Of a stretch of DNA of 64,000 nt, positions 1 through 64,000 are shown piece by piece. Every line of letters begins with the position of its first letter. Within the stretch, counting starts at the first letter, position 1. Origin of the DNA: Actinomycetes bacterium (lineage in GTDB: Bacteria > Actinomycetota > Acidimicrobiia > Acidimicrobiales > CADCSY01); NCBI GenBank assembly GCA_031398745.1, contig JANNNX010000009.1:4038-68037 (forward strand). The letters run 5' to 3'. The translations under genes and the position numbers were made by a program. A model generated the notes under the pieces. That model was not told the origin of the DNA. It worked only from the letters and a program-made list of their open reading frames with translations, and did not search any database.

Positions 1-1236
1 GCCCTCGTCGACCAGGGCACTCGGGCCCGCACCGCGGCCCGAGTGCTGGCCACCGCCACCACCGAGGCCAAGGACGCGGCACTGCTGGCGGCCGCCGATG
101 TGTTGGTGGCCCGCAGCGCCGAGATCCTCTCGGCCAATGCCCAGGACGTCGCTCGAGCCGGGCGAGAGGCACTGAGCGCCAGCGTGGTCGACCGCCTCCG
201 CCTCGACGAGGGCCGGGTCGCGGCCATGGCCCAGGGGCTGCGCGACGTCGCCTCGCTGGCCGACCCGGTGGGCGAGGTGGTTACCGGCTGGACGCGGCCC
301 AACGGCCTGCACATCGACAAGGTGCGGGTTCCCCTCGGGGTGGTGGCCATCATCTACGAGAACCGACCCAACGTGACCAGCGATGCCTTCGCCCTCTGCT
401 TGAAGTCGGGTAACGCCGCGTTCCTGCGGGGCTCGTCGGGCGCCATCGAGTCGAACCGGGCCATCGCTCGGGCGCTGCGGGAGGGGGTCGACAAGAGCGG
501 TCTACCGGCCGACTGCGTCCAGCTGGTGGAGGACACGTCTCGGGAGTCGGCGGTCGAGTTCATGCAGCTGCGCGACTCGATCGACTTGCTCGTGCCCCGG
601 GGCGGCCCGTCCCTGATCGCGGCGGTGCTCGAGCACGCCCGCGTCCCCTATGTGATCGACGGCGACGGCAACTGCCACGTCTACGTCGACGCGGCCGCCG
701 ATCTCGATATGGCCGAGGCCATCGTGGTCAATGCCAAGACCCAGCGACCGTCGGTCTGCAACGCGGCCGAGTCGCTGGTCGTCCATGCCGCGGTGGCGGC
801 CGAGATCCTGCCCCGGGTGGCGGCGGCCATGCCCGAGGTCGAGCTGGTGGGCGACGAGCGGGCCCGGGCCATCGTGCCCACCATGGGCCCGGCCACCGAC
901 GACGACTTCGCCACCGAGTTCCTCGACCTGAAGATGAGCGTGGCTGTGGTCGACTCGCTCGACGATGCCATCGCCCACGTCCAGCGTTACAGCTCGGGCC
1001 ACTCCGAGGCCATCGTCACCGGCGACCTGCGAGCGGCCACCCGGTTCACGGCCGAGGTCGACGCGGCCGCGGTGCTGGTCAACGCCTCGACCCGTTGGGT
1101 CGATGGCGGTCGCTTCGGGTTCGGAGCCGAGATCGGCATCTCCACCCAGAAGCTCCACGCCCGAGGACCGATGGGCCTGGCCGAGCTGACCACCACCAAG
1201 TACGTCGTGCGAGGCGACGGGCACCTGGTGACATAG
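1..1236 (+). CDS. proA: Gamma-glutamyl phosphate reductase (5' end lies before the window)
   Basis: Motifs [49 protein letters not shown]; frame is open back to base 1. Confidence 0.97.
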
Positions 1237-1251
1237 CAGATACGCTATAGT
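1233..1251 (+). promoter_or_regulatory. -10 box TATAGT overlapped by palindrome ATAGC-N6-GCTAT (probable autoregulatory operator)
   Basis: ATAGC at 1233-1237, GCTAT at 1244-1248; TATAGT at 1246-1251 lies 7 nt before ATG 1259. Confidence 0.6.
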
Positions 1252-1258
1252 TGAGCCC

Positions 1259-1603
1259 ATGACCGGTGGGGCCCTGGTGCGAGAGGCCAGGCTGCGGGCC
1301 GGGCTGACCCAGGCGGCGCTGGCGGCTCGCGTCGGGACCACCCAGTCGGCGGTGGCCCGGGTCGAGGGCGGCGGAACGTCTCCCGCCTACGAGCAGATCG
1401 AGCGCCTGGTCGCCGCCTGTGGCCTCGAGCTCTACCCCCGGTTGGTGGCCGCCAGCGACGACGGAGCCTGGGCGTCGGTTCGGGCCAACCTGGCCCTCAC
1501 CGTCACGGAGCGAGTGGCGCAGCTGGTCGACGCCGTCGACTTCGTCCAGTCCGGTCGCCGGGCGCTGGCCGACCGCCGCCCGCCACCGGCCGCCGGTGGC
1601 TGA
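1259..1603 (+). CDS. XRE-family HTH protein (putative antitoxin)
   Basis: LVREARLRAGLTQAALAARVGTTQSAVARVE HTH; overlaps the start of the next gene. Confidence 0.85.
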   Translation: MTGGALVREARLRAGLTQAALAARVGTTQSAVARVEGGGTSPAYEQIERLVAACGLELYPRLVAASDDGAWASVRANLALTVTERVAQLVDAVDFVQSGRRALADRRPPPAAGG

Positions 1604-2087
1604 GCGCCGGTTCCGGCCGGTGGAGATCCTCCGGGTGCTCGACCGCCACCAGGTCCGCTACGTCCTCATCGGCGGGATGGCGGCCACCATCTACGGCTCC
1701 AACCTGGTCACCACCGACATCGACATCACCCCGGCCAACGACCTCGACAACCTCGGGCGTCTGTCCACCGCGCTCGACGAGCTCGGCGCCCGGATCCGGA
1801 CCGACGCCGAGGCCGACGGGCTTCGGTTCGACCACGACGCCACCTCCCTGGCGGCCAATGCCACCTGGAACCTGGTCACCGACGTGGGCGACCTCGATCT
1901 GGCCCTGGCCCCCTCGGGGACCCAGGGCTACGCCGATCTGCGACGGGACGCGGTGACCATCGAGATCGATGGGGTGCCGGTCTCGGTGGCGGCGCTGGCC
2001 GACGTCATCCGCTCGAAGGAAGCCGCCGGCCGCCCGAAGGACCAGCTGGCACTGCCGATCCTGCGGCGCCTCCTCGACCAGAGCTGA
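1596..2087 (+). CDS. Nucleotidyltransferase-fold protein (AbiEii/DUF6036-like, putative toxin)
   Basis: LIGGMAA..G...TTDIDI NTase signature and C-terminal KEAAGRPKD; GTG at 1596 coupled to the upstream stop. Confidence 0.75.
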   Translation: MAERRFRPVEILRVLDRHQVRYVLIGGMAATIYGSNLVTTDIDITPANDLDNLGRLSTALDELGARIRTDAEADGLRFDHDATSLAANATWNLVTDVGDLDLALAPSGTQGYADLRRDAVTIEIDGVPVSVAALADVIRSKEAAGRPKDQLALPILRRLLDQS

Positions 2088-2113
2088 CCGGCGTGGCCGG
2101 TAGCGTCGGCTCG

Positions 2114-3010
2114 ATGCCTCCCCGCTTCGAATCGATCCCGGCGGCCGGCGATGCCCTGGCCAGCGTCGGCTACATCGCCGATCCCGGCATCGCCAGCGTG
2201 GTCTACCTGGCCGACCGCCTGGGCAAGCCGGTGCTGGTCGAGGGCCCCGCGGGCACCGGCAAGACCCAGCTGGCCAAGTCGGTGGCCGAGGCCGTCGGCG
2301 CCCGGCTCATCCGTCTCCAGTGCTACGAGGGGCTGGACGAGGCCAAGGCCCTCTACGAGTGGAACTACAAGAAGCAGCTGCTGCGCATCCAGGCCGAGCG
2401 CCAGACCGCCCCGGGCGACGGCACCGGCGGTACCGCCTGGTCCGACATCGAGGACGACCTGTTCTCCGAGGAGTTCCTGCTCCCTCGACCGCTGTTGGAG
2501 GCCATTCGAGCGGTCGATCCGGTGGTGCTGCTGATCGACGAGGTCGACCGGGTCGAGGTCGAGACAGAGGCTCTGCTGCTCGAGATCCTGTCCGACTACC
2601 AGGTGTCGATCCCCGAGCTGGGAACGGTCGTGGCCACCCAGGTGCCGCTCGTCTTCCTCACCTCGAACAACACCCGTGACCTGTCCGAGGCGCTCAAGCG
2701 GCGGTGCCTGTTCCTCCACGTCGACTACCCCGATCTCGAGCGGGAGAAGGCGATCGTGGCAGCCAAGGTCGAGGGCATCACCGACGAGCTCATCGACCAG
2801 GTGGCCCGCATCGTCCGCACCATCCGCCAGCTCGACCTGCGCAAGCCGCCGTCGGTGTCCGAGACCATCGACTGGGCTCGCACCCTGGTCCTGCTGGGCA
2901 TCGGCTCGGTCGACGCCCAGACCACGACCGAGACGCTCAACCTCCTGCTCAAGTACCAGTCCGACATCGACAAGGCCACCCGGGAGCTGGCCTCGTCGAG
3001 GTCGAGCTGA
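2114..3010 (+). CDS. MoxR-family AAA+ ATPase (CoxD-like)
   Basis: Walker A GPAGTGKT, RLQCYEGLD, Walker B LLIDEVD, LSEALKRRC. Confidence 0.92.
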   Translation: MPPRFESIPAAGDALASVGYIADPGIASVVYLADRLGKPVLVEGPAGTGKTQLAKSVAEAVGARLIRLQCYEGLDEAKALYEWNYKKQLLRIQAERQTAPGDGTGGTAWSDIEDDLFSEEFLLPRPLLEAIRAVDPVVLLIDEVDRVEVETEALLLEILSDYQVSIPELGTVVATQVPLVFLTSNNTRDLSEALKRRCLFLHVDYPDLEREKAIVAAKVEGITDELIDQVARIVRTIRQLDLRKPPSVSETIDWARTLVLLGIGSVDAQTTTETLNLLLKYQSDIDKATRELASSRSS

Positions 3011-3038
3011 CCGGCCGCCGGGCCCCTCGGCGCGTCCC

Positions 3039-4479
3039 GTGCTCGACGTCCTCACCGACTTCGTGGTGGCCTTGCGGCGCTCGGGGCTGCCGGTCTCGCT
3101 GACCGAGCACCTCGACGCGGCCCAGGCCGTGAGCCAGGTGCCGCTCGAAGACCGGGCCGCCCTGAAGGCGACGCTGTCGGCCACGCTGGTCAAGCAGGCC
3201 AGTCACCTCCCGGCCTTCGACACCACCTTCGAGGTCTACTTCGCACTGCGCGGGGGTCGTCACGAGCCGGGCGGTGCCGAGGCATTCGGTGACCCGCTCG
3301 ACCTCGAGCTCGACCTCGACCTGCGCCCGCCGGGAGACGAGGGGCCTGACGGCGGTCGCTTGGCGGGTGAGGGCATCGACGACGCCGACGCCTTCACCCG
3401 GGCGCTGCTGGCCGCTCTGCTGGCCGGCGACGACGAGCTGCTGGCCCGCCTGGCCGACATGGCCGTCGGCCGCTTCGCCGGGATCGAGCCCGGTCGACCG
3501 GTCGGGGGCAGCTACTACCTGTTCCGGGTGCTGCGCCACCTCGAGCTCGACGGGGTGGTGGAGCGGCTGATGGCCGCGGCGCGGGGCCAGGCCGAGCAGT
3601 GGAGCGAGCTCGACGAGCGACTGGCCCGCGACGAGGCCCAACTGCGGGTCCAACGCCTCCGCCGCGAGATCGAGGCCGAGATCCGCCGCCGGCTGGTGGC
3701 CGACCGCGGCGCCGACGCCATGGCCCGGACCCTGCGCCAGCCGCTGCCCGAGGACGTCGACTTCATGCACGCCGGGCCGGCCGAGATGGCCGAGCTCCGA
3801 AAGGCGCTCGGACCGCTGACCCGCAAGCTGGCAGCCCGGATGGCCGAGCGCCGGCGCCACCGGCGCCGAGGCCAGCTCGACTTCCGCTCGACCATCCGCC
3901 ACTCGCTCTCCACCGGCGGGGTGCCGGCCGATCCCCGGTTCCGCCACACTCGGCCGGCCAAGCCGGAGATCTTCGTGGTGGCCGACGTGTCCGGCTCGGT
4001 GGCAGCCTTCGCCCGGTTCACCCTCCAGCTGGTGCACGCCATCTCCGGCCAGTTCTCCAAGGTGCGCTCGTTCGTCTTCATCGATGGCATCGACGAGGTC
4101 ACCTGGTGCTTCGAGCAGGCCGACGACCTCGACGAGGCGGTGGGCCTGGTCAACGGGGCCGACGTGGTCTGGGCCGACGGCCACTCCGACTACGGCCACG
4201 CCCTGGAGGGCTTCGCCGACCGGTGGGCCACCGATGTCGGGGCCCGCACCACAGTGCTGGTGCTGGGCGACGCCCGCAACAACTACCACGCCTCGGGGGC
4301 GGGGGGTGCTGGCCGACGTGCACCGGCGGGCCAAGGGCGTCCACTGGCTCAACCCGGAGCCCCGCAGCTACTGGGACACCGGCGATTCGATCATCGGCGA
4401 GTACGCCCCCCACACCGACGGCGTCCATGAGTGCCGCAACCTCCGCCAGCTCGAGCGCTTCGTCCGCTCGCTGGACTGA
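3039..4479 (+). pseudogene. CoxE-like VWA domain protein, split by an apparent +1 frameshift at the G-tract ~4295-4306
   Basis: MIDAS-like DVSGSV and GDARNNY in one frame; conserved C-terminus HWLNPEP..YWDTGDS..ECRNLRQL in another frame ending at 4479. Confidence 0.8.
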
Positions 4480-4507
4480 CGAGGCCCGAGGTCGAGCCGT
4501 CCGCGGC

Positions 4508-5383
4508 TCAGATGCCGTGGCGGGCGGCCTCGTCGAACACCCGGAACAGGTTGGGCCGCTGCGCGTCGCCCCGCAGCAAGCTGCCGGCCCGGTGGACTCG
4601 GGCCATCAGTTGGCGGGCGGTGCGACCGGGCCACGGGCGGGGGAGGAGCTCGGGGGGCAGGAACGGATCGTGCAGGCTGACCTCCGCGAAGCGCATGCCG
4701 ACGGTCATCATCTGGGCCAGCAGCTCGGCCTCGTCCGGTCGCTCGTGCCGGCTGAGCATCTTCTCGAGGTCCTCGGGGAGGGCGGCGAAGGCGTCGACGA
4801 ATCCGTTGTAGCCGCTGGCCAGATCGGCCACCGGCCACAGCGAGGCGGCCAGGCGCCGGGGGTCGCGCTCGGAGCCGACGACCAGCTCGTCGCTCTCGGC
4901 CGCCACCAGGTACTCGCCCACCCCCAGACGGGTGGCCTCCTCGTCGACCAGTGGCAGGAACGGGTGGGTCGACACGTACAGACCGCTGTGGATGGCGGCC
5001 GCCCCCATGCGCAGCAGCCACACCCGCAGGTCGTCGCGCACCGCCCGCTTCGACTCCGGGATGGTGAAGGCCACCAGCCGCCACCGCCGATCCCAGCCTC
5101 GGCCGGCGTCGTCCTGGTTGCGGGCCACCTGACTGCGTCGGAGCTGACGCTCGAGCTCGCTGCGGGCGCCACTGGTCGAGCGGTACGTGGCCGAGCGGCC
5201 GCTCCCGTCGCGGGTCAGCATCCCCTCGGCCACCAACCGGCGCAGGCACGACCGGACCTGCTCGGCGGTCAGGCCGTAGGCCTCGGCCACGTCGAAGAGC
5301 TCGCCCGCGGGCAACGTGCCGTCCTCCCGCACCATCCCGACGACCAGGGCACGGGTCGGGATCGGGCTGGTCGAATTGGGCAC
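4508..5383 (-). CDS. PaaX-family transcriptional regulator
   Basis: N-terminal wHTH (VRSCLRRLVAEG), WDRRWRLVAFTIPES, DPFLPPELLPRPWPG; start uncertain. Confidence 0.88.
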   Translation of the reverse strand: MPNSTSPIPTRALVVGMVREDGTLPAGELFDVAEAYGLTAEQVRSCLRRLVAEGMLTRDGSGRSATYRSTSGARSELERQLRRSQVARNQDDAGRGWDRRWRLVAFTIPESKRAVRDDLRVWLLRMGAAAIHSGLYVSTHPFLPLVDEEATRLGVGEYLVAAESDELVVGSERDPRRLAASLWPVADLASGYNGFVDAFAALPEDLEKMLSRHERPDEAELLAQMMTVGMRFAEVSLHDPFLPPELLPRPWPGRTARQLMARVHRAGSLLRGDAQRPNLFRVFDEAARHGI

Positions 5384-5453
5384 GGTCGTAGTGTGGCCGA
5401 CCGGTTGGGGACCGGCAACCTCCGCCACCGCCGGCGCCTGCTCAACTAAGCCG

Positions 5454-6788
5454 ATGACCGAGCGGCTGGTGGTGATCGGGGGCGACGCCGGAGGGATGGG
5501 GGCGGCCGGTCAGGTCCGCCGTCGACGACCGGACATGGAGATCGTGGCGCTGGAGAAGGGCCGATGGACGAGCTACTCGGCCTGCGGCATCCCGTACCAC
5601 GTGGCCGGTGACGTGGCCTCGCTCGAAGACCTGGTGGCCCGCACCCCCCAGGAGTTCCGCCAGCAGCGCATCGACATGCGGGTCGGCCATGAAGTCACAG
5701 ATGTCGATCTCGACACGCGACAGGTTGCGGTCCGCGACCACGAACACCAGCGGACCTACCGGCTGGCCTTCGACCAGGTCCTGTTCGGCACCGGGGCCCG
5801 GCCTCGCCGACCCGACCTGCCCGGCATCGACGCCGATCACATCCACGGGGTCCAGACCCTCGACGACGCCAGCCGGTTGATGGCCGCCATCGAGCGCCGC
5901 CCCCCGCACCACGTGGTGGTCGTTGGCGGCGGCTACATCGGCCTGGAGATGGCCGAGGCGTTCACCAAGCGCGACGCGCAGGTCACGGTGGTCGAGGCCG
6001 GCCGCCAGGTGATGGGCACGCTCGACCCCGAGATGGGGGCGATGGTGGCGGCCGCCATGGTCCGCCACGGCATCGACGTGCGCACCGGCACCCGGGTCAC
6101 CGGTTTTGAGGCCGACGTGGTCCACACCGACGCCGGCCCTCTGCCGGCCGACCTGGTGGTGCTGGGCCTCGGGGTCACGCCCAACGCCGAGCTGGCCGAG
6201 GCCGCCGGGCTCGAGCTCGGGGCCGGCGGTGCCATCCGGGTCGACCGTCGCCAGGCGGCCAGCGCCGAGGGCACCTGGGCTGCGGGCGACTGCGCGGAGT
6301 CGTTCCACCGGGTCCTGCGCCGACCCGTGCACATTGCCTTGGGCACGGTGGCCAACAAGCAGTCCCGGGTGGCCGGTATCAACATCGCCGGCGGCTACGC
6401 CGCCTTTCCCGGGGTCCTCGGCACTGCGGTGTCCCGCCTGTGCGACACCGAGGTGGCCCGCACCGGCCTGACCGAGGCCGAGGCGGTGGCGGCCGGCATC
6501 GGCCACGTCGCTGCCACCATCGAGAGCACGACCCGGGCCGGGTACTTCCCGGGCACCAAGCCCCTCACCGTCAAGGTGGTGTGCGAGCGGGGCACCGGGC
6601 GCCTGCTGGGGGCGCAGATCGTGGGTCAGGAGGGGGCGGCCAAGCGCATCGACGTGCTGGCCACCGCCATCTGGACCGAACTCAGCGCCGGGGAGCTGAT
6701 CGACGTCGACCTGTCCTACGCGCCGCCGTTCTCTCCGGTCTGGGATCCGGTGGCGGTCGCCGCCCGAGAGGTCGCCAAGCTGGTCTGA
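5454..6788 (+). CDS. FAD-dependent CoA-disulfide reductase / NADH oxidase-like protein
   Basis: GGDAGG FAD site, SYSACGIPY redox Cys, GGGYIG NAD site, DLSYAPPFSPVWDP. Confidence 0.9.
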   Translation: MTERLVVIGGDAGGMGAAGQVRRRRPDMEIVALEKGRWTSYSACGIPYHVAGDVASLEDLVARTPQEFRQQRIDMRVGHEVTDVDLDTRQVAVRDHEHQRTYRLAFDQVLFGTGARPRRPDLPGIDADHIHGVQTLDDASRLMAAIERRPPHHVVVVGGGYIGLEMAEAFTKRDAQVTVVEAGRQVMGTLDPEMGAMVAAAMVRHGIDVRTGTRVTGFEADVVHTDAGPLPADLVVLGLGVTPNAELAEAAGLELGAGGAIRVDRRQAASAEGTWAAGDCAESFHRVLRRPVHIALGTVANKQSRVAGINIAGGYAAFPGVLGTAVSRLCDTEVARTGLTEAEAVAAGIGHVAATIESTTRAGYFPGTKPLTVKVVCERGTGRLLGAQIVGQEGAAKRIDVLATAIWTELSAGELIDVDLSYAPPFSPVWDPVAVAAREVAKLV

Positions 6789-6808
6789 CCCGCTCCGGGC
6801 CAACCCCC

Positions 6809-6930
6809 CTCGGTTGGGATGCATAGCTCCCGGAATCCGACAGTCATGCATCCCGACCGGGGCCGGCCGGGGCCGACCGGGGCCGGCCGGGCCGGACGAC
6901 GCCAACCGGGCGGTTCATCCCGACCGGGGC
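6809..6930. repeat. REP-like long inverted repeat plus GC-rich short tandem repeats between convergent genes
   Basis: CGGTTGGGATGCAT (6811-6824) pairs with ATGCATCCCGACCG (6846-6859); followed by CCGGGGCCGR repeats and a second CATCCCGACCGGGG at ~6916-6929. Confidence 0.6.
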
Positions 6931-6939
6931 GGGTGACCG

Positions 6940-7638
6940 CTACTCGTGCAGGCCGCACTCGGTCTTGTCGAAGCCGGTCCAGCGACCGGCGCGGGCGTCT
7001 TCGCCCTCGGTGACCTTGCGGGTGCAGGGCCAGCAGCCGATCGACGGGTAGCCCTGGCTCAGCAGGGGGTTGGCGATGAGGTCGTGGTCGGCCACGTACC
7101 CCGCCACGTCGGCGTCGCCCCAGGTGGCGATCGGGTTGACCTTGAGCAGTCCCCGCCGGTCGTAGGACACGATCGGCGCCGAGGTCCGGGCGGCCGACTC
7201 GGTCCGTCGCAGTCCCGACATCCAGGCCGCCTTGGTCGACAGCGCCCGGTTGAGGGGCTCGACCTTACGCACACCGCAACATCCGTCGGGATCGTCCATC
7301 CACCGGTCGTCGAGGTCGACCTCGGGGGTGATGATCCGCAGGTTGAGGTCGTAGCGGGCTCGCACCGCCTCGGCCGTCTCGAGCGTCTCGGGGAAGTGAT
7401 AGCCGGTGTCGAGGAACACGACCTCGATGCCCGGGTCGACCTTGACCGCCAGGTCGATGAGGACGGTGTCCTGCATCGAGGCGGTGAGGCACAGGCGCCC
7501 GCCGAAGGTGTCCGACGCCCAGCCGATGATCTTCGACGCCGGGCTCGTCTCGAAGCGGGCGTTGAGCGATGCCAGCTCGTCGTCGTCGAAGCGGGGGACG
7601 GCCGTGCCGATCGCCACCGGGATGTCGGAGATGGTCAT
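6940..7638 (-). CDS. cysH: Phosphoadenylyl-sulfate / APS reductase
   Basis: FLDTGYHFPET, CC..RKVEPL, GYPSIGCWPCT, RAGRW...KTECGLH. Confidence 0.93.
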   Translation of the reverse strand: MTISDIPVAIGTAVPRFDDDELASLNARFETSPASKIIGWASDTFGGRLCLTASMQDTVLIDLAVKVDPGIEVVFLDTGYHFPETLETAEAVRARYDLNLRIITPEVDLDDRWMDDPDGCCGVRKVEPLNRALSTKAAWMSGLRRTESAARTSAPIVSYDRRGLLKVNPIATWGDADVAGYVADHDLIANPLLSQGYPSIGCWPCTRKVTEGEDARAGRWTGFDKTECGLHE

Positions 7639-7648
7639 CGCCGGCCGC

Positions 7649-9421
7649 TCACGTGGCGCACTCGCTATCGCCGATCTCGGCCACGTAGGGCCCGGTCTCG
7701 TCGTAGTCGACGTAGAACTCGGGCGCCTCCTCGGGCGTGGGGAAGACGTCGAGGTACGCCAGCTCGGCGCCGACGGCCTTGGCCCCACCGACCCGGTCGA
7801 GCCAGTGGCCGAAGACCTCGCCGGCCTCGCGCTCGGCGGCGAAGCGGCCCACGACCGCCACGGTGGCGGTGGCCGCCTGCTTGGCCGGGAGGCGGAGCGC
7901 CTTCTCCCCGAACTCGATCTCGGCCTGGCCGACCCGACCGCCGAGCAGCATCTGGTAGCCGGGGGCCGACCGCCCGTGGGCTCGCCGCTCGGCCCCGAAG
8001 AACCCGATGTCGGCGATGTGGTGCTGACCGCAGCTGTTCATGCAGCCCGAGATGTTCACCCGGATGCCACCCACGTCGGCCAGCCCGGCCTCGTCGAGGG
8101 CGGTGCCGATCTCGTCGGCCAGGCCCCGGCTCTGAGTGACGGCCAGGTTGCAGGTGTCGGCCCCGGGGCAGGCGACCACGTCACGAGCCAGCTCGGCGCC
8201 GGCCTCGGCCATGCCGATGGCCTCGAGGCGCTCGTAGAGGACCGGAAGCTGCGCCTCGGTGAGATCCCGGAACACCAGGTTCTGGCGGTTGGTCACCCGC
8301 ACCTCGGCGCCGAGCTCGCGCTGGGTGGCGGCCAGGGCCCGGAACTGGTCCGAGGTGATGTCGCCCAGGCGGGCGTAGGCGTAGGCCGAGACCGTGCCCT
8401 TGGCCACGCCTCGCACGACGTTGGCGTCGGCCCAGCGGTCGCGGGGCTGGCGGGGGGTGAGCGTCACCGGCACCGAGCCCTGCCCCACCGGGGTCGGGCT
8501 CAGGGTGGTCGAGACGCCGGCCGGGGCGTCGCCCTGGGCCGCGACGACATCAGGGATGCCACCCCGCCAGGTGGTCGAAGCCAGCAGGAACTTGCGCTCC
8601 TTGAGGATCCGGGCGCGCAGCTCCTCGATGCCCATCGTGTCGACCAGCCACTTCATCCGGGCCCGGAGCTTGTTGTCGCGATTCCCGTAGTGGTCGAAGA
8701 CCCGCAGGAGAGCCTCGATGGTGGGGAGCAGGTCTTCGCGGGCGGTGAAGTCCTCGAGGGCCTGGGCCGGGTGCGGGTTGGCGCCCAGCCCGCCGGCCAG
8801 GAAGACCCGGAAGCCGGCCTCGGTGGTGCCGTCGGGGCGGGGCTGGCGGATGCCGATGACGCCCACGTCGTTGAACATGGCCTGACCGCAGTCGGTGGCG
8901 CACCCCGAGAAGTTGATCTTGAACTTCCGGGGGAGGCGCTGGGCGTAGGCGTGACGCAGGAAGTGCTGGTGGGCAGCCTCGGCCCACGGCGAGATGTCGA
9001 GCACCTCGTAGGGGCAGGCGCCGGCCAGGTGGCAACCCTGGACGTTGCGGACGGTGTCGCCGCAGGCCTCGCGGGTGGTGAGGCCGACCGATGCCAGTTC
9101 CCGCATCAGTTCGGGGATGCGCTTCAGCTCGACGAAGTGGAACTGGATGTTCTGGCGGGTGGTGATGTGACCCCACCCCCGGGAGTACTCGTCGGCCACC
9201 CGGGCGCAGCAGTCGAGCTGCTCGGCGGTGATGGCGCCGTAGGGGACCTTCACCCGCACCATCTGGTTGGTGCCGCCCTGGCGCTGCCCGTAGATGCCGT
9301 TGTTCAGGCGGAAGACCCGGAACACGTCCTCGTCGAGGTCGCCATCGAGGTACCGGCCGAGCTGGACCTCGAACTTGGCGATGTCGGCTTCGGCGGCAGG
9401 GTCGAGCTGGAGCTGACGCAT
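7649..9421 (-). CDS. Ferredoxin-dependent sulfite/nitrite reductase (siroheme, 4Fe-4S)
   Basis: HITTRQNIQ, LPRKFKI.FSGC, ACPG..TC, NISGCMNSCGQH; co-oriented with cysH. Confidence 0.92.
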   Translation of the reverse strand: MRQLQLDPAAEADIAKFEVQLGRYLDGDLDEDVFRVFRLNNGIYGQRQGGTNQMVRVKVPYGAITAEQLDCCARVADEYSRGWGHITTRQNIQFHFVELKRIPELMRELASVGLTTREACGDTVRNVQGCHLAGACPYEVLDISPWAEAAHQHFLRHAYAQRLPRKFKINFSGCATDCGQAMFNDVGVIGIRQPRPDGTTEAGFRVFLAGGLGANPHPAQALEDFTAREDLLPTIEALLRVFDHYGNRDNKLRARMKWLVDTMGIEELRARILKERKFLLASTTWRGGIPDVVAAQGDAPAGVSTTLSPTPVGQGSVPVTLTPRQPRDRWADANVVRGVAKGTVSAYAYARLGDITSDQFRALAATQRELGAEVRVTNRQNLVFRDLTEAQLPVLYERLEAIGMAEAGAELARDVVACPGADTCNLAVTQSRGLADEIGTALDEAGLADVGGIRVNISGCMNSCGQHHIADIGFFGAERRAHGRSAPGYQMLLGGRVGQAEIEFGEKALRLPAKQAATATVAVVGRFAAEREAGEVFGHWLDRVGGAKAVGAELAYLDVFPTPEEAPEFYVDYDETGPYVAEIGDSECAT

Positions 9422-9478
9422 CGAGAGGAGGGTACCCGAAACCCGACCAATCTGATCCAGATTCCGGCGAATTGGCGC

Positions 9479-10825
9479 TCAGCCGCCCCGGAGGAGTTCG
9501 GCCGTCCGGAAGGCGAGGTCGAGGCTCTGGCGGGCGTTGAGGCGGGGGTCGCACATCGTCTCGTAGCGCGACCCCAGATCGGCCTGGCCGATTTCCTCGG
9601 CGCCGCCCAGGCACTCGGTCACGTCGTCGCCCGTGAGCTCGACGTGGACGCCACCGGGCCAGGTGCCCTCGGCCCGGTGGGCGGCGAAGAAGCCGGCGAT
9701 CTCGGCGATCACGTCGTCGAAGTGTCGGGTCTTGCGGCCGTCATCGGCGGTGAAGGTGTTGCCGTGCATCGGGTCGCAGGCCCACACGACCGGGTGGCCG
9801 GCGTCGGCCACCGCTCGCAACAGCGGGGGCAGGGCGGCCTCGACCCGATCGGCGCCCATGCGGGCGACCAGGGTCAGCCGTCCCGGGACCCGCTCGGGGT
9901 TGAGTCGCTCGCACAGCGGGAGGACCTCGTCGGCGGCGGCGGTCGGGCCGAGCTTGACGCCCACCGGGTTGCCCACGCCGGAGAGGAACTCGACGTGCGC
10001 CCCGTCGATCTGACGGGTCCGTTCGCCGATCCAGAGCATGTGGGCCGAGCAGTCGTACCAGTCGCCGGTGAGCGAGTCGCGCCGGGTCAGGGCCTCCTCG
10101 TAGCCGAGCAGCAGCGCCTCGTGGCTGGTGTAGAAGTCGACCTCGTGGAGCTGGTGCTCCCGCTCCAGGTCGATCCCGCAGGCCGCCATGAACCGCAGGG
10201 CCCGGTCGATCTCGTCGGCGATCTGCTCGTAGCGCCGGCCCTCGCCGCTGCTGGCCACGAACTCCTGGTTCCAGGAGTGCACCCGGCCGAGGTCGGCGAA
10301 GCCACCCTTGGTGAAGGCCCGCAACAGGTTCAGGGTCGACGAGGCCTGGTGGTACGCCCGCATCATCCGGTCGGGGTCGGGGGTCCGGGCGGCCAAGGTG
10401 GGGGCCACGTCGTTGACCATGTGACCCCGGAAGGCGGGCAGCGGGCGGCCGTCGATCAGCTCGATCGAGCTGGAGCGGGGCTTGGCGAACTGACCGGCGA
10501 TGCGGCCGACCTTGAGCGTGGGCACCCCCGACGAGTAGGTGAGCACCACCGCCATCTGGAGGATGACCCGCAACTTCTCGCGGATGTTGACGGCCGAGAA
10601 GTCGTCGAAGGACTCGGCGCAGTCTCCCGCTTGGAGGAGGAAGGCCCGGCCCTCGGCCACGGCCCCGAGGGCCTTGGTCAGCGATCGGGCCTCGCCCGCG
10701 AAGACCAGCGGGGGAAGGGTCGACATCTCCTTGAGGACCGTGTCGACCCGGCCCGGGTCGGGCCACTCGGGCTGCTGCTCGGCGGGACGGGCGCGCCACG
10801 ACGAGGGGGACCAGCTGGGGTGCAC
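9479..10825 (-). CDS. Class II DAHP synthase
   Basis: QQPEWPD, GDCAESF, KVGRIAGQFAKPRS, WIGERTR, CDPMHGNT, YETMCDPRLN. Confidence 0.95.
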   Translation of the reverse strand: MHPSWSPSSWRARPAEQQPEWPDPGRVDTVLKEMSTLPPLVFAGEARSLTKALGAVAEGRAFLLQAGDCAESFDDFSAVNIREKLRVILQMAVVLTYSSGVPTLKVGRIAGQFAKPRSSSIELIDGRPLPAFRGHMVNDVAPTLAARTPDPDRMMRAYHQASSTLNLLRAFTKGGFADLGRVHSWNQEFVASSGEGRRYEQIADEIDRALRFMAACGIDLEREHQLHEVDFYTSHEALLLGYEEALTRRDSLTGDWYDCSAHMLWIGERTRQIDGAHVEFLSGVGNPVGVKLGPTAAADEVLPLCERLNPERVPGRLTLVARMGADRVEAALPPLLRAVADAGHPVVWACDPMHGNTFTADDGRKTRHFDDVIAEIAGFFAAHRAEGTWPGGVHVELTGDDVTECLGGAEEIGQADLGSRYETMCDPRLNARQSLDLAFRTAELLRGG

Positions 10826-10877
10826 GTCTCCAGCCTCGCCGATCAGGTCGTTGGCGGCCAAGGCTTTGCCGGGACCG

Positions 10878-11741
10878 CTAGGCGGCGACGATCGCCTCGG
10901 CGTCGCTGCGGAGGTCGTCGACCGCCCGCTTGACGATCCGGCGGGCCGCCTCGGCGGTGACGCCGAGGACGTCGCCGACCTCCCGGAAGCTGTGGGTCTC
11001 GCCGTCGGCCAGCCCGAAGCGGTGCTCGACCGCCTGGCGCGACCGCGGATCGAGCCGGTCGAGCATGCCGACGACCAGCTCGTCGTCCAGCGAGGCCAGC
11101 ACCAGCGCCTCGGGGCCCGGCTTGCCGTCGGCCAGCAGGTCGACGAGCTCCTGGTCGCCATCCTCGCCCACCGTCCGGTCGAGGCTGGTCGGCGTCGACA
11201 GGCGATGCAGGTTGGCGAGCTCGTCGTCGAGGTCGTCGCCCTCGCCGGCGACGTTGCGCAGCGCGGCCCGGAGCTGGGCTGACCGCTCCGAGGGCAGGCG
11301 GACGAGACTGGCCTTCTGGTCGAGGGCCCGGCCGATGGCCTGGCGGATCCAGAAGGTGGCGTAGGTCGAGAACTTGAAGCCCCGCCGCCAGTCGAACTTC
11401 TCGACCGCGTGCTCGAGGCCGAGGTTGCCCTCTTGGATCAGGTCGAGGAGGTCCATGCCCGGGGGCAGGGGGTAGCGCCGGGCGATGCTGACCACCAGGC
11501 GGAGGTTGGCTCGGATGAATTGATCGCGGGCGGCGGCTGCGCCCCGCACCGCACGCTTGAGCTCGACGCCGCGCTCACCGGCGTCGAGCCGGGTCTGGGC
11601 CGCGTGGCCGGCTTCGATCCGCTGGGAGAGCTCTCGCTCCATGGCGGCATCGAGGAGGGCCACCTGGCCGATCTCGTGGAGGTACTGACCGACTGAATCT
11701 CTCATGGCAGTGGTTCCAAACGTGGGTGACGTCGATGTCAT
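10878..11741 (-). CDS. Sigma-70 family factor, RpoD-like region 2 with short region 3 and divergent region 4
   Basis: YLHEIG, ANLRLVVSIARRY, DLIQEGNLGL, KFDWRRGFKFSTYATFWIRQAI; start uncertain (11705/11741/11768). Confidence 0.9.
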   Translation of the reverse strand: MTSTSPTFGTTAMRDSVGQYLHEIGQVALLDAAMERELSQRIEAGHAAQTRLDAGERGVELKRAVRGAAAARDQFIRANLRLVVSIARRYPLPPGMDLLDLIQEGNLGLEHAVEKFDWRRGFKFSTYATFWIRQAIGRALDQKASLVRLPSERSAQLRAALRNVAGEGDDLDDELANLHRLSTPTSLDRTVGEDGDQELVDLLADGKPGPEALVLASLDDELVVGMLDRLDPRSRQAVEHRFGLADGETHSFREVGDVLGVTAEAARRIVKRAVDDLRSDAEAIVAA

Positions 11742-11844
11742 TCCGAGTCGGCTAGTGACTGCGGTCACAAGCGGGCGGTCTACGACCGCTCCTGGACTTA
11801 CTTCGGTGCAGGTCCATTCCCGGTTGAGGACCAGACTGAGACCT

Positions 11845-12438
11845 GTGTCACGCCGGATCGGGGTCTACGGAGGCACATTCGACCCGATCCACGTCGGTCA
11901 CCTGGTCACTGCGGTCAACGTTCGCCACCTGCTCGGACTCGACCGGGTGCTGCTGGTGGTGGCCAACGACCCGTGGCAGAAGACCGGGGTGGCTCGACCG
12001 GTGTCGGCCGCCGGGCACCGTCTGGCCATGGTCGAGGCGGCCGTCGAGCAGGTCGCCGGGGTCGAGGCCAGCGCTATCGAGATCGACCGGGGTGGACCCT
12101 CCTACACCGCCGACACGCTGGTCGAATTGCGCCGGGCCGACCCCGAGGCCGAGCTGTTCGTCATCATGGGCTCCGATGCCGCTGCCGGCCTGTCGAGCTG
12201 GGAGCGGGCCGAGGAGGTCCGGGCGATGGCGACGTTGGTGGTCGTCACCCGACCGGGAGCGGAGGCCGAGGCCCCTCCCGCCGGCTGGACGTTCCTGTCG
12301 GTCGAGGTGCCCCGGCTCGAGGTGTCGAGCACCGACCTGCGGGCCCGCTTCGCCGACGGGCGCCCGCTCGACTGGCTGGTGCCCGAGGCCGTGGTGCGCG
12401 TCGCCCGGGAGCGCCGTTTGTACGCTGCCGGCGGATGA
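11845..12438 (+). CDS. nadD: Nicotinate-nucleotide adenylyltransferase
   Basis: GVYGGTFDPIHVGH, GPSYTADT, VSSTDLR. Confidence 0.95.
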   Translation: MSRRIGVYGGTFDPIHVGHLVTAVNVRHLLGLDRVLLVVANDPWQKTGVARPVSAAGHRLAMVEAAVEQVAGVEASAIEIDRGGPSYTADTLVELRRADPEAELFVIMGSDAAAGLSSWERAEEVRAMATLVVVTRPGAEAEAPPAGWTFLSVEVPRLEVSSTDLRARFADGRPLDWLVPEAVVRVARERRLYAAGG

Positions 12439-13691
12439 CCGCGAGCCTCCGCCGTCCTCGCCCGCCGGTCGTCCCGGCGGCGGGTGACGAGCGAGGCACG
12501 CGCCAGGAGCGACGGCTCCGTCGGTCCCGCCGACGTCGGCTGGCGGGGGTGGTGGTGGCGATGGCCGCGGTGGTGTGGCTGGCCACGTCGAGCCCGTCGA
12601 CGGTCACCGACGGAGTCCGGCGGCTGGTCGGGACGGCCGATGATCCGGCGGAGGAGCCATCGGAGGGGGCCGAGGATCGCAGCCTCGGACGGCTGCTCGT
12701 CCACCGCTCGGCCGAAGGGCGGCTCTCGGGGATCACGGTGGTCGTCACCGACGGCGATCAGCCGGGAGGTCGGATCCTGTTGGTCCCCGTCGGGGCCATG
12801 GTCGAGGTGCCGGGCTTCGGGCTCGAGTCGTTGGTCTCGGCCGAGGCCGCGGGGGGCCTCCCGCTCCTCCAGCAGTCGATCGAGAACCTGCTCGGCGTCC
12901 GCCTGGGCGTCGTCGGTGAGCTCGATCCGTCGGCCTGGGCGAAGGCGGTCGGTGCGGCCGGCACCCTCACGGTGCAGCTCGGCCAGCCGGTGGAGGTGGT
13001 GTCCGAGGGCGGTCGGGTCGAGGTGGTGTTCGCCGACGGGGCCGTGGCCGTCGAGCCCGACGCGGTGGGGGCCCTGCTCGACACCCCGGGCCAGCAGAGC
13101 CAGCTCGAGCGCCTCGTTCGCCACCAGGCGTTCTGGGAGGCCTGGCTCGAGCAGGTGGGCGACGATCGCTCGCGTGCCCCCGGGGGCGACACCCCCGGTG
13201 ACCTCGGCTCCGCGGTGGAGACCCTGGCCCGGGGCTCGGTCGACTTCGAGGTGCTGCCGGTCGACAACCTGGGCACCGCCACCGGAGGTCAGGAGCTCTA
13301 CCAACCGAGGGGCGACGACGTGCGGGCCCTGGTCGACGCGTGGTTCCCCGACGCCGCCTCGCTCGACCAGGGCGAGCGCATCCGGGTGCAGGTGCTCAAC
13401 GGGGTGGGAGCGCCGGCGGTGGCCAGCACCATCCAGCCGGCGCTCATCGAAGCCGGCGCCGAGGTGGTGCTCTCGGGCAACGCCGCCACCTTCGACCAGG
13501 CCGTCACCGAGGTCGTCTACTACGACGAGGCCGAGCGGGAGTTGGCCGAGCGGGTGCTCGACGCCCTGGGCGCAGGTCAGTTGGTCTTCAGCCGCACCGG
13601 CCTCGACGTGGTCGACGTCACCGTGGTCGTGGGCGCCGATCTGGTGCCGATCGCGGAGTCGGACGAGGAGTCGGGCGAGGAGTCGGAGTAG
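12435..13691 (+). CDS. Membrane-anchored LCP-like protein with LytR C-terminal domain
   Basis: Arg-rich N-terminus plus TM helix; C-terminal RVQVLNGVG...DVTVVVGAD. Confidence 0.75.
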   Translation: MTASLRRPRPPVVPAAGDERGTRQERRLRRSRRRRLAGVVVAMAAVVWLATSSPSTVTDGVRRLVGTADDPAEEPSEGAEDRSLGRLLVHRSAEGRLSGITVVVTDGDQPGGRILLVPVGAMVEVPGFGLESLVSAEAAGGLPLLQQSIENLLGVRLGVVGELDPSAWAKAVGAAGTLTVQLGQPVEVVSEGGRVEVVFADGAVAVEPDAVGALLDTPGQQSQLERLVRHQAFWEAWLEQVGDDRSRAPGGDTPGDLGSAVETLARGSVDFEVLPVDNLGTATGGQELYQPRGDDVRALVDAWFPDAASLDQGERIRVQVLNGVGAPAVASTIQPALIEAGAEVVLSGNAATFDQAVTEVVYYDEAERELAERVLDALGAGQLVFSRTGLDVVDVTVVVGADLVPIAESDEESGEESE

Positions 13692-13745
13692 TGGGCAGGC
13701 GGGGCTAGCCTGCCAACACCGAGGAGGGATCACCTGAGCGAGGGC

Positions 13746-14123
13746 ATGGACGACACGAGCAGCGACCGGGCCCGCTTGGCGGCGACAGCCGCGGCCGACA
13801 AGGGTGCGACCGAGATCACCATCCTCGATGTGGCCGAGGTACTCCGCATCGTCGACTGCTTCGTGATCGTCAGCGCCTCCAACGCCAGGATGGTCCGGGC
13901 CGTCGCCGAGGAGGTCGAGGACCGCATCCGCCAGGCCAGCGGCGAGAGCCCCCGGTCGGTCGAGGGCCTCGACGACCTGCGGTGGGTCCTCATCGACTAC
14001 GGCGACGTGGTGGTCCACGTCTTCCTCGACGAGGTCCGGGCCTACTACGAGCTCGAGCGGTTGTGGGGAGACGTGCCCCGAGTGTCGTGGGAGGGCGAGG
14101 AACGCCATCCTGTGGCCCGCTGA
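13746..14123 (+). CDS. rsfS: Ribosome silencing factor
   Basis: DKGA, DCFVIVS, WVLIDYGDVVVHVF..EVRAYYELERLW. Confidence 0.95.
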   Translation: MDDTSSDRARLAATAAADKGATEITILDVAEVLRIVDCFVIVSASNARMVRAVAEEVEDRIRQASGESPRSVEGLDDLRWVLIDYGDVVVHVFLDEVRAYYELERLWGDVPRVSWEGEERHPVAR

Positions 14124-14176
14124 CACGGTCCACTTCGCCCATCCGCCGTTCAGGCCTGCTTCGTAGAACGAGGACC

Positions 14177-15160
14177 GTGACGTACTCGCTCAACTCTGTC
14201 GCCGATGCGGCCCTCGATGCCTCACTGCTCGGCTACACCCGTTGGGGTGACCGGGTTCGTCGACGGGTTGCCCGGTGGGAGCCGCTCGACGCCCACCGGC
14301 TCGACGGCCGCACCGCCGTCGTCACCGGCGGGTCCTCGGGCATCGGTCTCACCCTGGCCTCGCTGCTGGCCGGCATTGGCGCCGACGTGGTGATCGTGGC
14401 CCGGGACGAGAGCCGGGGTGCGGCCGCGCTGGCCCGGGTGCAGTCGGCGGCCGACGGGGGCAAGGTCGAGCTGGAGCTGACCGACCTCGAGGACCTCGCC
14501 CAGGTCGACGCCTTGGCCGGGCGGCTGGCGGTCCGACCCCGTCTCGACCTGGTGCTCCACAACGCCGGCACGATGCACCACGAGCTGGTGCGCACCTCGC
14601 AGGGCCACGAGCGGACCGCCGCCGTGCACGTGCTGGCACCGTTCCTGCTCACCGCCCGCCTGGCGGGCGCGCTGGCCGCCCAGCACGGGCGGGTGGTCAC
14701 GATGACCTCGGGCGGCATGTACACCCAGCCCCTCGACGTCGCCGGCTTGGCCGAGCCGCCCGCGCCCTTCGACGGGCCGAGCACCTACTCCCGGGCCAAG
14801 CGGGCCCAGGTGGTGCTCAACGAGCAGTGGGCGACCCAGCTCGGACCGGACAACGTCGCCTGCCACGCCGTGCACCCCGGGTGGGTCGACACGCCCGGGC
14901 TGCGCCGTTCCCTGCCCCGCTTCGCATCCCGCCTGGGCCCGGTCCTGCGCTCGCCGGTCGAAGGGGCCGATACTGCGGCCTGGCTGGCGTCGGCGCCCGG
15001 GGCGGCCCTGGGTACCGGGGGGTTCTGGCACGATCGCCGCCGCCGCCCGATCCACCGCTTGGCCCGGACCCGTCGGGCCGACACCCCGGCTCGACGCCGC
15101 GAGCTGTGGCAGTGGTGCGCGGCCGCCACCGGGGTCGCGCTGGGCGCGCCGGGCTCATGA
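14177..15160 (+). CDS. SDR family oxidoreductase (DHRS12-like)
   Basis: VTGGSSGIG, HNAG, SGGMY, YSRAK, HPGWVDTPG. Confidence 0.88.
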   Translation: MTYSLNSVADAALDASLLGYTRWGDRVRRRVARWEPLDAHRLDGRTAVVTGGSSGIGLTLASLLAGIGADVVIVARDESRGAAALARVQSAADGGKVELELTDLEDLAQVDALAGRLAVRPRLDLVLHNAGTMHHELVRTSQGHERTAAVHVLAPFLLTARLAGALAAQHGRVVTMTSGGMYTQPLDVAGLAEPPAPFDGPSTYSRAKRAQVVLNEQWATQLGPDNVACHAVHPGWVDTPGLRRSLPRFASRLGPVLRSPVEGADTAAWLASAPGAALGTGGFWHDRRRRPIHRLARTRRADTPARRRELWQWCAAATGVALGAPGS

Positions 15161-16404
15161 GGGTCGCGGTCGTCGGCTCCGGCATCGCTGGTCTGGTGGC
15201 CGCCCACCTCCTGCACCGCGAGCACGAGGTGACGGTGTTCGAGGCTGCTCCCCGCCTCGGCGGGCACACCAACACGGTGCGGGTCGACCTGGCCGACGAG
15301 ACCCACCACGTCGACACCGGCTTCATCGTCCACAACGACCGCAACTACCCGCTGCTCCAGAGCCTGTTCCGTCGTCTCGACGTGGCCACCCAGCCCAGTG
15401 ACATGAGCTTCTCGGTGTCCGACCAGGCCTCGGGCCTGGAGTACGGCAGCCGCCACCCGGGCACCTGGTTCGCACAACGCGGCAACCTGGCCAGGCCCTG
15501 GTTCCATCGACTCCTGGCCGACGTCGTGCGCTTCAACCGGGCCGCTCGCCGACTGCTGGCCAGCGGGGCCAGTGACCACCTCGACATCGATGAGGTCCTC
15601 GACCGGTGGGGCTTCGGCGAGCGGTTCCGTCGGCTCTACCTGGTGCCCCTGGGGTCGGCCATCTGGTCGGCTGACCCGACGACCTTCGCCCGCTTCCCGG
15701 CGCTGGCCATGGCCCGCTTCTTCGACCAGCACGGGCTGCTCGACGGCGGCGACGACATCCAGTGGCGGACGGTGGTGGGCGGGTCGAACCGCTACGTCGA
15801 CGCCTTGACCCGGCCCTTCCACCGGCGCATCCACCTGGCCACGCCGGTCGACTGTGTCGGGGTCGACGCCGGGGGCGGCGCCTCGCTGTCGGCCGGCGGG
15901 ACCACTACCCACTTCGACCACGTGGTCGTCGCCTGCCACAGCGACCAGGCCCTCCGGCTGCTGGCCGCCCCGACGGCTGCCCAGCGCGAGGTGCTGGGTG
16001 CCATCCGCTACCAGCCCAACGTGGCCGTGCTCCACACCGACCCGACAGTCCTGCCGGCCCGGCGGCGGGCGTGGTCGAGCTGGAACACGTTCGTGCCCGA
16101 CGTGGCCGAACCCCGGGCGTCGGTGACCTACCACATGAACCGGCTCCAGCGGATCGAGTCGCGGACGCAGTTCTGCGTGACCCTCAACCGGGAGGACGCG
16201 GTCGACCCGGCGGCCGTGCTCGGGCGCTTCGAGTACGCCCACCCGGTCTTCGACGTGCCGGCGCTGGCCGCCCAACGCCGCCAGGACGAGCTCAATGCCT
16301 CGGGTCCGATCACCTTCGCCGGGGCCTACTGGGGCTACGGCTTCCACGAGGACGGCGTGCGCAGCGCCGGCTCGGCGGTGGCTCGCCTGGGGGTGGGGTG
16401 GTGA
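15157..16404 (+). CDS. FAD-dependent oxidoreductase (amine-oxidase-like; UfaD-like desaturase candidate)
   Basis: GSGIAG, RLGGH, VDTGFIVHNDRNYP, AWSSWN, GAYWGYGFHEDG. Confidence 0.88.
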   Translation: MRVAVVGSGIAGLVAAHLLHREHEVTVFEAAPRLGGHTNTVRVDLADETHHVDTGFIVHNDRNYPLLQSLFRRLDVATQPSDMSFSVSDQASGLEYGSRHPGTWFAQRGNLARPWFHRLLADVVRFNRAARRLLASGASDHLDIDEVLDRWGFGERFRRLYLVPLGSAIWSADPTTFARFPALAMARFFDQHGLLDGGDDIQWRTVVGGSNRYVDALTRPFHRRIHLATPVDCVGVDAGGGASLSAGGTTTHFDHVVVACHSDQALRLLAAPTAAQREVLGAIRYQPNVAVLHTDPTVLPARRRAWSSWNTFVPDVAEPRASVTYHMNRLQRIESRTQFCVTLNREDAVDPAAVLGRFEYAHPVFDVPALAAQRRQDELNASGPITFAGAYWGYGFHEDGVRSAGSAVARLGVGW

Positions 16405-17171
16405 CCTCCCCGGCGCTGGCCAGCGCGCTCTACGACGGCGTGGTCCAGCACCGCCGCTTCGGTGCCGTCACCCACCGCTTCCGCTACCGCCTGGCGCTGG
16501 TCTACCTCGACCTGGGCGAGGTCGACTCCGTGTTCGCCCGCCACCCGCTCTGGTCAGCCAATCGTCGGGCCCTGGTGCGCTTCCGCCGATCCGACTATCT
16601 CGGGCCCTCGGAGGTGCCCCTCGAGCAGGCGGTGGGCGACATGGTCGAGGGCCATACCGGGCGGCGTCCAACCGGACCGGTTCGGATGCTGGCCGCGGTC
16701 CGGACGCTCGGCTGGTGCTTCAACCCGATCACGCTCTACTACTGCTTCGACGTCACCGGTTCCGAGGTCGAGACCATCGTCGTCCAGGTCACCAACACGC
16801 CCTGGGGCGAGCGCCACACCTACGTGGTCGAAGGCGGCGGCGACGGTCAGCGCCACGAGTTCGACAAGGCGCTCCACGTGTCGCCGTTCATGCCCATGGA
16901 CCACCGGTACTCCCTGCGGGCGCCGATGCCGGGGGAGCGGCTCTTCGTGCACCTCGAGAACCGCCAATCCGGTCGGCGGGTGTTCGATGCCCACCTGCTC
17001 CTGCGGCGCACCCCGATCACCCGGTCGACCTTGGGTCGTCGCCTCCGCCACCAGCCGCTGTCGTCGATCAAGATCTCAGCCGCCATCTACTGGGAGGCGC
17101 TACGGCTGTGGCGCAAGGGAGCCCGTTACCACCCGCACCCGACGCCCCAGCCCGAGTCGGTGACGTCATGA
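16401..17171 (+). CDS. DUF1365 family protein (UfaO-like)
   Basis: V.HRR....H.FRY, FNPITLYYC, VTNTPWGERHTY, FDKALHVSPFM, IYWEALRLW.KG. Confidence 0.9.
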   Translation: MTSPALASALYDGVVQHRRFGAVTHRFRYRLALVYLDLGEVDSVFARHPLWSANRRALVRFRRSDYLGPSEVPLEQAVGDMVEGHTGRRPTGPVRMLAAVRTLGWCFNPITLYYCFDVTGSEVETIVVQVTNTPWGERHTYVVEGGGDGQRHEFDKALHVSPFMPMDHRYSLRAPMPGERLFVHLENRQSGRRVFDAHLLLRRTPITRSTLGRRLRHQPLSSIKISAAIYWEALRLWRKGARYHPHPTPQPESVTS

Positions 17172-18385
17172 GCCGTCCCTGGTCGAGACGCCTCGGTGGC
17201 CAGCTCGGTCGGGTCGCGGCCCACACCCTGCTGCGCAGCCTCGACGGCGCCACCCTCACCCTGCACGAGGGGGGCGCCTTCCGCCGCTTCGGCACGCCCG
17301 GGCCCGACCGCCTAGAGGCCGCGGTGGCGGTGGCCGACCCGGCGGCCTTCCGGGCGGTGCTCACGTCGGGGAGCGTGGGTCTCGGCGCCGCCTACCGCGA
17401 CGGGCTGTGGGAGAGCGACGACCTGGTGGCCGTGATCCGGGTGCTGCAACGGTCGCTCGGGCCGCTCAACCGGGTGTTGAACCCATCCCGGGCGGTCACC
17501 GCCCGGTTCCTCGATCCGCTCCGACGCCGCCGGACCGATGTCGTCGACCGGGGCGCGGCACGCGACGAGGTCCGGGCCCATTACGACCTCGGCAATGACT
17601 TCTTCGCCGGCTTCCTCGACCCCACCATGCAGTACTCGTGCGCGCTGTACCTGAGTGACGAGGCCACGCTGGAGGCCGCGTCGGTGGCCAAGATGGACCG
17701 GCTCTGTCGCCAGCTCCGGCTGGGGGTCGACGACCACCTGGTCGAGATCGGCACCGGGTGGGGTGGCCTGGCCGTCCACGCCGCCACCACCTACGGCTGC
17801 CGGGTCACGACCACGACGATCTCCGATCGCCAGCACGAGCACGCCAGCCGACTGGTGAAGGAGCTCGGCCTCGACGACCGGGTGACCGTGCTGGCCGACG
17901 ACTTCCGCGACGTCGAAGGCTCCTACGACGCGCTGGTCTCGGTCGAGATGATCGAGGCCCTCGACTGGCGGGAGCACGACAGCTTCTTCGCCGCCTGCGA
18001 CGCTCTCGTTCGGCCCGGAGGCCGGGTCGCCATCCAGGCCATCACCCTGCCCGATGCCGACTTTCACCGGGCCAAGGCCAACGACGACTTCATCAACCAC
18101 TTCATCTTCCCGGGGGGCACCCTGCCCTCGCTGGGCGCCATCGCCGGATCGGTGGCCCGGCAGACCTCGTTGGAGCTGGTCGACACCTTCGCCATGGGTC
18201 TGCACTACGCCCGGACCCTGCGGGAGTGGCGGGCCCGGTTCCTGGAGATGCGGGCCGACCTACCCGCCCTGGGCCTCGACGAGCGCTTCGCCCGTCTGTG
18301 GGACCTCTACCTAGCGACCTGCGAGGCGCTCTTCCTCGAGCGCCAGATCGACGACGTCCAGCTCACCTACGTGAAGTGGAGCTGA
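17168..18385 (+). CDS. Cyclopropane-fatty-acyl-phospholipid synthase family SAM methyltransferase
   Basis: HYDLGNDFF..FLDPTMQYSCA, EIGTGWG, SVEMIEA, IFPGG.LP, HYARTL..W. Confidence 0.92.
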   Translation: MSRPWSRRLGGQLGRVAAHTLLRSLDGATLTLHEGGAFRRFGTPGPDRLEAAVAVADPAAFRAVLTSGSVGLGAAYRDGLWESDDLVAVIRVLQRSLGPLNRVLNPSRAVTARFLDPLRRRRTDVVDRGAARDEVRAHYDLGNDFFAGFLDPTMQYSCALYLSDEATLEAASVAKMDRLCRQLRLGVDDHLVEIGTGWGGLAVHAATTYGCRVTTTTISDRQHEHASRLVKELGLDDRVTVLADDFRDVEGSYDALVSVEMIEALDWREHDSFFAACDALVRPGGRVAIQAITLPDADFHRAKANDDFINHFIFPGGTLPSLGAIAGSVARQTSLELVDTFAMGLHYARTLREWRARFLEMRADLPALGLDERFARLWDLYLATCEALFLERQIDDVQLTYVKWS

Positions 18386-18664
18386 TCGAGTCCTACCGAC
18401 CCGAGGAGTTCGGGGATCGGCTCGGGAGCGGGTGGGTGGGTCGGACGTGAGCTCCGGAGCTGCCAGTTCGTAGACGGTACACAGAGCGCCGGTCGTCTTT
18501 TGCGCTCACTGCAAGCCGAGGCAACGCAAAGAATCACCGACGCTGGGGATGCCGACACGTTCTGCTGAGCCTCTTCGTCGCAACGATCGCCGCAATATCT
18601 AGAAGGCCAATGTTTCCCGAACCTCAGGTTGCCATGCGATGAGCGGGGTCTCGATAGACGTGTC

Positions 18665-18916
18665 TCACTCCCTACAAACTCCAGCGACCCACCGTAGGAA
18701 CCCCTCGATACCGATCGGCCGCACGCCAAGGCTGCCAAGGTACTGACGGACGTACGTGTCGACAGCAACCTCCGAGCTATCCCGGTCAATAATGACCGCC
18801 ACTCGCGTCGCGAGGTCGTCATACTCACTTGCCGCCTCGCCGCGAAAGGCGCCGATGCCGATCGGATCCCAGTCCCAGAGCGCTTCAAGCACAGCTTGTC
18901 GCGACACATCAGCCAT
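18665..18916 (-). CDS. Small DUF1871/YugE-like protein, putative immunity protein
   Basis: LWDWDPIGI....EYD motif; ATG immediately follows the TAG of an upstream toxin-like fragment. Confidence 0.55.
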   Translation of the reverse strand: MADVSRQAVLEALWDWDPIGIGAFRGEAASEYDDLATRVAVIIDRDSSEVAVDTYVRQYLGSLGVRPIGIEGFLRWVAGVCRE

Positions 18917-19018
18917 CTAGAACCTCCACCCGAGGGCATTGTGAGCCCAGGTCATGACCACGCGACCTGAGTCGTTCAAGACAACGACCGACCGGTCGCC
19001 GACAAACCTGGTCGTGCC
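18917..19018 (-). pseudogene. C-terminal fragment resembling a polymorphic toxin tip
   Basis: Hand translation gives GTTRFVGDRSVVVLNDSGRVVMTWAHNALGWRF*; no convincing start. Confidence 0.45.
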
Positions 19019-19218
19019 TCGAGCGGGCGGCGCCCGTACGCCGACATCGGACCTCAGTCCCCGCCGCAGGGGTACGGCGCATCGACTCGGATCCAATCGG
19101 CCGCCATCGTCAGAACGTACTGGTCACGAGAAGGTCGAGACAGTTACCGGCTGCTTTCAGACGGAGTACCCGCTGAACTGAACAGGCCCCTTCTCGCAGT
19201 CGCTCCCAGGTTCGAGTT

Positions 19219-19393
19219 GCCGAAGAGATAGCTGTCGGCACCGAGGAATCGCCTCTCCGGTAGGCGACATGCCGTCAACCAGCAGGTTCGGGACACTGCT
19301 GGAAAGATCCCAGCGGAAGGTCGTCGAGCTGGTACCGCCACGCCCAGTCCGAAGGCCGTCGCCGTGGTAGGTGTAGGTGGTCCGATTGCCGCG
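19219..19393 (-). pseudogene. RHS/YD-repeat protein remnant
   Basis: Hand translation gives RGNRTTYTYHGDGLRTG..TTFRWDLSSSVPNLLVDG, then DSYLFG in a shifted frame; in-frame TAA just upstream. Confidence 0.65.
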
Positions 19394-19566
19394 AGTGCCT
19401 TACCCAACCGCTTGACCGGACGCGGCCAGGCTGGACATTGAGGAGATGGCCGCCTCAACCTCGCCGTGGGGGCGGTGGCAGGAGGGGGGACGCGGTGGCG
19501 ATGGGCTGCCCCCCTAGGTGCCCGCCGACATCACGGGGCGGCGCCTGCTGACTCGCAAGAGCGAAG

Positions 19567-19639
19567 TGGAGCTGATGGGGATCGAACCCACTACCTCCTG
19601 CATGCCATGCAGGCGCTCTACCAACTGAGCTACAGCCCC
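19567..19639 (-). tRNA. tRNA-Ala(GGC), CCA not encoded
   Basis: GGGGCTGTAGCTCAGTTGGTAGAGCG-CCTGC-AT-GGC-AT-GCAGG...GGTTCGATCCC...AGCTCCA cloverleaf. Confidence 0.97.
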
Positions 19640-19698
19640 GTGAAGGGCCACCGAATCTAGCTGCCGGCCAGCCGGGTGGCGGTGCTGGCCCTCGCCGG

Positions 19699-22677
19699 TC
19701 AGCGGGTGACGATGTTCACGATGCGGTCCGGGACGACGACGACCTTGGCCACCGTGCGCTCCCCGAGGGCCGCCACCACTCGCTCATCGGCCAGGGCGGC
19801 GGCCTCGGCCCCGGCCGGGTCGAGCCCGGCCGCCAGCTCGAGGCGGGCCCGCACCTTGCCGTCGACCTGGACCGGCACCGACACGGTCTCGGTTACCAGG
19901 AGCGCCGGATCGGCACTCGGGTAGGGGGCCCAGACGACCGAGCCGTCCCGACCGAGGCGGGACCACAGCTCCTCGGCGATGTGGGGGGCCAACGGAGCCA
20001 GCATCCGCACCAGTGCGTCGGCCACCTCGACCGGCGTGCCGCCGAGCGGGCCGACCACCCGGCCGAGCGCGTTGTTGAGCTCGATGAGCTTGGCCACCGC
20101 GGTGTTGAACCGCAGGGCCTCCATCTCCGTGGTGACCGCGTCGATGGTCTGGTGCAGCAGGCGGCGCAGGGCGTCGTCGGCCTCCACCTCGAGCACGCGG
20201 CTCTCGCCAGTGGCCTCGTCGACCAGGTTGCGCCACACCCGCTGGAGGAACCGGTGGACGCCGACGATGTCACGGGTGCTCCAGGGCCGGTCGGTGTCGA
20301 GCGGGCCCATCGACATCTCGTAGAGGCGCAGGGTGTCGGCGCCGTACTCGTCGTAGACGTCCTCCGGCGACACCGCGTTCTTCAGGCTCTTGCCCATCTT
20401 CCCGTACTCCCGGAGAACCGGGTTGCCTGCCGGGTCGACGAAGCCGCTCGCCTCGTCACCCGTGACCGAGGCCGCCTCGACGTAGACCCCGCGGCTGTCG
20501 CGGTAGGCCGGGGCGAGGATGTAGCCCTGGTTGAACAGCCGCTGGAAGGGCTCCGGGGTCGAGACGTGGCCGAGGTCGAAGAGGACCTTGTGCCAGAAGC
20601 GGGCGTACAACAGGTGGAGCACGGCGTGCTCCACGCCCCCCACGTAGAGGTCGACGCCACCGAAGGTCGGCGCGCCGTCGGAGCGGGCGCCTTGCATCCA
20701 GTACGCCTCGACCTCGGGGTCGACGAAGGCGTCGTCGTTGGTGGGGTCGAGGTAGCGCAGGTAGTACCAGCACGACCCCGCCCACTGGGGCATCGTGTTC
20801 AGCTCCCGCCGGTAGGCCTTGGGCCCGTCGCCGAGGTCGAGGGTCACCGTGGCCCAGTCGGTGGCCCGACCGAGCGGCGGCGCGGGAAGCGACTCGTCGT
20901 CATCGTCCAGCACGGTGGGGGCGTAGTCGTCGACCTCGGGCAGCTCGACGGGGAGCATCGACGCCGGCAACGCCACCGGCAGGCCGTGCTCGTCGTACAC
21001 GATCGGGAACGGCTCGCCCCAGTAGCGCTGCCGGGAGAACAGCCAGTCGCGCAGCTTGTAGGTGACGGCCAGCTCACCGGCACCGATCGCCGCCAGCCAC
21101 TCGGTGATGGCCGCCTTGGCCTCGGGGGTGGGCAAGTCGTCCAGGCTGATCTCGTCGTTGCTCGAGCCGGTGGCCAGGCCCTCGCCGGTGAACGCCTCGG
21201 GCCACTGGTCGGCTGTGGCCGACGGCTCGAGGTCGTGGCCGGCAAACCACGCCGGGGGCGGGGCCACGACCTCGACGATGTCGAGGTCGAAGGTGGTGGC
21301 GAACTCGAAGTCGCGGGTGTCGTGCGCCGGCACCGCCATGATCGCCCCCGTGCCGTAGCCCATGAGCACGTAGTCGGCGAGGAAGACGGGGATGGCGTCG
21401 CCGGTGGTGGGGTTCACCGCGAACGCACCGGTGAACACGCCGGTCTTGTCCCGGTCGTCGATCTGGCGGTCGAGGTCGGAGGTGGCGCTGGTGTGTCGCC
21501 GGTAGGCGGCCACCGCCTGGGCGGGGGTCGGCCAGCCCCCGGTGGGGGCATCGGGCATGGCGGAGGACCCCGCGCCCTTCCAGGAGCTGGGTGTGTCCTG
21601 GGGCCAGGCTCGGGTGACCAGTCCGTCGACCAGCGGGTGCTCGGGGGCCAGCACTACGTACGTCGCCCCGAACAGGGTGTCGGGGCGGGTGGTGAAGACC
21701 TCGACGGCCAGCCCGGCCTCGCCGGCGACCTCGAAGGTGACCCGGGCCCCCTCGCTGCGGCCGATCCAGTTCCGTTGCATCAGCTTGATCGGCTCGGGCC
21801 ACTCGATCAGGTCGAGATCGTCGATCAGTCGCTCGGCGTAGGCGGTGATACGCAGCTTCCACTGCTCGAGATTGCGCTTGAAGACCGGGAAGTCACCCCG
21901 CTCGCTGCGGCCCTCGGCGGTGACCTCCTCGTTGGCCAGCACGGTCCCCAGCCCGGGGCACCAGTTGACGGCGGCCTCGTCGAGGTAGGCCAAGCGGTGG
22001 GCATCGATCACGGCCCTCCGGCCCAGAGGCGACAGCTCGTCCCAGCGGCGGCCCTCGGGGTGGGTGTCGTCCACCACCAGGCGGGCCCCGGACTCGAACT
22101 CGCCCACCAACTCGGCGATGGGCCGGGCCCGCCCGGCCTCGACGTCGAACCAGGCGTCGAAGAGCTGGAGGAAGATCCATTGGGTCCAGAGGTAGAAGGA
22201 GACGTCGGTGGTGGCCACGCTGCGCCGGTCGTCATGGCCCAGACCCATGGCCCGGAACTGGCGGCGCATGGTGGCGATGTTCGCCTCGGTGGTGACCCGA
22301 GGGTGCTGGCCGGTCTGCACCGCGTACTGCTCGGCCGGCAGCCCGAAGGCGTCATAACCCATGGCGTGGAGCACGTTGAAGCCGGACATGCGCTTGAACC
22401 GGGCGAAGACGTCGGTGCCGATGTAGCCCAACGGGTGCCCGACGTGGAGCCCGGTGCCGCTCGGGTACGGGAACATGTCGAGCACGTAGAGCTTGGGTCG
22501 CTCGACGAGCTCGTCGGTACCGATGCCGACGAGCAGCTCACCACTCGGGTTGGGGGCGTGGTAGGTGCCGTCGAGCGCCCAGCGGTCCTGCCAGTGGCGC
22601 TCGATCTGGTTCGCCAGTTCAGGCCCGTAGCGGACCGCGGGCCGGTCGTCGGCGGGGAACTCGGCGGCGTCGGACAT
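19699..22677 (-). CDS. leuS: Leucine--tRNA ligase
   Basis: [39 protein letters not shown]. Confidence 0.97.
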
Positions 22678-22715
22678 GGCCGGAGCGTAGGCCGGCGGTC
22701 GCGAGGCTCCCGGGC

Positions 22716-23609
22716 TCAGCTGTCGGCGCCGCCGTCGAGTCGGCGGAGGAACCGCTCGACCTCGTCGGCCAGCTCGTCGCCGCTCGGTAGGTCGGCGGCT
22801 GAGCCGAATGGCGCGTTGCGCTCGAGCTCGGCCTGGGCATCGTGGCTCTGCTCGAGGTTGTCCAGCATCTGACGGTGCTCGGGGTTGGCCGCCACCAGCT
22901 CGTCGAGTCGACTGTGGACGTTCTCGGCTGCGGTTCGCAGGGCCGTGTTGTCCCACCGGATGCCTGCGACCTGGGCGATCGCGTCGACCAGGTCGGCCGA
23001 AGCCCGGGGGTAGGTCATGTTCGACACGTAGTGCGGGACCTGGGCCCAGATGCCCATGGCCGGGATGTCGGACTGGCCGCACAGGTCGATGAGGACAGTG
23101 TCGAGGCCTGCCGGGGCGCTCACCATCCGGGTGACCCGGCCGACCCGGGCGGCCAGCTCCTGGCTGGTGGCCATGGCCGTCAGCCGGGTGGCCCGGGTGT
23201 GGGGCACGTTGGACGGGAAGGCGTTGAGGGTGATGGCCAGGCGGACCCCGAGGTCGTCGGCCAGCTCGAGAACCTGGCCGGCGAAGGTGTGCCAGCGCAG
23301 GTCTGGCTCGGGGCCGACCAGCAGCAGGACGTCTCTGCCGTCGGCGTCCTTGGTGGCCAGCAGTGCGATCTCGGGCCAGGTGATCTCGGTGAGCCGGGCC
23401 TGGTCGAGGTGCAGCGAGGGGCGATGCGAGCGGTGGTCGAGGAGCTCGTCGGCGTCGAACCGAGCGACCAGCGTCGTCTCGTGGGCGTCGACCATGTGGC
23501 TCATGGCGCTGGATGCCGCCTGACCGGCATCGAGGAAGCCCTCGAAGTGCACCACCAGCAACGGATCCTGCAATGAGGGCTCTTCCAACAGCTCGTACAG
23601 CTCGTCCAC
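22716..23609 (-). CDS. PAC2 family (proteasome assembly chaperone-like) protein
   Basis: [42 protein letters not shown]. Confidence 0.88.
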
Positions 23610-23663
23610 CAGGCCTCCGGGTCGCCTCGCGGCACACGGTAGCGGTGCTTGTAGCCTGCGGGC

Positions 23664-24371
23664 ATGACCGACGTGACCGACGCGACCTTCGAGCAGGACG
23701 TCATCCGCAGGTCGCACGAGGTGCCGGTTGTCGTCGACCTGTGGGCCGAATGGTGTGGGCCTTGCCGCCAGCTCGGACCGATCCTCGAGGCCGCCGTCGA
23801 GGCGACCGGGGGCCAGGTGGTGCTCACCAAGGTGGACGTCGACGCCAACCCGCAGATCTCCCAGGCGTTCCAGGTTCAGTCGATCCCGGCGGTCTACGCA
23901 CTGCGCGACGGAAAGGTGGTCGAGGGCTTCATCGGGGCCCAGCCCCAGGCCGCGGTCGAAGAGTGGATCGCTCGACTCCTGCCCAGCTCCGAGGCGACCG
24001 AGCTCCAGCAGCTGATCGACACCGGCACCGAGGAGTCGCTGCGGGCGGCCCTCGAGATCGAGCCCGGCAACGAAGCTGCCGTCGTCGGCCTGGCCGAGCT
24101 GTTGGTGGTCGACGACCGTGGCGACGAGGCGCTGACCCTGCTGGCTCGGATCCCGGAGTCGGCCGACACCCGCCGGGTGGCGGCGCTGGCTCGGGTGGGC
24201 GTCCCGGACGGCGACTCCGACGACCTGTCGGCTCGCCTCGACCAGCTGCTCGAGCAGGTGAAGGGCGACGAGGACGCGCGACGCGAGTACCTCGACCTCC
24301 TCGAGCTACTGGGGCCGGACGACCCCCGCACCGCGGTCTACCGCCGGACGCTCACCGCCCGCCTGTTCTGA
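23664..24371 (+). CDS. Thioredoxin plus TPR co-chaperone (YbbN/CnoX-like)
   Basis: [10 protein letters not shown] active site; C-terminal helical region ending [10 protein letters not shown]. Confidence 0.9.
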
Positions 24372-24393
24372 GTCGCTCGGTCCGGCCGAGCAG

Positions 24394-25146
24394 GTGATCA
24401 CCGATCCGTGGTTCTACGCCGTCGCCCTCCCGGCGGTGGTGGTCACCGGCATCTCCAAGGGAGGCTTCGGCGCTGGCCTCGGGGTGCTCTCGGTCCCCCT
24501 GATGGCACTGGTCATCCCGGCCGGCGACGCCGCCGGCATCATGCTCCCCGTCCTGCTGATCATGGATGCGGTCGGCGTGTGGCGGTACCGCCGGACCTGG
24601 GACCGGCGCAACCTCGAGATCCTGATCCCGGCCGCCCTGCTCGGGATCGCGGTGGGGTTCCTCACCGCTTCGGTGGTCGAGGAGGGGTCGGTCAACCTGC
24701 TCACCGGCGCGATCGCGGTGGCCTTCACCCTCGATCGGTGGCTCCGGCGCCCGAGCGCGGGCCGAACCGTCAAGCGGGCGACCGTGCCCGACGGCGTGCT
24801 GTGGGGCTCGCTCACCGGCTTCACCAGCTTCACCGCGCACTCGGGCGGCCCGCCGTTCCAGGTCTACACGCTGCCCCAGCGGCTGCCCGCCGCGCTCTAC
24901 GTGGGGACCAACGTGCTGCTGTTCGCGGCGGTGAACGCGGCCAAGGTACCGCCCTACGCGATCCTCGGGCGGCTCGACACCGCCAACCTGGCCACCTCGG
25001 CCGTGCTCTTCCCCTTGGCGCCCGTCGGCATCCTCCTCGGGTTCTGGATCCAGGACCGCATCCCGGCCGAGCCCTTCTACCGCATCTGTTACGTGCTGCT
25101 GTTCGTGGTCGGGCTCCGGCTGCTGTGGGACGGGCTCGGGCTGTGA
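24394..25146 (+). CDS. TauE/SafE family membrane protein
   Basis: GISKGGFG, GFTSF.AHSGGPP, multiple TM helices. Confidence 0.88.
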   Translation: MITDPWFYAVALPAVVVTGISKGGFGAGLGVLSVPLMALVIPAGDAAGIMLPVLLIMDAVGVWRYRRTWDRRNLEILIPAALLGIAVGFLTASVVEEGSVNLLTGAIAVAFTLDRWLRRPSAGRTVKRATVPDGVLWGSLTGFTSFTAHSGGPPFQVYTLPQRLPAALYVGTNVLLFAAVNAAKVPPYAILGRLDTANLATSAVLFPLAPVGILLGFWIQDRIPAEPFYRICYVLLFVVGLRLLWDGLGL

Positions 25147-25256
25147 CCGCCCGGTCGGGCCCCTAGGCTCGACCCGCTCGTCCGGACCCGGTCTCGGTTC
25201 CGAGGCCGGCTCGTCCTTCGCTTCCCCCCACCGGCGTCCGTCCCCGGGAAGCGACC

Positions 25257-26015
25257 ATGGCCGAACCCACACCCGAGCACCGCCCTCCACCCGCGCCCGA
25301 CGAGCCTCCGCGCCTGGTCGACCCGCTCGACTGGCGCCGACAGCTCCGCGAGGCGGTGTCGGCGGGGAGTCCGTGGCGTGGGCCGGCCACCACCGCGGTG
25401 GCGGCGGCCGCGGTCGTCGCGCTCGGGGTGCTGGCGCTGCTGGTCTGGCGGGGGGCCACGGCCGAGCCGATCGAAGTCGGGCTGCCCCGGGCCGATACGG
25501 GCGAGGGGTCCGCACCGGGGGACACCTCGGGGGGTGCCTCGGGCGTCGGCGGGGACTCGACCACGACGACCGCCGCCTCGTCGGTGGTGGCGCACGCCGC
25601 CGGCGCAGTGCAGGCACCGGGCGTCTACCGCCTCCCGGCGGGGGCTCGGGTGGCCGACCTGGTCGAGGCGGCCGGGGGCGTGCGGGTCGACGCCGACGTC
25701 GACCGGGTGAACCTGGCGGCACCGGTGGTCGACGGGGAGCGGGTCTACGTGCCCGTCCTCGGAGAGGCCGTGGCGCCGGCCGCGACCAACGGCGGCGGTG
25801 GCGCGACGAGCGAAGCGGGAGCCGGGCCGGTGAACATCAACACCGCCACCGCGGCCGAGCTCGAGACACTGCCCGGGGTGGGTCCGGCGACGGCTGAGGC
25901 CATCATCGAGGAGCGGACCCGCCGGGGTGGCTTCGCATCGGTGGAGGAGCTGCTCGAGGTCCGCGGCATCGGCGACGCCAAGCTGGCCCAGCTGCGCGAC
26001 CGGGTCACCCTGTGA
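25257..26015 (+). CDS. comEA: Competence DNA receptor
   Basis: TM helix, SLBB domain (GAV.APGVY.LP.GARV), HhH (VNINTA...LPGVGP). Confidence 0.93.
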   Translation: MAEPTPEHRPPPAPDEPPRLVDPLDWRRQLREAVSAGSPWRGPATTAVAAAAVVALGVLALLVWRGATAEPIEVGLPRADTGEGSAPGDTSGGASGVGGDSTTTTAASSVVAHAAGAVQAPGVYRLPAGARVADLVEAAGGVRVDADVDRVNLAAPVVDGERVYVPVLGEAVAPAATNGGGGATSEAGAGPVNINTATAAELETLPGVGPATAEAIIEERTRRGGFASVEELLEVRGIGDAKLAQLRDRVTL

Positions 26016-27838
26016 TGGTCCACGACCGGACCGTGGTGGCGGCCGCGTCGACGGCGGCGGCCGGGGCCTGGCTGGCTCGGCCGGTGCCGATCTGGCTGGT
26101 GCTGGCCCTGAGCCTGGCTGCCGTGGGGCTGCGTCGACGGCCGGCGGGGGTGGTGGTCGTGCTGGTGCTCGGGGGCGTGGTGGCCTCGCTGCTCGGGGCC
26201 CGGGCCTGGGCCGGTCTCGACCCGCCGATCGCGGGCACCCGGGTCGAGGCGTGGGCAACGGTGCTGAGCGACCCGGTCCGCTCTGCGGGCGCCGTTCGTG
26301 CCGACCTCCGGCTCGGCTCGAGCCGGGTCGAGGCCTGGGCCCGGGGGGCCGCGGGCAGCACTCTGGCCGGTGCCGCGGCGGGGGAGCGCGTGCGGGTGCG
26401 GGGGCGTCTGGGCCCCGTGGCAGACGGGTCGAGGGTTCGATCGGCAGCCCGTCACGTCGCCGCCCGACTCCAGGTGGATGCCATCGACGACCGGGACGCG
26501 GGCTCGATCTGGGCCCGGGCGGTCAACCGGGTCCGGCAGATGGTCGGGGCTGGCGCCCGCCCCCTCACCGACGACCAGGCCGCGCTGTACACGGGCATGG
26601 TCGTCGGCGACGACCGGAACATGTCGGCGGCCCGCATCGACGATTTCCGGGGCGCGGGGCTCTCTCACCTCACCGCGGTGTCGGGCCAGAATGTGGCCTT
26701 CGTGCTCGTCCTGGCCGGGCCCCTCCTGCGCCGGGTCGGGCTCCGGTGGCGCTGGGTCCTCACCGTTGGGGTCATCGCCGCCTTCGCGGCCGTGACCCGG
26801 TTCGAGCCGTCGGTGCTGCGGGCGTCGGCCATGGCCGCGGGGGCGGCCACCGCCCACGGTCTGGGGTGGCCCCAGTCGCGGCTGCGGTTGGTGGCGATCG
26901 CCGTGCTCGGGCTCCTCTTGGTGGACCCGCTGCTCGTGCGTAGCGCCGGGTTCCAGCTGTCGGTCGGCGCCACGCTGGGCCTGGCCGTCTTGGCCGAGCC
27001 GATCGCGGCCCGGCTCCCCGGGCCCCGGTGGGTGGCCGATGGCCTCGGTGTCACCCTGGCGGCCCAGCTCGGTGTGGCCCCGGTCAGCCTGGCGCTGTTC
27101 GGATCGATGCCGTTGGCGTCCATCCCCGCCAACCTGGTGGCCGTCCCGGCGGCCGGGCCGGTGATGATGTGGGGACTCACCGGCGGGGTCGTGGCCGGGG
27201 CGCTCGGCTCACCGGTTGGCGATCTGGCCCAGCTCCCGGTAGGCCTGGCCCTGTCCTGGGTCGGCGGAGTCGCCCGGGTCGGGGCGCGGCTTCCCCTGGG
27301 CCAGGTCGGTGCCGGGCAGCTGGTCGGGGTCGTGGCCGCAGTGGTGGGTGCCCAGTGGGTGGGCCGGCGCTTGCCCCGGGCCAGCGCCGGGGTCGGCGCC
27401 GGCCTGTGTGCGGCGGTGCTCCTCGGTCCCCTGACCGTCCCAGCCGCCGACGCTCGCGGCCGGCCTCTCGGCGACGGTGCTCACCTGTGGCGTGTCGGTG
27501 GTGCGGTCGTGGTGGTTGTCGATGGAGCGGGGAGCGGCTCGCTCCTCGAGGCCCTCCGCCGGGCGGAGGTCACCCGCATCGACCTGCTGGTGTGCACCCG
27601 GGGAAGCCGGTCGGTGAGCGGGGTGGTGCTCGACGTGCGGCGCCGGGTGCACGTTGGCGCCATCCTCGCTCCGGCCGGTTCCGCCATCCGCGACGCATCC
27701 TTCGTTCCGTCCGGCACCTCCGTCCAGGTCGGTGGGCTCTCGGTGGCGGTGCTCGCCGGTGCCCCCCGGCTGGAGGTCGAGGTGGCGGTGGGAGACGGTC
27801 CCCGGGCCCCTCCCCGAGGAGCCGGAGCCGGGGGTTAG
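26015..27838 (+). CDS. comEC: ComEC/Rec2 DNA uptake channel with degenerate C-terminal MBL domain
   Basis: GLSHLTAVSGQNV, EPSVLRA, GFQLS. Confidence 0.9.
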   Translation: MVHDRTVVAAASTAAAGAWLARPVPIWLVLALSLAAVGLRRRPAGVVVVLVLGGVVASLLGARAWAGLDPPIAGTRVEAWATVLSDPVRSAGAVRADLRLGSSRVEAWARGAAGSTLAGAAAGERVRVRGRLGPVADGSRVRSAARHVAARLQVDAIDDRDAGSIWARAVNRVRQMVGAGARPLTDDQAALYTGMVVGDDRNMSAARIDDFRGAGLSHLTAVSGQNVAFVLVLAGPLLRRVGLRWRWVLTVGVIAAFAAVTRFEPSVLRASAMAAGAATAHGLGWPQSRLRLVAIAVLGLLLVDPLLVRSAGFQLSVGATLGLAVLAEPIAARLPGPRWVADGLGVTLAAQLGVAPVSLALFGSMPLASIPANLVAVPAAGPVMMWGLTGGVVAGALGSPVGDLAQLPVGLALSWVGGVARVGARLPLGQVGAGQLVGVVAAVVGAQWVGRRLPRASAGVGAGLCAAVLLGPLTVPAADARGRPLGDGAHLWRVGGAVVVVVDGAGSGSLLEALRRAEVTRIDLLVCTRGSRSVSGVVLDVRRRVHVGAILAPAGSAIRDASFVPSGTSVQVGGLSVAVLAGAPRLEVEVAVGDGPRAPPRGAGAGG

Positions 27839-27847
27839 GGTCCGCCG

Positions 27848-28681
27848 GTGGAGCTCCTGCTCGGCGATCGCCGCCTCGACCTGACCCATCGGGCGGCGGT
27901 GATGGGCATCGTCAACCGCACCCCCGACTCCTTCTTCGATCGCGGGGCGTTCTGGGACGGTGATGCCTTCCTCCGGCTGGCCGAACAGCACCTCCGCGAT
28001 GGCGCCGACCTGGTCGACATCGGCGGGGTCAAGGCCGGTCCAGGCGAGGAGGTGGGCCTGCAGGAGGAGCTCGACCGGGTGGTGCCGGCGGTGACCAGGG
28101 TGGCTGAGCGCCTCGACGTGGCCATCTCGGTGGACACCTGGCGGGCCTCGGTGGCCGCCGCCGCCTTCGCCGCCGGCGCCGTCGTCGGCAACGACATCAG
28201 CGGTTTCGCCGACCCCGACTACCTCGCCACGGCCGCCGCCGCCGGGGCCACGGTGGTCGCCACCCACATCCGGCTGGGTCCCCGCATCCCCGACCCCGAG
28301 CCGGTCTACGACGATGTCATGGCCACGGTGGCCTCGTATCTCGCCGAGCGGGTCGAGGCGGCCCGGACGGCAGGCATCGACCCCGAGCGGATCGTCGTCG
28401 ATGCCGGGCTCGACCTGGGCAAGACGCCCGCCCAGTCGCTGGAGCTCCTGCGGGCCTCCGATCGGCTGGCCGGCCTCGGGCACCCGCTGCTGCTGTCGGC
28501 CTCCAACAAGACCTTCCTGGGGCACCTCCTGCACCTCGAGGTCGACCAGCGCCGACTGGCCAGCCACGCCGCCCATGCCCTGGGCGTGGCCCGGGGGTGC
28601 CGGGTGCTGCGGGTCCACGACGTGGCCGGCGCCCGCCGGGTGGCCGACGTCCTGGCCGCGGTCTCGGTGGCTCGACCGTGA
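27848..28681 (+). CDS. Dihydropteroate synthase family protein, FolP2-type
   Basis: VNRTPDSFFD, DIGGVKAGPG (not GGESTRPG), SNK, RVHDV. Confidence 0.88.
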   Translation: MELLLGDRRLDLTHRAAVMGIVNRTPDSFFDRGAFWDGDAFLRLAEQHLRDGADLVDIGGVKAGPGEEVGLQEELDRVVPAVTRVAERLDVAISVDTWRASVAAAAFAAGAVVGNDISGFADPDYLATAAAAGATVVATHIRLGPRIPDPEPVYDDVMATVASYLAERVEAARTAGIDPERIVVDAGLDLGKTPAQSLELLRASDRLAGLGHPLLLSASNKTFLGHLLHLEVDQRRLASHAAHALGVARGCRVLRVHDVAGARRVADVLAAVSVARP

Positions 28682-29700
28682 GCGACCAACCGGCCCGGGC
28701 CTACCTGGTGGGCGGGTCCGACCCGACCCTGCGCGACGACGCGGTGCGCGAGCTGGTCCGGGGATTGGTGGGCGACGGCGATGCCGGCCTGGCCGTCGAG
28801 GAGCACGTGCTCGACGCCGACCACCCGGACCTGGCGCCGGTGGTCGATGCTGCCCGGACGCCCCCGTTCCTCTCCGACCGCCGGGTCGTGGTGGTCCGGG
28901 CGATCACCTCGGCGTCGGCCGAGGCGGTGGCGCCTCTGGTCGAGTACCTGGCCGAGCCCCTCGACACGACCACGCTGGTGCTGGTGGCCGGCGACGCCGG
29001 CCGGATCCCCAAGGTTCTGGCCGACGCGGTCAAGGCGGTGGGGGAGAGCATCGACACGAGCGCCCCCCGCAACGCCCGGGCCCGGGAGTCGTGGATGGCG
29101 GCCCAGCTCCGGCAGGCGCCCGTTCACCTCGACGCCGAGGCGGCCGAGGAGCTCGATCGCCACCTGGGGGAAGATCTCGGCCGGCTGGCGGCCCTGCTCG
29201 ACGCGCTGGCCGCGGCCTACGGTGCTGGCGCGCGGGTCACGGGCGCGCAGCTCGAGCCGTTCCTCGGTACCGCCGGGTCGGTGCCCCCCTGGCAGCTCAC
29301 CGACGCCGTCGACCGGGGCGACACGCGGGCTGCCCTCGAAGCCCTCGACCGGCTCCTGGCCGCCGGCGAGCGGCATCCGCTGGTCGTGCTGGCCACCCTG
29401 TCATCGCACTACCTGCGGATGCTGCGCCTCGACGGGGCGGAGATCGGTGACGAGCAGGCTGCTGCCGCGGCGCTCGGGATGAAGGGCTCGACCTATCCGG
29501 CGAAGAAGGCGCTGACCCAGTTGCGGCGCCTGGGACATGACGGGGTCCTGCGGGCGGTGGCGCTACTGGCCGACGCCGACCTCGACCTGCGGGGGGCCAA
29601 GGGGTGGCCCGACCGGCTGGTGCTCGAAGTGCTGGTCGCTCGGTTGAGCCGGCTCGTGCCGAACTCGACGAGTCGGGTCAGCTCTGGACGGCGTCGTTGA
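28678..29700 (+). CDS. holA: DNA polymerase III delta subunit
   Basis: [23 protein letters not shown]; usual position between comEC and rpsT. Confidence 0.88.
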
Positions 29701-29944
29701 ACCGACGCATGAGGCGGCTCTTGCGTCGAGCTGCCGCGTTCTTGTGGATGACACCCTTGGACGCCGCCATGTCGAGCCGCTTGACGGCCAGTCGGAGGGC
29801 ATCCGCCGCGTTCTCGGCGCCGGCCTCGCCGGCCGCCAGGGCGCTGCGGGTGCGGGTCCGAAGCTCGGAGCGGACCGCCTTGTTGCGGACCCGGCGGACC
29901 TCGTTCTGACGGTTTCGCTTGATCTGGCTGCGGATGTTCGCCAT
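29678..29944 (-). CDS. rpsT: 30S ribosomal protein S20
   Basis: [13 protein letters not shown]...[16 protein letters not shown]. Confidence 0.97.
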
Positions 29945-30004
29945 GTCTCTCGGGGTCTGTCTCTCGTCGCGGGTCTGGTTCTGAGCCGTGTCACGCTAGC
30001 AGCC

Positions 30005-31792
30005 GTGACCGACCTGTCCCGCTACCGCGCCGTGTCGATCATCGCCCACATCGACCACGGGAAGTCGACGCTGGCGGACCGGATCCTCGAGATCACCGGA
30101 GCGGTCGAGTCCCGCGACATGCGGGCCCAGTACCTCGACTCGATGGACATCGAGCGGGAGCGGGGTATCACCATCAAGGCCCAGAACGTGCGGGTGGGGT
30201 GGAAGGACCACGTGATCTCGCTGGTCGACACCCCTGGCCACGTCGACTTCGGCTATGAGGTGTCGCGGTCGCTAGCGGCGTGCGAGGGGGTGCTGCTGCT
30301 GGTCGACGCGGCCCAGGGGATCGAGGCCCAGACCCTGGCCAACTGCTACCTGGCCCTCGAGCACGACCTCGAGATCGTGCCCGTGCTCAACAAGATCGAC
30401 CTTCCGGCGGCCGACCCCGACCGCTGCGCCGAGGAGATCGAGCGGGTGCTCGGCCTTCCGGCCGAGAGCATCCTGCGCATCAGCGCCAAGACCGGCGAGG
30501 GCGTGGCGTCGGTGCTCGACGCGGTGATCGAGCGCATCCCCCCGCCGGTGGGCGATGCCGAGGCCCCGCTGCGGACCCTCATCTTCGATTCGTACTTCGA
30601 CCAGTACCGGGGCGTGGTGTCGGCCGTGCGGGTCATCGACGGCGTGCTGGTCAGTGGGTCCCGGCTGCGGTTCATGCAGGCCGGGACCATCCACGAGGCC
30701 GACGAGATCGGCGTGCGCACCCCCGAGCCGGTGCCGGTGGCCGAACTCGGACCGGGCGAGGTCGGGTACCTGATCGCCGGCATCAAGGACGTGGGCGAGG
30801 CTCGATCGGGCGAGACCGTGACCGACGCCGGGCGACCGGCCGGGACCCCGCTCGAGGGCTACCGCGACCCGAAGCCGATGGTGTTCTGCGGCCTCTACCC
30901 GGTCGACGGCGACGAGTTCGAGGATCTGCGGGAGGCGCTGGTCCGGCTCCAACTGAACGACGCCAGCTTCACCTACGAGCCCGAGACGTCCGGCGCCCTG
31001 GGGTTCGGCTTCCGTTGCGGGTTCCTGGGCCTGCTCCACATGGAGATCGTGCGGGAGCGCCTCGAGCGCGAGTTCGACCTCAGCCTCATCGCCACCGCCC
31101 CCTCCGTCGGCTACCAGGTCCACACCACTGGGGGTGATGTGCTCGAGGTGGCCAACCCGTCGGCCATGCCCGACCCCAGCCAGGTCGACCACATCGAGGA
31201 GCCGGTGATGACGGTCACCGTGCTCACCCCGTCGGACTACACCGGCACCCTCATGGAGCTGTGCCAGGACCGCCGGGGGGAACTGATCAAGATGGAGTAC
31301 CTCAGCCCCGAGCGCCTCGAGATCGTCTACCGCATCCCGTTGGCCGAGGTGGTGGTCGACTTCTTCGACCAGGTGAAGAGCCGGACCAAGGGCTACGCCA
31401 GCCTCGACTACGAGCCCACGGGCTACGAGCGGGCCGCCCTGGTGAAGGTCGACGTGCTGCTCAACGGGGTCCCGGTCGACGCCTTCAGCACCATCGTCCA
31501 CCGCTCGAAGGCCGACACCTACGGCCGGCGGATGACCGAGAAGCTGCGCCAGCTCATCCCCCGCCAGCTCTTCGACGTGCCCATCCAGGCGGCCATCGGC
31601 GGGCGGGTCATCGCCCGAGAAACGGTGAAGGCCAAGCGCAAGGACGTGTTGGCCAAGTGCTACGGCGGCGACATCACCCGCAAGCGCAAGCTCCTCGAGC
31701 GCCAGAAGGAGGGCAAGAAGCGGATGAAGGCCATCGGCCGGGTGGAGGTGCCCCAGGAGGCGTTCGTCTCCGCCCTCCGGCTCGACGACTGA
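30005..31792 (+). CDS. lepA: Translation elongation factor 4
   Basis: [48 protein letters not shown]. Confidence 0.97.
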
Positions 31793-31915
31793 TCGCGCCG
31801 CCCGGGCCGTCCTGGCCGGCCGGCCGGGCAATTGGTTGACGATGTCATCGAACGGTGCGACCATCGCCCACGATGTCGTGGCGGGGGTCCGCGACCATCT
31901 GTGGAAGGGCTCACC

Positions 31916-33154
31916 ATGTCCGAGCATCCCGGCTTCATCGACCACATCGACCACAGCGCACCGTCGTCGGGAGGGGTCGCCGGTCTCGAGGCGGCCCGCC
32001 GGCTGGTGCCCGAGTTGCGGGCCCGGAGCGCCGAGGCCGAGGTCAAGCAGGGACTCCCCTTCGAGGTGGCATCGGCCATGGCCGATGCCGGCTACTTCCT
32101 CATGGGGGCGCCGGCCGAGGTGGGTGGGGGCGAGATCGACTACGTGAGCCAGTTCCGGATCATGGAGGAGCTGGCCCGGGGCGACGGCTCGGCCGGTTGG
32201 ACGATCCTGGTTCACACCGCGGCCGCTTACCTCGCGAAGTACCTCACCCTGGAGGGGGCCCAGGAGCTGTTCGCCTCACCCCACACGATCATCGCCGGCT
32301 CGCCCGGCCCCTCCGGCAAGGCGGTGCGGGTTCCCGGCGGATTCCGGGTCACCGGCGAGTGGAACTTCGCGTCGAACTCGAACCACGCCACCCATTTCAT
32401 CGGCGGCTTCCGGCTGGTCGAGGATCTGTCCGAGGAGGTCGCCCCGTTCCGCCCCGAGTCGGGGGCGGCGCCGGGCTCGATGCCCGAGATCCGCACCGCC
32501 TACTACCCGGCCCACGACGTCCAGGTCATCGCCGGATCGTGGGACACCATCGGGCTACGGGGCACCCACTCGGGTTCGTTCGCGGTGGAGGACGTCTTCG
32601 TCCCCGAGCAGCTGACGATGCCGATGGCGCGCATGGCGGCGAGCGACGTGCCGACGCTCACCATCGACGCCCCGGTGGGCGCCGGCGGCCACTCGATGGT
32701 GTCGATCGGCATCGCCCGCCACGCCCTCGAGGCCTACTACGAGCTGGCCTCGGCCAAGGCCAACGTGTTCGCCGGTGCCATCAAGGAGCGGCCCATCCAC
32801 CAGTACGAGATCGCCCGGGCCGAGTCGGTGCTGCGGGCGGCCCGGGCCTGGCAGTACGAGGTGCTCTACGACGCGGTGGGCACCTGGGAGGCCAACGGCA
32901 AGGCTCGCACCCCCGGCCAGCGGATGGTCGGTGCGCTCAACAACACCTACTGCTACGACGCGGCCAAGCAGTGCCTCGACGTCGTCTTCCGCCTCGCCGC
33001 CTCCGACGCCATCCGCAAGTCGAACGACATCGAGAAGTGCTACCGCGACGTGCTCACGGCCGGCGCCCACGTGGGCACCCAGTGGCAGAACTACCAGACC
33101 ATCGGGGCCAACCTGATCGGCCTCGACGTGAACTTCGGCGTGGGCGCCTTCTGA
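31916..33154 (+). CDS. Acyl-CoA dehydrogenase-fold flavin monooxygenase (HsaA-like)
   Basis: ELARGDGSAGW, GEWNFAS, WDTIGLRGT.S, IEKCYRD. Confidence 0.8.
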   Translation: MSEHPGFIDHIDHSAPSSGGVAGLEAARRLVPELRARSAEAEVKQGLPFEVASAMADAGYFLMGAPAEVGGGEIDYVSQFRIMEELARGDGSAGWTILVHTAAAYLAKYLTLEGAQELFASPHTIIAGSPGPSGKAVRVPGGFRVTGEWNFASNSNHATHFIGGFRLVEDLSEEVAPFRPESGAAPGSMPEIRTAYYPAHDVQVIAGSWDTIGLRGTHSGSFAVEDVFVPEQLTMPMARMAASDVPTLTIDAPVGAGGHSMVSIGIARHALEAYYELASAKANVFAGAIKERPIHQYEIARAESVLRAARAWQYEVLYDAVGTWEANGKARTPGQRMVGALNNTYCYDAAKQCLDVVFRLAASDAIRKSNDIEKCYRDVLTAGAHVGTQWQNYQTIGANLIGLDVNFGVGAF

Positions 33155-33196
33155 GCCGCCTCCCCTTCCCGATTCGTCGCCGTTCGGGCTCGGTGG

Positions 33197-33223
33197 TTGG
33201 CACTCGGTAGCATCGAGTGCCAA
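33197..33223 (+). promoter_or_regulatory. CIRCE-type HrcA operator
   Basis: TTGGCACTC-N9-GAGTGCCAA perfect inverted repeat immediately upstream of hrcA; spacer contains TAGCAT (-10-like). Confidence 0.9.
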
Positions 33224-33225
33224 CC

Positions 33226-34224
33226 ATGGACGAGCGCAAGGCAGCCATCCTGCGGGCCGTCGTCGAGACCTACGTCGAGACGGCCCAGCCGATCGGGTCG
33301 GGCCACATCGCCCGCCATCCCGACGTCGCGGTCTCGCCGGCCACCGTCCGCAACGAGATGGTGGCGCTCGAGCACGAGGGCTTCCTCTACCAGCCCCACA
33401 CCTCGGCCGGCCGGGTGCCGACCGACAAGGGCTACCGCTTCTACGTCGACAGCCTGACCCCGGCCGGTTCGCTGGGGTCGATCGAGCGTCAGCGGGTGAG
33501 CCGGTTCTTCGCCGACGCCCACGGCGCCATCGAGCGGATGCTGCACGACACCAGCCGCTTGCTGGCCGGGCTCACCGACTACGCCGCGGTGGTGGTGGGG
33601 CCCGGCTCCGAGTCGGCGTCGCTGCGGTCGGTTCAGCTCGTCGGCCTGGCCCCCCGCCACGTGCTGGTGGTGGCCGTCCTCTCCAACGGCGTGGTCGAGC
33701 GCAGCACCCTGGAGCTGGCCGACGAGGCCCTCGACGAGCAGCTGGCGTTGGCCACCGCCCACCTCTCCGCCCACCTGGTCGGCAGCCCGCTGGCCGACCT
33801 GGTCGAGCCCCCGTCGTCGGGCGACACCGTGACCGACGGACTGGCCACCGCCGCGTGGCGGGCACTGGCGGCGCTGCCCCGGGCCGAGCCCGACACCGTG
33901 TTCGTCGGCGGTACGGCCCGGGTGGCCGAGTCCTTCGACGCGGTCGACACCGTCCGGGGCGTGCTGGTGATCCTCGAGCAGCAGTACGTCGTGGTCGGCC
34001 TCCTGCGCGACGTGCTCGACCGTGGGCTCAACGTGTCGATCGGGACCGAGCACGGTGTCGAGCCGCTGGCCGAGTGCTCGGTGGTGGTGGCGCCCTACGA
34101 GGTGGACGGCGAGTCGGTCGGTGCCATCGGCGTGCTGGGCCCGACCCGGATGCACTACCAGCAGGCGATGGCGGCGGTGGCACTGGTCGGCCGCCAGCTC
34201 AGCCGAGCGCTGACCGAGGGCTGA
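33226..34224 (+). CDS. hrcA: Heat-inducible transcription repressor
   Basis: SPATVRNEM, QPHTSAGRVPTDKGYRFYVD, GVLGPTRM.Y. Confidence 0.96.
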   Translation: MDERKAAILRAVVETYVETAQPIGSGHIARHPDVAVSPATVRNEMVALEHEGFLYQPHTSAGRVPTDKGYRFYVDSLTPAGSLGSIERQRVSRFFADAHGAIERMLHDTSRLLAGLTDYAAVVVGPGSESASLRSVQLVGLAPRHVLVVAVLSNGVVERSTLELADEALDEQLALATAHLSAHLVGSPLADLVEPPSSGDTVTDGLATAAWRALAALPRAEPDTVFVGGTARVAESFDAVDTVRGVLVILEQQYVVVGLLRDVLDRGLNVSIGTEHGVEPLAECSVVVAPYEVDGESVGAIGVLGPTRMHYQQAMAAVALVGRQLSRALTEG

Positions 34225-34231
34225 GCCGACG

Positions 34232-35353
34232 GTGGCCACCGACTACTACGAGCTGCTCGGGGTGTCCCGGGCGGCCAGCCAGGACGACATCAAGCGGGCC
34301 TACCGGCGCCGGGCTCGGGAGCTGCATCCCGACGCCAACCAGGGCGATCCCGAGACCGAGGAGCGGTTCAAGGAGGTGGCCCTGGCCTACGAGGTCCTCT
34401 CCGACCCCGAGCGCCGACAGCGCTACGACCGCTTCGGGCCCGACGGGCCCCGGGGTGCGGGCGGCGACCCGTTCGCCGGCTTCGGCAACGCCAGCGGCGG
34501 GTTGGGTGACCTCTTCGACGCCTTCTTCACCGGTGGGGGGGGAGGCGGTCGGGCGGCGTCCGGTCCGCCCCGGGGCATCGACCTCGAGGTGGTGCTCGAT
34601 CTCGCCTTCGAGGAGGCGGTGTTCGGGGCATCCTCGAACCTGAGCGCCCGACTGCCGGTCACCTGCGACACCTGCGACGGCAACGGCGCGGCGCCGGGCA
34701 CGTCGCCGTCGACCTGCGCCGAGTGCGGCGGTGCCGGCCAGATCCGCCGGGTGCGCCAGTCGATCCTCGGGCAGATGGTGACGGCGTCGGTCTGCCCTCG
34801 CTGCCGGGGAGTGGGCCAGACGGTGGCCTCTCCGTGCCCATCGTGTCGGGGGGACGGGGTCCGGACCGAGGAGCGCCAGTTCCGGATCGACGTCCCGGCC
34901 GGCGTCGACGATGGCACCACTCTTCGGCTCAGCGGACGCGGGGGTGCCGGTCCCCGTCAGGGTGACCCGGGCGACCTCTTGGTGCACCTCCGGGTGGCTC
35001 CCCACCCACGGTTCACCCGCTCGGGCATCGACCTGCTCCACCAGCTCCACATCGGCGTCGCCCAGGCTGCGCTGGGCACCGAGGTCGCGCTCGAGACCCT
35101 CGACGGCACCGAGGCGGTGGTCGTGCCCCGTGGCACCCAGAGCGGCCTGGTGCTGCGGCTCCGCGACCGGGGAGTCCCCCAGGTGCGGGGCCGGGGCCGG
35201 GGCGACTTGCTGGTCGAGGTGGTCGTCGACACCCCGATCGAGCTTTCCGAGGAAGAAGAGGCTCTGCTGCGTGACCTGGCCGCACGGCGGGGCGAGGCGG
35301 TGTCCCCCCCGCCCTCGGGGCTGGTGTCGAAGCTCCGCAGCGCCTTCAAGTAG
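34232..35353 (+). CDS. dnaJ: Chaperone DnaJ
   Basis: J-domain HPD, G/F region, four CxxCxGxG repeats. Confidence 0.96.
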   Translation: MATDYYELLGVSRAASQDDIKRAYRRRARELHPDANQGDPETEERFKEVALAYEVLSDPERRQRYDRFGPDGPRGAGGDPFAGFGNASGGLGDLFDAFFTGGGGGGRAASGPPRGIDLEVVLDLAFEEAVFGASSNLSARLPVTCDTCDGNGAAPGTSPSTCAECGGAGQIRRVRQSILGQMVTASVCPRCRGVGQTVASPCPSCRGDGVRTEERQFRIDVPAGVDDGTTLRLSGRGGAGPRQGDPGDLLVHLRVAPHPRFTRSGIDLLHQLHIGVAQAALGTEVALETLDGTEAVVVPRGTQSGLVLRLRDRGVPQVRGRGRGDLLVEVVVDTPIELSEEEEALLRDLAARRGEAVSPPPSGLVSKLRSAFK

Positions 35354-35357
35354 ACGG

Positions 35358-36062
35358 GTGGGCGGCCTGCGGTCGGCGGCGGCCCACGTCTTCGTGGCCG
35401 ACCTCGAGACCCCGTCGCTCGACCCGGTCGATCGCCACCACCTGGCGCGGGTCCTGCGGATCCGCGCCGGTCAGGCGGTCTCGGCCTCCGACGGCGCCGG
35501 CCGCTGGCGGCCGTGCCGCATGGCGGCCAGCGGGGAGCTCGAGCCCGACGGCGAGGTCGTGGCCCAGGCCCGGCCGTCGCCGCCGATCACCGTCGCCTTC
35601 GCGCTGACCAAGGGCGACCGCCCGGAGGTGGCGGTGCAGAAGCTGACCGAGGTGGGGGTCGACGTCATCGTCGCCTTCGGAGCCGAGCGCTCGGTGGCCC
35701 GGTGGGACGAGGAGCGGGCACAGGGCCGCATCGAACGGCTCCGGCGGGTGGCCCGGGAGGCGGCCATGCAGAGCCGGCGGGTCTGGCTCCCCGACGTCCA
35801 GCCGCTCGCCACCTTCGCCGAGGTGGCGGGTCGCCCCGGCGCGGCTCTGGCCGAGCCCGGCGGCGGGCCGCCGTCGCTGGCGCGACCGACGGTGCTGGTC
35901 GGTCCGGAGGGGGGCTGGTCGGCCTCCGAACTGGCCGTCGGGGTCGCCACTGTGGGGCTCGGCCCGGCCGTGTTGCGGGCCGAGACCGCGGCCGTGGTGG
36001 CCGGTTCGTTGCTGGTCGCGCTCCGTGACGGCCTGGTCACGGAGATAGATGCACCCGGTTGA
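35358..36062 (+). CDS. rsmE: 16S rRNA m3U1498 methyltransferase
   Basis: HHLARVLR, QKLTEVGV, EAAMQSRR, VGPEGGW, VLRAETA. Confidence 0.93.
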   Translation: MGGLRSAAAHVFVADLETPSLDPVDRHHLARVLRIRAGQAVSASDGAGRWRPCRMAASGELEPDGEVVAQARPSPPITVAFALTKGDRPEVAVQKLTEVGVDVIVAFGAERSVARWDEERAQGRIERLRRVAREAAMQSRRVWLPDVQPLATFAEVAGRPGAALAEPGGGPPSLARPTVLVGPEGGWSASELAVGVATVGLGPAVLRAETAAVVAGSLLVALRDGLVTEIDAPG

Positions 36063-36207
36063 TGCTTGCAATGGTGTAGTTCGCACCGCGATCATGGGCC
36101 AGGGCAGGTGCAGTCGGACGCTCCGGTGTCCGGTTGCCGGTGGTGGCGCGAGCGCATAGCGTGGTCAACGGGTTGGAGACGGCCCCCGGGCGGTTGAGGA
36201 CGTGCTA

Positions 36208-36756
36208 ATGAGCGGTGCCGAGATACTCGAACCTGGGGCGCCAGGCTCTACCTATGCCGTCCAGGTGGGGGCGCGGCTCCGCGCCATCCGCAAGCAGAAG
36301 CGCCTTTCGCTCCAGGAGGTCGAGGCCACTTCCGACCAGGAGTTCAAGGCGTCGGTGCTCGGCGCCTACGAGCGGGGCGAGCGGGCCATCTCGGTGCCCC
36401 GACTCCAACGCCTGGCCCGCTTCTACAGCGTGCCGGTCGACCAGCTCCTGCCCCGGGAAGACGAGCCGGGCGCGGCGTTCATCGACCTCGAGCGGGTGGC
36501 GGCCGACGCTCGAGCCGGCGGCCTGCCCGACGCTCCGGTCACCATCGACCTGGTCCGCCTGGAGACGATGTCCGGCGACGAGGCTCGCCTGCTCGGCCGC
36601 TACCTCGAGATGATCCAGGTGCAGCGGGGCGACTTCAACGGTCGCATGCTCACCATCCGCCGCGACGACATGCGCGCCGTGGCCTGCCTGCTCGACACCA
36701 ACCCCGACACCGCTCGCGGCCGGTTGGTCGAGCTGGGCCTCCGCATCGGCGTCTGA
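36208..36756 (+). CDS. bldD: BldD-like transcriptional regulator
   Basis: GARLRAIR.Q..LSL..VE...FKASVLGAYERGERAISV.RL; C-terminal QRGDFNGRMLTIRRDD matches RxD-X8-RxxD. Confidence 0.85.
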   Translation: MSGAEILEPGAPGSTYAVQVGARLRAIRKQKRLSLQEVEATSDQEFKASVLGAYERGERAISVPRLQRLARFYSVPVDQLLPREDEPGAAFIDLERVAADARAGGLPDAPVTIDLVRLETMSGDEARLLGRYLEMIQVQRGDFNGRMLTIRRDDMRAVACLLDTNPDTARGRLVELGLRIGV

Positions 36757-36776
36757 GCCCGGGGGCCGGGTACCCG

Positions 36777-37859
36777 GTGCCGGGGTCGGCCGACGGCGGC
36801 GACCATGGGCGCTTCGGCGTCTACGTGCACGTCCCGTTCTGCACCCGCCGCTGCGACTACTGCGCCTTCGCCACCTGGGATGATCGCCCCCAGCTGTTGG
36901 ACGCCTACCTCGACGGGTTGCGGCGCGAGATCGACCGAGCGGCCCCCGAGCTCCCGGTGGCCACCAGCGTCTTCTTCGGTGGGGGAACGCCGTCGCTGCT
37001 GAGCCCGGGCCAGCTGGCCTCGGTGCTGGGCGGGCTCCGGCTGGCGCCCGGGGCCGAGGTGTCGGTCGAGTCGAACCCCGACACCCTCAGCCCCGACAAG
37101 CTGGCCGGCTACCGGGCCGCGGGGGTGACCCGCATTTCGCTCGGGGTGCAGTCGATGGTGCCCCACGTGCTCGAGGCGCTGGGCCGTGAGCACGTGGTGG
37201 CCAACGTCGAGCGGGCGGTCGAGGGGATCCTCGCCGCTGGGTTCGAGAGCTGGAACGCAGATCTGATCTACGGCGCGGCGGGGGAGTCGCTGGCCGACTG
37301 GCGCACGACGCTGGCCGCGGTGGTCGACCTCGAGCCCCCGCACGTGAGTGCCTACGGGCTCACCGTCGAGCCGGGCACGGCCCTGGCCGACGACCCGTCG
37401 CGCCATCCCGACGACGACCACCAGGCCGACGAGTACGTGCTGGCCGACGACGGGCTGCGGGCCGCCGGGCTGGCCAACTACGAGGTGTCGAACTGGGCGC
37501 GCCCCGGTCACGAGTGTCGGCACAACCTCTTGTACTGGTCGCAGGGGGAGTACCGGGGCTTCGGGTGCGCGGCCCACTCGCACGTGGCCGGTCGCCGCTG
37601 GTGGAACGTACGGACCCCCGAGCGCTATCTCGACCTGGTGAACGACGGCGGCTCGGTCGAGGCCGGCAGCGAGACTCTGGGCCCCGACGAGCGCCGCCTG
37701 GAGGGCCTCCAGCTGTCGCTACGAACGGCTACCGGAGTGCCGGCCGAGGCACTACCCCTCGACCAGGTCGAGGGGTTGGTCGAGGGGCAAGGGGATCGGG
37801 TGGTGCTCACCCGTCGGGGCCGACTGCTGGCGAATGAGGTCGCGGTCAGGCTCCGCTGA
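36777..37859 (+). CDS. hemW: Radical SAM heme chaperone
   Basis: YVHVPFCTRRCDYCAF, FFGGGTPS, YEVSNWA, HNLLYW. Confidence 0.92.
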   Translation: MPGSADGGDHGRFGVYVHVPFCTRRCDYCAFATWDDRPQLLDAYLDGLRREIDRAAPELPVATSVFFGGGTPSLLSPGQLASVLGGLRLAPGAEVSVESNPDTLSPDKLAGYRAAGVTRISLGVQSMVPHVLEALGREHVVANVERAVEGILAAGFESWNADLIYGAAGESLADWRTTLAAVVDLEPPHVSAYGLTVEPGTALADDPSRHPDDDHQADEYVLADDGLRAAGLANYEVSNWARPGHECRHNLLYWSQGEYRGFGCAAHSHVAGRRWWNVRTPERYLDLVNDGGSVEAGSETLGPDERRLEGLQLSLRTATGVPAEALPLDQVEGLVEGQGDRVVLTRRGRLLANEVAVRLR

Positions 37860-39114
37860 GCTCGACCTGCACCGTCGATCCGTCGGCCCGGGTGACGACG
37901 AGGTCGGTGCAGGCGTCGCCGTCCACGTCGGTGGCGGTGGCCTCCCGGGCGTCGGCGACCGCCCCGACGGCGGTGGCCGCCAGGTGGGTGCCGGCTGCCG
38001 GCCACCGCTCGACCACCCACAGCTCGCCGGTGGCGGGACGCAGCACCAGGGGGGTGGCCGACCCGTCGCAGTCCCAGTCGCCCGTCCGGACGACGTCGCC
38101 GGTCTGGCCCAGGGTCCAGGTCGACCCGGCCACCCGGACGGTCTGACCCTCGACCTCGACCTGATCGGGACAGCCGTCGCCGTCGACGTCGTGGCCGAGA
38201 TCGGCGTCGATCGGTGGGCAACCGGGAGGCCACAGGCGGGCGGGCTCGGTCGCCGGCTCGGTGTCGGTTGTCGTCGTGGTCGTGATCGTGGTTGTGGAGG
38301 AGGCGGTGGTGGAGGTCGGGCTGGTACTCGACGTGGCAACGCGGGGGGCGGGTGTGTCGACCGGCGCTCGGCGGACCTGGATCGTCGCCCTCGGCGTGGC
38401 CTCCTCGTCGAGGACGAGCACCCCGGCCGCCGCCGCGGCCATCGCCACCAGGCCCCCGGCGGCCGCCAGGGCCAGCCGCCGCCTCGGGTGCCGGCGACCG
38501 GGAGCCGTTCTCGGTCGCAGCACCCGGTCGGCGACGTCGTCGTCGGCCGGCACCAGGGCCGCCAGAGCATCGGCCACCACCGCCATGGTCGGCCGGGCCG
38601 AGGAATCGGCGGCGCGGGCCCGGGAGGCGATCGCTCGTAGTTCGTCGCGCTGGCGGTCGAATCCCGGCCCCGCCAGCTGGCTCACGAGGTCGCCGAGGGC
38701 CTTGACGTCGTCGGCCGGCGTCGGCCCCGGGATCGGCCAGACCCTCCACCCCACGACCACCGGCGATCCCCAGGCGTCGAGGAGCAGGTGGCGGGCGGCG
38801 AGCCGACCGTGGACGATGCCGCGGGCGTGGAGGTCGGCCAGCGTCGCCGCGACCTCGGCCACGACGCGGACCAACGCGTCGACATCATCGGCGTCGCTGA
38901 GGTCGGTCGCGGTGGTGGACCCGACATAGCGGGTGCGCACGGCCGGCGGGTCCTCGACGACCTCGACCAGCTCGACCACCCCGGGATGGACCGCCCGTCG
39001 CAGAAGGTCGGCCAGTGCGGCGGCCTCGCCACCGTCGTCGCCGGCTGGCCAGCGCCTCTCGAGCACCGGGGTCCCGTCGGTGGCGGTGGTGAGGTGGGTC
39101 GTGGAAGTCGGCAC
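37846..39114 (-). CDS. Degenerate Ser/Thr kinase-like domain, TM helix, Thr-rich linker and DxDxDG repeats
   Basis: HPGVVELVEV, LADLHARGIVHGRL, RPTM; TM LALAAAGGLVAMAAAAAGVLVL; DVDGDGCPD, DWDCDG, DVDGDACTD. Confidence 0.7.
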   Translation of the reverse strand: MPTSTTHLTTATDGTPVLERRWPAGDDGGEAAALADLLRRAVHPGVVELVEVVEDPPAVRTRYVGSTTATDLSDADDVDALVRVVAEVAATLADLHARGIVHGRLAARHLLLDAWGSPVVVGWRVWPIPGPTPADDVKALGDLVSQLAGPGFDRQRDELRAIASRARAADSSARPTMAVVADALAALVPADDDVADRVLRPRTAPGRRHPRRRLALAAAGGLVAMAAAAAGVLVLDEEATPRATIQVRRAPVDTPAPRVATSSTSPTSTTASSTTTITTTTTTDTEPATEPARLWPPGCPPIDADLGHDVDGDGCPDQVEVEGQTVRVAGSTWTLGQTGDVVRTGDWDCDGSATPLVLRPATGELWVVERWPAAGTHLAATAVGAVADAREATATDVDGDACTDLVVTRADGSTVQVELSGA

Positions 39115-39184
39115 GGCCCCACTCTGTCGTGGAAAGTAGGGAAATGCAATGAAAGATCACTAGTGGCGGATAGCCTTTCGTTCG

Positions 39185-39766
39185 ATGTCGACCCCGCCTT
39201 TCGGCCAGGAGCCGTCCGACACCGGGCTGTCAGAGCTGCCGGCGCTGCTCGATGCCGGGCGCCAGCAGGCCGACGCCGAGGAGCGTCGTCGGGCGCGAGA
39301 TCTGCGGGGTTTGGCGGTCGACCACGCGACGCTCGCCGGCGTCCTTGTCGACCTGGCCGAGCGTGGGCACCCGGTGGTGATCCGGACGATTGCCGGTGAG
39401 ATTCACCGGTCCTGGGTCGTCGCCGTCGGCGAGGACGTCACCGGCCTGGCCGAAGAGGCGGGCGGTCACGTCCTGACCTGGTGCCGAGTCGACGCCATCG
39501 TCTCCATCACCGACGCCGTCGGCGAGCCGACGAGGGTGCCCGGCGACCGCCGGCCGCCACCGGGTGGTCGCCTGGTGGAGGTGGTCGCCGACCTGGCCGC
39601 GGAACGGGCGTCGGTGGCCGTGACCCTCATCGACGGGTCGGTCGTGGCCGGTCGACTCGACGCCGCCGGGCCGAGGGTGGTCGTGCTTCGGCTCGACGGC
39701 GACCCGCCCCGGACCTGCTACCTGGCGTCGGACCGGCTGGCCTCGCTGCGCTTGCGCTCGGGGTAG
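39185..39766 (+). CDS. Hypothetical protein with two tandem Sm/LSm-like repeats
   Basis: Repeated units DLAERGHPVVIRTIAGEIHRSWVVAVGED and DLAAERASVAVTLIDGSVVAGRLDAAGPR; TAGCCT upstream of ATG. Confidence 0.6.
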   Translation: MSTPPFGQEPSDTGLSELPALLDAGRQQADAEERRRARDLRGLAVDHATLAGVLVDLAERGHPVVIRTIAGEIHRSWVVAVGEDVTGLAEEAGGHVLTWCRVDAIVSITDAVGEPTRVPGDRRPPPGGRLVEVVADLAAERASVAVTLIDGSVVAGRLDAAGPRVVVLRLDGDPPRTCYLASDRLASLRLRSG

Positions 39767-39963
39767 AGGTGGTCGAGCTCGCCGGGAAGGATCCGGTGGC
39801 GCTCGAGGTAGTCATCGACGTCGGCCGCCTTGAGCCGGTACACACGACCCATCCGGTAGGCGGGAATCTCGCCCTCGTTGATGAACCGGTAGAGGGTGCG
39901 GGTGGCGATGCCCAGCCGCTGGGCAGCCTCATCGGTGCTCAGCCAGAGGAGTTCGGCAGCCAT
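39718..39963 (-). CDS. Excisionase-family (MerR-like/BldC-like) HTH DNA-binding protein
   Basis: WLSTDEAAQRLGIATRTLYRFINEGEIPAYRMGRVYRL. Confidence 0.88.
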   Translation of the reverse strand: MAAELLWLSTDEAAQRLGIATRTLYRFINEGEIPAYRMGRVYRLKAADVDDYLERHRILPGELDHLYPERKRSEASRSDAR

Positions 39964-40102
39964 GGGAGCGGACCCTAGCCCTGCCCGGCCGACCCTGCTC
40001 GCCTTCCTTGTCATCTCCTGCCATCTGGTTGCACGGTTCGAGGCGAACTGATACTCAGTGAACCAGTACGACCACGGAGCACGGTCGAAGTGACCGAGGT
40101 CC

Positions 40103-40852
40103 GTGGCTGTGCGGGCGCGATTGGTGGGCGGTTTCGAGGGAGGCCGGGTGGTGGCGGTGGACGTAGAGGCGCGCGGCAACGGCGCGGCGCGAGGCGAGCT
40201 GGGGGAAGCCGGCCCGCGTCAGGTGATCCGACCCCGCTCGGCGCGGGGGTCGCTTCCGGGGGCGCGTCCGGTCGTCGGGGGTCTGCTCGTGGCCCTTAGT
40301 GTCCTCGGTCTGCTGGCCAGCTATCGGGCCGCCACCGACGCGCCGTCGACCCGTTACGTCGTCGCCGCCCGCGATGTCGGACCCGGCCAGCAGCTGGAGG
40401 CTGCCGACCTCGACCTGGTCGAGATCGACCTGCCACCCACGCTGGCCGGCCACGCCTTCAAAGACGTCGCCACCCTGCTCGGCGCCACCTCGATCGCGGC
40501 CGTCGAAGCCGGTGAACTCGTGCAGCACGGCGCCGTGACCCGGCCCGAAGGGGCCCCCGAGCGGGCCCAGATCTCCATCCCGGTCGCACCCAGCCGGGCG
40601 CTGCAGGGCCAGCTCCGCCCCGGTGACCGGGTCGACGTCATCGTCACCGACGATCGTTCGGGGGGTCCGGTCACCACCACCGTCGTGGCGGGCGCCACCG
40701 TGGTGGAGGTCTTCGGGGTCGGCGACGCGCTGGGCGCGGGCAGTTCGATCACCGTGACGCTGTCGGTGCCGCCGTCGGTCCTCGAGGCCGTGGCCGAGGC
40801 CGCGTCGGTAGGGGACGTGACCCTGGCTCGGACGACCGGCGTGACCTCGTGA
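40103..40852 (+). CDS. SAF-domain Flp pilus assembly protein (CpaB/RcpC-like)
   Basis: TM helix, VVAARDVGPGQQL (SAF), LRPGDRVDVI; start uncertain. Confidence 0.8.
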   Translation: MAVRARLVGGFEGGRVVAVDVEARGNGAARGELGEAGPRQVIRPRSARGSLPGARPVVGGLLVALSVLGLLASYRAATDAPSTRYVVAARDVGPGQQLEAADLDLVEIDLPPTLAGHAFKDVATLLGATSIAAVEAGELVQHGAVTRPEGAPERAQISIPVAPSRALQGQLRPGDRVDVIVTDDRSGGPVTTTVVAGATVVEVFGVGDALGAGSSITVTLSVPPSVLEAVAEAASVGDVTLARTTGVTS

Positions 40853-42153
40853 CTTCCGCCCGCTTCGTCGTCCTCGGCCTTGCTCGTCCGCGCGCCTCGT
40901 GGTTCACCGCCATCGGACGATGGTCGACGTCGGGCGCGGTCCCGGTCGAGTTCGTGCGCTGCCTGTCGCCCGAGGAGCTTCGTGCTCGCCTGGACTCCGG
41001 TCGTCGATGGTCAGCGGTGCTCCTCGACGGGGGACTTCCGTCCGTGGATCGCGACCTGCTGTCGCTCTGCGGGGCCGCGGCGGCCGCCCCGCTGGTGGTG
41101 GCGGCCGGCGCCACGGGCGTCGACTGGTTGGCGCTGGGGGCCGCCGGTGTCCTGCCGGAGGACTTCCAGCGCCAGGACCTGGTGGCCGCCCTCGACAGCC
41201 ACGCGGTGGTCGTCGATACCGCCGCTCCCGCGGTGTCGGTGGATCGGGTCTCCGATGAGGGCGCGACGGGTGGCGGCGCCCTCCTGGTGGCGGTGTGCGG
41301 GAGCGGTGGGGTCGGCGCGTCGACGGTGGCCATGGCCACGGCTCAAGGGCTGGCCCGGGCGCGACCCCAGGATGAGGTCCTGCTCGTCGATCTCGCACTT
41401 CGGGCCGAGCTGGCGGTGTTGCACGACGTCGGCGACGTGGTCCCCGGGATTCAGGAGCTGATCGATCTCCATCGCCTCCGTGATGCCGGTCGGGAGGAGG
41501 TGCGGGCGCTCACGTGGGACGTGGTCGACCGTGGCTACCGGCTGCTGCTGGGTCTTCGGCGACCGACGGCATGGACGACGCTGCGTCCGACCGCCTTCCG
41601 GGCCGCGTTCGCCAGCCTGTCCGTACAGTTCGATGCTGTCGTCTGCGATCTGACGGCCGACTTCGAGAGCGAGACCGACACCGGCTCAGCCGACATCGGC
41701 GATCGCACCTTGATGGCTCGCACCGCGGTGACGTCGGCCGATGTCGTGCTGGCGGTGGGGGCGACGGGTACCAAGGGCGTGCACAGCCTGGTGCGGTTGC
41801 TGGGTGACCTGGCAGTAGTCGGGGTGCCCGCCGGCCGGGTGGTCCCGGTGCTGAACCAGGCGCCCCGGTCGCCGGTGGCCCGGGCGGTGCTGACCCGGAC
41901 CATCGCCGAGTTGTCGGCGCCGGTGATGGCCCGGGGTCGGACCTCGAGCCCGGTCTACCTGCCCACCCGCCGGGTCGACGACGCCATTCGCGACGTCACC
42001 GCGATGCCGGGTCCGCTTCCCGAGCTGCTGGCCGGGGCGGTGCTCGCGGTGGTGGCTCGCCTCGGTGTCCACGAATCGGGTCGGGGTTGGGTCGATGCCC
42101 CGGTGCCCGTGCGCCCGGGGTCGGTCGGCACCTACGCCGGGGAGTCGACGTGA
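40849..42153 (+). CDS. CpaE/TadZ/Ssd-like MinD-type protein
   Basis: Deviant Walker A GSGGVGAST, LLVDL, AVVCDL; first in Tad operon order. Confidence 0.75.
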   Translation: MTSARFVVLGLARPRASWFTAIGRWSTSGAVPVEFVRCLSPEELRARLDSGRRWSAVLLDGGLPSVDRDLLSLCGAAAAAPLVVAAGATGVDWLALGAAGVLPEDFQRQDLVAALDSHAVVVDTAAPAVSVDRVSDEGATGGGALLVAVCGSGGVGASTVAMATAQGLARARPQDEVLLVDLALRAELAVLHDVGDVVPGIQELIDLHRLRDAGREEVRALTWDVVDRGYRLLLGLRRPTAWTTLRPTAFRAAFASLSVQFDAVVCDLTADFESETDTGSADIGDRTLMARTAVTSADVVLAVGATGTKGVHSLVRLLGDLAVVGVPAGRVVPVLNQAPRSPVARAVLTRTIAELSAPVMARGRTSSPVYLPTRRVDDAIRDVTAMPGPLPELLAGAVLAVVARLGVHESGRGWVDAPVPVRPGSVGTYAGEST

Positions 42154-43454
42154 GCCGGTCGAACGAGCGGTCGCCGCTGGAAGAGATCGAAGGGAGAGTG
42201 CTCGCCCGGGCGAAGCACGAGCACCTCGACATTGACCACCACGACGGCTTGTTGTCGCTGCGCGACATGGTCGACGAGGAGGTCGGGCGGTGGAACGACG
42301 ATCACCGCCGAGGGTTGCGGCCCTACGAGCTGGCGGATCCGTCAGGAGTCGCGGACCGGGCCACCCGGAACCTGTCCGGCTACGGGCCCCTCGAGCCCCT
42401 GCTGGCCGATCCGGACGTCTGGGAGATCATGATCAACAGTCCGGATGCCATTTTCGTCCGGCGTCATCGCGGGCGATCGGGGTACCACGACGAGACGTTC
42501 CACGACGACGAGCACGTCCTGCGCACGCTGACCAAGATCCTCGACGACGCGTCGGGGGCCCACCGCAAGCTCGACCCGGCCGAGGGACTCCAGGACGCGC
42601 AGCTCGAGGACGGTGCACGGCTGCACATCGTCCATGGCGATATCGGTCGAGGCGGCCACGTCCTGGTCAACATCCGCCGCTTCACCGGGACGCGCTTCCG
42701 TTCGCTCGATGAGCTGGTGGCACTCGACATGTTGGATCCCGACCCCGCCGCGTTCCTCCGAGCAGCAGTGAAGGCGCGCCTGTCGATCGTGTTCGCCGGC
42801 CCGCCGGGAGCGGGCAAGACGACCTTGCTGTCGTGTTGCGCGGCCGAACTCGACCCGTCGCTGCGGGTGGCGGTGGCCGAGGAGGTCTTCGAGGTCGACG
42901 TGCCCCTGCCCAACGTGGCCAGCATGCAGACCCGACCAGCTCGGTCCGAGCGGTCCGAGATCGACCTGCGGCGCCTGGTCGCCGGGTTCCTTCGTATGGC
43001 GCCCGACGTCGCCATCGTGGGGGAGGTACGCGATCGCGAGGCTCTGCCCCTCCTCTTGACCCTCTCGTCGGGGGTGAAGGGATACACGACCATCCACGCC
43101 GGCTCTGCCCGCCAGGCCCTGACCCGGTTGCGGTTCATCTGCCAGCTGGCCGACACCCGTTCCGAGCTGCCGATGTCGGCGCTCAACAGCCTGGTCAGCG
43201 AGGCGATCGATCTGGTCGTGCACTGCCGACGGGTCGAGGGCCGACCGGTGGTGGGTGAGATCCTCGCCGTCGAGGACGTGCGGTCCGGACCGGAGGCGAC
43301 CGCCTTCACGGTCACCGACCTCTACCGCCGAGCCGAGCCGGGGTCGCCGTTGCTCTGGACCGGAAACGTGCCGATCCGGGCCCGCCCGACCTTCGAGGAG
43401 GCGGGGATCGACATCGGGTCTGTCCTCGATCCCCGCCGGGAGGGACCGCGATGA
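42150..43454 (+). CDS. CpaF/TadA pilus assembly ATPase
   Basis: YGPLEPLL.DP.V.EIMIN, GPPGAGKTT, LRMAPD.AIVGEVR, TTIHA. Confidence 0.92.
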   Translation: MSRSNERSPLEEIEGRVLARAKHEHLDIDHHDGLLSLRDMVDEEVGRWNDDHRRGLRPYELADPSGVADRATRNLSGYGPLEPLLADPDVWEIMINSPDAIFVRRHRGRSGYHDETFHDDEHVLRTLTKILDDASGAHRKLDPAEGLQDAQLEDGARLHIVHGDIGRGGHVLVNIRRFTGTRFRSLDELVALDMLDPDPAAFLRAAVKARLSIVFAGPPGAGKTTLLSCCAAELDPSLRVAVAEEVFEVDVPLPNVASMQTRPARSERSEIDLRRLVAGFLRMAPDVAIVGEVRDREALPLLLTLSSGVKGYTTIHAGSARQALTRLRFICQLADTRSELPMSALNSLVSEAIDLVVHCRRVEGRPVVGEILAVEDVRSGPEATAFTVTDLYRRAEPGSPLLWTGNVPIRARPTFEEAGIDIGSVLDPRREGPR

Positions 43455-44350
43455 CGGCGCTGGTCCTGGCCATGGTGGCGGGTTACGGCGTCCACCTGGT
43501 GTTCAGCGGGGCCGTGCTCGGTTGGCACGGACTGGGCCCGGGACCGGCCTCCACACGGGCCGCGGGCGGGAACCCGCTCGCCCTGTGGCGGTGGGCGAGT
43601 GCGGCCGCGCCGACACCGGAGTTAGTGGCCGCGCTGGTGGTCGTGGGCGTGAGCGCGGCGGCCGGCACGTTCGCGGTCTTCGGTGGGCTGGTCGCTCCCG
43701 TGGTCGCCGCCACCCTGGCGATGACCGCACCGGTGGCCGCCTCCCGGGCGGCGCACGAGCGCCAGCGCCTCGCCGCCCGTGGTGCCTGGCCTCGGATGAT
43801 CGAGGAGGTCCGCCTCGGAGCTACGGCGCTCGGACTTTCCATCCCGGCTGCTCTCTTCGAGGCCGGGAGTAGGGCGCCGACGGTGATGCAGGGCGCCTTC
43901 GTGGCCGCCCAGCGCGAGTGGCTGCTGTCCACCGATTTCGAGCGCTCCCTCGACGTCCTGACCACCGAACTGGACGACGCCACGGCCGACGCGGTTGCCG
44001 AGACGCTCCTCGTGGCCCACCAGATCGGGGGCACCGAGATCGACCGGACCCTGGCGTCGCTGGCCGAGGACAGGATCCTCGACCTCGAGGGTCGTCGCGA
44101 CGCCGAAGCTCGTCAGGCGGGCGCCCGCTTCGCCCGGTGGTTCGTCCTGGTGGTGCCCGCCGGCATGGCCCTGGTCGGACTCGGCGTCGGTACCGGCCGG
44201 GCCGCCTACGGCGAGGCCGGGGCCCAGCTGGTCGTGGCCGCCGCGCTGGCATCGATCGCCGGTTGCTGGCTGTGGGCCAGCACCATCATGCGCCTCCCGC
44301 GGGAGACCAGGGTCTTCGCTGGCCGGCGGCCCCTCGGAGAGCCCCGGTGA
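43451..44350 (+). CDS. TadB-like (type II secretion system F family) membrane protein
   Basis: AWP..IE, DA..D.V.ETL, TM helices; follows TadA. Confidence 0.8.
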   Translation: MTALVLAMVAGYGVHLVFSGAVLGWHGLGPGPASTRAAGGNPLALWRWASAAAPTPELVAALVVVGVSAAAGTFAVFGGLVAPVVAATLAMTAPVAASRAAHERQRLAARGAWPRMIEEVRLGATALGLSIPAALFEAGSRAPTVMQGAFVAAQREWLLSTDFERSLDVLTTELDDATADAVAETLLVAHQIGGTEIDRTLASLAEDRILDLEGRRDAEARQAGARFARWFVLVVPAGMALVGLGVGTGRAAYGEAGAQLVVAAALASIAGCWLWASTIMRLPRETRVFAGRRPLGEPR

Positions 44351-45249
44351 CCAGTCGGCTGCCGTTCGCCTCGCTGATCCTGCTCTGGGTCGGAGCGACC
44401 TTGCTGTTGAGTGAGCGACGCTGGTTCAGTCGGGTCTCGCTGGTCTCTCGCCTCGGACCCCACGCCGTCGGGGGAGTTCGGGGCGCCGGGTCGGGGGTGC
44501 TGTCGGTCGGATCCCTGCGCGACCTGGTGCTGCCGCTGGCCGAGGTCGTCGCCGGCTGGCTCCGTGGACTCGGGCTGACCGACGATGTCGAGCGGCGACT
44601 GGCCCGGGTCCATGCCGAGTCGGACGTGGGGTCGTTCCGCGCCCGTCAGGTCGCGTGGGCGCTCGGCGGACTGGTGGGTGGCGCCTTGGTGGCCGCCGCC
44701 CTCGGCGCCCCCCCAGCGATCGCCCTCCTCCTCCTTCTCGCCGGCCCGGTGGTGGGTGTGCTGGTGCCCGAGCAGCTCCTGGCGCTGCAGGCGAGGACCT
44801 GGCAGCGACGGCTCTTCCTCGAGCTCCCGGTGGTGAGCGAGCAGCTGGCCCTGCTCCTGTCGGCGGGCTGGTCGCTCGGTGCTGCCCTCGGCCGGGTCTC
44901 GGAGCGGGGCTCGGGGGCTTGCGCCCGTGATCTCGACCGGGTGGGCCGACGCGTCCGTCAAGGCCTTTCCGAGACCGAGGCACTGCGGGAGTGGGCCGAG
45001 GTCGCGGCGTTGCCAGCGGTCGATCGCCTGGTGTCGGTCCTGGCCCTCCATCGACACACGTCCGACCTCGGCCGACTGCTCTCGGAGGAGGCCCGGGCGC
45101 TACGTCGAGCGGTGCACCGAGAGCTCATCGAGAGCGCCGAGCGGCGGGCCCAGCAGGTCTGGATCCCGGTGACGGTCGCCACGCTCGTGCCCGGCGTGGT
45201 CTTCCTGGCGATCCCATTCGTCGACGCCCTCGACCGCTTCGGCGGGTGA
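44347..45249 (+). CDS. TadC-like (type II secretion system F family) membrane protein
   Basis: ELPVVSEQLALLLSAG.S, C-terminal WIPV..TL.PG..FLA.P. Confidence 0.8.
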   Translation: MTSRLPFASLILLWVGATLLLSERRWFSRVSLVSRLGPHAVGGVRGAGSGVLSVGSLRDLVLPLAEVVAGWLRGLGLTDDVERRLARVHAESDVGSFRARQVAWALGGLVGGALVAAALGAPPAIALLLLLAGPVVGVLVPEQLLALQARTWQRRLFLELPVVSEQLALLLSAGWSLGAALGRVSERGSGACARDLDRVGRRVRQGLSETEALREWAEVAALPAVDRLVSVLALHRHTSDLGRLLSEEARALRRAVHRELIESAERRAQQVWIPVTVATLVPGVVFLAIPFVDALDRFGG

Positions 45250-45280
45250 CGGCGTACCAGTTCCCGAGGGAGGAGAGCAG

Positions 45281-45472
45281 ATGGTGGAGATGCTGAGGGT
45301 GTTGCGGGCAGTGGCCGACCGGCTCCGTGGCCAACGAGGTGAGGGCGTCATCTCGACGGCCATCGCCGTGTTGATCATGGCCGTGATCGGTTTGGCCATG
45401 TGGGTGACCTTCGACCGGGTCTTCGACGATGCCGGCGAGCGGGTGGAGGATCACGTCCAGCAGATCGGCTGA
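45281..45472 (+). CDS. Flp-type major pilin (non-canonical)
   Basis: 63 aa; basic leader ending RG then hydrophobic helix; strong RBS GGAGGAG. Confidence 0.7.
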   Translation: MVEMLRVLRAVADRLRGQRGEGVISTAIAVLIMAVIGLAMWVTFDRVFDDAGERVEDHVQQIG

Positions 45473-45866
45473 GGGGAGCGACGCCGGCGTCGGCCTGATC
45501 GGCACGCTGGTCGGCGTCGTTGTCATCCTCAGCTTCTTGCTGCTCGCGGTCCAGGTCGTGCTCGGTCTCTACGAGACATCGATGGTCACTGCTGCGGGGT
45601 TCGACGCGGCCCGTCTGGTTGCCGGCTCAGCCGGTGGCGAGGCGAACGAGTCAGCGGCCGAGGACCACGCCCGATCGCTTCTCGGGGCCCGGGGTGCGGC
45701 ACTGCGGTTCGAGTGGGCCTACCGCGACACCGACTCGATTCCCGGGGTGGACGTGGTCGAGCTCCACCTGGTGGCGGCGCCCCGGCGGCCGCTGCTGCCA
45801 CTCGTGCCCGACCAGCTCTTGGGCGTGGACCGGACCTTCGTCGTCCGAATCGAGCAGGTCCGGTGA
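45429..45866 (+). CDS. TadE-like minor pilin
   Basis: DAG plus hydrophobic helix, AA..DAARL.A motif; start uncertain. Confidence 0.65.
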   Translation: MPASGWRITSSRSAEGSDAGVGLIGTLVGVVVILSFLLLAVQVVLGLYETSMVTAAGFDAARLVAGSAGGEANESAAEDHARSLLGARGAALRFEWAYRDTDSIPGVDVVELHLVAAPRRPLLPLVPDQLLGVDRTFVVRIEQVR

Positions 45867-46357
45867 GCGGGTTCGTTCGCCGCCGGCTGTCCGACGAGCG
45901 GGGGGTGGTCGGGGGCTTCGAGGCCCTGCCGTTCGGCATCCTGGTGTTCGTCGTCGGGCTGTTGCTCCTGGTCGACGGCTGGGCGGTAGTCGACGCCAAG
46001 CTGGCGGTCTCGGCCGCGGCCCGGGAGGCGACGCGGACCTTCGTCGAGTCGGGCTCCGGCTCGACCCAGGCAGCCGCAGCCGCGGGCGAAGCGGCCGCCC
46101 TCGATGCCGTTCTTGCCCAGCAGGCCCATCCCGGTGCGATCGAGGTTCGGTGGGAGGAGCCGGTGCGTCTCGAGCGCTGCGCGCCGGTGACGGCAGTGGT
46201 GCGCCAGCGGGTGGCTCTGGTGAACCTTCCCTGGATTGGCGGCATCGGACCCGGTGCGATCACGGTCGAGGGACGCCACCGGGAGGTGGTGGACCCGTAT
46301 CGCGACGGCGTGCCCGGCACCGAGGACGGCCTGGTCGAGAGCGGGCCGTGCGGATGA
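45863..46357 (+). CDS. TadE-like minor pilin
   Basis: DERG plus hydrophobic helix, AAAREATR motif. Confidence 0.75.
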   Translation: MSGFVRRRLSDERGVVGGFEALPFGILVFVVGLLLLVDGWAVVDAKLAVSAAAREATRTFVESGSGSTQAAAAAGEAAALDAVLAQQAHPGAIEVRWEEPVRLERCAPVTAVVRQRVALVNLPWIGGIGPGAITVEGRHREVVDPYRDGVPGTEDGLVESGPCG

Positions 46358-46833
46358 CCTCGCCCTCTGGCGAATCCCGGCCGCTCGATGGCGAGCGGGC
46401 CAGCGTCCTGGCCCTGCTGCCGGCGGCGGTGCTGGTGTTCCTCGTCCTCGGGGCCCTCGCGTTCGATGTTGCAGTCGCCTTCCAGGGAGAGCGCCAGGTG
46501 GCCAACTTGGCCGCCGCGGCGGCCAACGACGCCGCCACCCGGGGTCTCGATCTCGACCGCTTCTATGCCGACGGATCGATCGTTCTCGATCCGTCGAATG
46601 TCGAGCAGATCGTGGGCGACGCGGTCGAGATCCAGCGATTGGGAGACGACGCCCTGGAGGACGTCGACGTCGTCGTGGCCCTGGGGGCCGAGGGCGCGTC
46701 GGTGACGGTCACCGTGTCGGCCCGGGTCCCCTACGTGTTCTCCAAGGCCCTACCCGGAGGCCCCGACAGTGTGACGGTGTCGGCGTCGAGCACGTTCGAC
46801 GCCGTCGCCCCGGGCTTGCCGGATCCGCCCTGA
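46354..46833 (+). CDS. TadG/TadE-like pilin
   Basis: ERAS plus hydrophobic helix, AFD, LAAAAANDAA, VTVTVSARV. Confidence 0.7.
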   Translation: MTSPSGESRPLDGERASVLALLPAAVLVFLVLGALAFDVAVAFQGERQVANLAAAAANDAATRGLDLDRFYADGSIVLDPSNVEQIVGDAVEIQRLGDDALEDVDVVVALGAEGASVTVTVSARVPYVFSKALPGGPDSVTVSASSTFDAVAPGLPDPP

Positions 46834-46842
46834 GGCGCCAAT

Positions 46843-47589
46843 ATGCATGAGATGACACGAAAGACATGTGCTGTGGGCCGAGCCACCGGCTGGCTGACGC
46901 TGTTGACCCTGACCGGATCGGTCGCCTGGTTCACCGGTGAGCCGCTGCGGGTGCCCGGCGCGGGTCTGGCGAACTGGCTGGCGTGGATGGAGGCCCGTGG
47001 TCCCGACGGAGCCGCGCTCGACGTGGGTCGCGTGGCGGTGCTGGCCGTCGTCGCCTACCTGGTGGTGGTGACGCTGGCTGGAGGTGCCGCCCGAGCTCTC
47101 GGGCAGGTGTCGGTGACCGCCTGGCTCGACCGCTGGACGCTGCCGATGGTGCGTCGGGTGTTGGCCGGGGGGACGGCGGCGGCGATGGTGGCGACGTTGG
47201 CGGCGACGCCGGTCGCCAGCGCTGGCTCGCTACCGTCGTCCACGGGTGCTCGCCTGACGGTGGTGTCACCCAGCCCGCCGACCACACCGAGTGCGGCACC
47301 CGTGATGAGGGCGGGGACTGTGGTGGCGCCGACCGACCCCGGTCCGCAACCCTCAGTCACCAGCGAGGCGCCCGCCACCCCGGTCGAACGGGTGCTGGTG
47401 CCCGGCGACCACCTCTGGTCGGTGGCGGCCGAGGTGGTGGCCGGGCAGCTCGGCCGGTCGCCGAACGAGGGCGAGGTGGCCCGGTACTGGGCTCGCCTGG
47501 TGGCGGCCAATGTCGACCGGCTGGCCGACCCGGCCAATCCCGACCTGGTCTTCGCGGGCGACACCGTGGTCCTGCCGCCGGCTGCCTGA
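46843..47589 (+). CDS. Membrane-anchored LysM peptidoglycan-binding protein
   Basis: N-terminal TM helices, Pro/Thr linker, VPGDHLWSVA...NPDLVFAG..V.LP. Confidence 0.8.
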   Translation: MHEMTRKTCAVGRATGWLTLLTLTGSVAWFTGEPLRVPGAGLANWLAWMEARGPDGAALDVGRVAVLAVVAYLVVVTLAGGAARALGQVSVTAWLDRWTLPMVRRVLAGGTAAAMVATLAATPVASAGSLPSSTGARLTVVSPSPPTTPSAAPVMRAGTVVAPTDPGPQPSVTSEAPATPVERVLVPGDHLWSVAAEVVAGQLGRSPNEGEVARYWARLVAANVDRLADPANPDLVFAGDTVVLPPAA

Positions 47590-47704
47590 GCGACGTTCCG
47601 GCGACCTTCTGCGGGCCATCCTCGCAGGTCAGGGGGTTCCCAGGAACCGCCATGTACGGGCGTGGCAGGCTTCTGGGTACTCGTGGTGCGAGAGGAGGTC
47701 CCCC

Positions 47705-48907
47705 GTGACTCTCGTGAGCACGTCTGCGCCGACCTCGGTGCACAACGGTCCCGTCCGCATCACTCCCCGTCGCCCCCGGCTCTCGCTCGGCCTGGTGGGG
47801 ACCTTCCCGCCGACCCAGTGCGGCATCGCCACCTTCACCGCTGCCCTGCACCGGACCCTGGCCGACCACGGTGGAGACCTCGGGGTCGTCGAGCTGGTCG
47901 ACGGAGTCGGCCTGGTCCCGCGCTCGGCATCCGCCGGGGTCGTGCACCAATGGCGACACCACGACCGGGGCTCGCTCACCGAGGCCATCGACGTCCTCGA
48001 CCGCTTCGACGCCACCATCATCCAGCACGAGTACGGCATCTTCGGCGGTCGCGACGGCGACGAGGTGCTCGAGCTCGTCGATCGGACCGCCCGGCCGACC
48101 ATCGTCGTGCTCCATACCGTGCTGCGCGACCCCTCACTCCGCCAGCGCAGCATCATCGAGCTCCTGGGGGAGCGGGCCGGCGCCCTGGTAGTGATGAGCG
48201 AGGCGGCTCGACGTCGGCTGCTCAGCCGCTACCGGGTGCCGCCGGGCGCCGTCTCGGTGATCCCCCACGGTGCGGCCGACAACCGCCGGCCCCTGCCCCC
48301 GCCCGGCGATCGCCCCGTGATCCTGACCTGGGGCCTGCTCGGCCCGGGCAAAGGCATCGAGTGGGTCATCGACGGCCTCGACGCGGTGCGCGGCCTCGAC
48401 CCCGCCCCCCGCTACCTAGTGGCCGGCGAGACCCACCCCAAGGTCAAGGCCGCGCACGGCGAGACCTACCGCCAGTCGCTGCTCGAGCGGGCTCAGGCCC
48501 GGGGGGTCGCCCACCTCGTGGAGTTCGACGACCGCTACCGCAGCGTGGCTCAGCTCAACGAGGTGGTGGCCCAGGCCAGCGTGGTCGTCCTGCCCTACGA
48601 GTCGACCGAGCAGATCACCTCCGGGGTGCTGGTCGACGCCCTGGCCTCGGGACGCCCGGTCGTCGCCACCGCCTTCCCCCATGCCCTCGAGGTGCTCGAA
48701 GGCGGGGCTGGGGTGATCGTGCCCCACGGCGACCCGGCCGCCCTCGGTCGCGCCCTGCGGGATCTGCTGACCGACCGCGACCGCCTCGAGGCCATGGCCC
48801 AGAGAGCCACGTCCCAGGCGGTCGACCTGCTGTGGCCGGCCGTCGGCGAGCGGTACCTGGCGTTGGCCCACCAGCTGGTGGCCGACGACTTCGTCGCCAC
48901 CGCATGA
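47705..48907 (+). CDS. Glycosyltransferase family 4
   Basis: GTFPPTQCGIATF, QHEYGIFGG, WGLLGPGKGIE, QITSGVL. Confidence 0.9.
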   Translation: MTLVSTSAPTSVHNGPVRITPRRPRLSLGLVGTFPPTQCGIATFTAALHRTLADHGGDLGVVELVDGVGLVPRSASAGVVHQWRHHDRGSLTEAIDVLDRFDATIIQHEYGIFGGRDGDEVLELVDRTARPTIVVLHTVLRDPSLRQRSIIELLGERAGALVVMSEAARRRLLSRYRVPPGAVSVIPHGAADNRRPLPPPGDRPVILTWGLLGPGKGIEWVIDGLDAVRGLDPAPRYLVAGETHPKVKAAHGETYRQSLLERAQARGVAHLVEFDDRYRSVAQLNEVVAQASVVVLPYESTEQITSGVLVDALASGRPVVATAFPHALEVLEGGAGVIVPHGDPAALGRALRDLLTDRDRLEAMAQRATSQAVDLLWPAVGERYLALAHQLVADDFVATA

Positions 48908-49947
48908 CCCTGGCGCCGCCGCTCGAGCACCTCTGGCGGCTGAGCGACGACACCGGCACCATCGAGCACGCCACCGGCGATGTGCCCCAGCTCGCCCACG
49001 GCTACTGCGTCGACGACGTCGCCCGGGTGTTGCTGGTGGCCGGCCGGGCGGCCCGCCTCGACGGCGATGCCGCCGACCCCCGCTGGCGGCGACTGGCCGA
49101 GGTCTCGCTGGCTTTCCTGCAGCACATGGCCCGGCCCGACGGGCGGTTCCACAACCGCCGGGCGGTCGGCGGGGAGATCACCGACGAGGTCGGGTCGAGC
49201 GACTGCTGGGGCCGGGCGGTGCACGCCCTGGGGGAGACCGCCACCGGGCCGTGGCCCGACCTGGCCGACGCGGCCCTGGGCGCCCTTCCCGCGGCCCTGG
49301 AGGTCCGCTCGTCGCACCCCCGCTCGATGGCCGAGGCCGCACTGGGCGCGGCCGCGCTGGTGGTGGCGGGCGACGAACGCGTGCAGTGGGCCGCCTGCGG
49401 GCTCCTCTCCGACGCCGTGCGCACCCTCCGCGCCCTCGGTCCGGCCGACGCCAGCGACGACGCCGAGTGGCCGTGGCCCGAGCCCCGGCTCAGCTGGGGC
49501 AATGCCCTCCTGCCCGACGCGTTGGTGGCGGCCGGCACCGCCCTCGATGACCGCGCCACCCGCGCCCGGGGCCTCGCCCAGCTCGGCTGGCTCGCCGACC
49601 AGGAGCACCACGACGGCCACCTGAGCGTCACCCCGGTGGGCGGCCGGGGGCCGGGCGACCCCCGACCCGGGTTCGACCAGCAGCCGATCGAGGTCGCCAC
49701 CTTGGCCGACGCCGGCCTGCGGGCCTGGCTGACCACCGGCGACGAGCGGTGGCGGACGCTGGTCTTCGAGGCCCGAGCCTGGTTCGAGGGCGACAACGAC
49801 GTCGGCGTGGCCATGGGCGACCCCGACACCGGCGCCGGCTTCGACGGCCTCGAGGTCGACGGCCGCAACGACAACCGGGGGGCCGAGTCGACGTTGGCCT
49901 ACCTGGCCACCTCGATCGCGGCCGCCCGGGCTGCTCAGGATCGGTGA
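48904..49947 (+). CDS. Six-hairpin glycosidase-like protein associated with GT4
   Basis: DDTGTIEHA, GYCVDDVAR, WPWPE..LSWGNA, FDQQPIE, N.NRGAEST. Confidence 0.75.
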   Translation: MTLAPPLEHLWRLSDDTGTIEHATGDVPQLAHGYCVDDVARVLLVAGRAARLDGDAADPRWRRLAEVSLAFLQHMARPDGRFHNRRAVGGEITDEVGSSDCWGRAVHALGETATGPWPDLADAALGALPAALEVRSSHPRSMAEAALGAAALVVAGDERVQWAACGLLSDAVRTLRALGPADASDDAEWPWPEPRLSWGNALLPDALVAAGTALDDRATRARGLAQLGWLADQEHHDGHLSVTPVGGRGPGDPRPGFDQQPIEVATLADAGLRAWLTTGDERWRTLVFEARAWFEGDNDVGVAMGDPDTGAGFDGLEVDGRNDNRGAESTLAYLATSIAAARAAQDR

Positions 49948-50954
49948 GCGGCCACCTCGGGGTCGACGTCGGCCTGGCGCAGCAGCGCCGCCACCAGGCC
50001 CTCGCCATCGACCTCGGCCGCCCCGACGTAACGATCAGCGGCGCCGTAGACCAGGTAGACGCTGCCGTCGTCGCGCCAGTGAGCGCCCTGGACGAACACG
50101 ACGTTGTCGACGTCCCCCCGGCGCTCCCACGGCAGCTCGGGCACCAGCAGCGGCTCGGGCAGTTGCGAGCGCACCCGGCCGGTGCTGCGGTCGTGCAGCG
50201 CGGCCCGCACCACGTAGCCGAACTCGGCCGTCCGCTCGTGGTACAGGTTCACGAAGCCGGCGGGAGTGTCGAGGAACGGCGCCCCGGCGCCGGTGCCGAG
50301 CCCACCCTCGCCCGGGCGCAGCACCACGTGGCGCTCGAGATCGGCCAGGTACGGGTCCCACTCGTCGTCGCCGGTCGCCACCAAGTGGTCGAGGTCATCG
50401 AAGGTGGCCAGGTGCATGTCGCGCCCGTAGAGCCGGTGGATCAACGCCAGCCGGCCGTCTTCGAGGTCGAAGAGCACGCCGTCCTTGTTGGGGACGTCGG
50501 TCGGTCCGACCAGGGCGCCGCTCTCGTGGTCGAGGTGGAACCGCCCGTCGGCGTAGGTGAGGACGTGGAGCCCGAGCCGCCACGGCCGCCCGGTGTCGGG
50601 GGGGGCCAGGTGGGTGTAGGTCATCACCACCTGGCCGTCGCCGATCGTCTGCAGCCGGGGGTCCTCGAACGACCAGGCACCGTCTCGCCCTCCGGCCGCC
50701 AGCACCTGCTGGAAGCGGTACCGCAGCCCGTCACGCGAGGTGAACACCACGATGTCGGACACGTAGTCGACGAACCGGGGTCCGGTCGGGTCGGGGTTGC
50801 GCCGGTAGCCGTCGCGGATGCCCCGGGCGAAGAGGTGGTAGCGGCCGTCGTGGTGGAGGAGCCCGGCGTTGAAGATGGCGGCGTAGCCGGGGGCCGACTG
50901 GGGGCCCAGGATCGGCTCGTGGGAGAGCCGTCGGACGCGCAGGTGGGGAATCAC
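49935..50954 (-). CDS. GH130-family glycoside phosphorylase/hydrolase
   Basis: IFNAG, FEDPR, NKDGVLF, LIHR, GDVDNVVF, YGAAD. Confidence 0.85.
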   Translation of the reverse strand: MIPHLRVRRLSHEPILGPQSAPGYAAIFNAGLLHHDGRYHLFARGIRDGYRRNPDPTGPRFVDYVSDIVVFTSRDGLRYRFQQVLAAGGRDGAWSFEDPRLQTIGDGQVVMTYTHLAPPDTGRPWRLGLHVLTYADGRFHLDHESGALVGPTDVPNKDGVLFDLEDGRLALIHRLYGRDMHLATFDDLDHLVATGDDEWDPYLADLERHVVLRPGEGGLGTGAGAPFLDTPAGFVNLYHERTAEFGYVVRAALHDRSTGRVRSQLPEPLLVPELPWERRGDVDNVVFVQGAHWRDDGSVYLVYGAADRYVGAAEVDGEGLVAALLRQADVDPEVAAHRS

Positions 50955-50995
50955 AGGCGTGTCACTTTGTCATTCCACCGGTCGGCACGGGTTGC

Positions 50996-51949
50996 ATGGT
51001 GACAGTGTTCGACGACCGTGAGGTGTTCAGGCGTTTCGAGGGCAACCCGATCCTCGCGCCCACCGATTGGCCCCACATGGTCAACGCCGCGTTCAACCCC
51101 GGCGCCACGACCCTCGACGGCGAGACCGTCCTGCTGGTCCGGGTCGAGGATCGCACCGGTCGCTCGCACTTCTGCCTGGCCCGCAGCGAAGACGGCTACA
51201 CCGGCTGGCGGATCGATCGGGAGCACCAGCTGCTGGCCGACTACGGCAGCTACGAGGAGCGCTGGGGCATCGAGGACCCCCGCATCACCACCATCGGCGA
51301 GGACCACTACGTCGTCTACACCGGCTTCTCGGAGGGCGGACCGCTGGTCTGCCTGGCCCGGACCCGTGACTTCGGCGACTACGAACGCCTCGGGGTGCTG
51401 ATGCCGCCCGAGGACAAGGACGCCGCCCTCTTCCCGCGTCAGTTCGACGGGCGCTGGGCGCTGATCCATCGACCGGTGCCCAACCAGGCATCGCGAGGCG
51501 TGCACATTTGGCTGTCCTGGAGCCCCGACCTGCGCAACTGGGGCGACCACACCGTCGTCGTCCGGGCCCGGGAGGGAGGCTGGTGGGATGCCGCCAAGGT
51601 CGGCCTGGGGCCGCCGCCGCTCGAGACCTCCGAGGGCTGGCTGCTCGCTTACCACGGGGTGCGGGTCACAGCGTCGGGATCGATCTACCGGGTCGGCCTG
51701 GCCCTGACCGCCCTCGAGGATCCCGGGCGGCTGTTGGCGCGCAGCGAGGAGTGGGTCTTCGGACCCCAGGCCCCCTACGAGCGATCGGGCGACGTGCGGG
51801 ACGTGGTGTTCCCGACCGGTTGGGTCCTGGGCGACGACGGCGACACGCTGCGCGTCTACTACGGCGCGGCTGACACCACGGTGTGCGTGGCCACGGCCAG
51901 CGTGGCCCGGCTCCTCGATCTGGTCCAACGCCATCCGGTCGACGGATGA
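50996..51949 (+). CDS. GH130-family glycoside phosphorylase/hydrolase
   Basis: FNPGA, GIEDPRIT, DKDAALFP, IHRP, YHGV, GDV.DVVFP, YYGAAD. Confidence 0.9.
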   Translation: MVTVFDDREVFRRFEGNPILAPTDWPHMVNAAFNPGATTLDGETVLLVRVEDRTGRSHFCLARSEDGYTGWRIDREHQLLADYGSYEERWGIEDPRITTIGEDHYVVYTGFSEGGPLVCLARTRDFGDYERLGVLMPPEDKDAALFPRQFDGRWALIHRPVPNQASRGVHIWLSWSPDLRNWGDHTVVVRAREGGWWDAAKVGLGPPPLETSEGWLLAYHGVRVTASGSIYRVGLALTALEDPGRLLARSEEWVFGPQAPYERSGDVRDVVFPTGWVLGDDGDTLRVYYGAADTTVCVATASVARLLDLVQRHPVDG

Positions 51950-52083
51950 CCCTCCTCGCCGGCCGAGGCCCAGCTCAGCGCCGGGGTTGGTCGGGAGCAA
52001 GCGCGTAGGCCGAAAGGCCCCGTACACTCGAAGCCTCCCGCAAGCGGGTCCGGTTGCCCCGTCGTCGACCAGAGGTGCACTGA

Positions 52084-53037
52084 GTGGCTTCGCAGAAGCA
52101 ACGCCCCGAGCGGGCTGAAGAGGATCTCGTCCGGCTCTACCTGAGCGACATCGGCAAGCACGCGCTGCTGACCAAGGCCGACGAGGCCCGCCTGGCCCAG
52201 GCGATCGAGGAGGGCAAGTCGGCGCAGACCGAGATCGAGGCCGCCGAGCGCAAGGGTGAGCGCCTGCCGGTGGCCAAGCGCCGGGAGTTGCAGAAGAAGC
52301 TGCGGGAGGGCGAGGACGCCACCCAGACCTTCATCCAGGCCAACCTCCGCCTGGTGGTGTCGATCGCCAAGAAGTACCAGGCGTCCGAGCTGCCGCTGCT
52401 CGACCTGGTCCAAGAGGGCAACCTCGGCCTCATCCACGCCGTTGAGAAGTTCGACTGGCGCAAGGGCTTCAAGTTCTCGACCTACGCGACCTGGTGGATC
52501 CGTCAGGCCATCACCCGGGGCATCGCCAACACCGGTCGCACCATCCGCCTCCCGGTCCACGCCGGCGACCAGCTGACCCGCCTGCGCAAGGCCCAGGCCA
52601 GCCTCGAGGTCAAGTTCGGGCGGCCCCCGACCATGGCCGAGCTGGCCGAGGAGCTCGACCTTCCGCTCGACAAGCTGGCCGAGATCTTCCGCTACGCGCG
52701 GGACACTCTCTCGCTGTCGGACCCCCTCCACGAGGAGGGCGACGCCGAGCTGGGCGACGTGGTTGCCGACCCCACCGCCATCTCGCCGTTCGAGGCCGCG
52801 GCCGACGCCCTGCTGCCCGAGCAGGTCAGCCGCCTACTGGCGCCGCTCGACGAGCGGGAGCGGACGATCCTGCGTCTCCGCTACGGCCTCGACCGGGGCG
52901 AGGCTCGCACCCTCGAGGAGGTCGGTGAGACCTTCAACCTCACCCGTGAGCGGATCCGCCAGATCGAGGCCCGGGCCATGTCGAAGCTCCGCCACCCGTC
53001 GGTCGACACCGGCGCCCGAGAGCTCCTGAACGTCTGA
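52084..53037 (+). CDS. RpoD/SigB-like (group 2) sigma-70 factor
   Basis: YL.DIG, ANLRLVVSIAKKY, KFSTYATWWIRQAI, RTIRLPVH, RTLEEVG..FNLTRERIRQIE; lacks region 1.1. Confidence 0.93.
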   Translation: MASQKQRPERAEEDLVRLYLSDIGKHALLTKADEARLAQAIEEGKSAQTEIEAAERKGERLPVAKRRELQKKLREGEDATQTFIQANLRLVVSIAKKYQASELPLLDLVQEGNLGLIHAVEKFDWRKGFKFSTYATWWIRQAITRGIANTGRTIRLPVHAGDQLTRLRKAQASLEVKFGRPPTMAELAEELDLPLDKLAEIFRYARDTLSLSDPLHEEGDAELGDVVADPTAISPFEAAADALLPEQVSRLLAPLDERERTILRLRYGLDRGEARTLEEVGETFNLTRERIRQIEARAMSKLRHPSVDTGARELLNV

Positions 53038-53075
53038 CCCGCCGTCGGGCACCCCGGTCGGGGTGCCCGCGGGTC
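53036..53075 (+). terminator. GC-rich hairpin after the sigma gene (putative terminator, no U-tract)
   Basis: CGGGCACCCC-GGTC-GGGGTGCCCG at 53046-53069, extendable by flanking GACCCG/CGGGTC. Confidence 0.5.
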
Positions 53076-53106
53076 AAGCGATCCGCGGCCGGCGCCGACA
53101 CTGCTC

Positions 53107-54327
53107 ATGATGTCGGCTCCGCGCTCCGTCGTGGTCGGGGCCCTGGCCGCGCTGGTGGCGGCCGTGCTGGTGCCGCTCGTCGCCTCGCCCGTGGGCGCCG
53201 CCACCAGCGGCACCCGGCCCATCCCGAACGAGGCCGCGGGCCCTCTCACCACCGACCTGGTGGGGGTGCAGGTCGGTGGCACCCGCTGGGTCCAGGCCTA
53301 CGACGCCTGGGGGGACGCGGTCGACGAGGAGCGCCAGGCGGCGAGCGAGCAGGTGGCGGCCACCGCCGAGGTCGCCGAGCTGACGTCGCTCACCGCCCAG
53401 TTGGCCGAAGTCCGGGCCGCCGCCGAGGCCGCCCGTCTCCAGGCCGATCTCGAGCTGGCGGCCGCCCGTCAGCGGCTGGCCCGGGTGGCCATCTCGGCCT
53501 TCGTCGAAGCCGGCACGACCTCGGAACTGCCCGACCTCGATCCCGACGATGTGTCCGACGACCAGCGCATCGTGGTGCTGGGCGAGACGGTCGCCGATCG
53601 ATCCATCGGCCGGGTCGACGAGGCCACCGACGCCCGGGACCGGGCTGCCCGGGTCGAGCGGGAGGCGGCCGCCGAGCTGGTGACGGCGCAGCGTCGCTTC
53701 ACCGAGGCCGTGGCCCGCGAGGAGCGGGCCGCCAGCGATCTGGCCCAGTGGACCGAGACGGTCGAGTCCCGGCGCTCGACCATGGCCGACGAGGTGATCT
53801 ACGCCACCGTCGGGTCGTCCGACCTCGAGGTCATCGCGGTCGACGCCTATCGCAAGGCGGTGGCGACCGTGGGCTGCGGGATCTCCTGGACGGTCCTCGC
53901 AGGTCTCGGCCGGATCGAGTCGAAGCACGGCCACGCCGGCGGGGCCACGGTGGCACCGGACGGATTGGTGTCGCCCCCGATCTACGGCGTCGCCCTCGAC
54001 GGGACGGGCGGCAACATGGCCATCCCCGACACCGACGGTGGGGTGTACGACGGCGATGTCGAGCTCGACCGGGCCGTCGGCCCGATGCAGTTCATCCCCT
54101 CGACGTGGGCGCGTTGGGCGACCGACGGCAACGGCGATCGAGTCGCGAACCCTCAGAACCTCTACGACGCCACCGCGGCTGCGTCTCGCTACGTGTGCGC
54201 CACCGCTCGAGGCGAGACCGAAGAGGAGCGGATCGCGGCCGCCATCTTCAGCTACAACCGCTCCGACGCCTACGTCGAGGCGGTGTTGGGCTGGTCGTCG
54301 AGCTACGCCGCTCTCGGCCTCCGCTAG
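53107..54327 (+). CDS. Secreted lytic transglycosylase (SLT_2-like) with coiled-coil N-terminal region
   Basis: Signal peptide; IESKHG, DTDGG..DGD...DRAVGPMQFIPSTW, YNRS..YV. Confidence 0.88.
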   Translation: MMSAPRSVVVGALAALVAAVLVPLVASPVGAATSGTRPIPNEAAGPLTTDLVGVQVGGTRWVQAYDAWGDAVDEERQAASEQVAATAEVAELTSLTAQLAEVRAAAEAARLQADLELAAARQRLARVAISAFVEAGTTSELPDLDPDDVSDDQRIVVLGETVADRSIGRVDEATDARDRAARVEREAAAELVTAQRRFTEAVAREERAASDLAQWTETVESRRSTMADEVIYATVGSSDLEVIAVDAYRKAVATVGCGISWTVLAGLGRIESKHGHAGGATVAPDGLVSPPIYGVALDGTGGNMAIPDTDGGVYDGDVELDRAVGPMQFIPSTWARWATDGNGDRVANPQNLYDATAAASRYVCATARGETEEERIAAAIFSYNRSDAYVEAVLGWSSSYAALGLR

Positions 54328-54384
54328 GAGGCGTGTGAGGCGGCCTCCGCGAGGAGGCGTGTGAGGCAGCCTCCGCGAGGAGGC
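54316..54384. repeat. 26-bp tandem repeat (about 2.6 copies), each copy containing a hairpin
   Basis: GGCCTCCGC(T/G)AGGAGGCGTGTGAGGC at 54316 and 54342, partial copy at 54368; stem GCCTCC/GGAGGC. Confidence 0.85.
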
Positions 54385-54432
54385 CGTGCCCTACAGTCGC
54401 CGCCGCTCCACAGTCGAGTGCAGGAGGCAGCG

Positions 54433-55818
54433 ATGGGGATCCGCACCTACGGCCCGAACAACGTCGACTGGGAGCAGCGGGTCGACATGGACCGGCTGCG
54501 CACCGCCCGGCTGGCCCGCCTCCGCCAGAAGCTGGACGAAAGCGACCTGGGGGCGGTGCTGGCGTTCGACTTCGCCAACGTCCGCTACATGACCTCGACC
54601 CACATCGGCACCTGGGCCATGGACAAGCTCATCCGCTTCGCCCTCCTGCCCCGCAACGGCGAGCCGATCATCTGGGACTTCGGTTCGGCCGCCCGTCACC
54701 ACCAGCTCTACAACCCGTGGCTCGACCACAGCCACACCCACAGCGAGGCGGCCGACGTCCACGACGCCCACCACGGCGCCACCGTCGCCCCGTCGCAGCC
54801 CAACGGGTCCCGCGCCGGCATCTCCCTGCTCCGGGGCGCCTTCAATCCCGACGCCGGGATCGCCCAGGACGTGGCGGCCAAGGTCAAGGCCGAGCTCGAG
54901 CACCACGGCCTGGCCAACGAGCCGCTCGGCGTCGACGTGGTCGAGCTCCCGGTGCTCTTCGCCCTGCAGGCCGCCGGGATCGGCGTGGTCGACGGCCAGC
55001 AGCTGTTCCTCGAGGCCCGGCGGATCAAGACCGAGGACGAGATCACCCTCCTGGCCACGGCGGCGTCGATGGTCGACGCGGCCTACGACGAGCTCTACGG
55101 CTTCATGCACCCCGGTGTCCGGGAGAACGAGTGCGTGGGTTTGGTGTCCAAGACCCTCTACGACCTGGGCTCTGAGTACGTGGAAGGGGTCAACGCCATC
55201 TCGGGCGAGCGCTGCGCACCCCACCCGCACGTGTACTCCGACCGGATCCTGCGACCCGGCGACCCGGCCTTCTTCGACATCCTCCACAGCTACAACGGCT
55301 ACCGCACCTGCTACTACCGCACCTTCGCCATCGGTTCGGCGTCGCGAGCCCAACAAGAGGCCTACCGGATCTGCCGGGACTACATGGACACCGCCATCGA
55401 CCTGGTGAAGCCCGGGGCCACCACCGCCGACATCGTCTCGGTGTGGCCGACGGCCGAGGAGTTCGGCTTCGCCGACGAGATGGCCGCCTTCGCCCTCCAG
55501 TACGGCCACGGCGTCGGCCTGTCGATCTGGGAGAAGCCGATCTTCAGCCGGCTGGTCTCCCTCGACCACCCCGAGGTGCTCGAGGAGGGGATGGTGTTCG
55601 CCCTCGAGACCTATTGGCCGGCGGCCGACGGGTGGTCGGCGGCCCGTATCGAGGAGGAGTTGGTGGTCACCGCCGAGGGCTGCGAGGTCATCACCAAGTT
55701 CCCGGCCGAGGAGCTGCTGGTGGCGGGCAAGCGGTACTGGTCGATGAACGGTCCGCTCGACACCGTCCGCGAGTCGCAGTCGCACATAAACACCCGAGCG
55801 CGGCGCCAGGACCGCTGA
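54433..55818 (+). CDS. M24 (Xaa-Pro peptidase/creatinase fold) family protein
   Basis: ARRIKT.DEI, GHGVGL, MVFALET, RIEE; RBS AGGAGG. Confidence 0.85.
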   Translation: MGIRTYGPNNVDWEQRVDMDRLRTARLARLRQKLDESDLGAVLAFDFANVRYMTSTHIGTWAMDKLIRFALLPRNGEPIIWDFGSAARHHQLYNPWLDHSHTHSEAADVHDAHHGATVAPSQPNGSRAGISLLRGAFNPDAGIAQDVAAKVKAELEHHGLANEPLGVDVVELPVLFALQAAGIGVVDGQQLFLEARRIKTEDEITLLATAASMVDAAYDELYGFMHPGVRENECVGLVSKTLYDLGSEYVEGVNAISGERCAPHPHVYSDRILRPGDPAFFDILHSYNGYRTCYYRTFAIGSASRAQQEAYRICRDYMDTAIDLVKPGATTADIVSVWPTAEEFGFADEMAAFALQYGHGVGLSIWEKPIFSRLVSLDHPEVLEEGMVFALETYWPAADGWSAARIEEELVVTAEGCEVITKFPAEELLVAGKRYWSMNGPLDTVRESQSHINTRARRQDR

Positions 55819-55834
55819 CGCATCGGCGTATCGG

Positions 55835-56656
55835 TCAGCGCCCCGCCAGCTCGGCCAGGATCGCGTCGGCCAACGGCGGCCAGGCGGCAGCCGCCCAGGG
55901 CCCGAAGTCGCGATCGCTGAGCGACGCCCAGGCCACCCCCGCCCGGGGGTCGACGCCGAGGACGCCGCCCGCCCGCCCGAAGTGCCCGAAGGTGGCGGGG
56001 GAGTTCGTCGTGCCGGTCCAGTGCGGTGCCTTGTGGTCACGCAGCTCGAAGCCCACGCCCCAGTCGTTGGGGTGCTGGCGCCCGAACCCGGGCAGCACCC
56101 CGTTGAGTCCGGGGAACTGCACGGTGGTGGCCATGGCCAGGGTGGCCGCCGAGACCAGGGTCGGCGTCAGCAGCTCGGCGGCGAAGGTCAGCAGGTCCCG
56201 GGTGGGGCTGACCGCCCCATTGGCCGGGGTGGCGACCATGCGGGTGGCGAGCATGCCCAGCGGCTGCAGCACGGCCTCGGTGACGTAGGTCCAGAAGGCC
56301 ATGTCGGCACTCGCGGCCAGGGTCTCGGCGGCCAGCTCGATCCCGGCGTTGGAGTAGATGCGGCGCCGGCCGACGGCGGCCATCGGCGTTCGTCGCTCGG
56401 GAGCCAATCCCGATGCGTGGGCCAGCAGGTGTCGCAGGGTCGAGCCCGGCGGCCCGGCCGGCTGGTCGAGATCGACGGTGCCCTCCTCGAGCGCGATCAG
56501 CACCGCGTAGGCGGTCAGCAGCTTGGTGATCGACGCCCATTCCAGCTCACGGTCGAGGTCGCCGGTGCTGGCCACCAGGCCACCGTCGCGGGTGACGACA
56601 CCGACCCCGGCGGTCGTTACCGGCCAGTGGTCGACCTGGTCCAGGGCTCGCAGCAC
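55835..56656 (-). CDS. Serine hydrolase (beta-lactamase class C-like)
   Basis: SITK, LLAHASG, YSN, FGHFG. Confidence 0.88.
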   Translation of the reverse strand: MLRALDQVDHWPVTTAGVGVVTRDGGLVASTGDLDRELEWASITKLLTAYAVLIALEEGTVDLDQPAGPPGSTLRHLLAHASGLAPERRTPMAAVGRRRIYSNAGIELAAETLAASADMAFWTYVTEAVLQPLGMLATRMVATPANGAVSPTRDLLTFAAELLTPTLVSAATLAMATTVQFPGLNGVLPGFGRQHPNDWGVGFELRDHKAPHWTGTTNSPATFGHFGRAGGVLGVDPRAGVAWASLSDRDFGPWAAAAWPPLADAILAELAGR

Positions 56657-56693
56657 GCTCGCAGTGTGGCCCGAGCGACGATCGGGTCGGGGA

Positions 56694-57572
56694 TCAGGTC
56701 GCGGGCAGCTCGGCCTCAGGCGGCAGGGCCGTCAGCAGGACCTCGACACTCAGCTCCTGGCGGGTGGGCCCGTGGAACACGCCTCGGAAGGGCACCACGT
56801 CGCCGTAGTCGCGCCCGTGCCCTACTCGGATGTGGCGAGTCTCGGCCGGGAGGTGGTGGGTGGGGTCGTAGCTGGTCCACATGGCGTCGGGGAGGAGCAC
56901 GTCGACCCAGGCGTGGCTGTCGACCCGGTACTCGCGGCCCACCTCGAACGCCTTCGGGGCCACGTAGCCCGAGACGTAGCGGGCCGGGATCCCGGTGCTG
57001 CGCAGCAGGGCGATGGCCAGGTGGGCGTAGTCCTGGCAGACCCCTCGCCGGCTGGCCAGGACGTGGTCGACGGCAGTGTGGACCGAGGTCCACCCCGGCT
57101 CGTAGGTGATCTCCTCGTGCAGCCAGTCGAAGATCGCCTGGACGGTGGCCTGGGCATCGTCGCTCCGGAGGCGCTCGGCCAGCACATCGACGGCCTGGCC
57201 CCCGACGACCTTGGGGGAGGCCTGGAGGTACTCGATGGCGTCGAGATCGGAGGCCGCCGGGAAGATCCGTTGGCCGGGGTCGTCGGGAAGGTGCATGTGA
57301 ACCACCGACTCGACCGTGCACACCAGCTCGTCGTGGGGGGCGTCGAGCTCGAACTCCACCACCTCGGTGCCGAAGTAGTCGCGGTGGCGCCGCTGGAACG
57401 AAGGCCGGGGGGTCACCTCGACCTCACTGCGGACCCGCTGCTGGCCAAGCTCGGAGATGGGGGTGAGCCGCACCTCGTTGCGGCTCCGGCGCACCGGCGG
57501 CGCGTACCGGTAGCCGGTGCGATGGGTGATGTGCCAGGTGGCGTCGAGCACCGGGAGCTCGGTGGCGGTCAC
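56694..57572 (-). CDS. Transglutaminase-family protein
   Basis: ITHRT.YRY N-terminal domain; GVCQDYAH, PARYVSGY, SHAWV, YDPT, GRDYGDV.P. Confidence 0.93.
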   Translation of the reverse strand: MTATELPVLDATWHITHRTGYRYAPPVRRSRNEVRLTPISELGQQRVRSEVEVTPRPSFQRRHRDYFGTEVVEFELDAPHDELVCTVESVVHMHLPDDPGQRIFPAASDLDAIEYLQASPKVVGGQAVDVLAERLRSDDAQATVQAIFDWLHEEITYEPGWTSVHTAVDHVLASRRGVCQDYAHLAIALLRSTGIPARYVSGYVAPKAFEVGREYRVDSHAWVDVLLPDAMWTSYDPTHHLPAETRHIRVGHGRDYGDVVPFRGVFHGPTRQELSVEVLLTALPPEAELPAT

Positions 57573-58372
57573 GAGCCGACCGGGAGGCTGCGCCGGGTGG
57601 GGAGCCACCCCGCGAGCAGGGTGCCGTGGGCCTCCTCGCTGGCCTCCATGAGCCGGGTGAGGTGGTGGGTGAGGTTCTGGGCCAGCGACTCGGTGGACGC
57701 CCCCGCCAGCTCGGCGTGGGCGTCGTCGAGGATCCCGGCGGCCAGCGGCGTGGCGGTGGCCAGCGTCCGGGCGGTCGTCAGGGCGTTGGCCACCGACCGC
57801 GGCCAGTCCGGAGCTCGCAGCACGAGATCGAGTGCCAGATCCACCGTGGGCGGGCCCATGTGTCCGGGGCGCCAGGCGTCGAGGGCGCCGCTCACCCGCA
57901 GGACGAAGCGGGCGTCGCGCCGCTCGTCGCCGGTGCGCCGGCGGGCCTGCAGCGTCTGGATGCGGGCGGTGCCGGCGATTCGTTCGATGCGGCTGCCCAG
58001 CATCACGTGCGACCAGGCCTCGTCGCGGGTGACGTTGCACTCGATCTGTCCGCTGAACGCGTCGAGGTAGAGCGCGGCCGCTCGCAGCACCGGCTCGCGT
58101 TCCGCTCCGTCGGCCAGGGCCCGTTCGAGATCGAGGACGGCACCGCCCAGCAGTTCGATCACCGGCGCGGTGAGGCCCTCGCGCGCCCGGCGCCCCTGTT
58201 CGTGCGCCACCCGGAGGCTGTCGAGCACCCGCCACGCGGGGTCGGCCTGTAGCGCCTCGCCGGGTTCGAGGGTGCGCCAGTCGGGCGTGGCCAGGGCGCC
58301 CCGCACGACGTTGGCCGCCCGTTCGGTGAGGCGACCGATCCAGTAGAGGCGCTCAGCCGTGCGGTTCAACAT
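57569..58372 (-). CDS. Alpha-E domain protein
   Basis: MLNRTAERLYWIGRLTERA and LGSRIER (two ER motifs). Confidence 0.85.
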   Translation of the reverse strand: MLNRTAERLYWIGRLTERAANVVRGALATPDWRTLEPGEALQADPAWRVLDSLRVAHEQGRRAREGLTAPVIELLGGAVLDLERALADGAEREPVLRAAALYLDAFSGQIECNVTRDEAWSHVMLGSRIERIAGTARIQTLQARRRTGDERRDARFVLRVSGALDAWRPGHMGPPTVDLALDLVLRAPDWPRSVANALTTARTLATATPLAAGILDDAHAELAGASTESLAQNLTHHLTRLMEASEEAHGTLLAGWLPTRRSLPVGS

Positions 58373-59958
58373 GGCGCGGCCTGGTGCTGCTCCTGGGCCT
58401 GCAGGGCCATGGCCTCGTCGTCGTCGCTGCCGTCGAGGTTGGGTCCGGGCGGCGGGGCCCAGGTGGCCAGGGCGGTGCCCAGCGCGGCGTCGGCATCGGT
58501 GTGGCCGGCGGGGGCGGCCCGCAGGACCCAGGTGTCCTTGCTGCCGCCGCCCTGGGACGAGTTGACGATCATCGACCCCTCCACCAGCGCCACCCGGGTC
58601 AGTCCGCCGGGCAGGACGTCGATGCGCTCGCCTTGCACCACGAAGGGCCGGAGGTCGACGTGGCGCGGCACGAGCCGGTCGTCGACCAGGGTGGGATGGG
58701 TCGAGAGCTGGACCACCTCCTGGGCGATGAATCCTCGGGGATTGGCCTCGATGCGCCGCCGGTAGGCCTGGATGGTGGCCTCGTCGGACCGGGGGCCGAA
58801 GAGCAGCCCGTGGCCACCGGCGCCGTCGACCGGCTTCACCACCAGCTGGTCGAGCCGATCGAGGACGGTGGCCCGGTCCTCGGCTTGGGCACAGAGGTAG
58901 GTGGGCACGTTCTCGATGACCGGGGCCTCGCCGAGGTAGTAGCGGATCAGGTCGGGCACGAAGGCGTAGACCGCCTTGTCGTCGGCCACTCCGTTCCCGA
59001 TGGCATTGGCCAGAGTGACGGTGCCTGCCCGGGCGGCATTGACGATGCCCGGGCAGCCGAGGAGCGAGTCGCCCCGGAAGACGAGCGGGTCGATCCAGGC
59101 GTCGTCCAGCCGGCGGTAGATGACGTCGACGGTGCGAACGCCCGTGGTGGTGTGGGTGTAGACGCGGCCTCCGTCGACGAACAGGTCGCTGCCCTCGACC
59201 AGGTCGATCCCCATCTGGCGGGCCAGGAAGGCGTGTTCGAAGTAGGCCGCGTTGTGGACGCCGGGGGTCCAGAGCACGATCCGGGGGTAGTCGCCGGCGG
59301 CCACGGGGGCGCTCGAACGCAGGGCTTCGAGGAGCATGGCCGGGTAGTCGCCGACGGGCTCGACGGCGACGTGGTCGAGCATCTCGGGGAAGCAGCGGCT
59401 GAGGACCTCACGGTTCTCGAGGACATAGCTGGCGCCCGAGGGCACCCGGAGGTTGTCCTCCAGCACCCGCCAGGTGCCGTCGGCGGCGCGCACCGTGTCG
59501 AGACCGGCAATGTGCACGTGGACGCCGTGGCGGGGATTGATGCCCCAGGCCTCCCGCAGGTAACCCGGGGCCGAGAGCACCAGGTCGGGCGGGATGATCC
59601 GGTCGTGGAGCGCGCACTGCTCGCCGTAGACGTCCTGGAGGAACAGGTCCAGCGCCTTGACCCGCTGCACCAGACCGGTGCGCAGCACCGTCCAGTCGTC
59701 GTGATCGATGACCCGGGGGACGACGTCGAGCGGCAGCGGCCGGTGCTCGGTGCCCCCGGCTTCGGAACGCACACTGAAGGTCACGCCCCGGATCCGCTGG
59801 AGCTGGTCGCGCTCGAGGGCACGGCGCCGGATGCGCTCCACCCCGAGCTCACCGAGCTGGTGGAAGACGCCTTCGGAGGGCGATCGGACAGACCCGGCGG
59901 CATCCACGGCCTCGTCGAAGTAGACGCCAGGGTCGTAGTCGGCCAGCAGATCGCCCAT
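58366..59958 (-). CDS. Circularly permuted type 2 ATP-grasp protein
   Basis: VLEDNLRVPSG.SY, YFEHAFLA, DVIYRR, GNGVADDK, RHVDLRPF, VNSSQGGGSKDTW. Confidence 0.95.
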   Translation of the reverse strand: MGDLLADYDPGVYFDEAVDAAGSVRSPSEGVFHQLGELGVERIRRRALERDQLQRIRGVTFSVRSEAGGTEHRPLPLDVVPRVIDHDDWTVLRTGLVQRVKALDLFLQDVYGEQCALHDRIIPPDLVLSAPGYLREAWGINPRHGVHVHIAGLDTVRAADGTWRVLEDNLRVPSGASYVLENREVLSRCFPEMLDHVAVEPVGDYPAMLLEALRSSAPVAAGDYPRIVLWTPGVHNAAYFEHAFLARQMGIDLVEGSDLFVDGGRVYTHTTTGVRTVDVIYRRLDDAWIDPLVFRGDSLLGCPGIVNAARAGTVTLANAIGNGVADDKAVYAFVPDLIRYYLGEAPVIENVPTYLCAQAEDRATVLDRLDQLVVKPVDGAGGHGLLFGPRSDEATIQAYRRRIEANPRGFIAQEVVQLSTHPTLVDDRLVPRHVDLRPFVVQGERIDVLPGGLTRVALVEGSMIVNSSQGGGSKDTWVLRAAPAGHTDADAALGTALATWAPPPGPNLDGSDDDEAMALQAQEQHQAAPC

Positions 59959-60154
59959 GAACGTTCCACTCTGCCCCGATCCAATGGCAAAGCGGTCACC
60001 AGTGGATGAAGAGCACCTTGCTCTCGTCTGTATCGGATCTGACCAGGTGGTCCTGGGCGCGGGCTGCCCGGATGCCCTCGGTACACTGGGTCCGTCACCT
60101 GCGCCTTTCGTGGAGCCCTGTCGAGTGCTCGGGCGAGGAACGACCGAAGGACCA

Positions 60155-61324
60155 ATGAGCGCTGACTTCACCGCCCTCGGTGTGTCCGCCGATCTCGTCG
60201 CCACCCTGGCCGAGTCGGGGATCACCGCACCGTTCCCCATTCAATCCCTCACCATCCCTGACGGCCTGGCCGGCCTGGACGTGTGCGGTAAGGCCAAGAC
60301 CGGGTCGGGCAAGACCCTGGCCTTCGGCATCCCGGTGGTCGAGCGGGTGGGCCGGGCCGAGCCCCGCCGGCCCCGGGCCATCGCCCTGCTACCGACCCGC
60401 GAGCTGGCCGTCCAGGTGGCCCGCGAACTGGCCCCCCTGGCCGAGCGGCGGGGCCGGACGGTCAAGGCCGTCTACGGCGGCACCGACATCGAGAAGCAGA
60501 TCAAGTCGCTCAAGCGGGGCGTCGACATCGTGGCCGCCACGCCGGGCCGGATCATCGACCTGGTCGACCGGGGTGAGCTGTTCCTCGACGACCTCGAGAT
60601 CGTGGTCCTCGACGAGGCCGACCGAATGGCCGACATGGGCTTCTCTCCCCAGGTCGAGTGGATCCTCCGCCACAGCTCGCCGGTGCACCAGACGATGTTG
60701 TTCTCGGCGACCCTCGACGGCGACGTGGGCCGCCTGGTGCGCGACCACATGCGCGATCCCGTGTTCCACGAGGTGGCGTCGCTCACCACGACGGTCGAGG
60801 GGATGGTCCACCACTTCCTCAAGGTCCACCAGATGGACAAGGTGAAGGTGGTGGCGGCCATCGCCGACGGTGCCGAGCGTTGCCTGGTGTTCGTGCAGAC
60901 CAAGCGGGGGGCCGACCGCCTCGAGCGCGACCTGATCGGGGAGGGGGTCAAGGCCCAGGCGATCCACGGCGACCTCCGCCAGGGCATGCGGGAGAAGGCT
61001 CTCGCCGACTTCATGGGTGGCTCCCTGCACGTGCTGGTGGCCACCGACGTGGCGGCCCGGGGCATCCACGTCGACGACATCGACGTGGTCGTCCACTACG
61101 ACCCCCCGATCGACCACAAGTCGTACCTCCACCGCTCGGGCCGCACGGCCCGAGCCGGAGCCACCGGGGTGGTGGCCACGCTCGTCCTGTGGAACCAGGA
61201 GCTCGAGGTCGAGCGGCTCCAGAAGCGCATGGGCATGCGCCTGCCGCTGGTGGAGGTGTTCTCCAACGACCCCCGCCTGGCCGACCTGGCGGCGTGGGAC
61301 CCGTCGTCGGAGGCCGTCGCCTGA
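60155..61324 (+). CDS. DEAD-box RNA helicase
   Basis: TGSGKT, PTRELA, DEAD, SAT, ARGI, HRSGRTAR. Confidence 0.95.
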   Translation: MSADFTALGVSADLVATLAESGITAPFPIQSLTIPDGLAGLDVCGKAKTGSGKTLAFGIPVVERVGRAEPRRPRAIALLPTRELAVQVARELAPLAERRGRTVKAVYGGTDIEKQIKSLKRGVDIVAATPGRIIDLVDRGELFLDDLEIVVLDEADRMADMGFSPQVEWILRHSSPVHQTMLFSATLDGDVGRLVRDHMRDPVFHEVASLTTTVEGMVHHFLKVHQMDKVKVVAAIADGAERCLVFVQTKRGADRLERDLIGEGVKAQAIHGDLRQGMREKALADFMGGSLHVLVATDVAARGIHVDDIDVVVHYDPPIDHKSYLHRSGRTARAGATGVVATLVLWNQELEVERLQKRMGMRLPLVEVFSNDPRLADLAAWDPSSEAVA

Positions 61325-61344
61325 CGGCACGTCCCCCGGGACCG

Positions 61345-62847
61345 GTGGTCGCCGAGCTCCGCCGCCGAGCGGCGGACGCGTCCCGGCAGCTCGACCCCGG
61401 CCGACGCAGATCGGCCGGTGCCTACCCCACGCCCGAGCCGTTGGCCCGACGGCTGGTGGCGTCGGTACTCGACGGCTGGCCGGCCCGGGGTCCAGCCCCC
61501 GTGGTCGCCGACCCGGCGTGCGGTGGTGGGTGCCTGCTCCTGGCCGCCGCCGAGCAGCTGGCGGCTGACGGGCTCGCCCCCGCCGCCATCGTCGCCCACC
61601 ACCTCGTTGGCATCGAGATCGACCCCGCGGCCGCGGCGGTGGCCCGGCAGGTGCTCAGCGAGTGGTGCGGCGGGGCGGCCACCCCCCGCATCGTCGTCGC
61701 CGATGCGCTGCGCCTCGACCTTCACCGCTGGCCGGCGGTGCCCGATGTGGTCGTCGCCAACCCCCCGTTCCTCGGTCAACTCCGGGTGAGGACCGCCCGA
61801 CCCGCCGGGGTGCCCGGTGGTGGGCCGGTGGGTGACGTGAGCACCGCCTACACCGATGCCGCTGCGCTCTTCTCGGTGCTCTGCGCCCGGGCACTGCGCC
61901 CTGGCGGCCGGGCCGCGGTGCTGGTCCCCACCTCGCTGCTGGCGTCGCGTGACGCGGCCCCGACCCGGGGCGCGGTCGAGGCGGTGGCCGAGCTGCGGTC
62001 GGTGACGGCCGTCGATCGGGCCGACTTCGCCGAGGTCGACCTGGATCTCTGCCTGCTCCTGCTGGCCGCTCGTGCTGCGCCGGCGACCGACGGCTCGGGG
62101 CCCGTCGGGCCGACCTCGTGGGCGGCCCGACTCCTCGACGACCTGCCGGCGGTGGATCGCGGCACCTGGACCGTCTCCGGCACCGTTGGTGACCAGGCGG
62201 CCGTGTACGCCGGGTTTCGCGACGCCTACTACCGCCTGGTCCCGCTGGTGGCCGAAGCCGACGCCTGGCCCGATGCCGCTCTTCCGCGGCTGGTCACGTC
62301 GGGCGCCATCGACCCACCCGGGACCGACCGGCGCCACCGGCCGGTCCGCTTCGCCAAGCGCCGGTGGGTCGATCCGGTCGTCGATCTGTCGGCAGCCGAC
62401 GCCGCGACCACGGCCTGGGCCCGCTCCCAACTGGTGCCCAAGGTCGTGGTCGCCAGCCAGACCCGGGTGGTCGAGGCCGCGGTCGACGCCGAGGGTTGCT
62501 GGCTGCCGGTGCCGCCGGTGGTCTCGGTGGTGCCTCACGCGGCGGGGGAGCTGTGGGCCATCGCCGCGGTCCTACTCGCGCCGCCGGTGGCTGCCGCGGC
62601 CCGGGGGGAGCTGGCCGGTACCGGCCTCAGCCGGGGCCGCGTCCGCCTGCCGGCCCCTTGGCTGCGGGCACTGCCCCTGCCGGCCGACGACGCCGCCTGG
62701 GCCGAGGGAGCCGACGCGCTTCGGGCCGGCGACGTGGCTGCCATGGGGGTGGCGATGACGGCGTCCTACGGATTGGCGCCGCCCGAGACCCAGGCCCTCG
62801 TTGCCTGGTGGAGGGCCGAGTCGGAGGGTCGCGGGTCGGCTCAGTGA
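61345..62847 (+). CDS. Orphan N6-adenine DNA methyltransferase (gamma class) with TaqI-C-like region
   Basis: GAYPTP, DPACGGG, GIEID, ANPPF, PKVVVA; start uncertain. Confidence 0.8.
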   Translation: MVAELRRRAADASRQLDPGRRRSAGAYPTPEPLARRLVASVLDGWPARGPAPVVADPACGGGCLLLAAAEQLAADGLAPAAIVAHHLVGIEIDPAAAAVARQVLSEWCGGAATPRIVVADALRLDLHRWPAVPDVVVANPPFLGQLRVRTARPAGVPGGGPVGDVSTAYTDAAALFSVLCARALRPGGRAAVLVPTSLLASRDAAPTRGAVEAVAELRSVTAVDRADFAEVDLDLCLLLLAARAAPATDGSGPVGPTSWAARLLDDLPAVDRGTWTVSGTVGDQAAVYAGFRDAYYRLVPLVAEADAWPDAALPRLVTSGAIDPPGTDRRHRPVRFAKRRWVDPVVDLSAADAATTAWARSQLVPKVVVASQTRVVEAAVDAEGCWLPVPPVVSVVPHAAGELWAIAAVLLAPPVAAAARGELAGTGLSRGRVRLPAPWLRALPLPADDAAWAEGADALRAGDVAAMGVAMTASYGLAPPETQALVAWWRAESEGRGSAQ

Positions 62848-63770
62848 CCGGCCAGAGCGGCCACCACCGGGGCGAAGGCGTCGAGGGCCGGCTCGGACAC
62901 GGTGACGTAGGAGATGCCGGTCTGCTCCCGCAGCTCGCGCAGGGAGTCGACCAGGTGGTCGGTTGAGCCGACCAGCACATGAGGGCTGGCGGCGGCGGCG
63001 TCGACCGGGAGGGACAATCGCGCAGCCAGGTCGGCGACCGCCGCCCGCTCGCCGCCCCGGTCGGTGACCGCCACGGCCAGGGTGGCCAGGTTGAGCTCGA
63101 TGGCCGGCATCCGCTCGCCCGCCGCAGTGCCGATGACGCCCAGCTTGCGGTCGGTGGCGGCCCGGTCGATGTCGTCGGGCTCGACCCTCCCGTCGGCTCG
63201 GCGCCGGGGGGCCAGGCCGACGATGTCGGCTTCGGCCCCGGCCAGGGCCAGGAGCCGGGGACCGCTGCCGCCGACGAAGATCGGTGGGCCCGGCCGCTGG
63301 GCCGGGAGCGGCCGGCCGGTCAGCTGGTCGACCCGGTAGTAGGTGCCGTGGTGGTCGAACGGCTCGCCCCGCCAGTGGGCTCGGACCACCGCGATGGCCT
63401 CCGCCAACCGCTCTACCCGCACCGATGCCGGATCAAAGGCCATGCCGGCGGCCTCGTACTCGCTGCGCCGCCAGCCGGCGCCCATCCCGAGCTCGACCCG
63501 ACCGCCCGACAGCAGGTCGACGGTGGCTGCCTCCTTGGCCAGGACGACCGGGTGGCGGAAGTCGACCGCGGCCACGAACAGGCCGACCCGCAGCGTGGTG
63601 GTGGCCGAGGCGGCCGCCATCATCGCCGGCAGGGGGGCAAGCTGGTCGCCGAGGTGGTCGGGCAGTAGCAGCACGGCGTAGCCCAGGCCCTCGACCCGGC
63701 GGGCCAGCTCGGGCCAGTCGTGACCGTGGTCGAAGCCGGCGACCGAGACGCCGAAGCGGAAGGGGCGCAC
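62841..63770 (-). CDS. LLM-class probable F420-dependent oxidoreductase
   Basis: RPFRFG, PDHL, LAKEAATVDLLSGGRVELGMGAGW, PPIFVGG. Confidence 0.88.
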   Translation of the reverse strand: MRPFRFGVSVAGFDHGHDWPELARRVEGLGYAVLLLPDHLGDQLAPLPAMMAAASATTTLRVGLFVAAVDFRHPVVLAKEAATVDLLSGGRVELGMGAGWRRSEYEAAGMAFDPASVRVERLAEAIAVVRAHWRGEPFDHHGTYYRVDQLTGRPLPAQRPGPPIFVGGSGPRLLALAGAEADIVGLAPRRRADGRVEPDDIDRAATDRKLGVIGTAAGERMPAIELNLATLAVAVTDRGGERAAVADLAARLSLPVDAAAASPHVLVGSTDHLVDSLRELREQTGISYVTVSEPALDAFAPVVAALAGH

Positions 63771-63793
63771 GAGCGCCGTCGACCGGGTGGTGC

Positions 63794-64000
63794 TCAGCCT
63801 GGGGGGTAGACGACCTTCTCGGGGGCGATCTTGATCTTGACCCGCTCCGACGCGATCGGGTTCGGGTAGTCGCGGCCGATGTACTTGTGCGACAGCTCCT
63901 CGATGTGGGCCCGGCCCTCGTCGCCGGTGATCAGGTCGACCACCGTGCCCCGGACCTCGATCGACGCGGGCCGGTCGCCGGCCAGCCAGATCGACACGTT
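63794..64000 (-). CDS. PPOX-class probable F420-dependent oxidoreductase (3' part only)
   Basis: VS....EVRG.V.....I.ELSHKY.G..YP....ERV.IKI.P; runs off the window edge. Confidence 0.7.
   Translation of the reverse strand, partial: NVSIWLAGDRPASIEVRGTVVDLITGDEGRAHIEELSHKYIGRDYPNPIASERVKIKIAPEKVVYPPG

Follow-up and report, generated by a model that had tools for sequence, protein, structure and literature searches.

A probable secretin-less Tad/Flp pilus subtype of Actinomycetota accompanied by four conserved companion genes

The region described here is probably a lineage-specific secretin-less (monoderm-type) Tad/Flp subtype together with four functionally tied companion genes. The subtype is found in the Acidimicrobiia and in some other non-Actinomycetes classes of Actinomycetota. 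Its Tad operon contains cpaB, a gene in the TadZ position, tadA, tadB, tadC, flp and three minor-pilin-like genes. The companions lie outside the recognised Tad parts and encode a small DNA-binding HTH protein, a tandem-Sm protein, a membrane pseudokinase (PsK) and a LysM-like membrane protein. We directly observe the gene content, the folds, the loss of catalytic residues, and the co-occurrence and adjacency across genomes; which protein contacts which, and all functional roles, we infer. The pilus itself may serve adhesion or DNA uptake. All 13 genes named in a preliminary description of the window (the whole 64,000-nucleotide stretch that was analysed) are present, with the boundaries it gave or very near them, as assessed by ORF calls, codon-position GC and translations. 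Its label of a monoderm-type Tad/Flp cluster is supported, and 'tightly coupled' is correct for the gene run because five junctions have 4-bp start/stop overlaps. The two absences it reported hold as well: an NCBIfam scan of 35 flanking window ORFs found no integrase near the excisionase-like gene, and the window has no prepilin peptidase, the sole PF01478 match of the genome sitting on another contig (C26). Two further TadA-like loci of the same genome (C35 and C78) are without any of the four companions.

The Tad genes all lie on the forward strand. CpaB/RcpC (40103..40852) has SAF (E 2.2e-07) and RcpC (E 3.6e-11) beta-clip domains and scores above the TIGR03177 cut-off (79.3 bits vs 71). 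The tadA gene (42150..43454) encodes a TadA/CpaF-type secretion ATPase with a T2SSE domain (E 1.4e-30). Assignment of this ATPase to the 'helicase/secretion neighbourhood' type was rejected because its TIGR03819 score of 182 bits is below the cut-off of 373 bits. The TadC-like platform protein (44347..45249) matches T2SSF at E 2.3e-10. The window's own Sm, CpaE-position, TadB, Flp, TadE, TadG and LysM proteins gave nothing above cut-off in Pfam or NCBIfam. The TadB-like platform protein (43451..44350) is assigned by position, membrane-protein sequence and T2SSF matches in 4 of 8 orthologues, the window's own copy having no match. The Flp-like prepilin (45281..45472, 63 aa) has no Flp_Fap match; it is recognised by the motif G-E-G-V-I-S-[AT]-A-I-A-V-L-I-M-A, which is without Glu at +5 and present in 37 orthologues, and by DUF6133 in 7/12 orthologues. 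TadE PF07811 is found in 7 of 12 orthologues of the first tadE-like minor pilin (45429..45866), three above cut-off, with no match in the window's own copy. Similarly, Tad PF13400 is found in 7/12 orthologues of the TadG/TadE-like protein encoded by the tadG-like gene (46354..46833), and the window's own copy reaches E 0.18.

Two of the gene names proposed earlier stand in part. The second 'tadE' (45866..46357, +) encodes a minor-pilin-like protein with an N-terminal hydrophobic helix; the label is weak because none of 12 orthologues has a TadE-type match at E<=0.01, and the copy in the window reaches no better than E 0.11 against TadE. The 'cpaE' (40849..42153, +, 434 aa) keeps its name by position and by a degenerate P-loop, G-x-G-G-x-G-A-S-T, without both Walker A lysines, but not by family, as a single orthologue of eight matched one (a weak CbiA). 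In a profile of 34 orthologues only the P-loop found matches (ArsA-like Rv3679, E 1.7e-04; MinD, E 0.07). These orthologues are highly conserved, with a mean column identity of 55%.

The competence pili of Micrococcus luteus are described as monoderm Tad/Flp pili of Actinobacteria (PMC4322843; for a survey, PMC6668835). The cluster resembles monoderm Tad/Flp systems in its TadA ATPase, split TadB/TadC, short Flp-type pilin and TadE/G-like minor pilins, and in lacking a secretin. It differs in that cpaB and the TadZ-position gene are inside the cluster, most parts score below Pfam/NCBIfam cut-offs, the pilin is without Glu+5, and four extra conserved genes accompany it. According to the available text of the survey, many actinobacterial systems remain 'generic', with recognisable parts missing (PMC6668835).

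The tandem Sm-like gene (39185..39766, +) encodes a cytoplasmic, Hfq-fold protein of 193 aa. In its AF2 model (pLDDT 91.2) a long N-terminal helix (residues 15-47) is followed by two units of a helix plus five strands (50-110 and 130-190). Foldseek puts only Hfq structures at the top (E about 2e-03, TM(target) 0.7-0.8), and VIA-align ranks 2x4j_A first (Z 11.2 over residues 53-192), ahead of Hfq, Sm and WYL structures at Z 5-7. The helix and two Sm barrels of the model, together with the Hfq matches, bear out the earlier 'tandem Sm' label. No Pfam or NCBIfam family covers the protein, and all the closest Atlas clusters lack a name and are actinobacterial. A LxDLAER motif is invariant in the 33 homologues. 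Like Hfq, Sm and LSm proteins, each half has an N-terminal helix and a bent five-stranded sheet, and the halves carry a Sm1-motif-like GxhxxhGxDh pattern. Unlike them, the protein has two Sm units per chain behind a long extra helix, shares 13-20% sequence identity with Hfq, and belongs to a family without a visible Sm2/YKH-type motif. Because the proteins of this family are slightly acidic (most with a pI of 5-6) and have no recognisable Hfq/Sm RNA-binding motif, an RNA role is without direct support. The protein is also distinct from DUF3107, the candidate 'actinobacterial Hfq', as presented in the accessible part of that preprint (bioRxiv 10.1101/026195). It may be a cytoplasmic partner of the pilus machine or of its regulation, serving either as a cytoplasmic-face adaptor that forms oligomers or as a nucleic-acid- or ligand-binding co-regulator.

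The HTH gene (39718..39963, -) encodes an 81-aa Xis/excisionase-type winged HTH protein that matches HTH_17 (E 5.8e-16) and excisionase TIGR01764 (E 1.2e-18). Orthologues favour the ATG at 39963 over starts at 40014 or 40179. The gene is convergent with the Sm gene, overlapping its 3' end by 49 bp, and divergent from cpaB across a 139-bp spacer; a conserved operator motif was looked for in the HTH-cpaB spacers and none was found. The alignment of 42 sequences has a mean column identity of 54% and a conserved C-terminal tail, RIxPGxLEHLYPE. The term 'BldC-like' used in the preliminary description is abandoned, since the nearest solved relatives by profile are the phage Xis Gp37 (E 2.9e-06) and RdfS (E 0.001) and BldC chains were absent at E<=1. 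Of the 27 Tad-positive genomes, 25 have HTH facing cpaB at most 2.5 kb ahead of cpaB/cpaE, and HTH keeps this upstream place in all five genomes with Sm elsewhere. The high-scoring HTH subfamily of the window occurs in 29 of the 401 genomes of a phylum sample, covering 26/27 strong-Sm genomes, and at E<=1e-14 it was not found in the large families of that sample.

A related layout is described from M. luteus, where a small HTH_17 gene of the excisionase family (Mlut_14660) is divergent from cpaB (Mlut_14650), followed by a cpaE/tadZ-like gene (Mlut_14640) (PMC8467076). Mutations at that locus alter comEA/EC promoter activity and transformation, and cpaB knockout reduces transformation about 10^4-fold (PMC8467076). 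The M. luteus locus differs in being separate from tadABC and in having a PAS histidine kinase next, and the available text of the study names no Sm-like, pseudokinase or LysM gene for it (PMC8467076). By analogy, Mlut_14660 may be the counterpart of HTH, having the same layout and affecting competence gene expression; HTH would most likely be a local transcription regulator of the Tad operon and of itself. The earlier claim that the system is undescribed is thus narrowed: the divergent HTH_17/cpaB-cpaE arrangement has this competence-locus precedent, but nothing was found in the literature on Sm, PsK or LysM partners of Tad.

PsK (37846..39114, -) is a bitopic membrane pseudokinase composed of a kinase-like domain (~1-190), a TM helix, a Thr/Ser-rich linker and a Cys-rich all-beta ectodomain (~300-420) with three DxDxDG/FG-GAP-like motifs (DVDGDGC, GDWDCDG and DVDGDAC). 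A profile of 48 homologues matches PDB kinase domains at E 2e-17, and Foldseek places kinases on top (E 2e-09) for the AF2 model (pLDDT 80.6, both domains >90). The Pfam matches to PK (E 0.0036) and FG-GAP (E 0.0022) are below cut-off. The family keeps the VAIK Lys column and the alphaC Glu; HRD is replaced by H-G-R, DFG by C/V-G-F/W and the catalytic-loop Asn by His. The kinase fold and the missing HRD and DFG aspartates confirm the pseudokinase label, and without catalytic Asp residues PsK cannot signal by phosphorylation. The surface-sensing circuit, the extracellular Ca-binding receptor and the RNA-level regulator proposed in the preliminary description would thus be putative readings, and PsK is explained no less well by a non-catalytic scaffold role than by sensing. 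EssB/YukC, described as a membrane pseudokinase that is a structural component of type VIIb secretion machinery (PMC9600267, PMC3526858), resembles PsK at the level of the kinase fold, being bitopic with a cytoplasmic kinase fold without catalytic residues. However, PsK carries a Cys-rich FG-GAP/DxDxDG module as its ectodomain, and the machine concerned is a type IV filament, not a T7SS.

The LysM-like gene (46843..47589, +) encodes a polytopic membrane protein that contains a linker rich in Pro and Thr and ends in a LysM-like domain. Its LysM assignment is weak and made at the family level: PF01476 is found at E<=1 in 17 of 24 members (best 6.5e-05), and the window's own copy has no match. 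FimV and TsaP, accessory type IV pilus proteins that carry LysM, act with secretins in diderms. They share with this protein a LysM-type peptidoglycan-binding module tied to a pilus machine component, whereas the LysM-like protein is polytopic and belongs to a monoderm. The PsK and LysM-like genes adjoin wherever both are found in other genomes, at varying positions: behind tadG in the same orientation, upstream of Sm, beside bldD-hemW, or split as in the window. Among the listed matches, the full PsK architecture (kinase-like domain plus C-terminal ectodomain) occurs only in Tad-positive genomes (18/27, including G000), in six of these 18 away from the Tad cluster. The two proteins would form a two-gene envelope module, most likely a non-catalytic scaffold that holds the machine in the membrane and fixes it to peptidoglycan. 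Such a scaffold would link the cytoplasmic to the wall side in a cell without outer-membrane Tad parts.

The companions recur with the Tad cluster across genomes. In a class sample of 251 genomes, strong Sm matches (E<=1e-20) occur in 25 and the CpaE-position protein (E<=1e-30) in 27, and all 25 are within those 27; the two Tad-positive genomes without Sm are G179 and G199. Sm lies within 3 kb of Tad in 21 of the 25, at 6.3 kb in one and apart in three. Both Sm and Tad are present in two genomes of genus g3 and neither in two others. Of 15 weaker Sm matches in other families, 10 have a more divergent TadA/CpaB cluster no further than ~6 kb away; the other five, mostly short or partial matches, have no Tad gene nearby. 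At three of the ten loci (L113-L115) Sm is directly divergent from cpaB. A species-wide scan gave 65 Sm loci, with CpaB or CpaE downstream in 35 of the 48 having at least 2.5 kb there. When ten Sm loci without Tad were followed up, eight of the genomes had a strong CpaE-position orthologue elsewhere and two had no CpaE-position match. Sm is found in 45 of 401 genomes of the phylum sample, and TadA/CpaE is beside 16 of the 19 Sm loci examined outside the class, some of which form a single co-directional array LysM-Sm-CpaB-CpaE-TadA... (L129, L133, L134). The weaker matches and these outside loci together show at least four gene orders. These counts all come from related lineages and are inflated by shared ancestry. 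The co-occurrence test set in the preliminary description, in which a lack of co-occurrence would have refuted it, gave the opposite result for Sm, HTH, PsK and LysM; the head genes are not chance neighbours, and the gene-neighbourhood check proposed with it found the companions recurring with this Tad type in related genomes and in other classes.

Sm and HTH might instead be a two-part transcription factor, like HTH-WYL regulators with a Sm-like sensor fold, that exerts broader competence or envelope control; cpaB-cpaE would then belong to that control system and not solely to a pilus, and PsK-LysM would serve the wall independently. We regard this as unlikely. In its favour, Sm and HTH are convergent neighbours, often overlapping, in 43 of 59 assessable loci, they remain together apart from Tad in G203 and L061, and the WYL-domain regulators DriD, BrxR and PafBC are among the Sm fold matches (Z 4.6-5). 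In addition, the M. luteus HTH_17/cpaB-cpaE locus affects comEA/EC expression from apart from the tad genes, as its description indicates (PMC8467076), and the Microthrixaceae loci L004, L017 and L021 keep Sm-HTH-CpaB-CpaE and LysM-PsK with no TadA match between. However, the weaker-Sm families have Sm with Tad and no detectable HTH, HTH follows Tad and not Sm in 5/5 split genomes, and LysM directly adjoins Sm in many other-class loci, which ties the envelope module to Sm.

Less likely still, the arrangement may be an inherited neighbourhood only, in which the Tad operon is embedded in a stretch of conserved backbone (dnaJ-rsmE-bldD-hemW ... phoH-ybeY-era) and Sm, PsK and LysM are pilus-unrelated backbone genes. 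In the window hrcA-dnaJ-rsmE-bldD-hemW is directly upstream of the locus; where Tad is elsewhere, Sm adjoins the housekeeping phoH-ybeY-corC-era operon and PsK-LysM adjoin bldD-hemW, so part of the adjacency is conserved chromosomal backbone. Yet Sm and the CpaE-position gene still co-occur when unlinked (8/10 genomes), and the link is seen again in other classes where bldD/hemW are not nearby, with differing orders and orientations, the co-directional LysM-Sm-CpaB arrays among them. Moreover, two of four genomes of one genus are without both Sm and Tad, and the full PsK architecture is absent from the listed matches in Tad-negative genomes. That the Tad island arrived on an integrated element, of which the excisionase-like gene would be the trace, is highly improbable: among solved structures HTH is nearest to a phage Xis and to an ICE recombination directionality factor, and Tad loci are described as frequently horizontally transferred (PMC6668835), but no integrase is among the flanking genes scanned, GC is even over the window (0.70-0.76 around the locus), and HTH combines its conserved orientation towards cpaB with a conserved extra C-terminal tail.

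The gene calls were made from an ORF listing, codon-position GC and the translations, in a window with a G+C content of about 72%. The first gene of interest encodes a membrane pseudokinase (PsK, 37846-39114, minus strand) with a kinase fold and degenerate catalytic residues. Next come a gene for a protein with a predicted tandem Sm fold (Sm, 39185-39766, plus strand) and a small HTH_17 gene (HTH, 39718-39963, minus strand), which are convergent and overlap by 49 bp. These three head genes are followed by cpaB (40103-40852, plus strand), which is divergent from HTH across a 139-bp spacer. The rest of the cluster lies on the plus strand and consists of the gene in the TadZ/CpaE position (40849-42153), tadA (42150-43454), tadB (43451-44350), tadC (44347-45249), a flp-like gene (45281-45472), a tadE-like gene (45429-45866), a second minor-pilin-like gene (45866-46357), a tadG-like gene (46354-46833) and a gene for a LysM-like membrane protein (46843-47589). 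Five junctions in the cluster are 4-bp overlaps, in line with the tight coupling noted in the preliminary description.

Immediately upstream are hrcA, dnaJ, rsmE, the gene of a BldD-like regulator (36202-36756; BldD_C E 8.9e-20, NF050110 148 bits and so below the cut-off of 250) and hemW (36777-37859). Further upstream are comEA-comEC (25257-27838), holA and lepA, and a GT4 glycosyltransferase gene lies downstream of the cluster. Between leuS and holA-lepA, at a distance of 12 kb from the Tad cluster on its upstream side, comEA and comEC encode the DNA uptake channel. Their nearness bears on a possible competence role of the pilus, but the stretch is conserved housekeeping.

The Tad core is of a known kind, as is the pairing of HTH_17 with cpaB-cpaE. 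CpaB scores 79.3 bits against TIGR03177 of NCBIfam (cut-off 71). A TadA/CpaF-type ATPase is present (T2SSE, E 1.4e-30), whose best NCBIfam model is that of the TadA family, TIGR03819 (E 1.6e-53, below the equivalog cut-off). Assignment to the "helicase/secretion neighbourhood" Tad type (TIGR03815-03819) was rejected, as TadA reaches 182 bits against a cut-off of 373 and no CpaE_hom_Actino model is matched. The remaining core proteins are too divergent for the domain libraries; family-level support comes from their orthologues. The split platform is present, with T2SSF matched by TadC (E 2.3e-10) and by four of eight TadB orthologues; the TadB copy in the window has no family match. Among the minor pilins, TadE is matched by 7/12 orthologues of the first gene and the TadE/G-like Tad family (PF13400) by 7/12 of the last. 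The Flp-like prepilin (63 aa) has the conserved sequence GEGVIS[AT]AIAVLIMA, in which a conserved Gly precedes a hydrophobic helix. It is without the Glu+5 and Tyr+6 of the G/XXXXEY processing motif and does not match Flp_Fap, and seven of its 12 orthologues match DUF6133. The protein in the CpaE position has no Pfam or NCBIfam match above cut-off. A profile of 34 orthologues matches ArsA/MinD-type ATPases (E 1.7e-04 and 0.07) in the P-loop region only, with other residues in place of both Walker A lysines, and one of eight orthologues has a weak CbiA match. In the run first read as cpaB-cpaE-tadA-tadB-tadC-flp-tadE-tadE-tadG, the label of the second tadE (no family match in 12 orthologues) is weak, and that of CpaE is given by position and a degenerate P-loop.

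As had been observed, no dedicated prepilin peptidase (TadV) is encoded in the window. The genome (2.36 Mb, 97.3% complete) has a single PF01478 match, a PilD-type peptidase in a type IVa pilus cluster on another contig, C26, with which the Tad system possibly shares its peptidase (compare the relevant part of PMC6668835). In the C26 cluster (L110:3295-12156 = G000:C26:6295-15156) the gene of this peptidase is accompanied by those for PilB, PilC, PilO, an N_methyl pilin and a PilM-PilN fusion. Between its pilD and pilM lies the gene of another small HTH_17 protein (72 aa, L110:9596-9814), and HTH genes of this small, excisionase-like type may recur at the type IV filament loci of the lineage. 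Two more TadA-like ATPase genes, with 33-36% identity to the TadA of the window, are found on contigs C35 and C78 of the same genome (loci L111 and L112); within the 12-16 kb examined around them there is no CpaB, HTH, Sm, PsK or LysM homologue.

Failure of the head genes to co-occur with this Tad type in other genomes had been named beforehand as the outcome that would speak against the association; co-occurrence was found across several classes. A species-wide scan gave 65 Sm loci, mostly from Acidimicrobiales with a few from Nitriliruptoraceae; the co-occurrence counts here and below are inflated by the relatedness of the genomes. A convergent HTH is present in 43/59 Sm loci with at least 500 bp downstream. 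Where at least 2.5 kb is available downstream (48 loci), CpaB or CpaE is found in 35 and HTH together with Cpa in 33; Cpa alone is present in two and HTH alone in one. In the class sample of Acidimicrobiia (251 genomes; Sm at E<=1e-20, CpaE-position protein at E<=1e-30) Sm was detected in 25 genomes, all within the 27 with the CpaE-position protein, which occurs without Sm in G179 and G199. The Sm gene is within 3 kb of the Tad cluster in 21 of these 25 genomes, at 6.3 kb in one and apart from it in three. Within one genus, two genomes have both Sm and the CpaE-position protein and two have neither. One genome of genus g3 (G002) retains a high-scoring HTH orthologue (E 2.1e-34), with no Sm or CpaE-position match found; this HTH could be what is left of a lost cluster.

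Of the 15 weaker Sm matches in the class sample, 10 have a Tad cluster of a more divergent kind at a distance of about 6 kb or less, with Sm directly divergent from cpaB at L113-L115; the other five have no Tad cluster nearby and are mostly short or partial matches. In the phylum sample of Actinomycetota, Sm is present in 45/401 genomes, none of them from the large families of the sample, and the high-scoring HTH subfamily in 29/401, covering 26 of the 27 strong-Sm genomes. Outside the class, 16 of 19 Sm loci examined have TadA or CpaE and one more has a weak CpaE match. The LysM-like gene is beside or near Sm in 14 of the 19 examined, and at L129, L133 and L134 the order LysM-Sm-CpaB-CpaE-TadA continues on one strand. 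The kinase-like part and ectodomain of PsK were found together in at least 18 of 27 Tad-positive genomes (that of the window counted), a lower bound set by a stricter first search pass, and among the matches listed they occur in Tad-positive genomes only. In other genomes PsK always adjoins the LysM-like gene. The pair follows tadG in the same orientation, lies on the upstream side of Sm or, away from Tad, has the order bldD-hemW-LysM-PsK. The BldD-like gene and hemW (window 36202-37859; loci L097-L104) adjoin the pair in many genomes, even those with the Tad operon elsewhere. At three loci from Microthrixaceae and related MAGs (L004, L017, L021), Sm, HTH, CpaB and CpaE come first, LysM and PsK follow on the opposite strand at a distance of at most about 2-3 kb, and nothing in between matches TadA, TadB or TadC. 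This arrangement recalls Micrococcus luteus, in which cpaB-cpaE stand apart from tadABC.

The grouping could reflect inherited synteny alone, and a true backbone component is indeed present, formed by phoH at one end and bldD-hemW at the other. Stand-alone Sm genes are found divergent from phoH-ybeY-corC-era. A strong CpaE-position orthologue is encoded elsewhere in 8/10 genomes with a stand-alone Sm, and HTH still faces cpaB in all five examined genomes of this set. Judged from genome comparison, the association exceeds what inherited synteny would give, despite counts inflated by relatedness, because it recurs in several classes, takes at least four gene orders and persists when the genes are unlinked. 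Since it goes beyond inherited synteny, we take the four genes (Sm, HTH, PsK and the LysM-like gene) to be functional companions of this Tad subtype; the comparative evidence is solid, and the roles that we infer are worded below as proposals.

The HTH protein is a winged helix of the HTH_17/excisionase family with a conserved extra tail. A profile was required to relate it to solved structures, as the single sequence found nothing among PDB sequences at E<=0.01. The closest relatives by profile are the mycobacteriophage Xis (Gp37) and RdfS, and at E<=1 MerR-type chains follow, none of the matches being named BldC. The first label, BldC-like, is supported as far as the shared HTH_17/MerR-like fold class. 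The likeness to Xis would suit the excisionase of a mobile element, a reading made very unlikely by the lack of any integrase among 35 flanking window ORFs scanned, as the preliminary description had indicated, and by the fixed position of HTH facing cpaB in 25/27 genomes. An Rfam scan of 35000-49000 at E<=1 returned no family and no c-di-GMP or other riboswitch, its sole match being of a chance miRNA type, and a search of 38900-40300 found neither a sigma-70 consensus promoter nor an intrinsic terminator. When 57 HTH-cpaB spacers were compared by exact k-mers for an operator in common, none clearly exceeded shuffled sequences. By eye, TTGCAC-N17-TACTCA in the spacer of the window is common to the same-genus locus L068.

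The Sm-like protein has no Pfam or NCBIfam match. Its 33 homologues are all MAG proteins, one of them labelled "snRNP-like" by its source, and its nearest Atlas clusters are all unnamed. The AlphaFold2 model built from the 33-homologue alignment (pLDDT 91.2) has a long helix (residues 15-47) and then a helix plus five strands twice, so that the Sm fold, a helix and a five-stranded bent sheet, is present in both halves. In the PDB, Foldseek places Hfq structures alone at the top (E about 2e-03, TM(target) 0.7-0.8, about 68 residues). An exhaustive structure aligner placed PSV ORF137 first (2x4j_A, Z 11.2, 109 residues aligned, span 53-192), followed by Hfq, Sm, spore-coat Sm-like and WYL domains (Z 4.6-7.2). 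The tandem Sm label first given to this protein is upheld by all three approaches. The family is mildly acidic and its alignment has no recognisable RNA-binding motif. The DUF3107 "actinobacterial Hfq" of a preprint is a different protein. Complex prediction of Sm with HTH, run without controls, scored 0.00 in both runs and is uninformative either way.

PsK has more than 300 homologues, whose profile matches kinase domains in the PDB (E 2e-17), and kinases fill its Foldseek list. In the alignment HRD is replaced by H-G-R, DFG by C/V-G-F/W and the catalytic-loop Asn by His, with the N-lobe Lys and Glu retained. The kinase fold is therefore without the catalytic Asp, the Mg-binding Asp and the catalytic-loop Asn. 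The model shows two confident parts, a kinase-like domain and an all-beta ectodomain carrying three DxDxDG motifs and conserved cysteines, separated by a TM segment and a disordered Thr/Ser linker. This bears out the original pseudokinase-TM-DxDxDG description. In the LysM-like protein, two to three TM segments and a conserved basic loop are found together with a Pro/Thr-rich linker and, at the C-terminus, a LysM-like motif. The LysM profile is matched weakly by 17/24 family members at E<=1 (best 6.5e-05); the copy in the window has no match. LysM is carried by FimV and TsaP.

The preliminary description called the whole an undescribed system. This applies to the Sm, pseudokinase and LysM partners, for which the papers searched gave no link to Tad, and not to the Tad core and the HTH_17/cpaB-cpaE pairing, which are known. 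No Sm-fold, pseudokinase or LysM membrane protein linked to Tad was found in a full-text literature search covering main texts and few subscription journals, nor in term look-ups in PMC4322843 and PMC6668835. In the searchable full texts, none of the three kinds of protein (Sm-fold, membrane pseudokinase, LysM-like membrane protein) is assigned a role in a type IV filament system. A pseudokinase review (PMC12599244) makes no mention of pilus, Tad, FG-GAP, VCBS or Acidimicrobi.

By its position and by analogy with M. luteus, HTH would be a local regulator. In that species, mutations in the HTH_17 gene Mlut_14660, its 5' region and the divergent cpaB are reported to alter comEA/EC expression and transformation (part of PMC8467076). 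PsK and the LysM-like protein may form a non-catalytic envelope and peptidoglycan scaffold, for which EssB/YukC, described as a membrane pseudokinase in a secretion machine, is a precedent (parts of PMC9600267 and PMC3526858). Sm would be a cytoplasmic adaptor or co-regulator. We further put forward, tentatively and as the less probable outcome, that the tandem-Sm protein is a true type IV filament component, as a ring or a riboregulator, and with PsK-LysM makes up an unrecognised Tad architecture of Acidimicrobiia and allied classes. As a ring, it would be Hfq-like (pseudo-hexameric) and would sit on the cytoplasmic side of the monoderm Tad machine, where the degenerate TadZ-position protein and a conserved cytoplasmic loop in the LysM-like protein are candidate docking sites. 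Alternatively, it may serve as a riboregulator with an Hfq fold, dedicated to pilin and competence genes.

To our knowledge, the building and control of Tad pili in bacteria without an outer membrane are poorly known, and Actinomycetota have long been held to lack Hfq. A Sm/Hfq-fold protein tied to a surface machine, if true, would be relevant to the long-standing question of Hfq-like functions in the phylum. In large surveys many actinobacterial systems stay "generic", their parts being unrecognised (part of PMC6668835). Four conserved companions are here named for one such poorly recognised Tad subtype. Sm, PsK and the LysM-like protein are concrete candidates for missing envelope and cytoplasmic parts, and the companions are also candidates for controlling piliation or DNA uptake in Acidimicrobiia, which are widespread in soil, freshwater and the sea.

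Two further loci were observed in the window. At 2093-4430 the gene of an AAA-type ATPase (MadB family, E 3.6e-96, below cut-off) lies beside a VWA-domain gene (MadC-like, E 5.1e-35, below cut-off). Downstream of the GT4 gene, two divergent homologues of GH130-like beta-1,2-mannobiose phosphorylases are encoded at 49935-51949.
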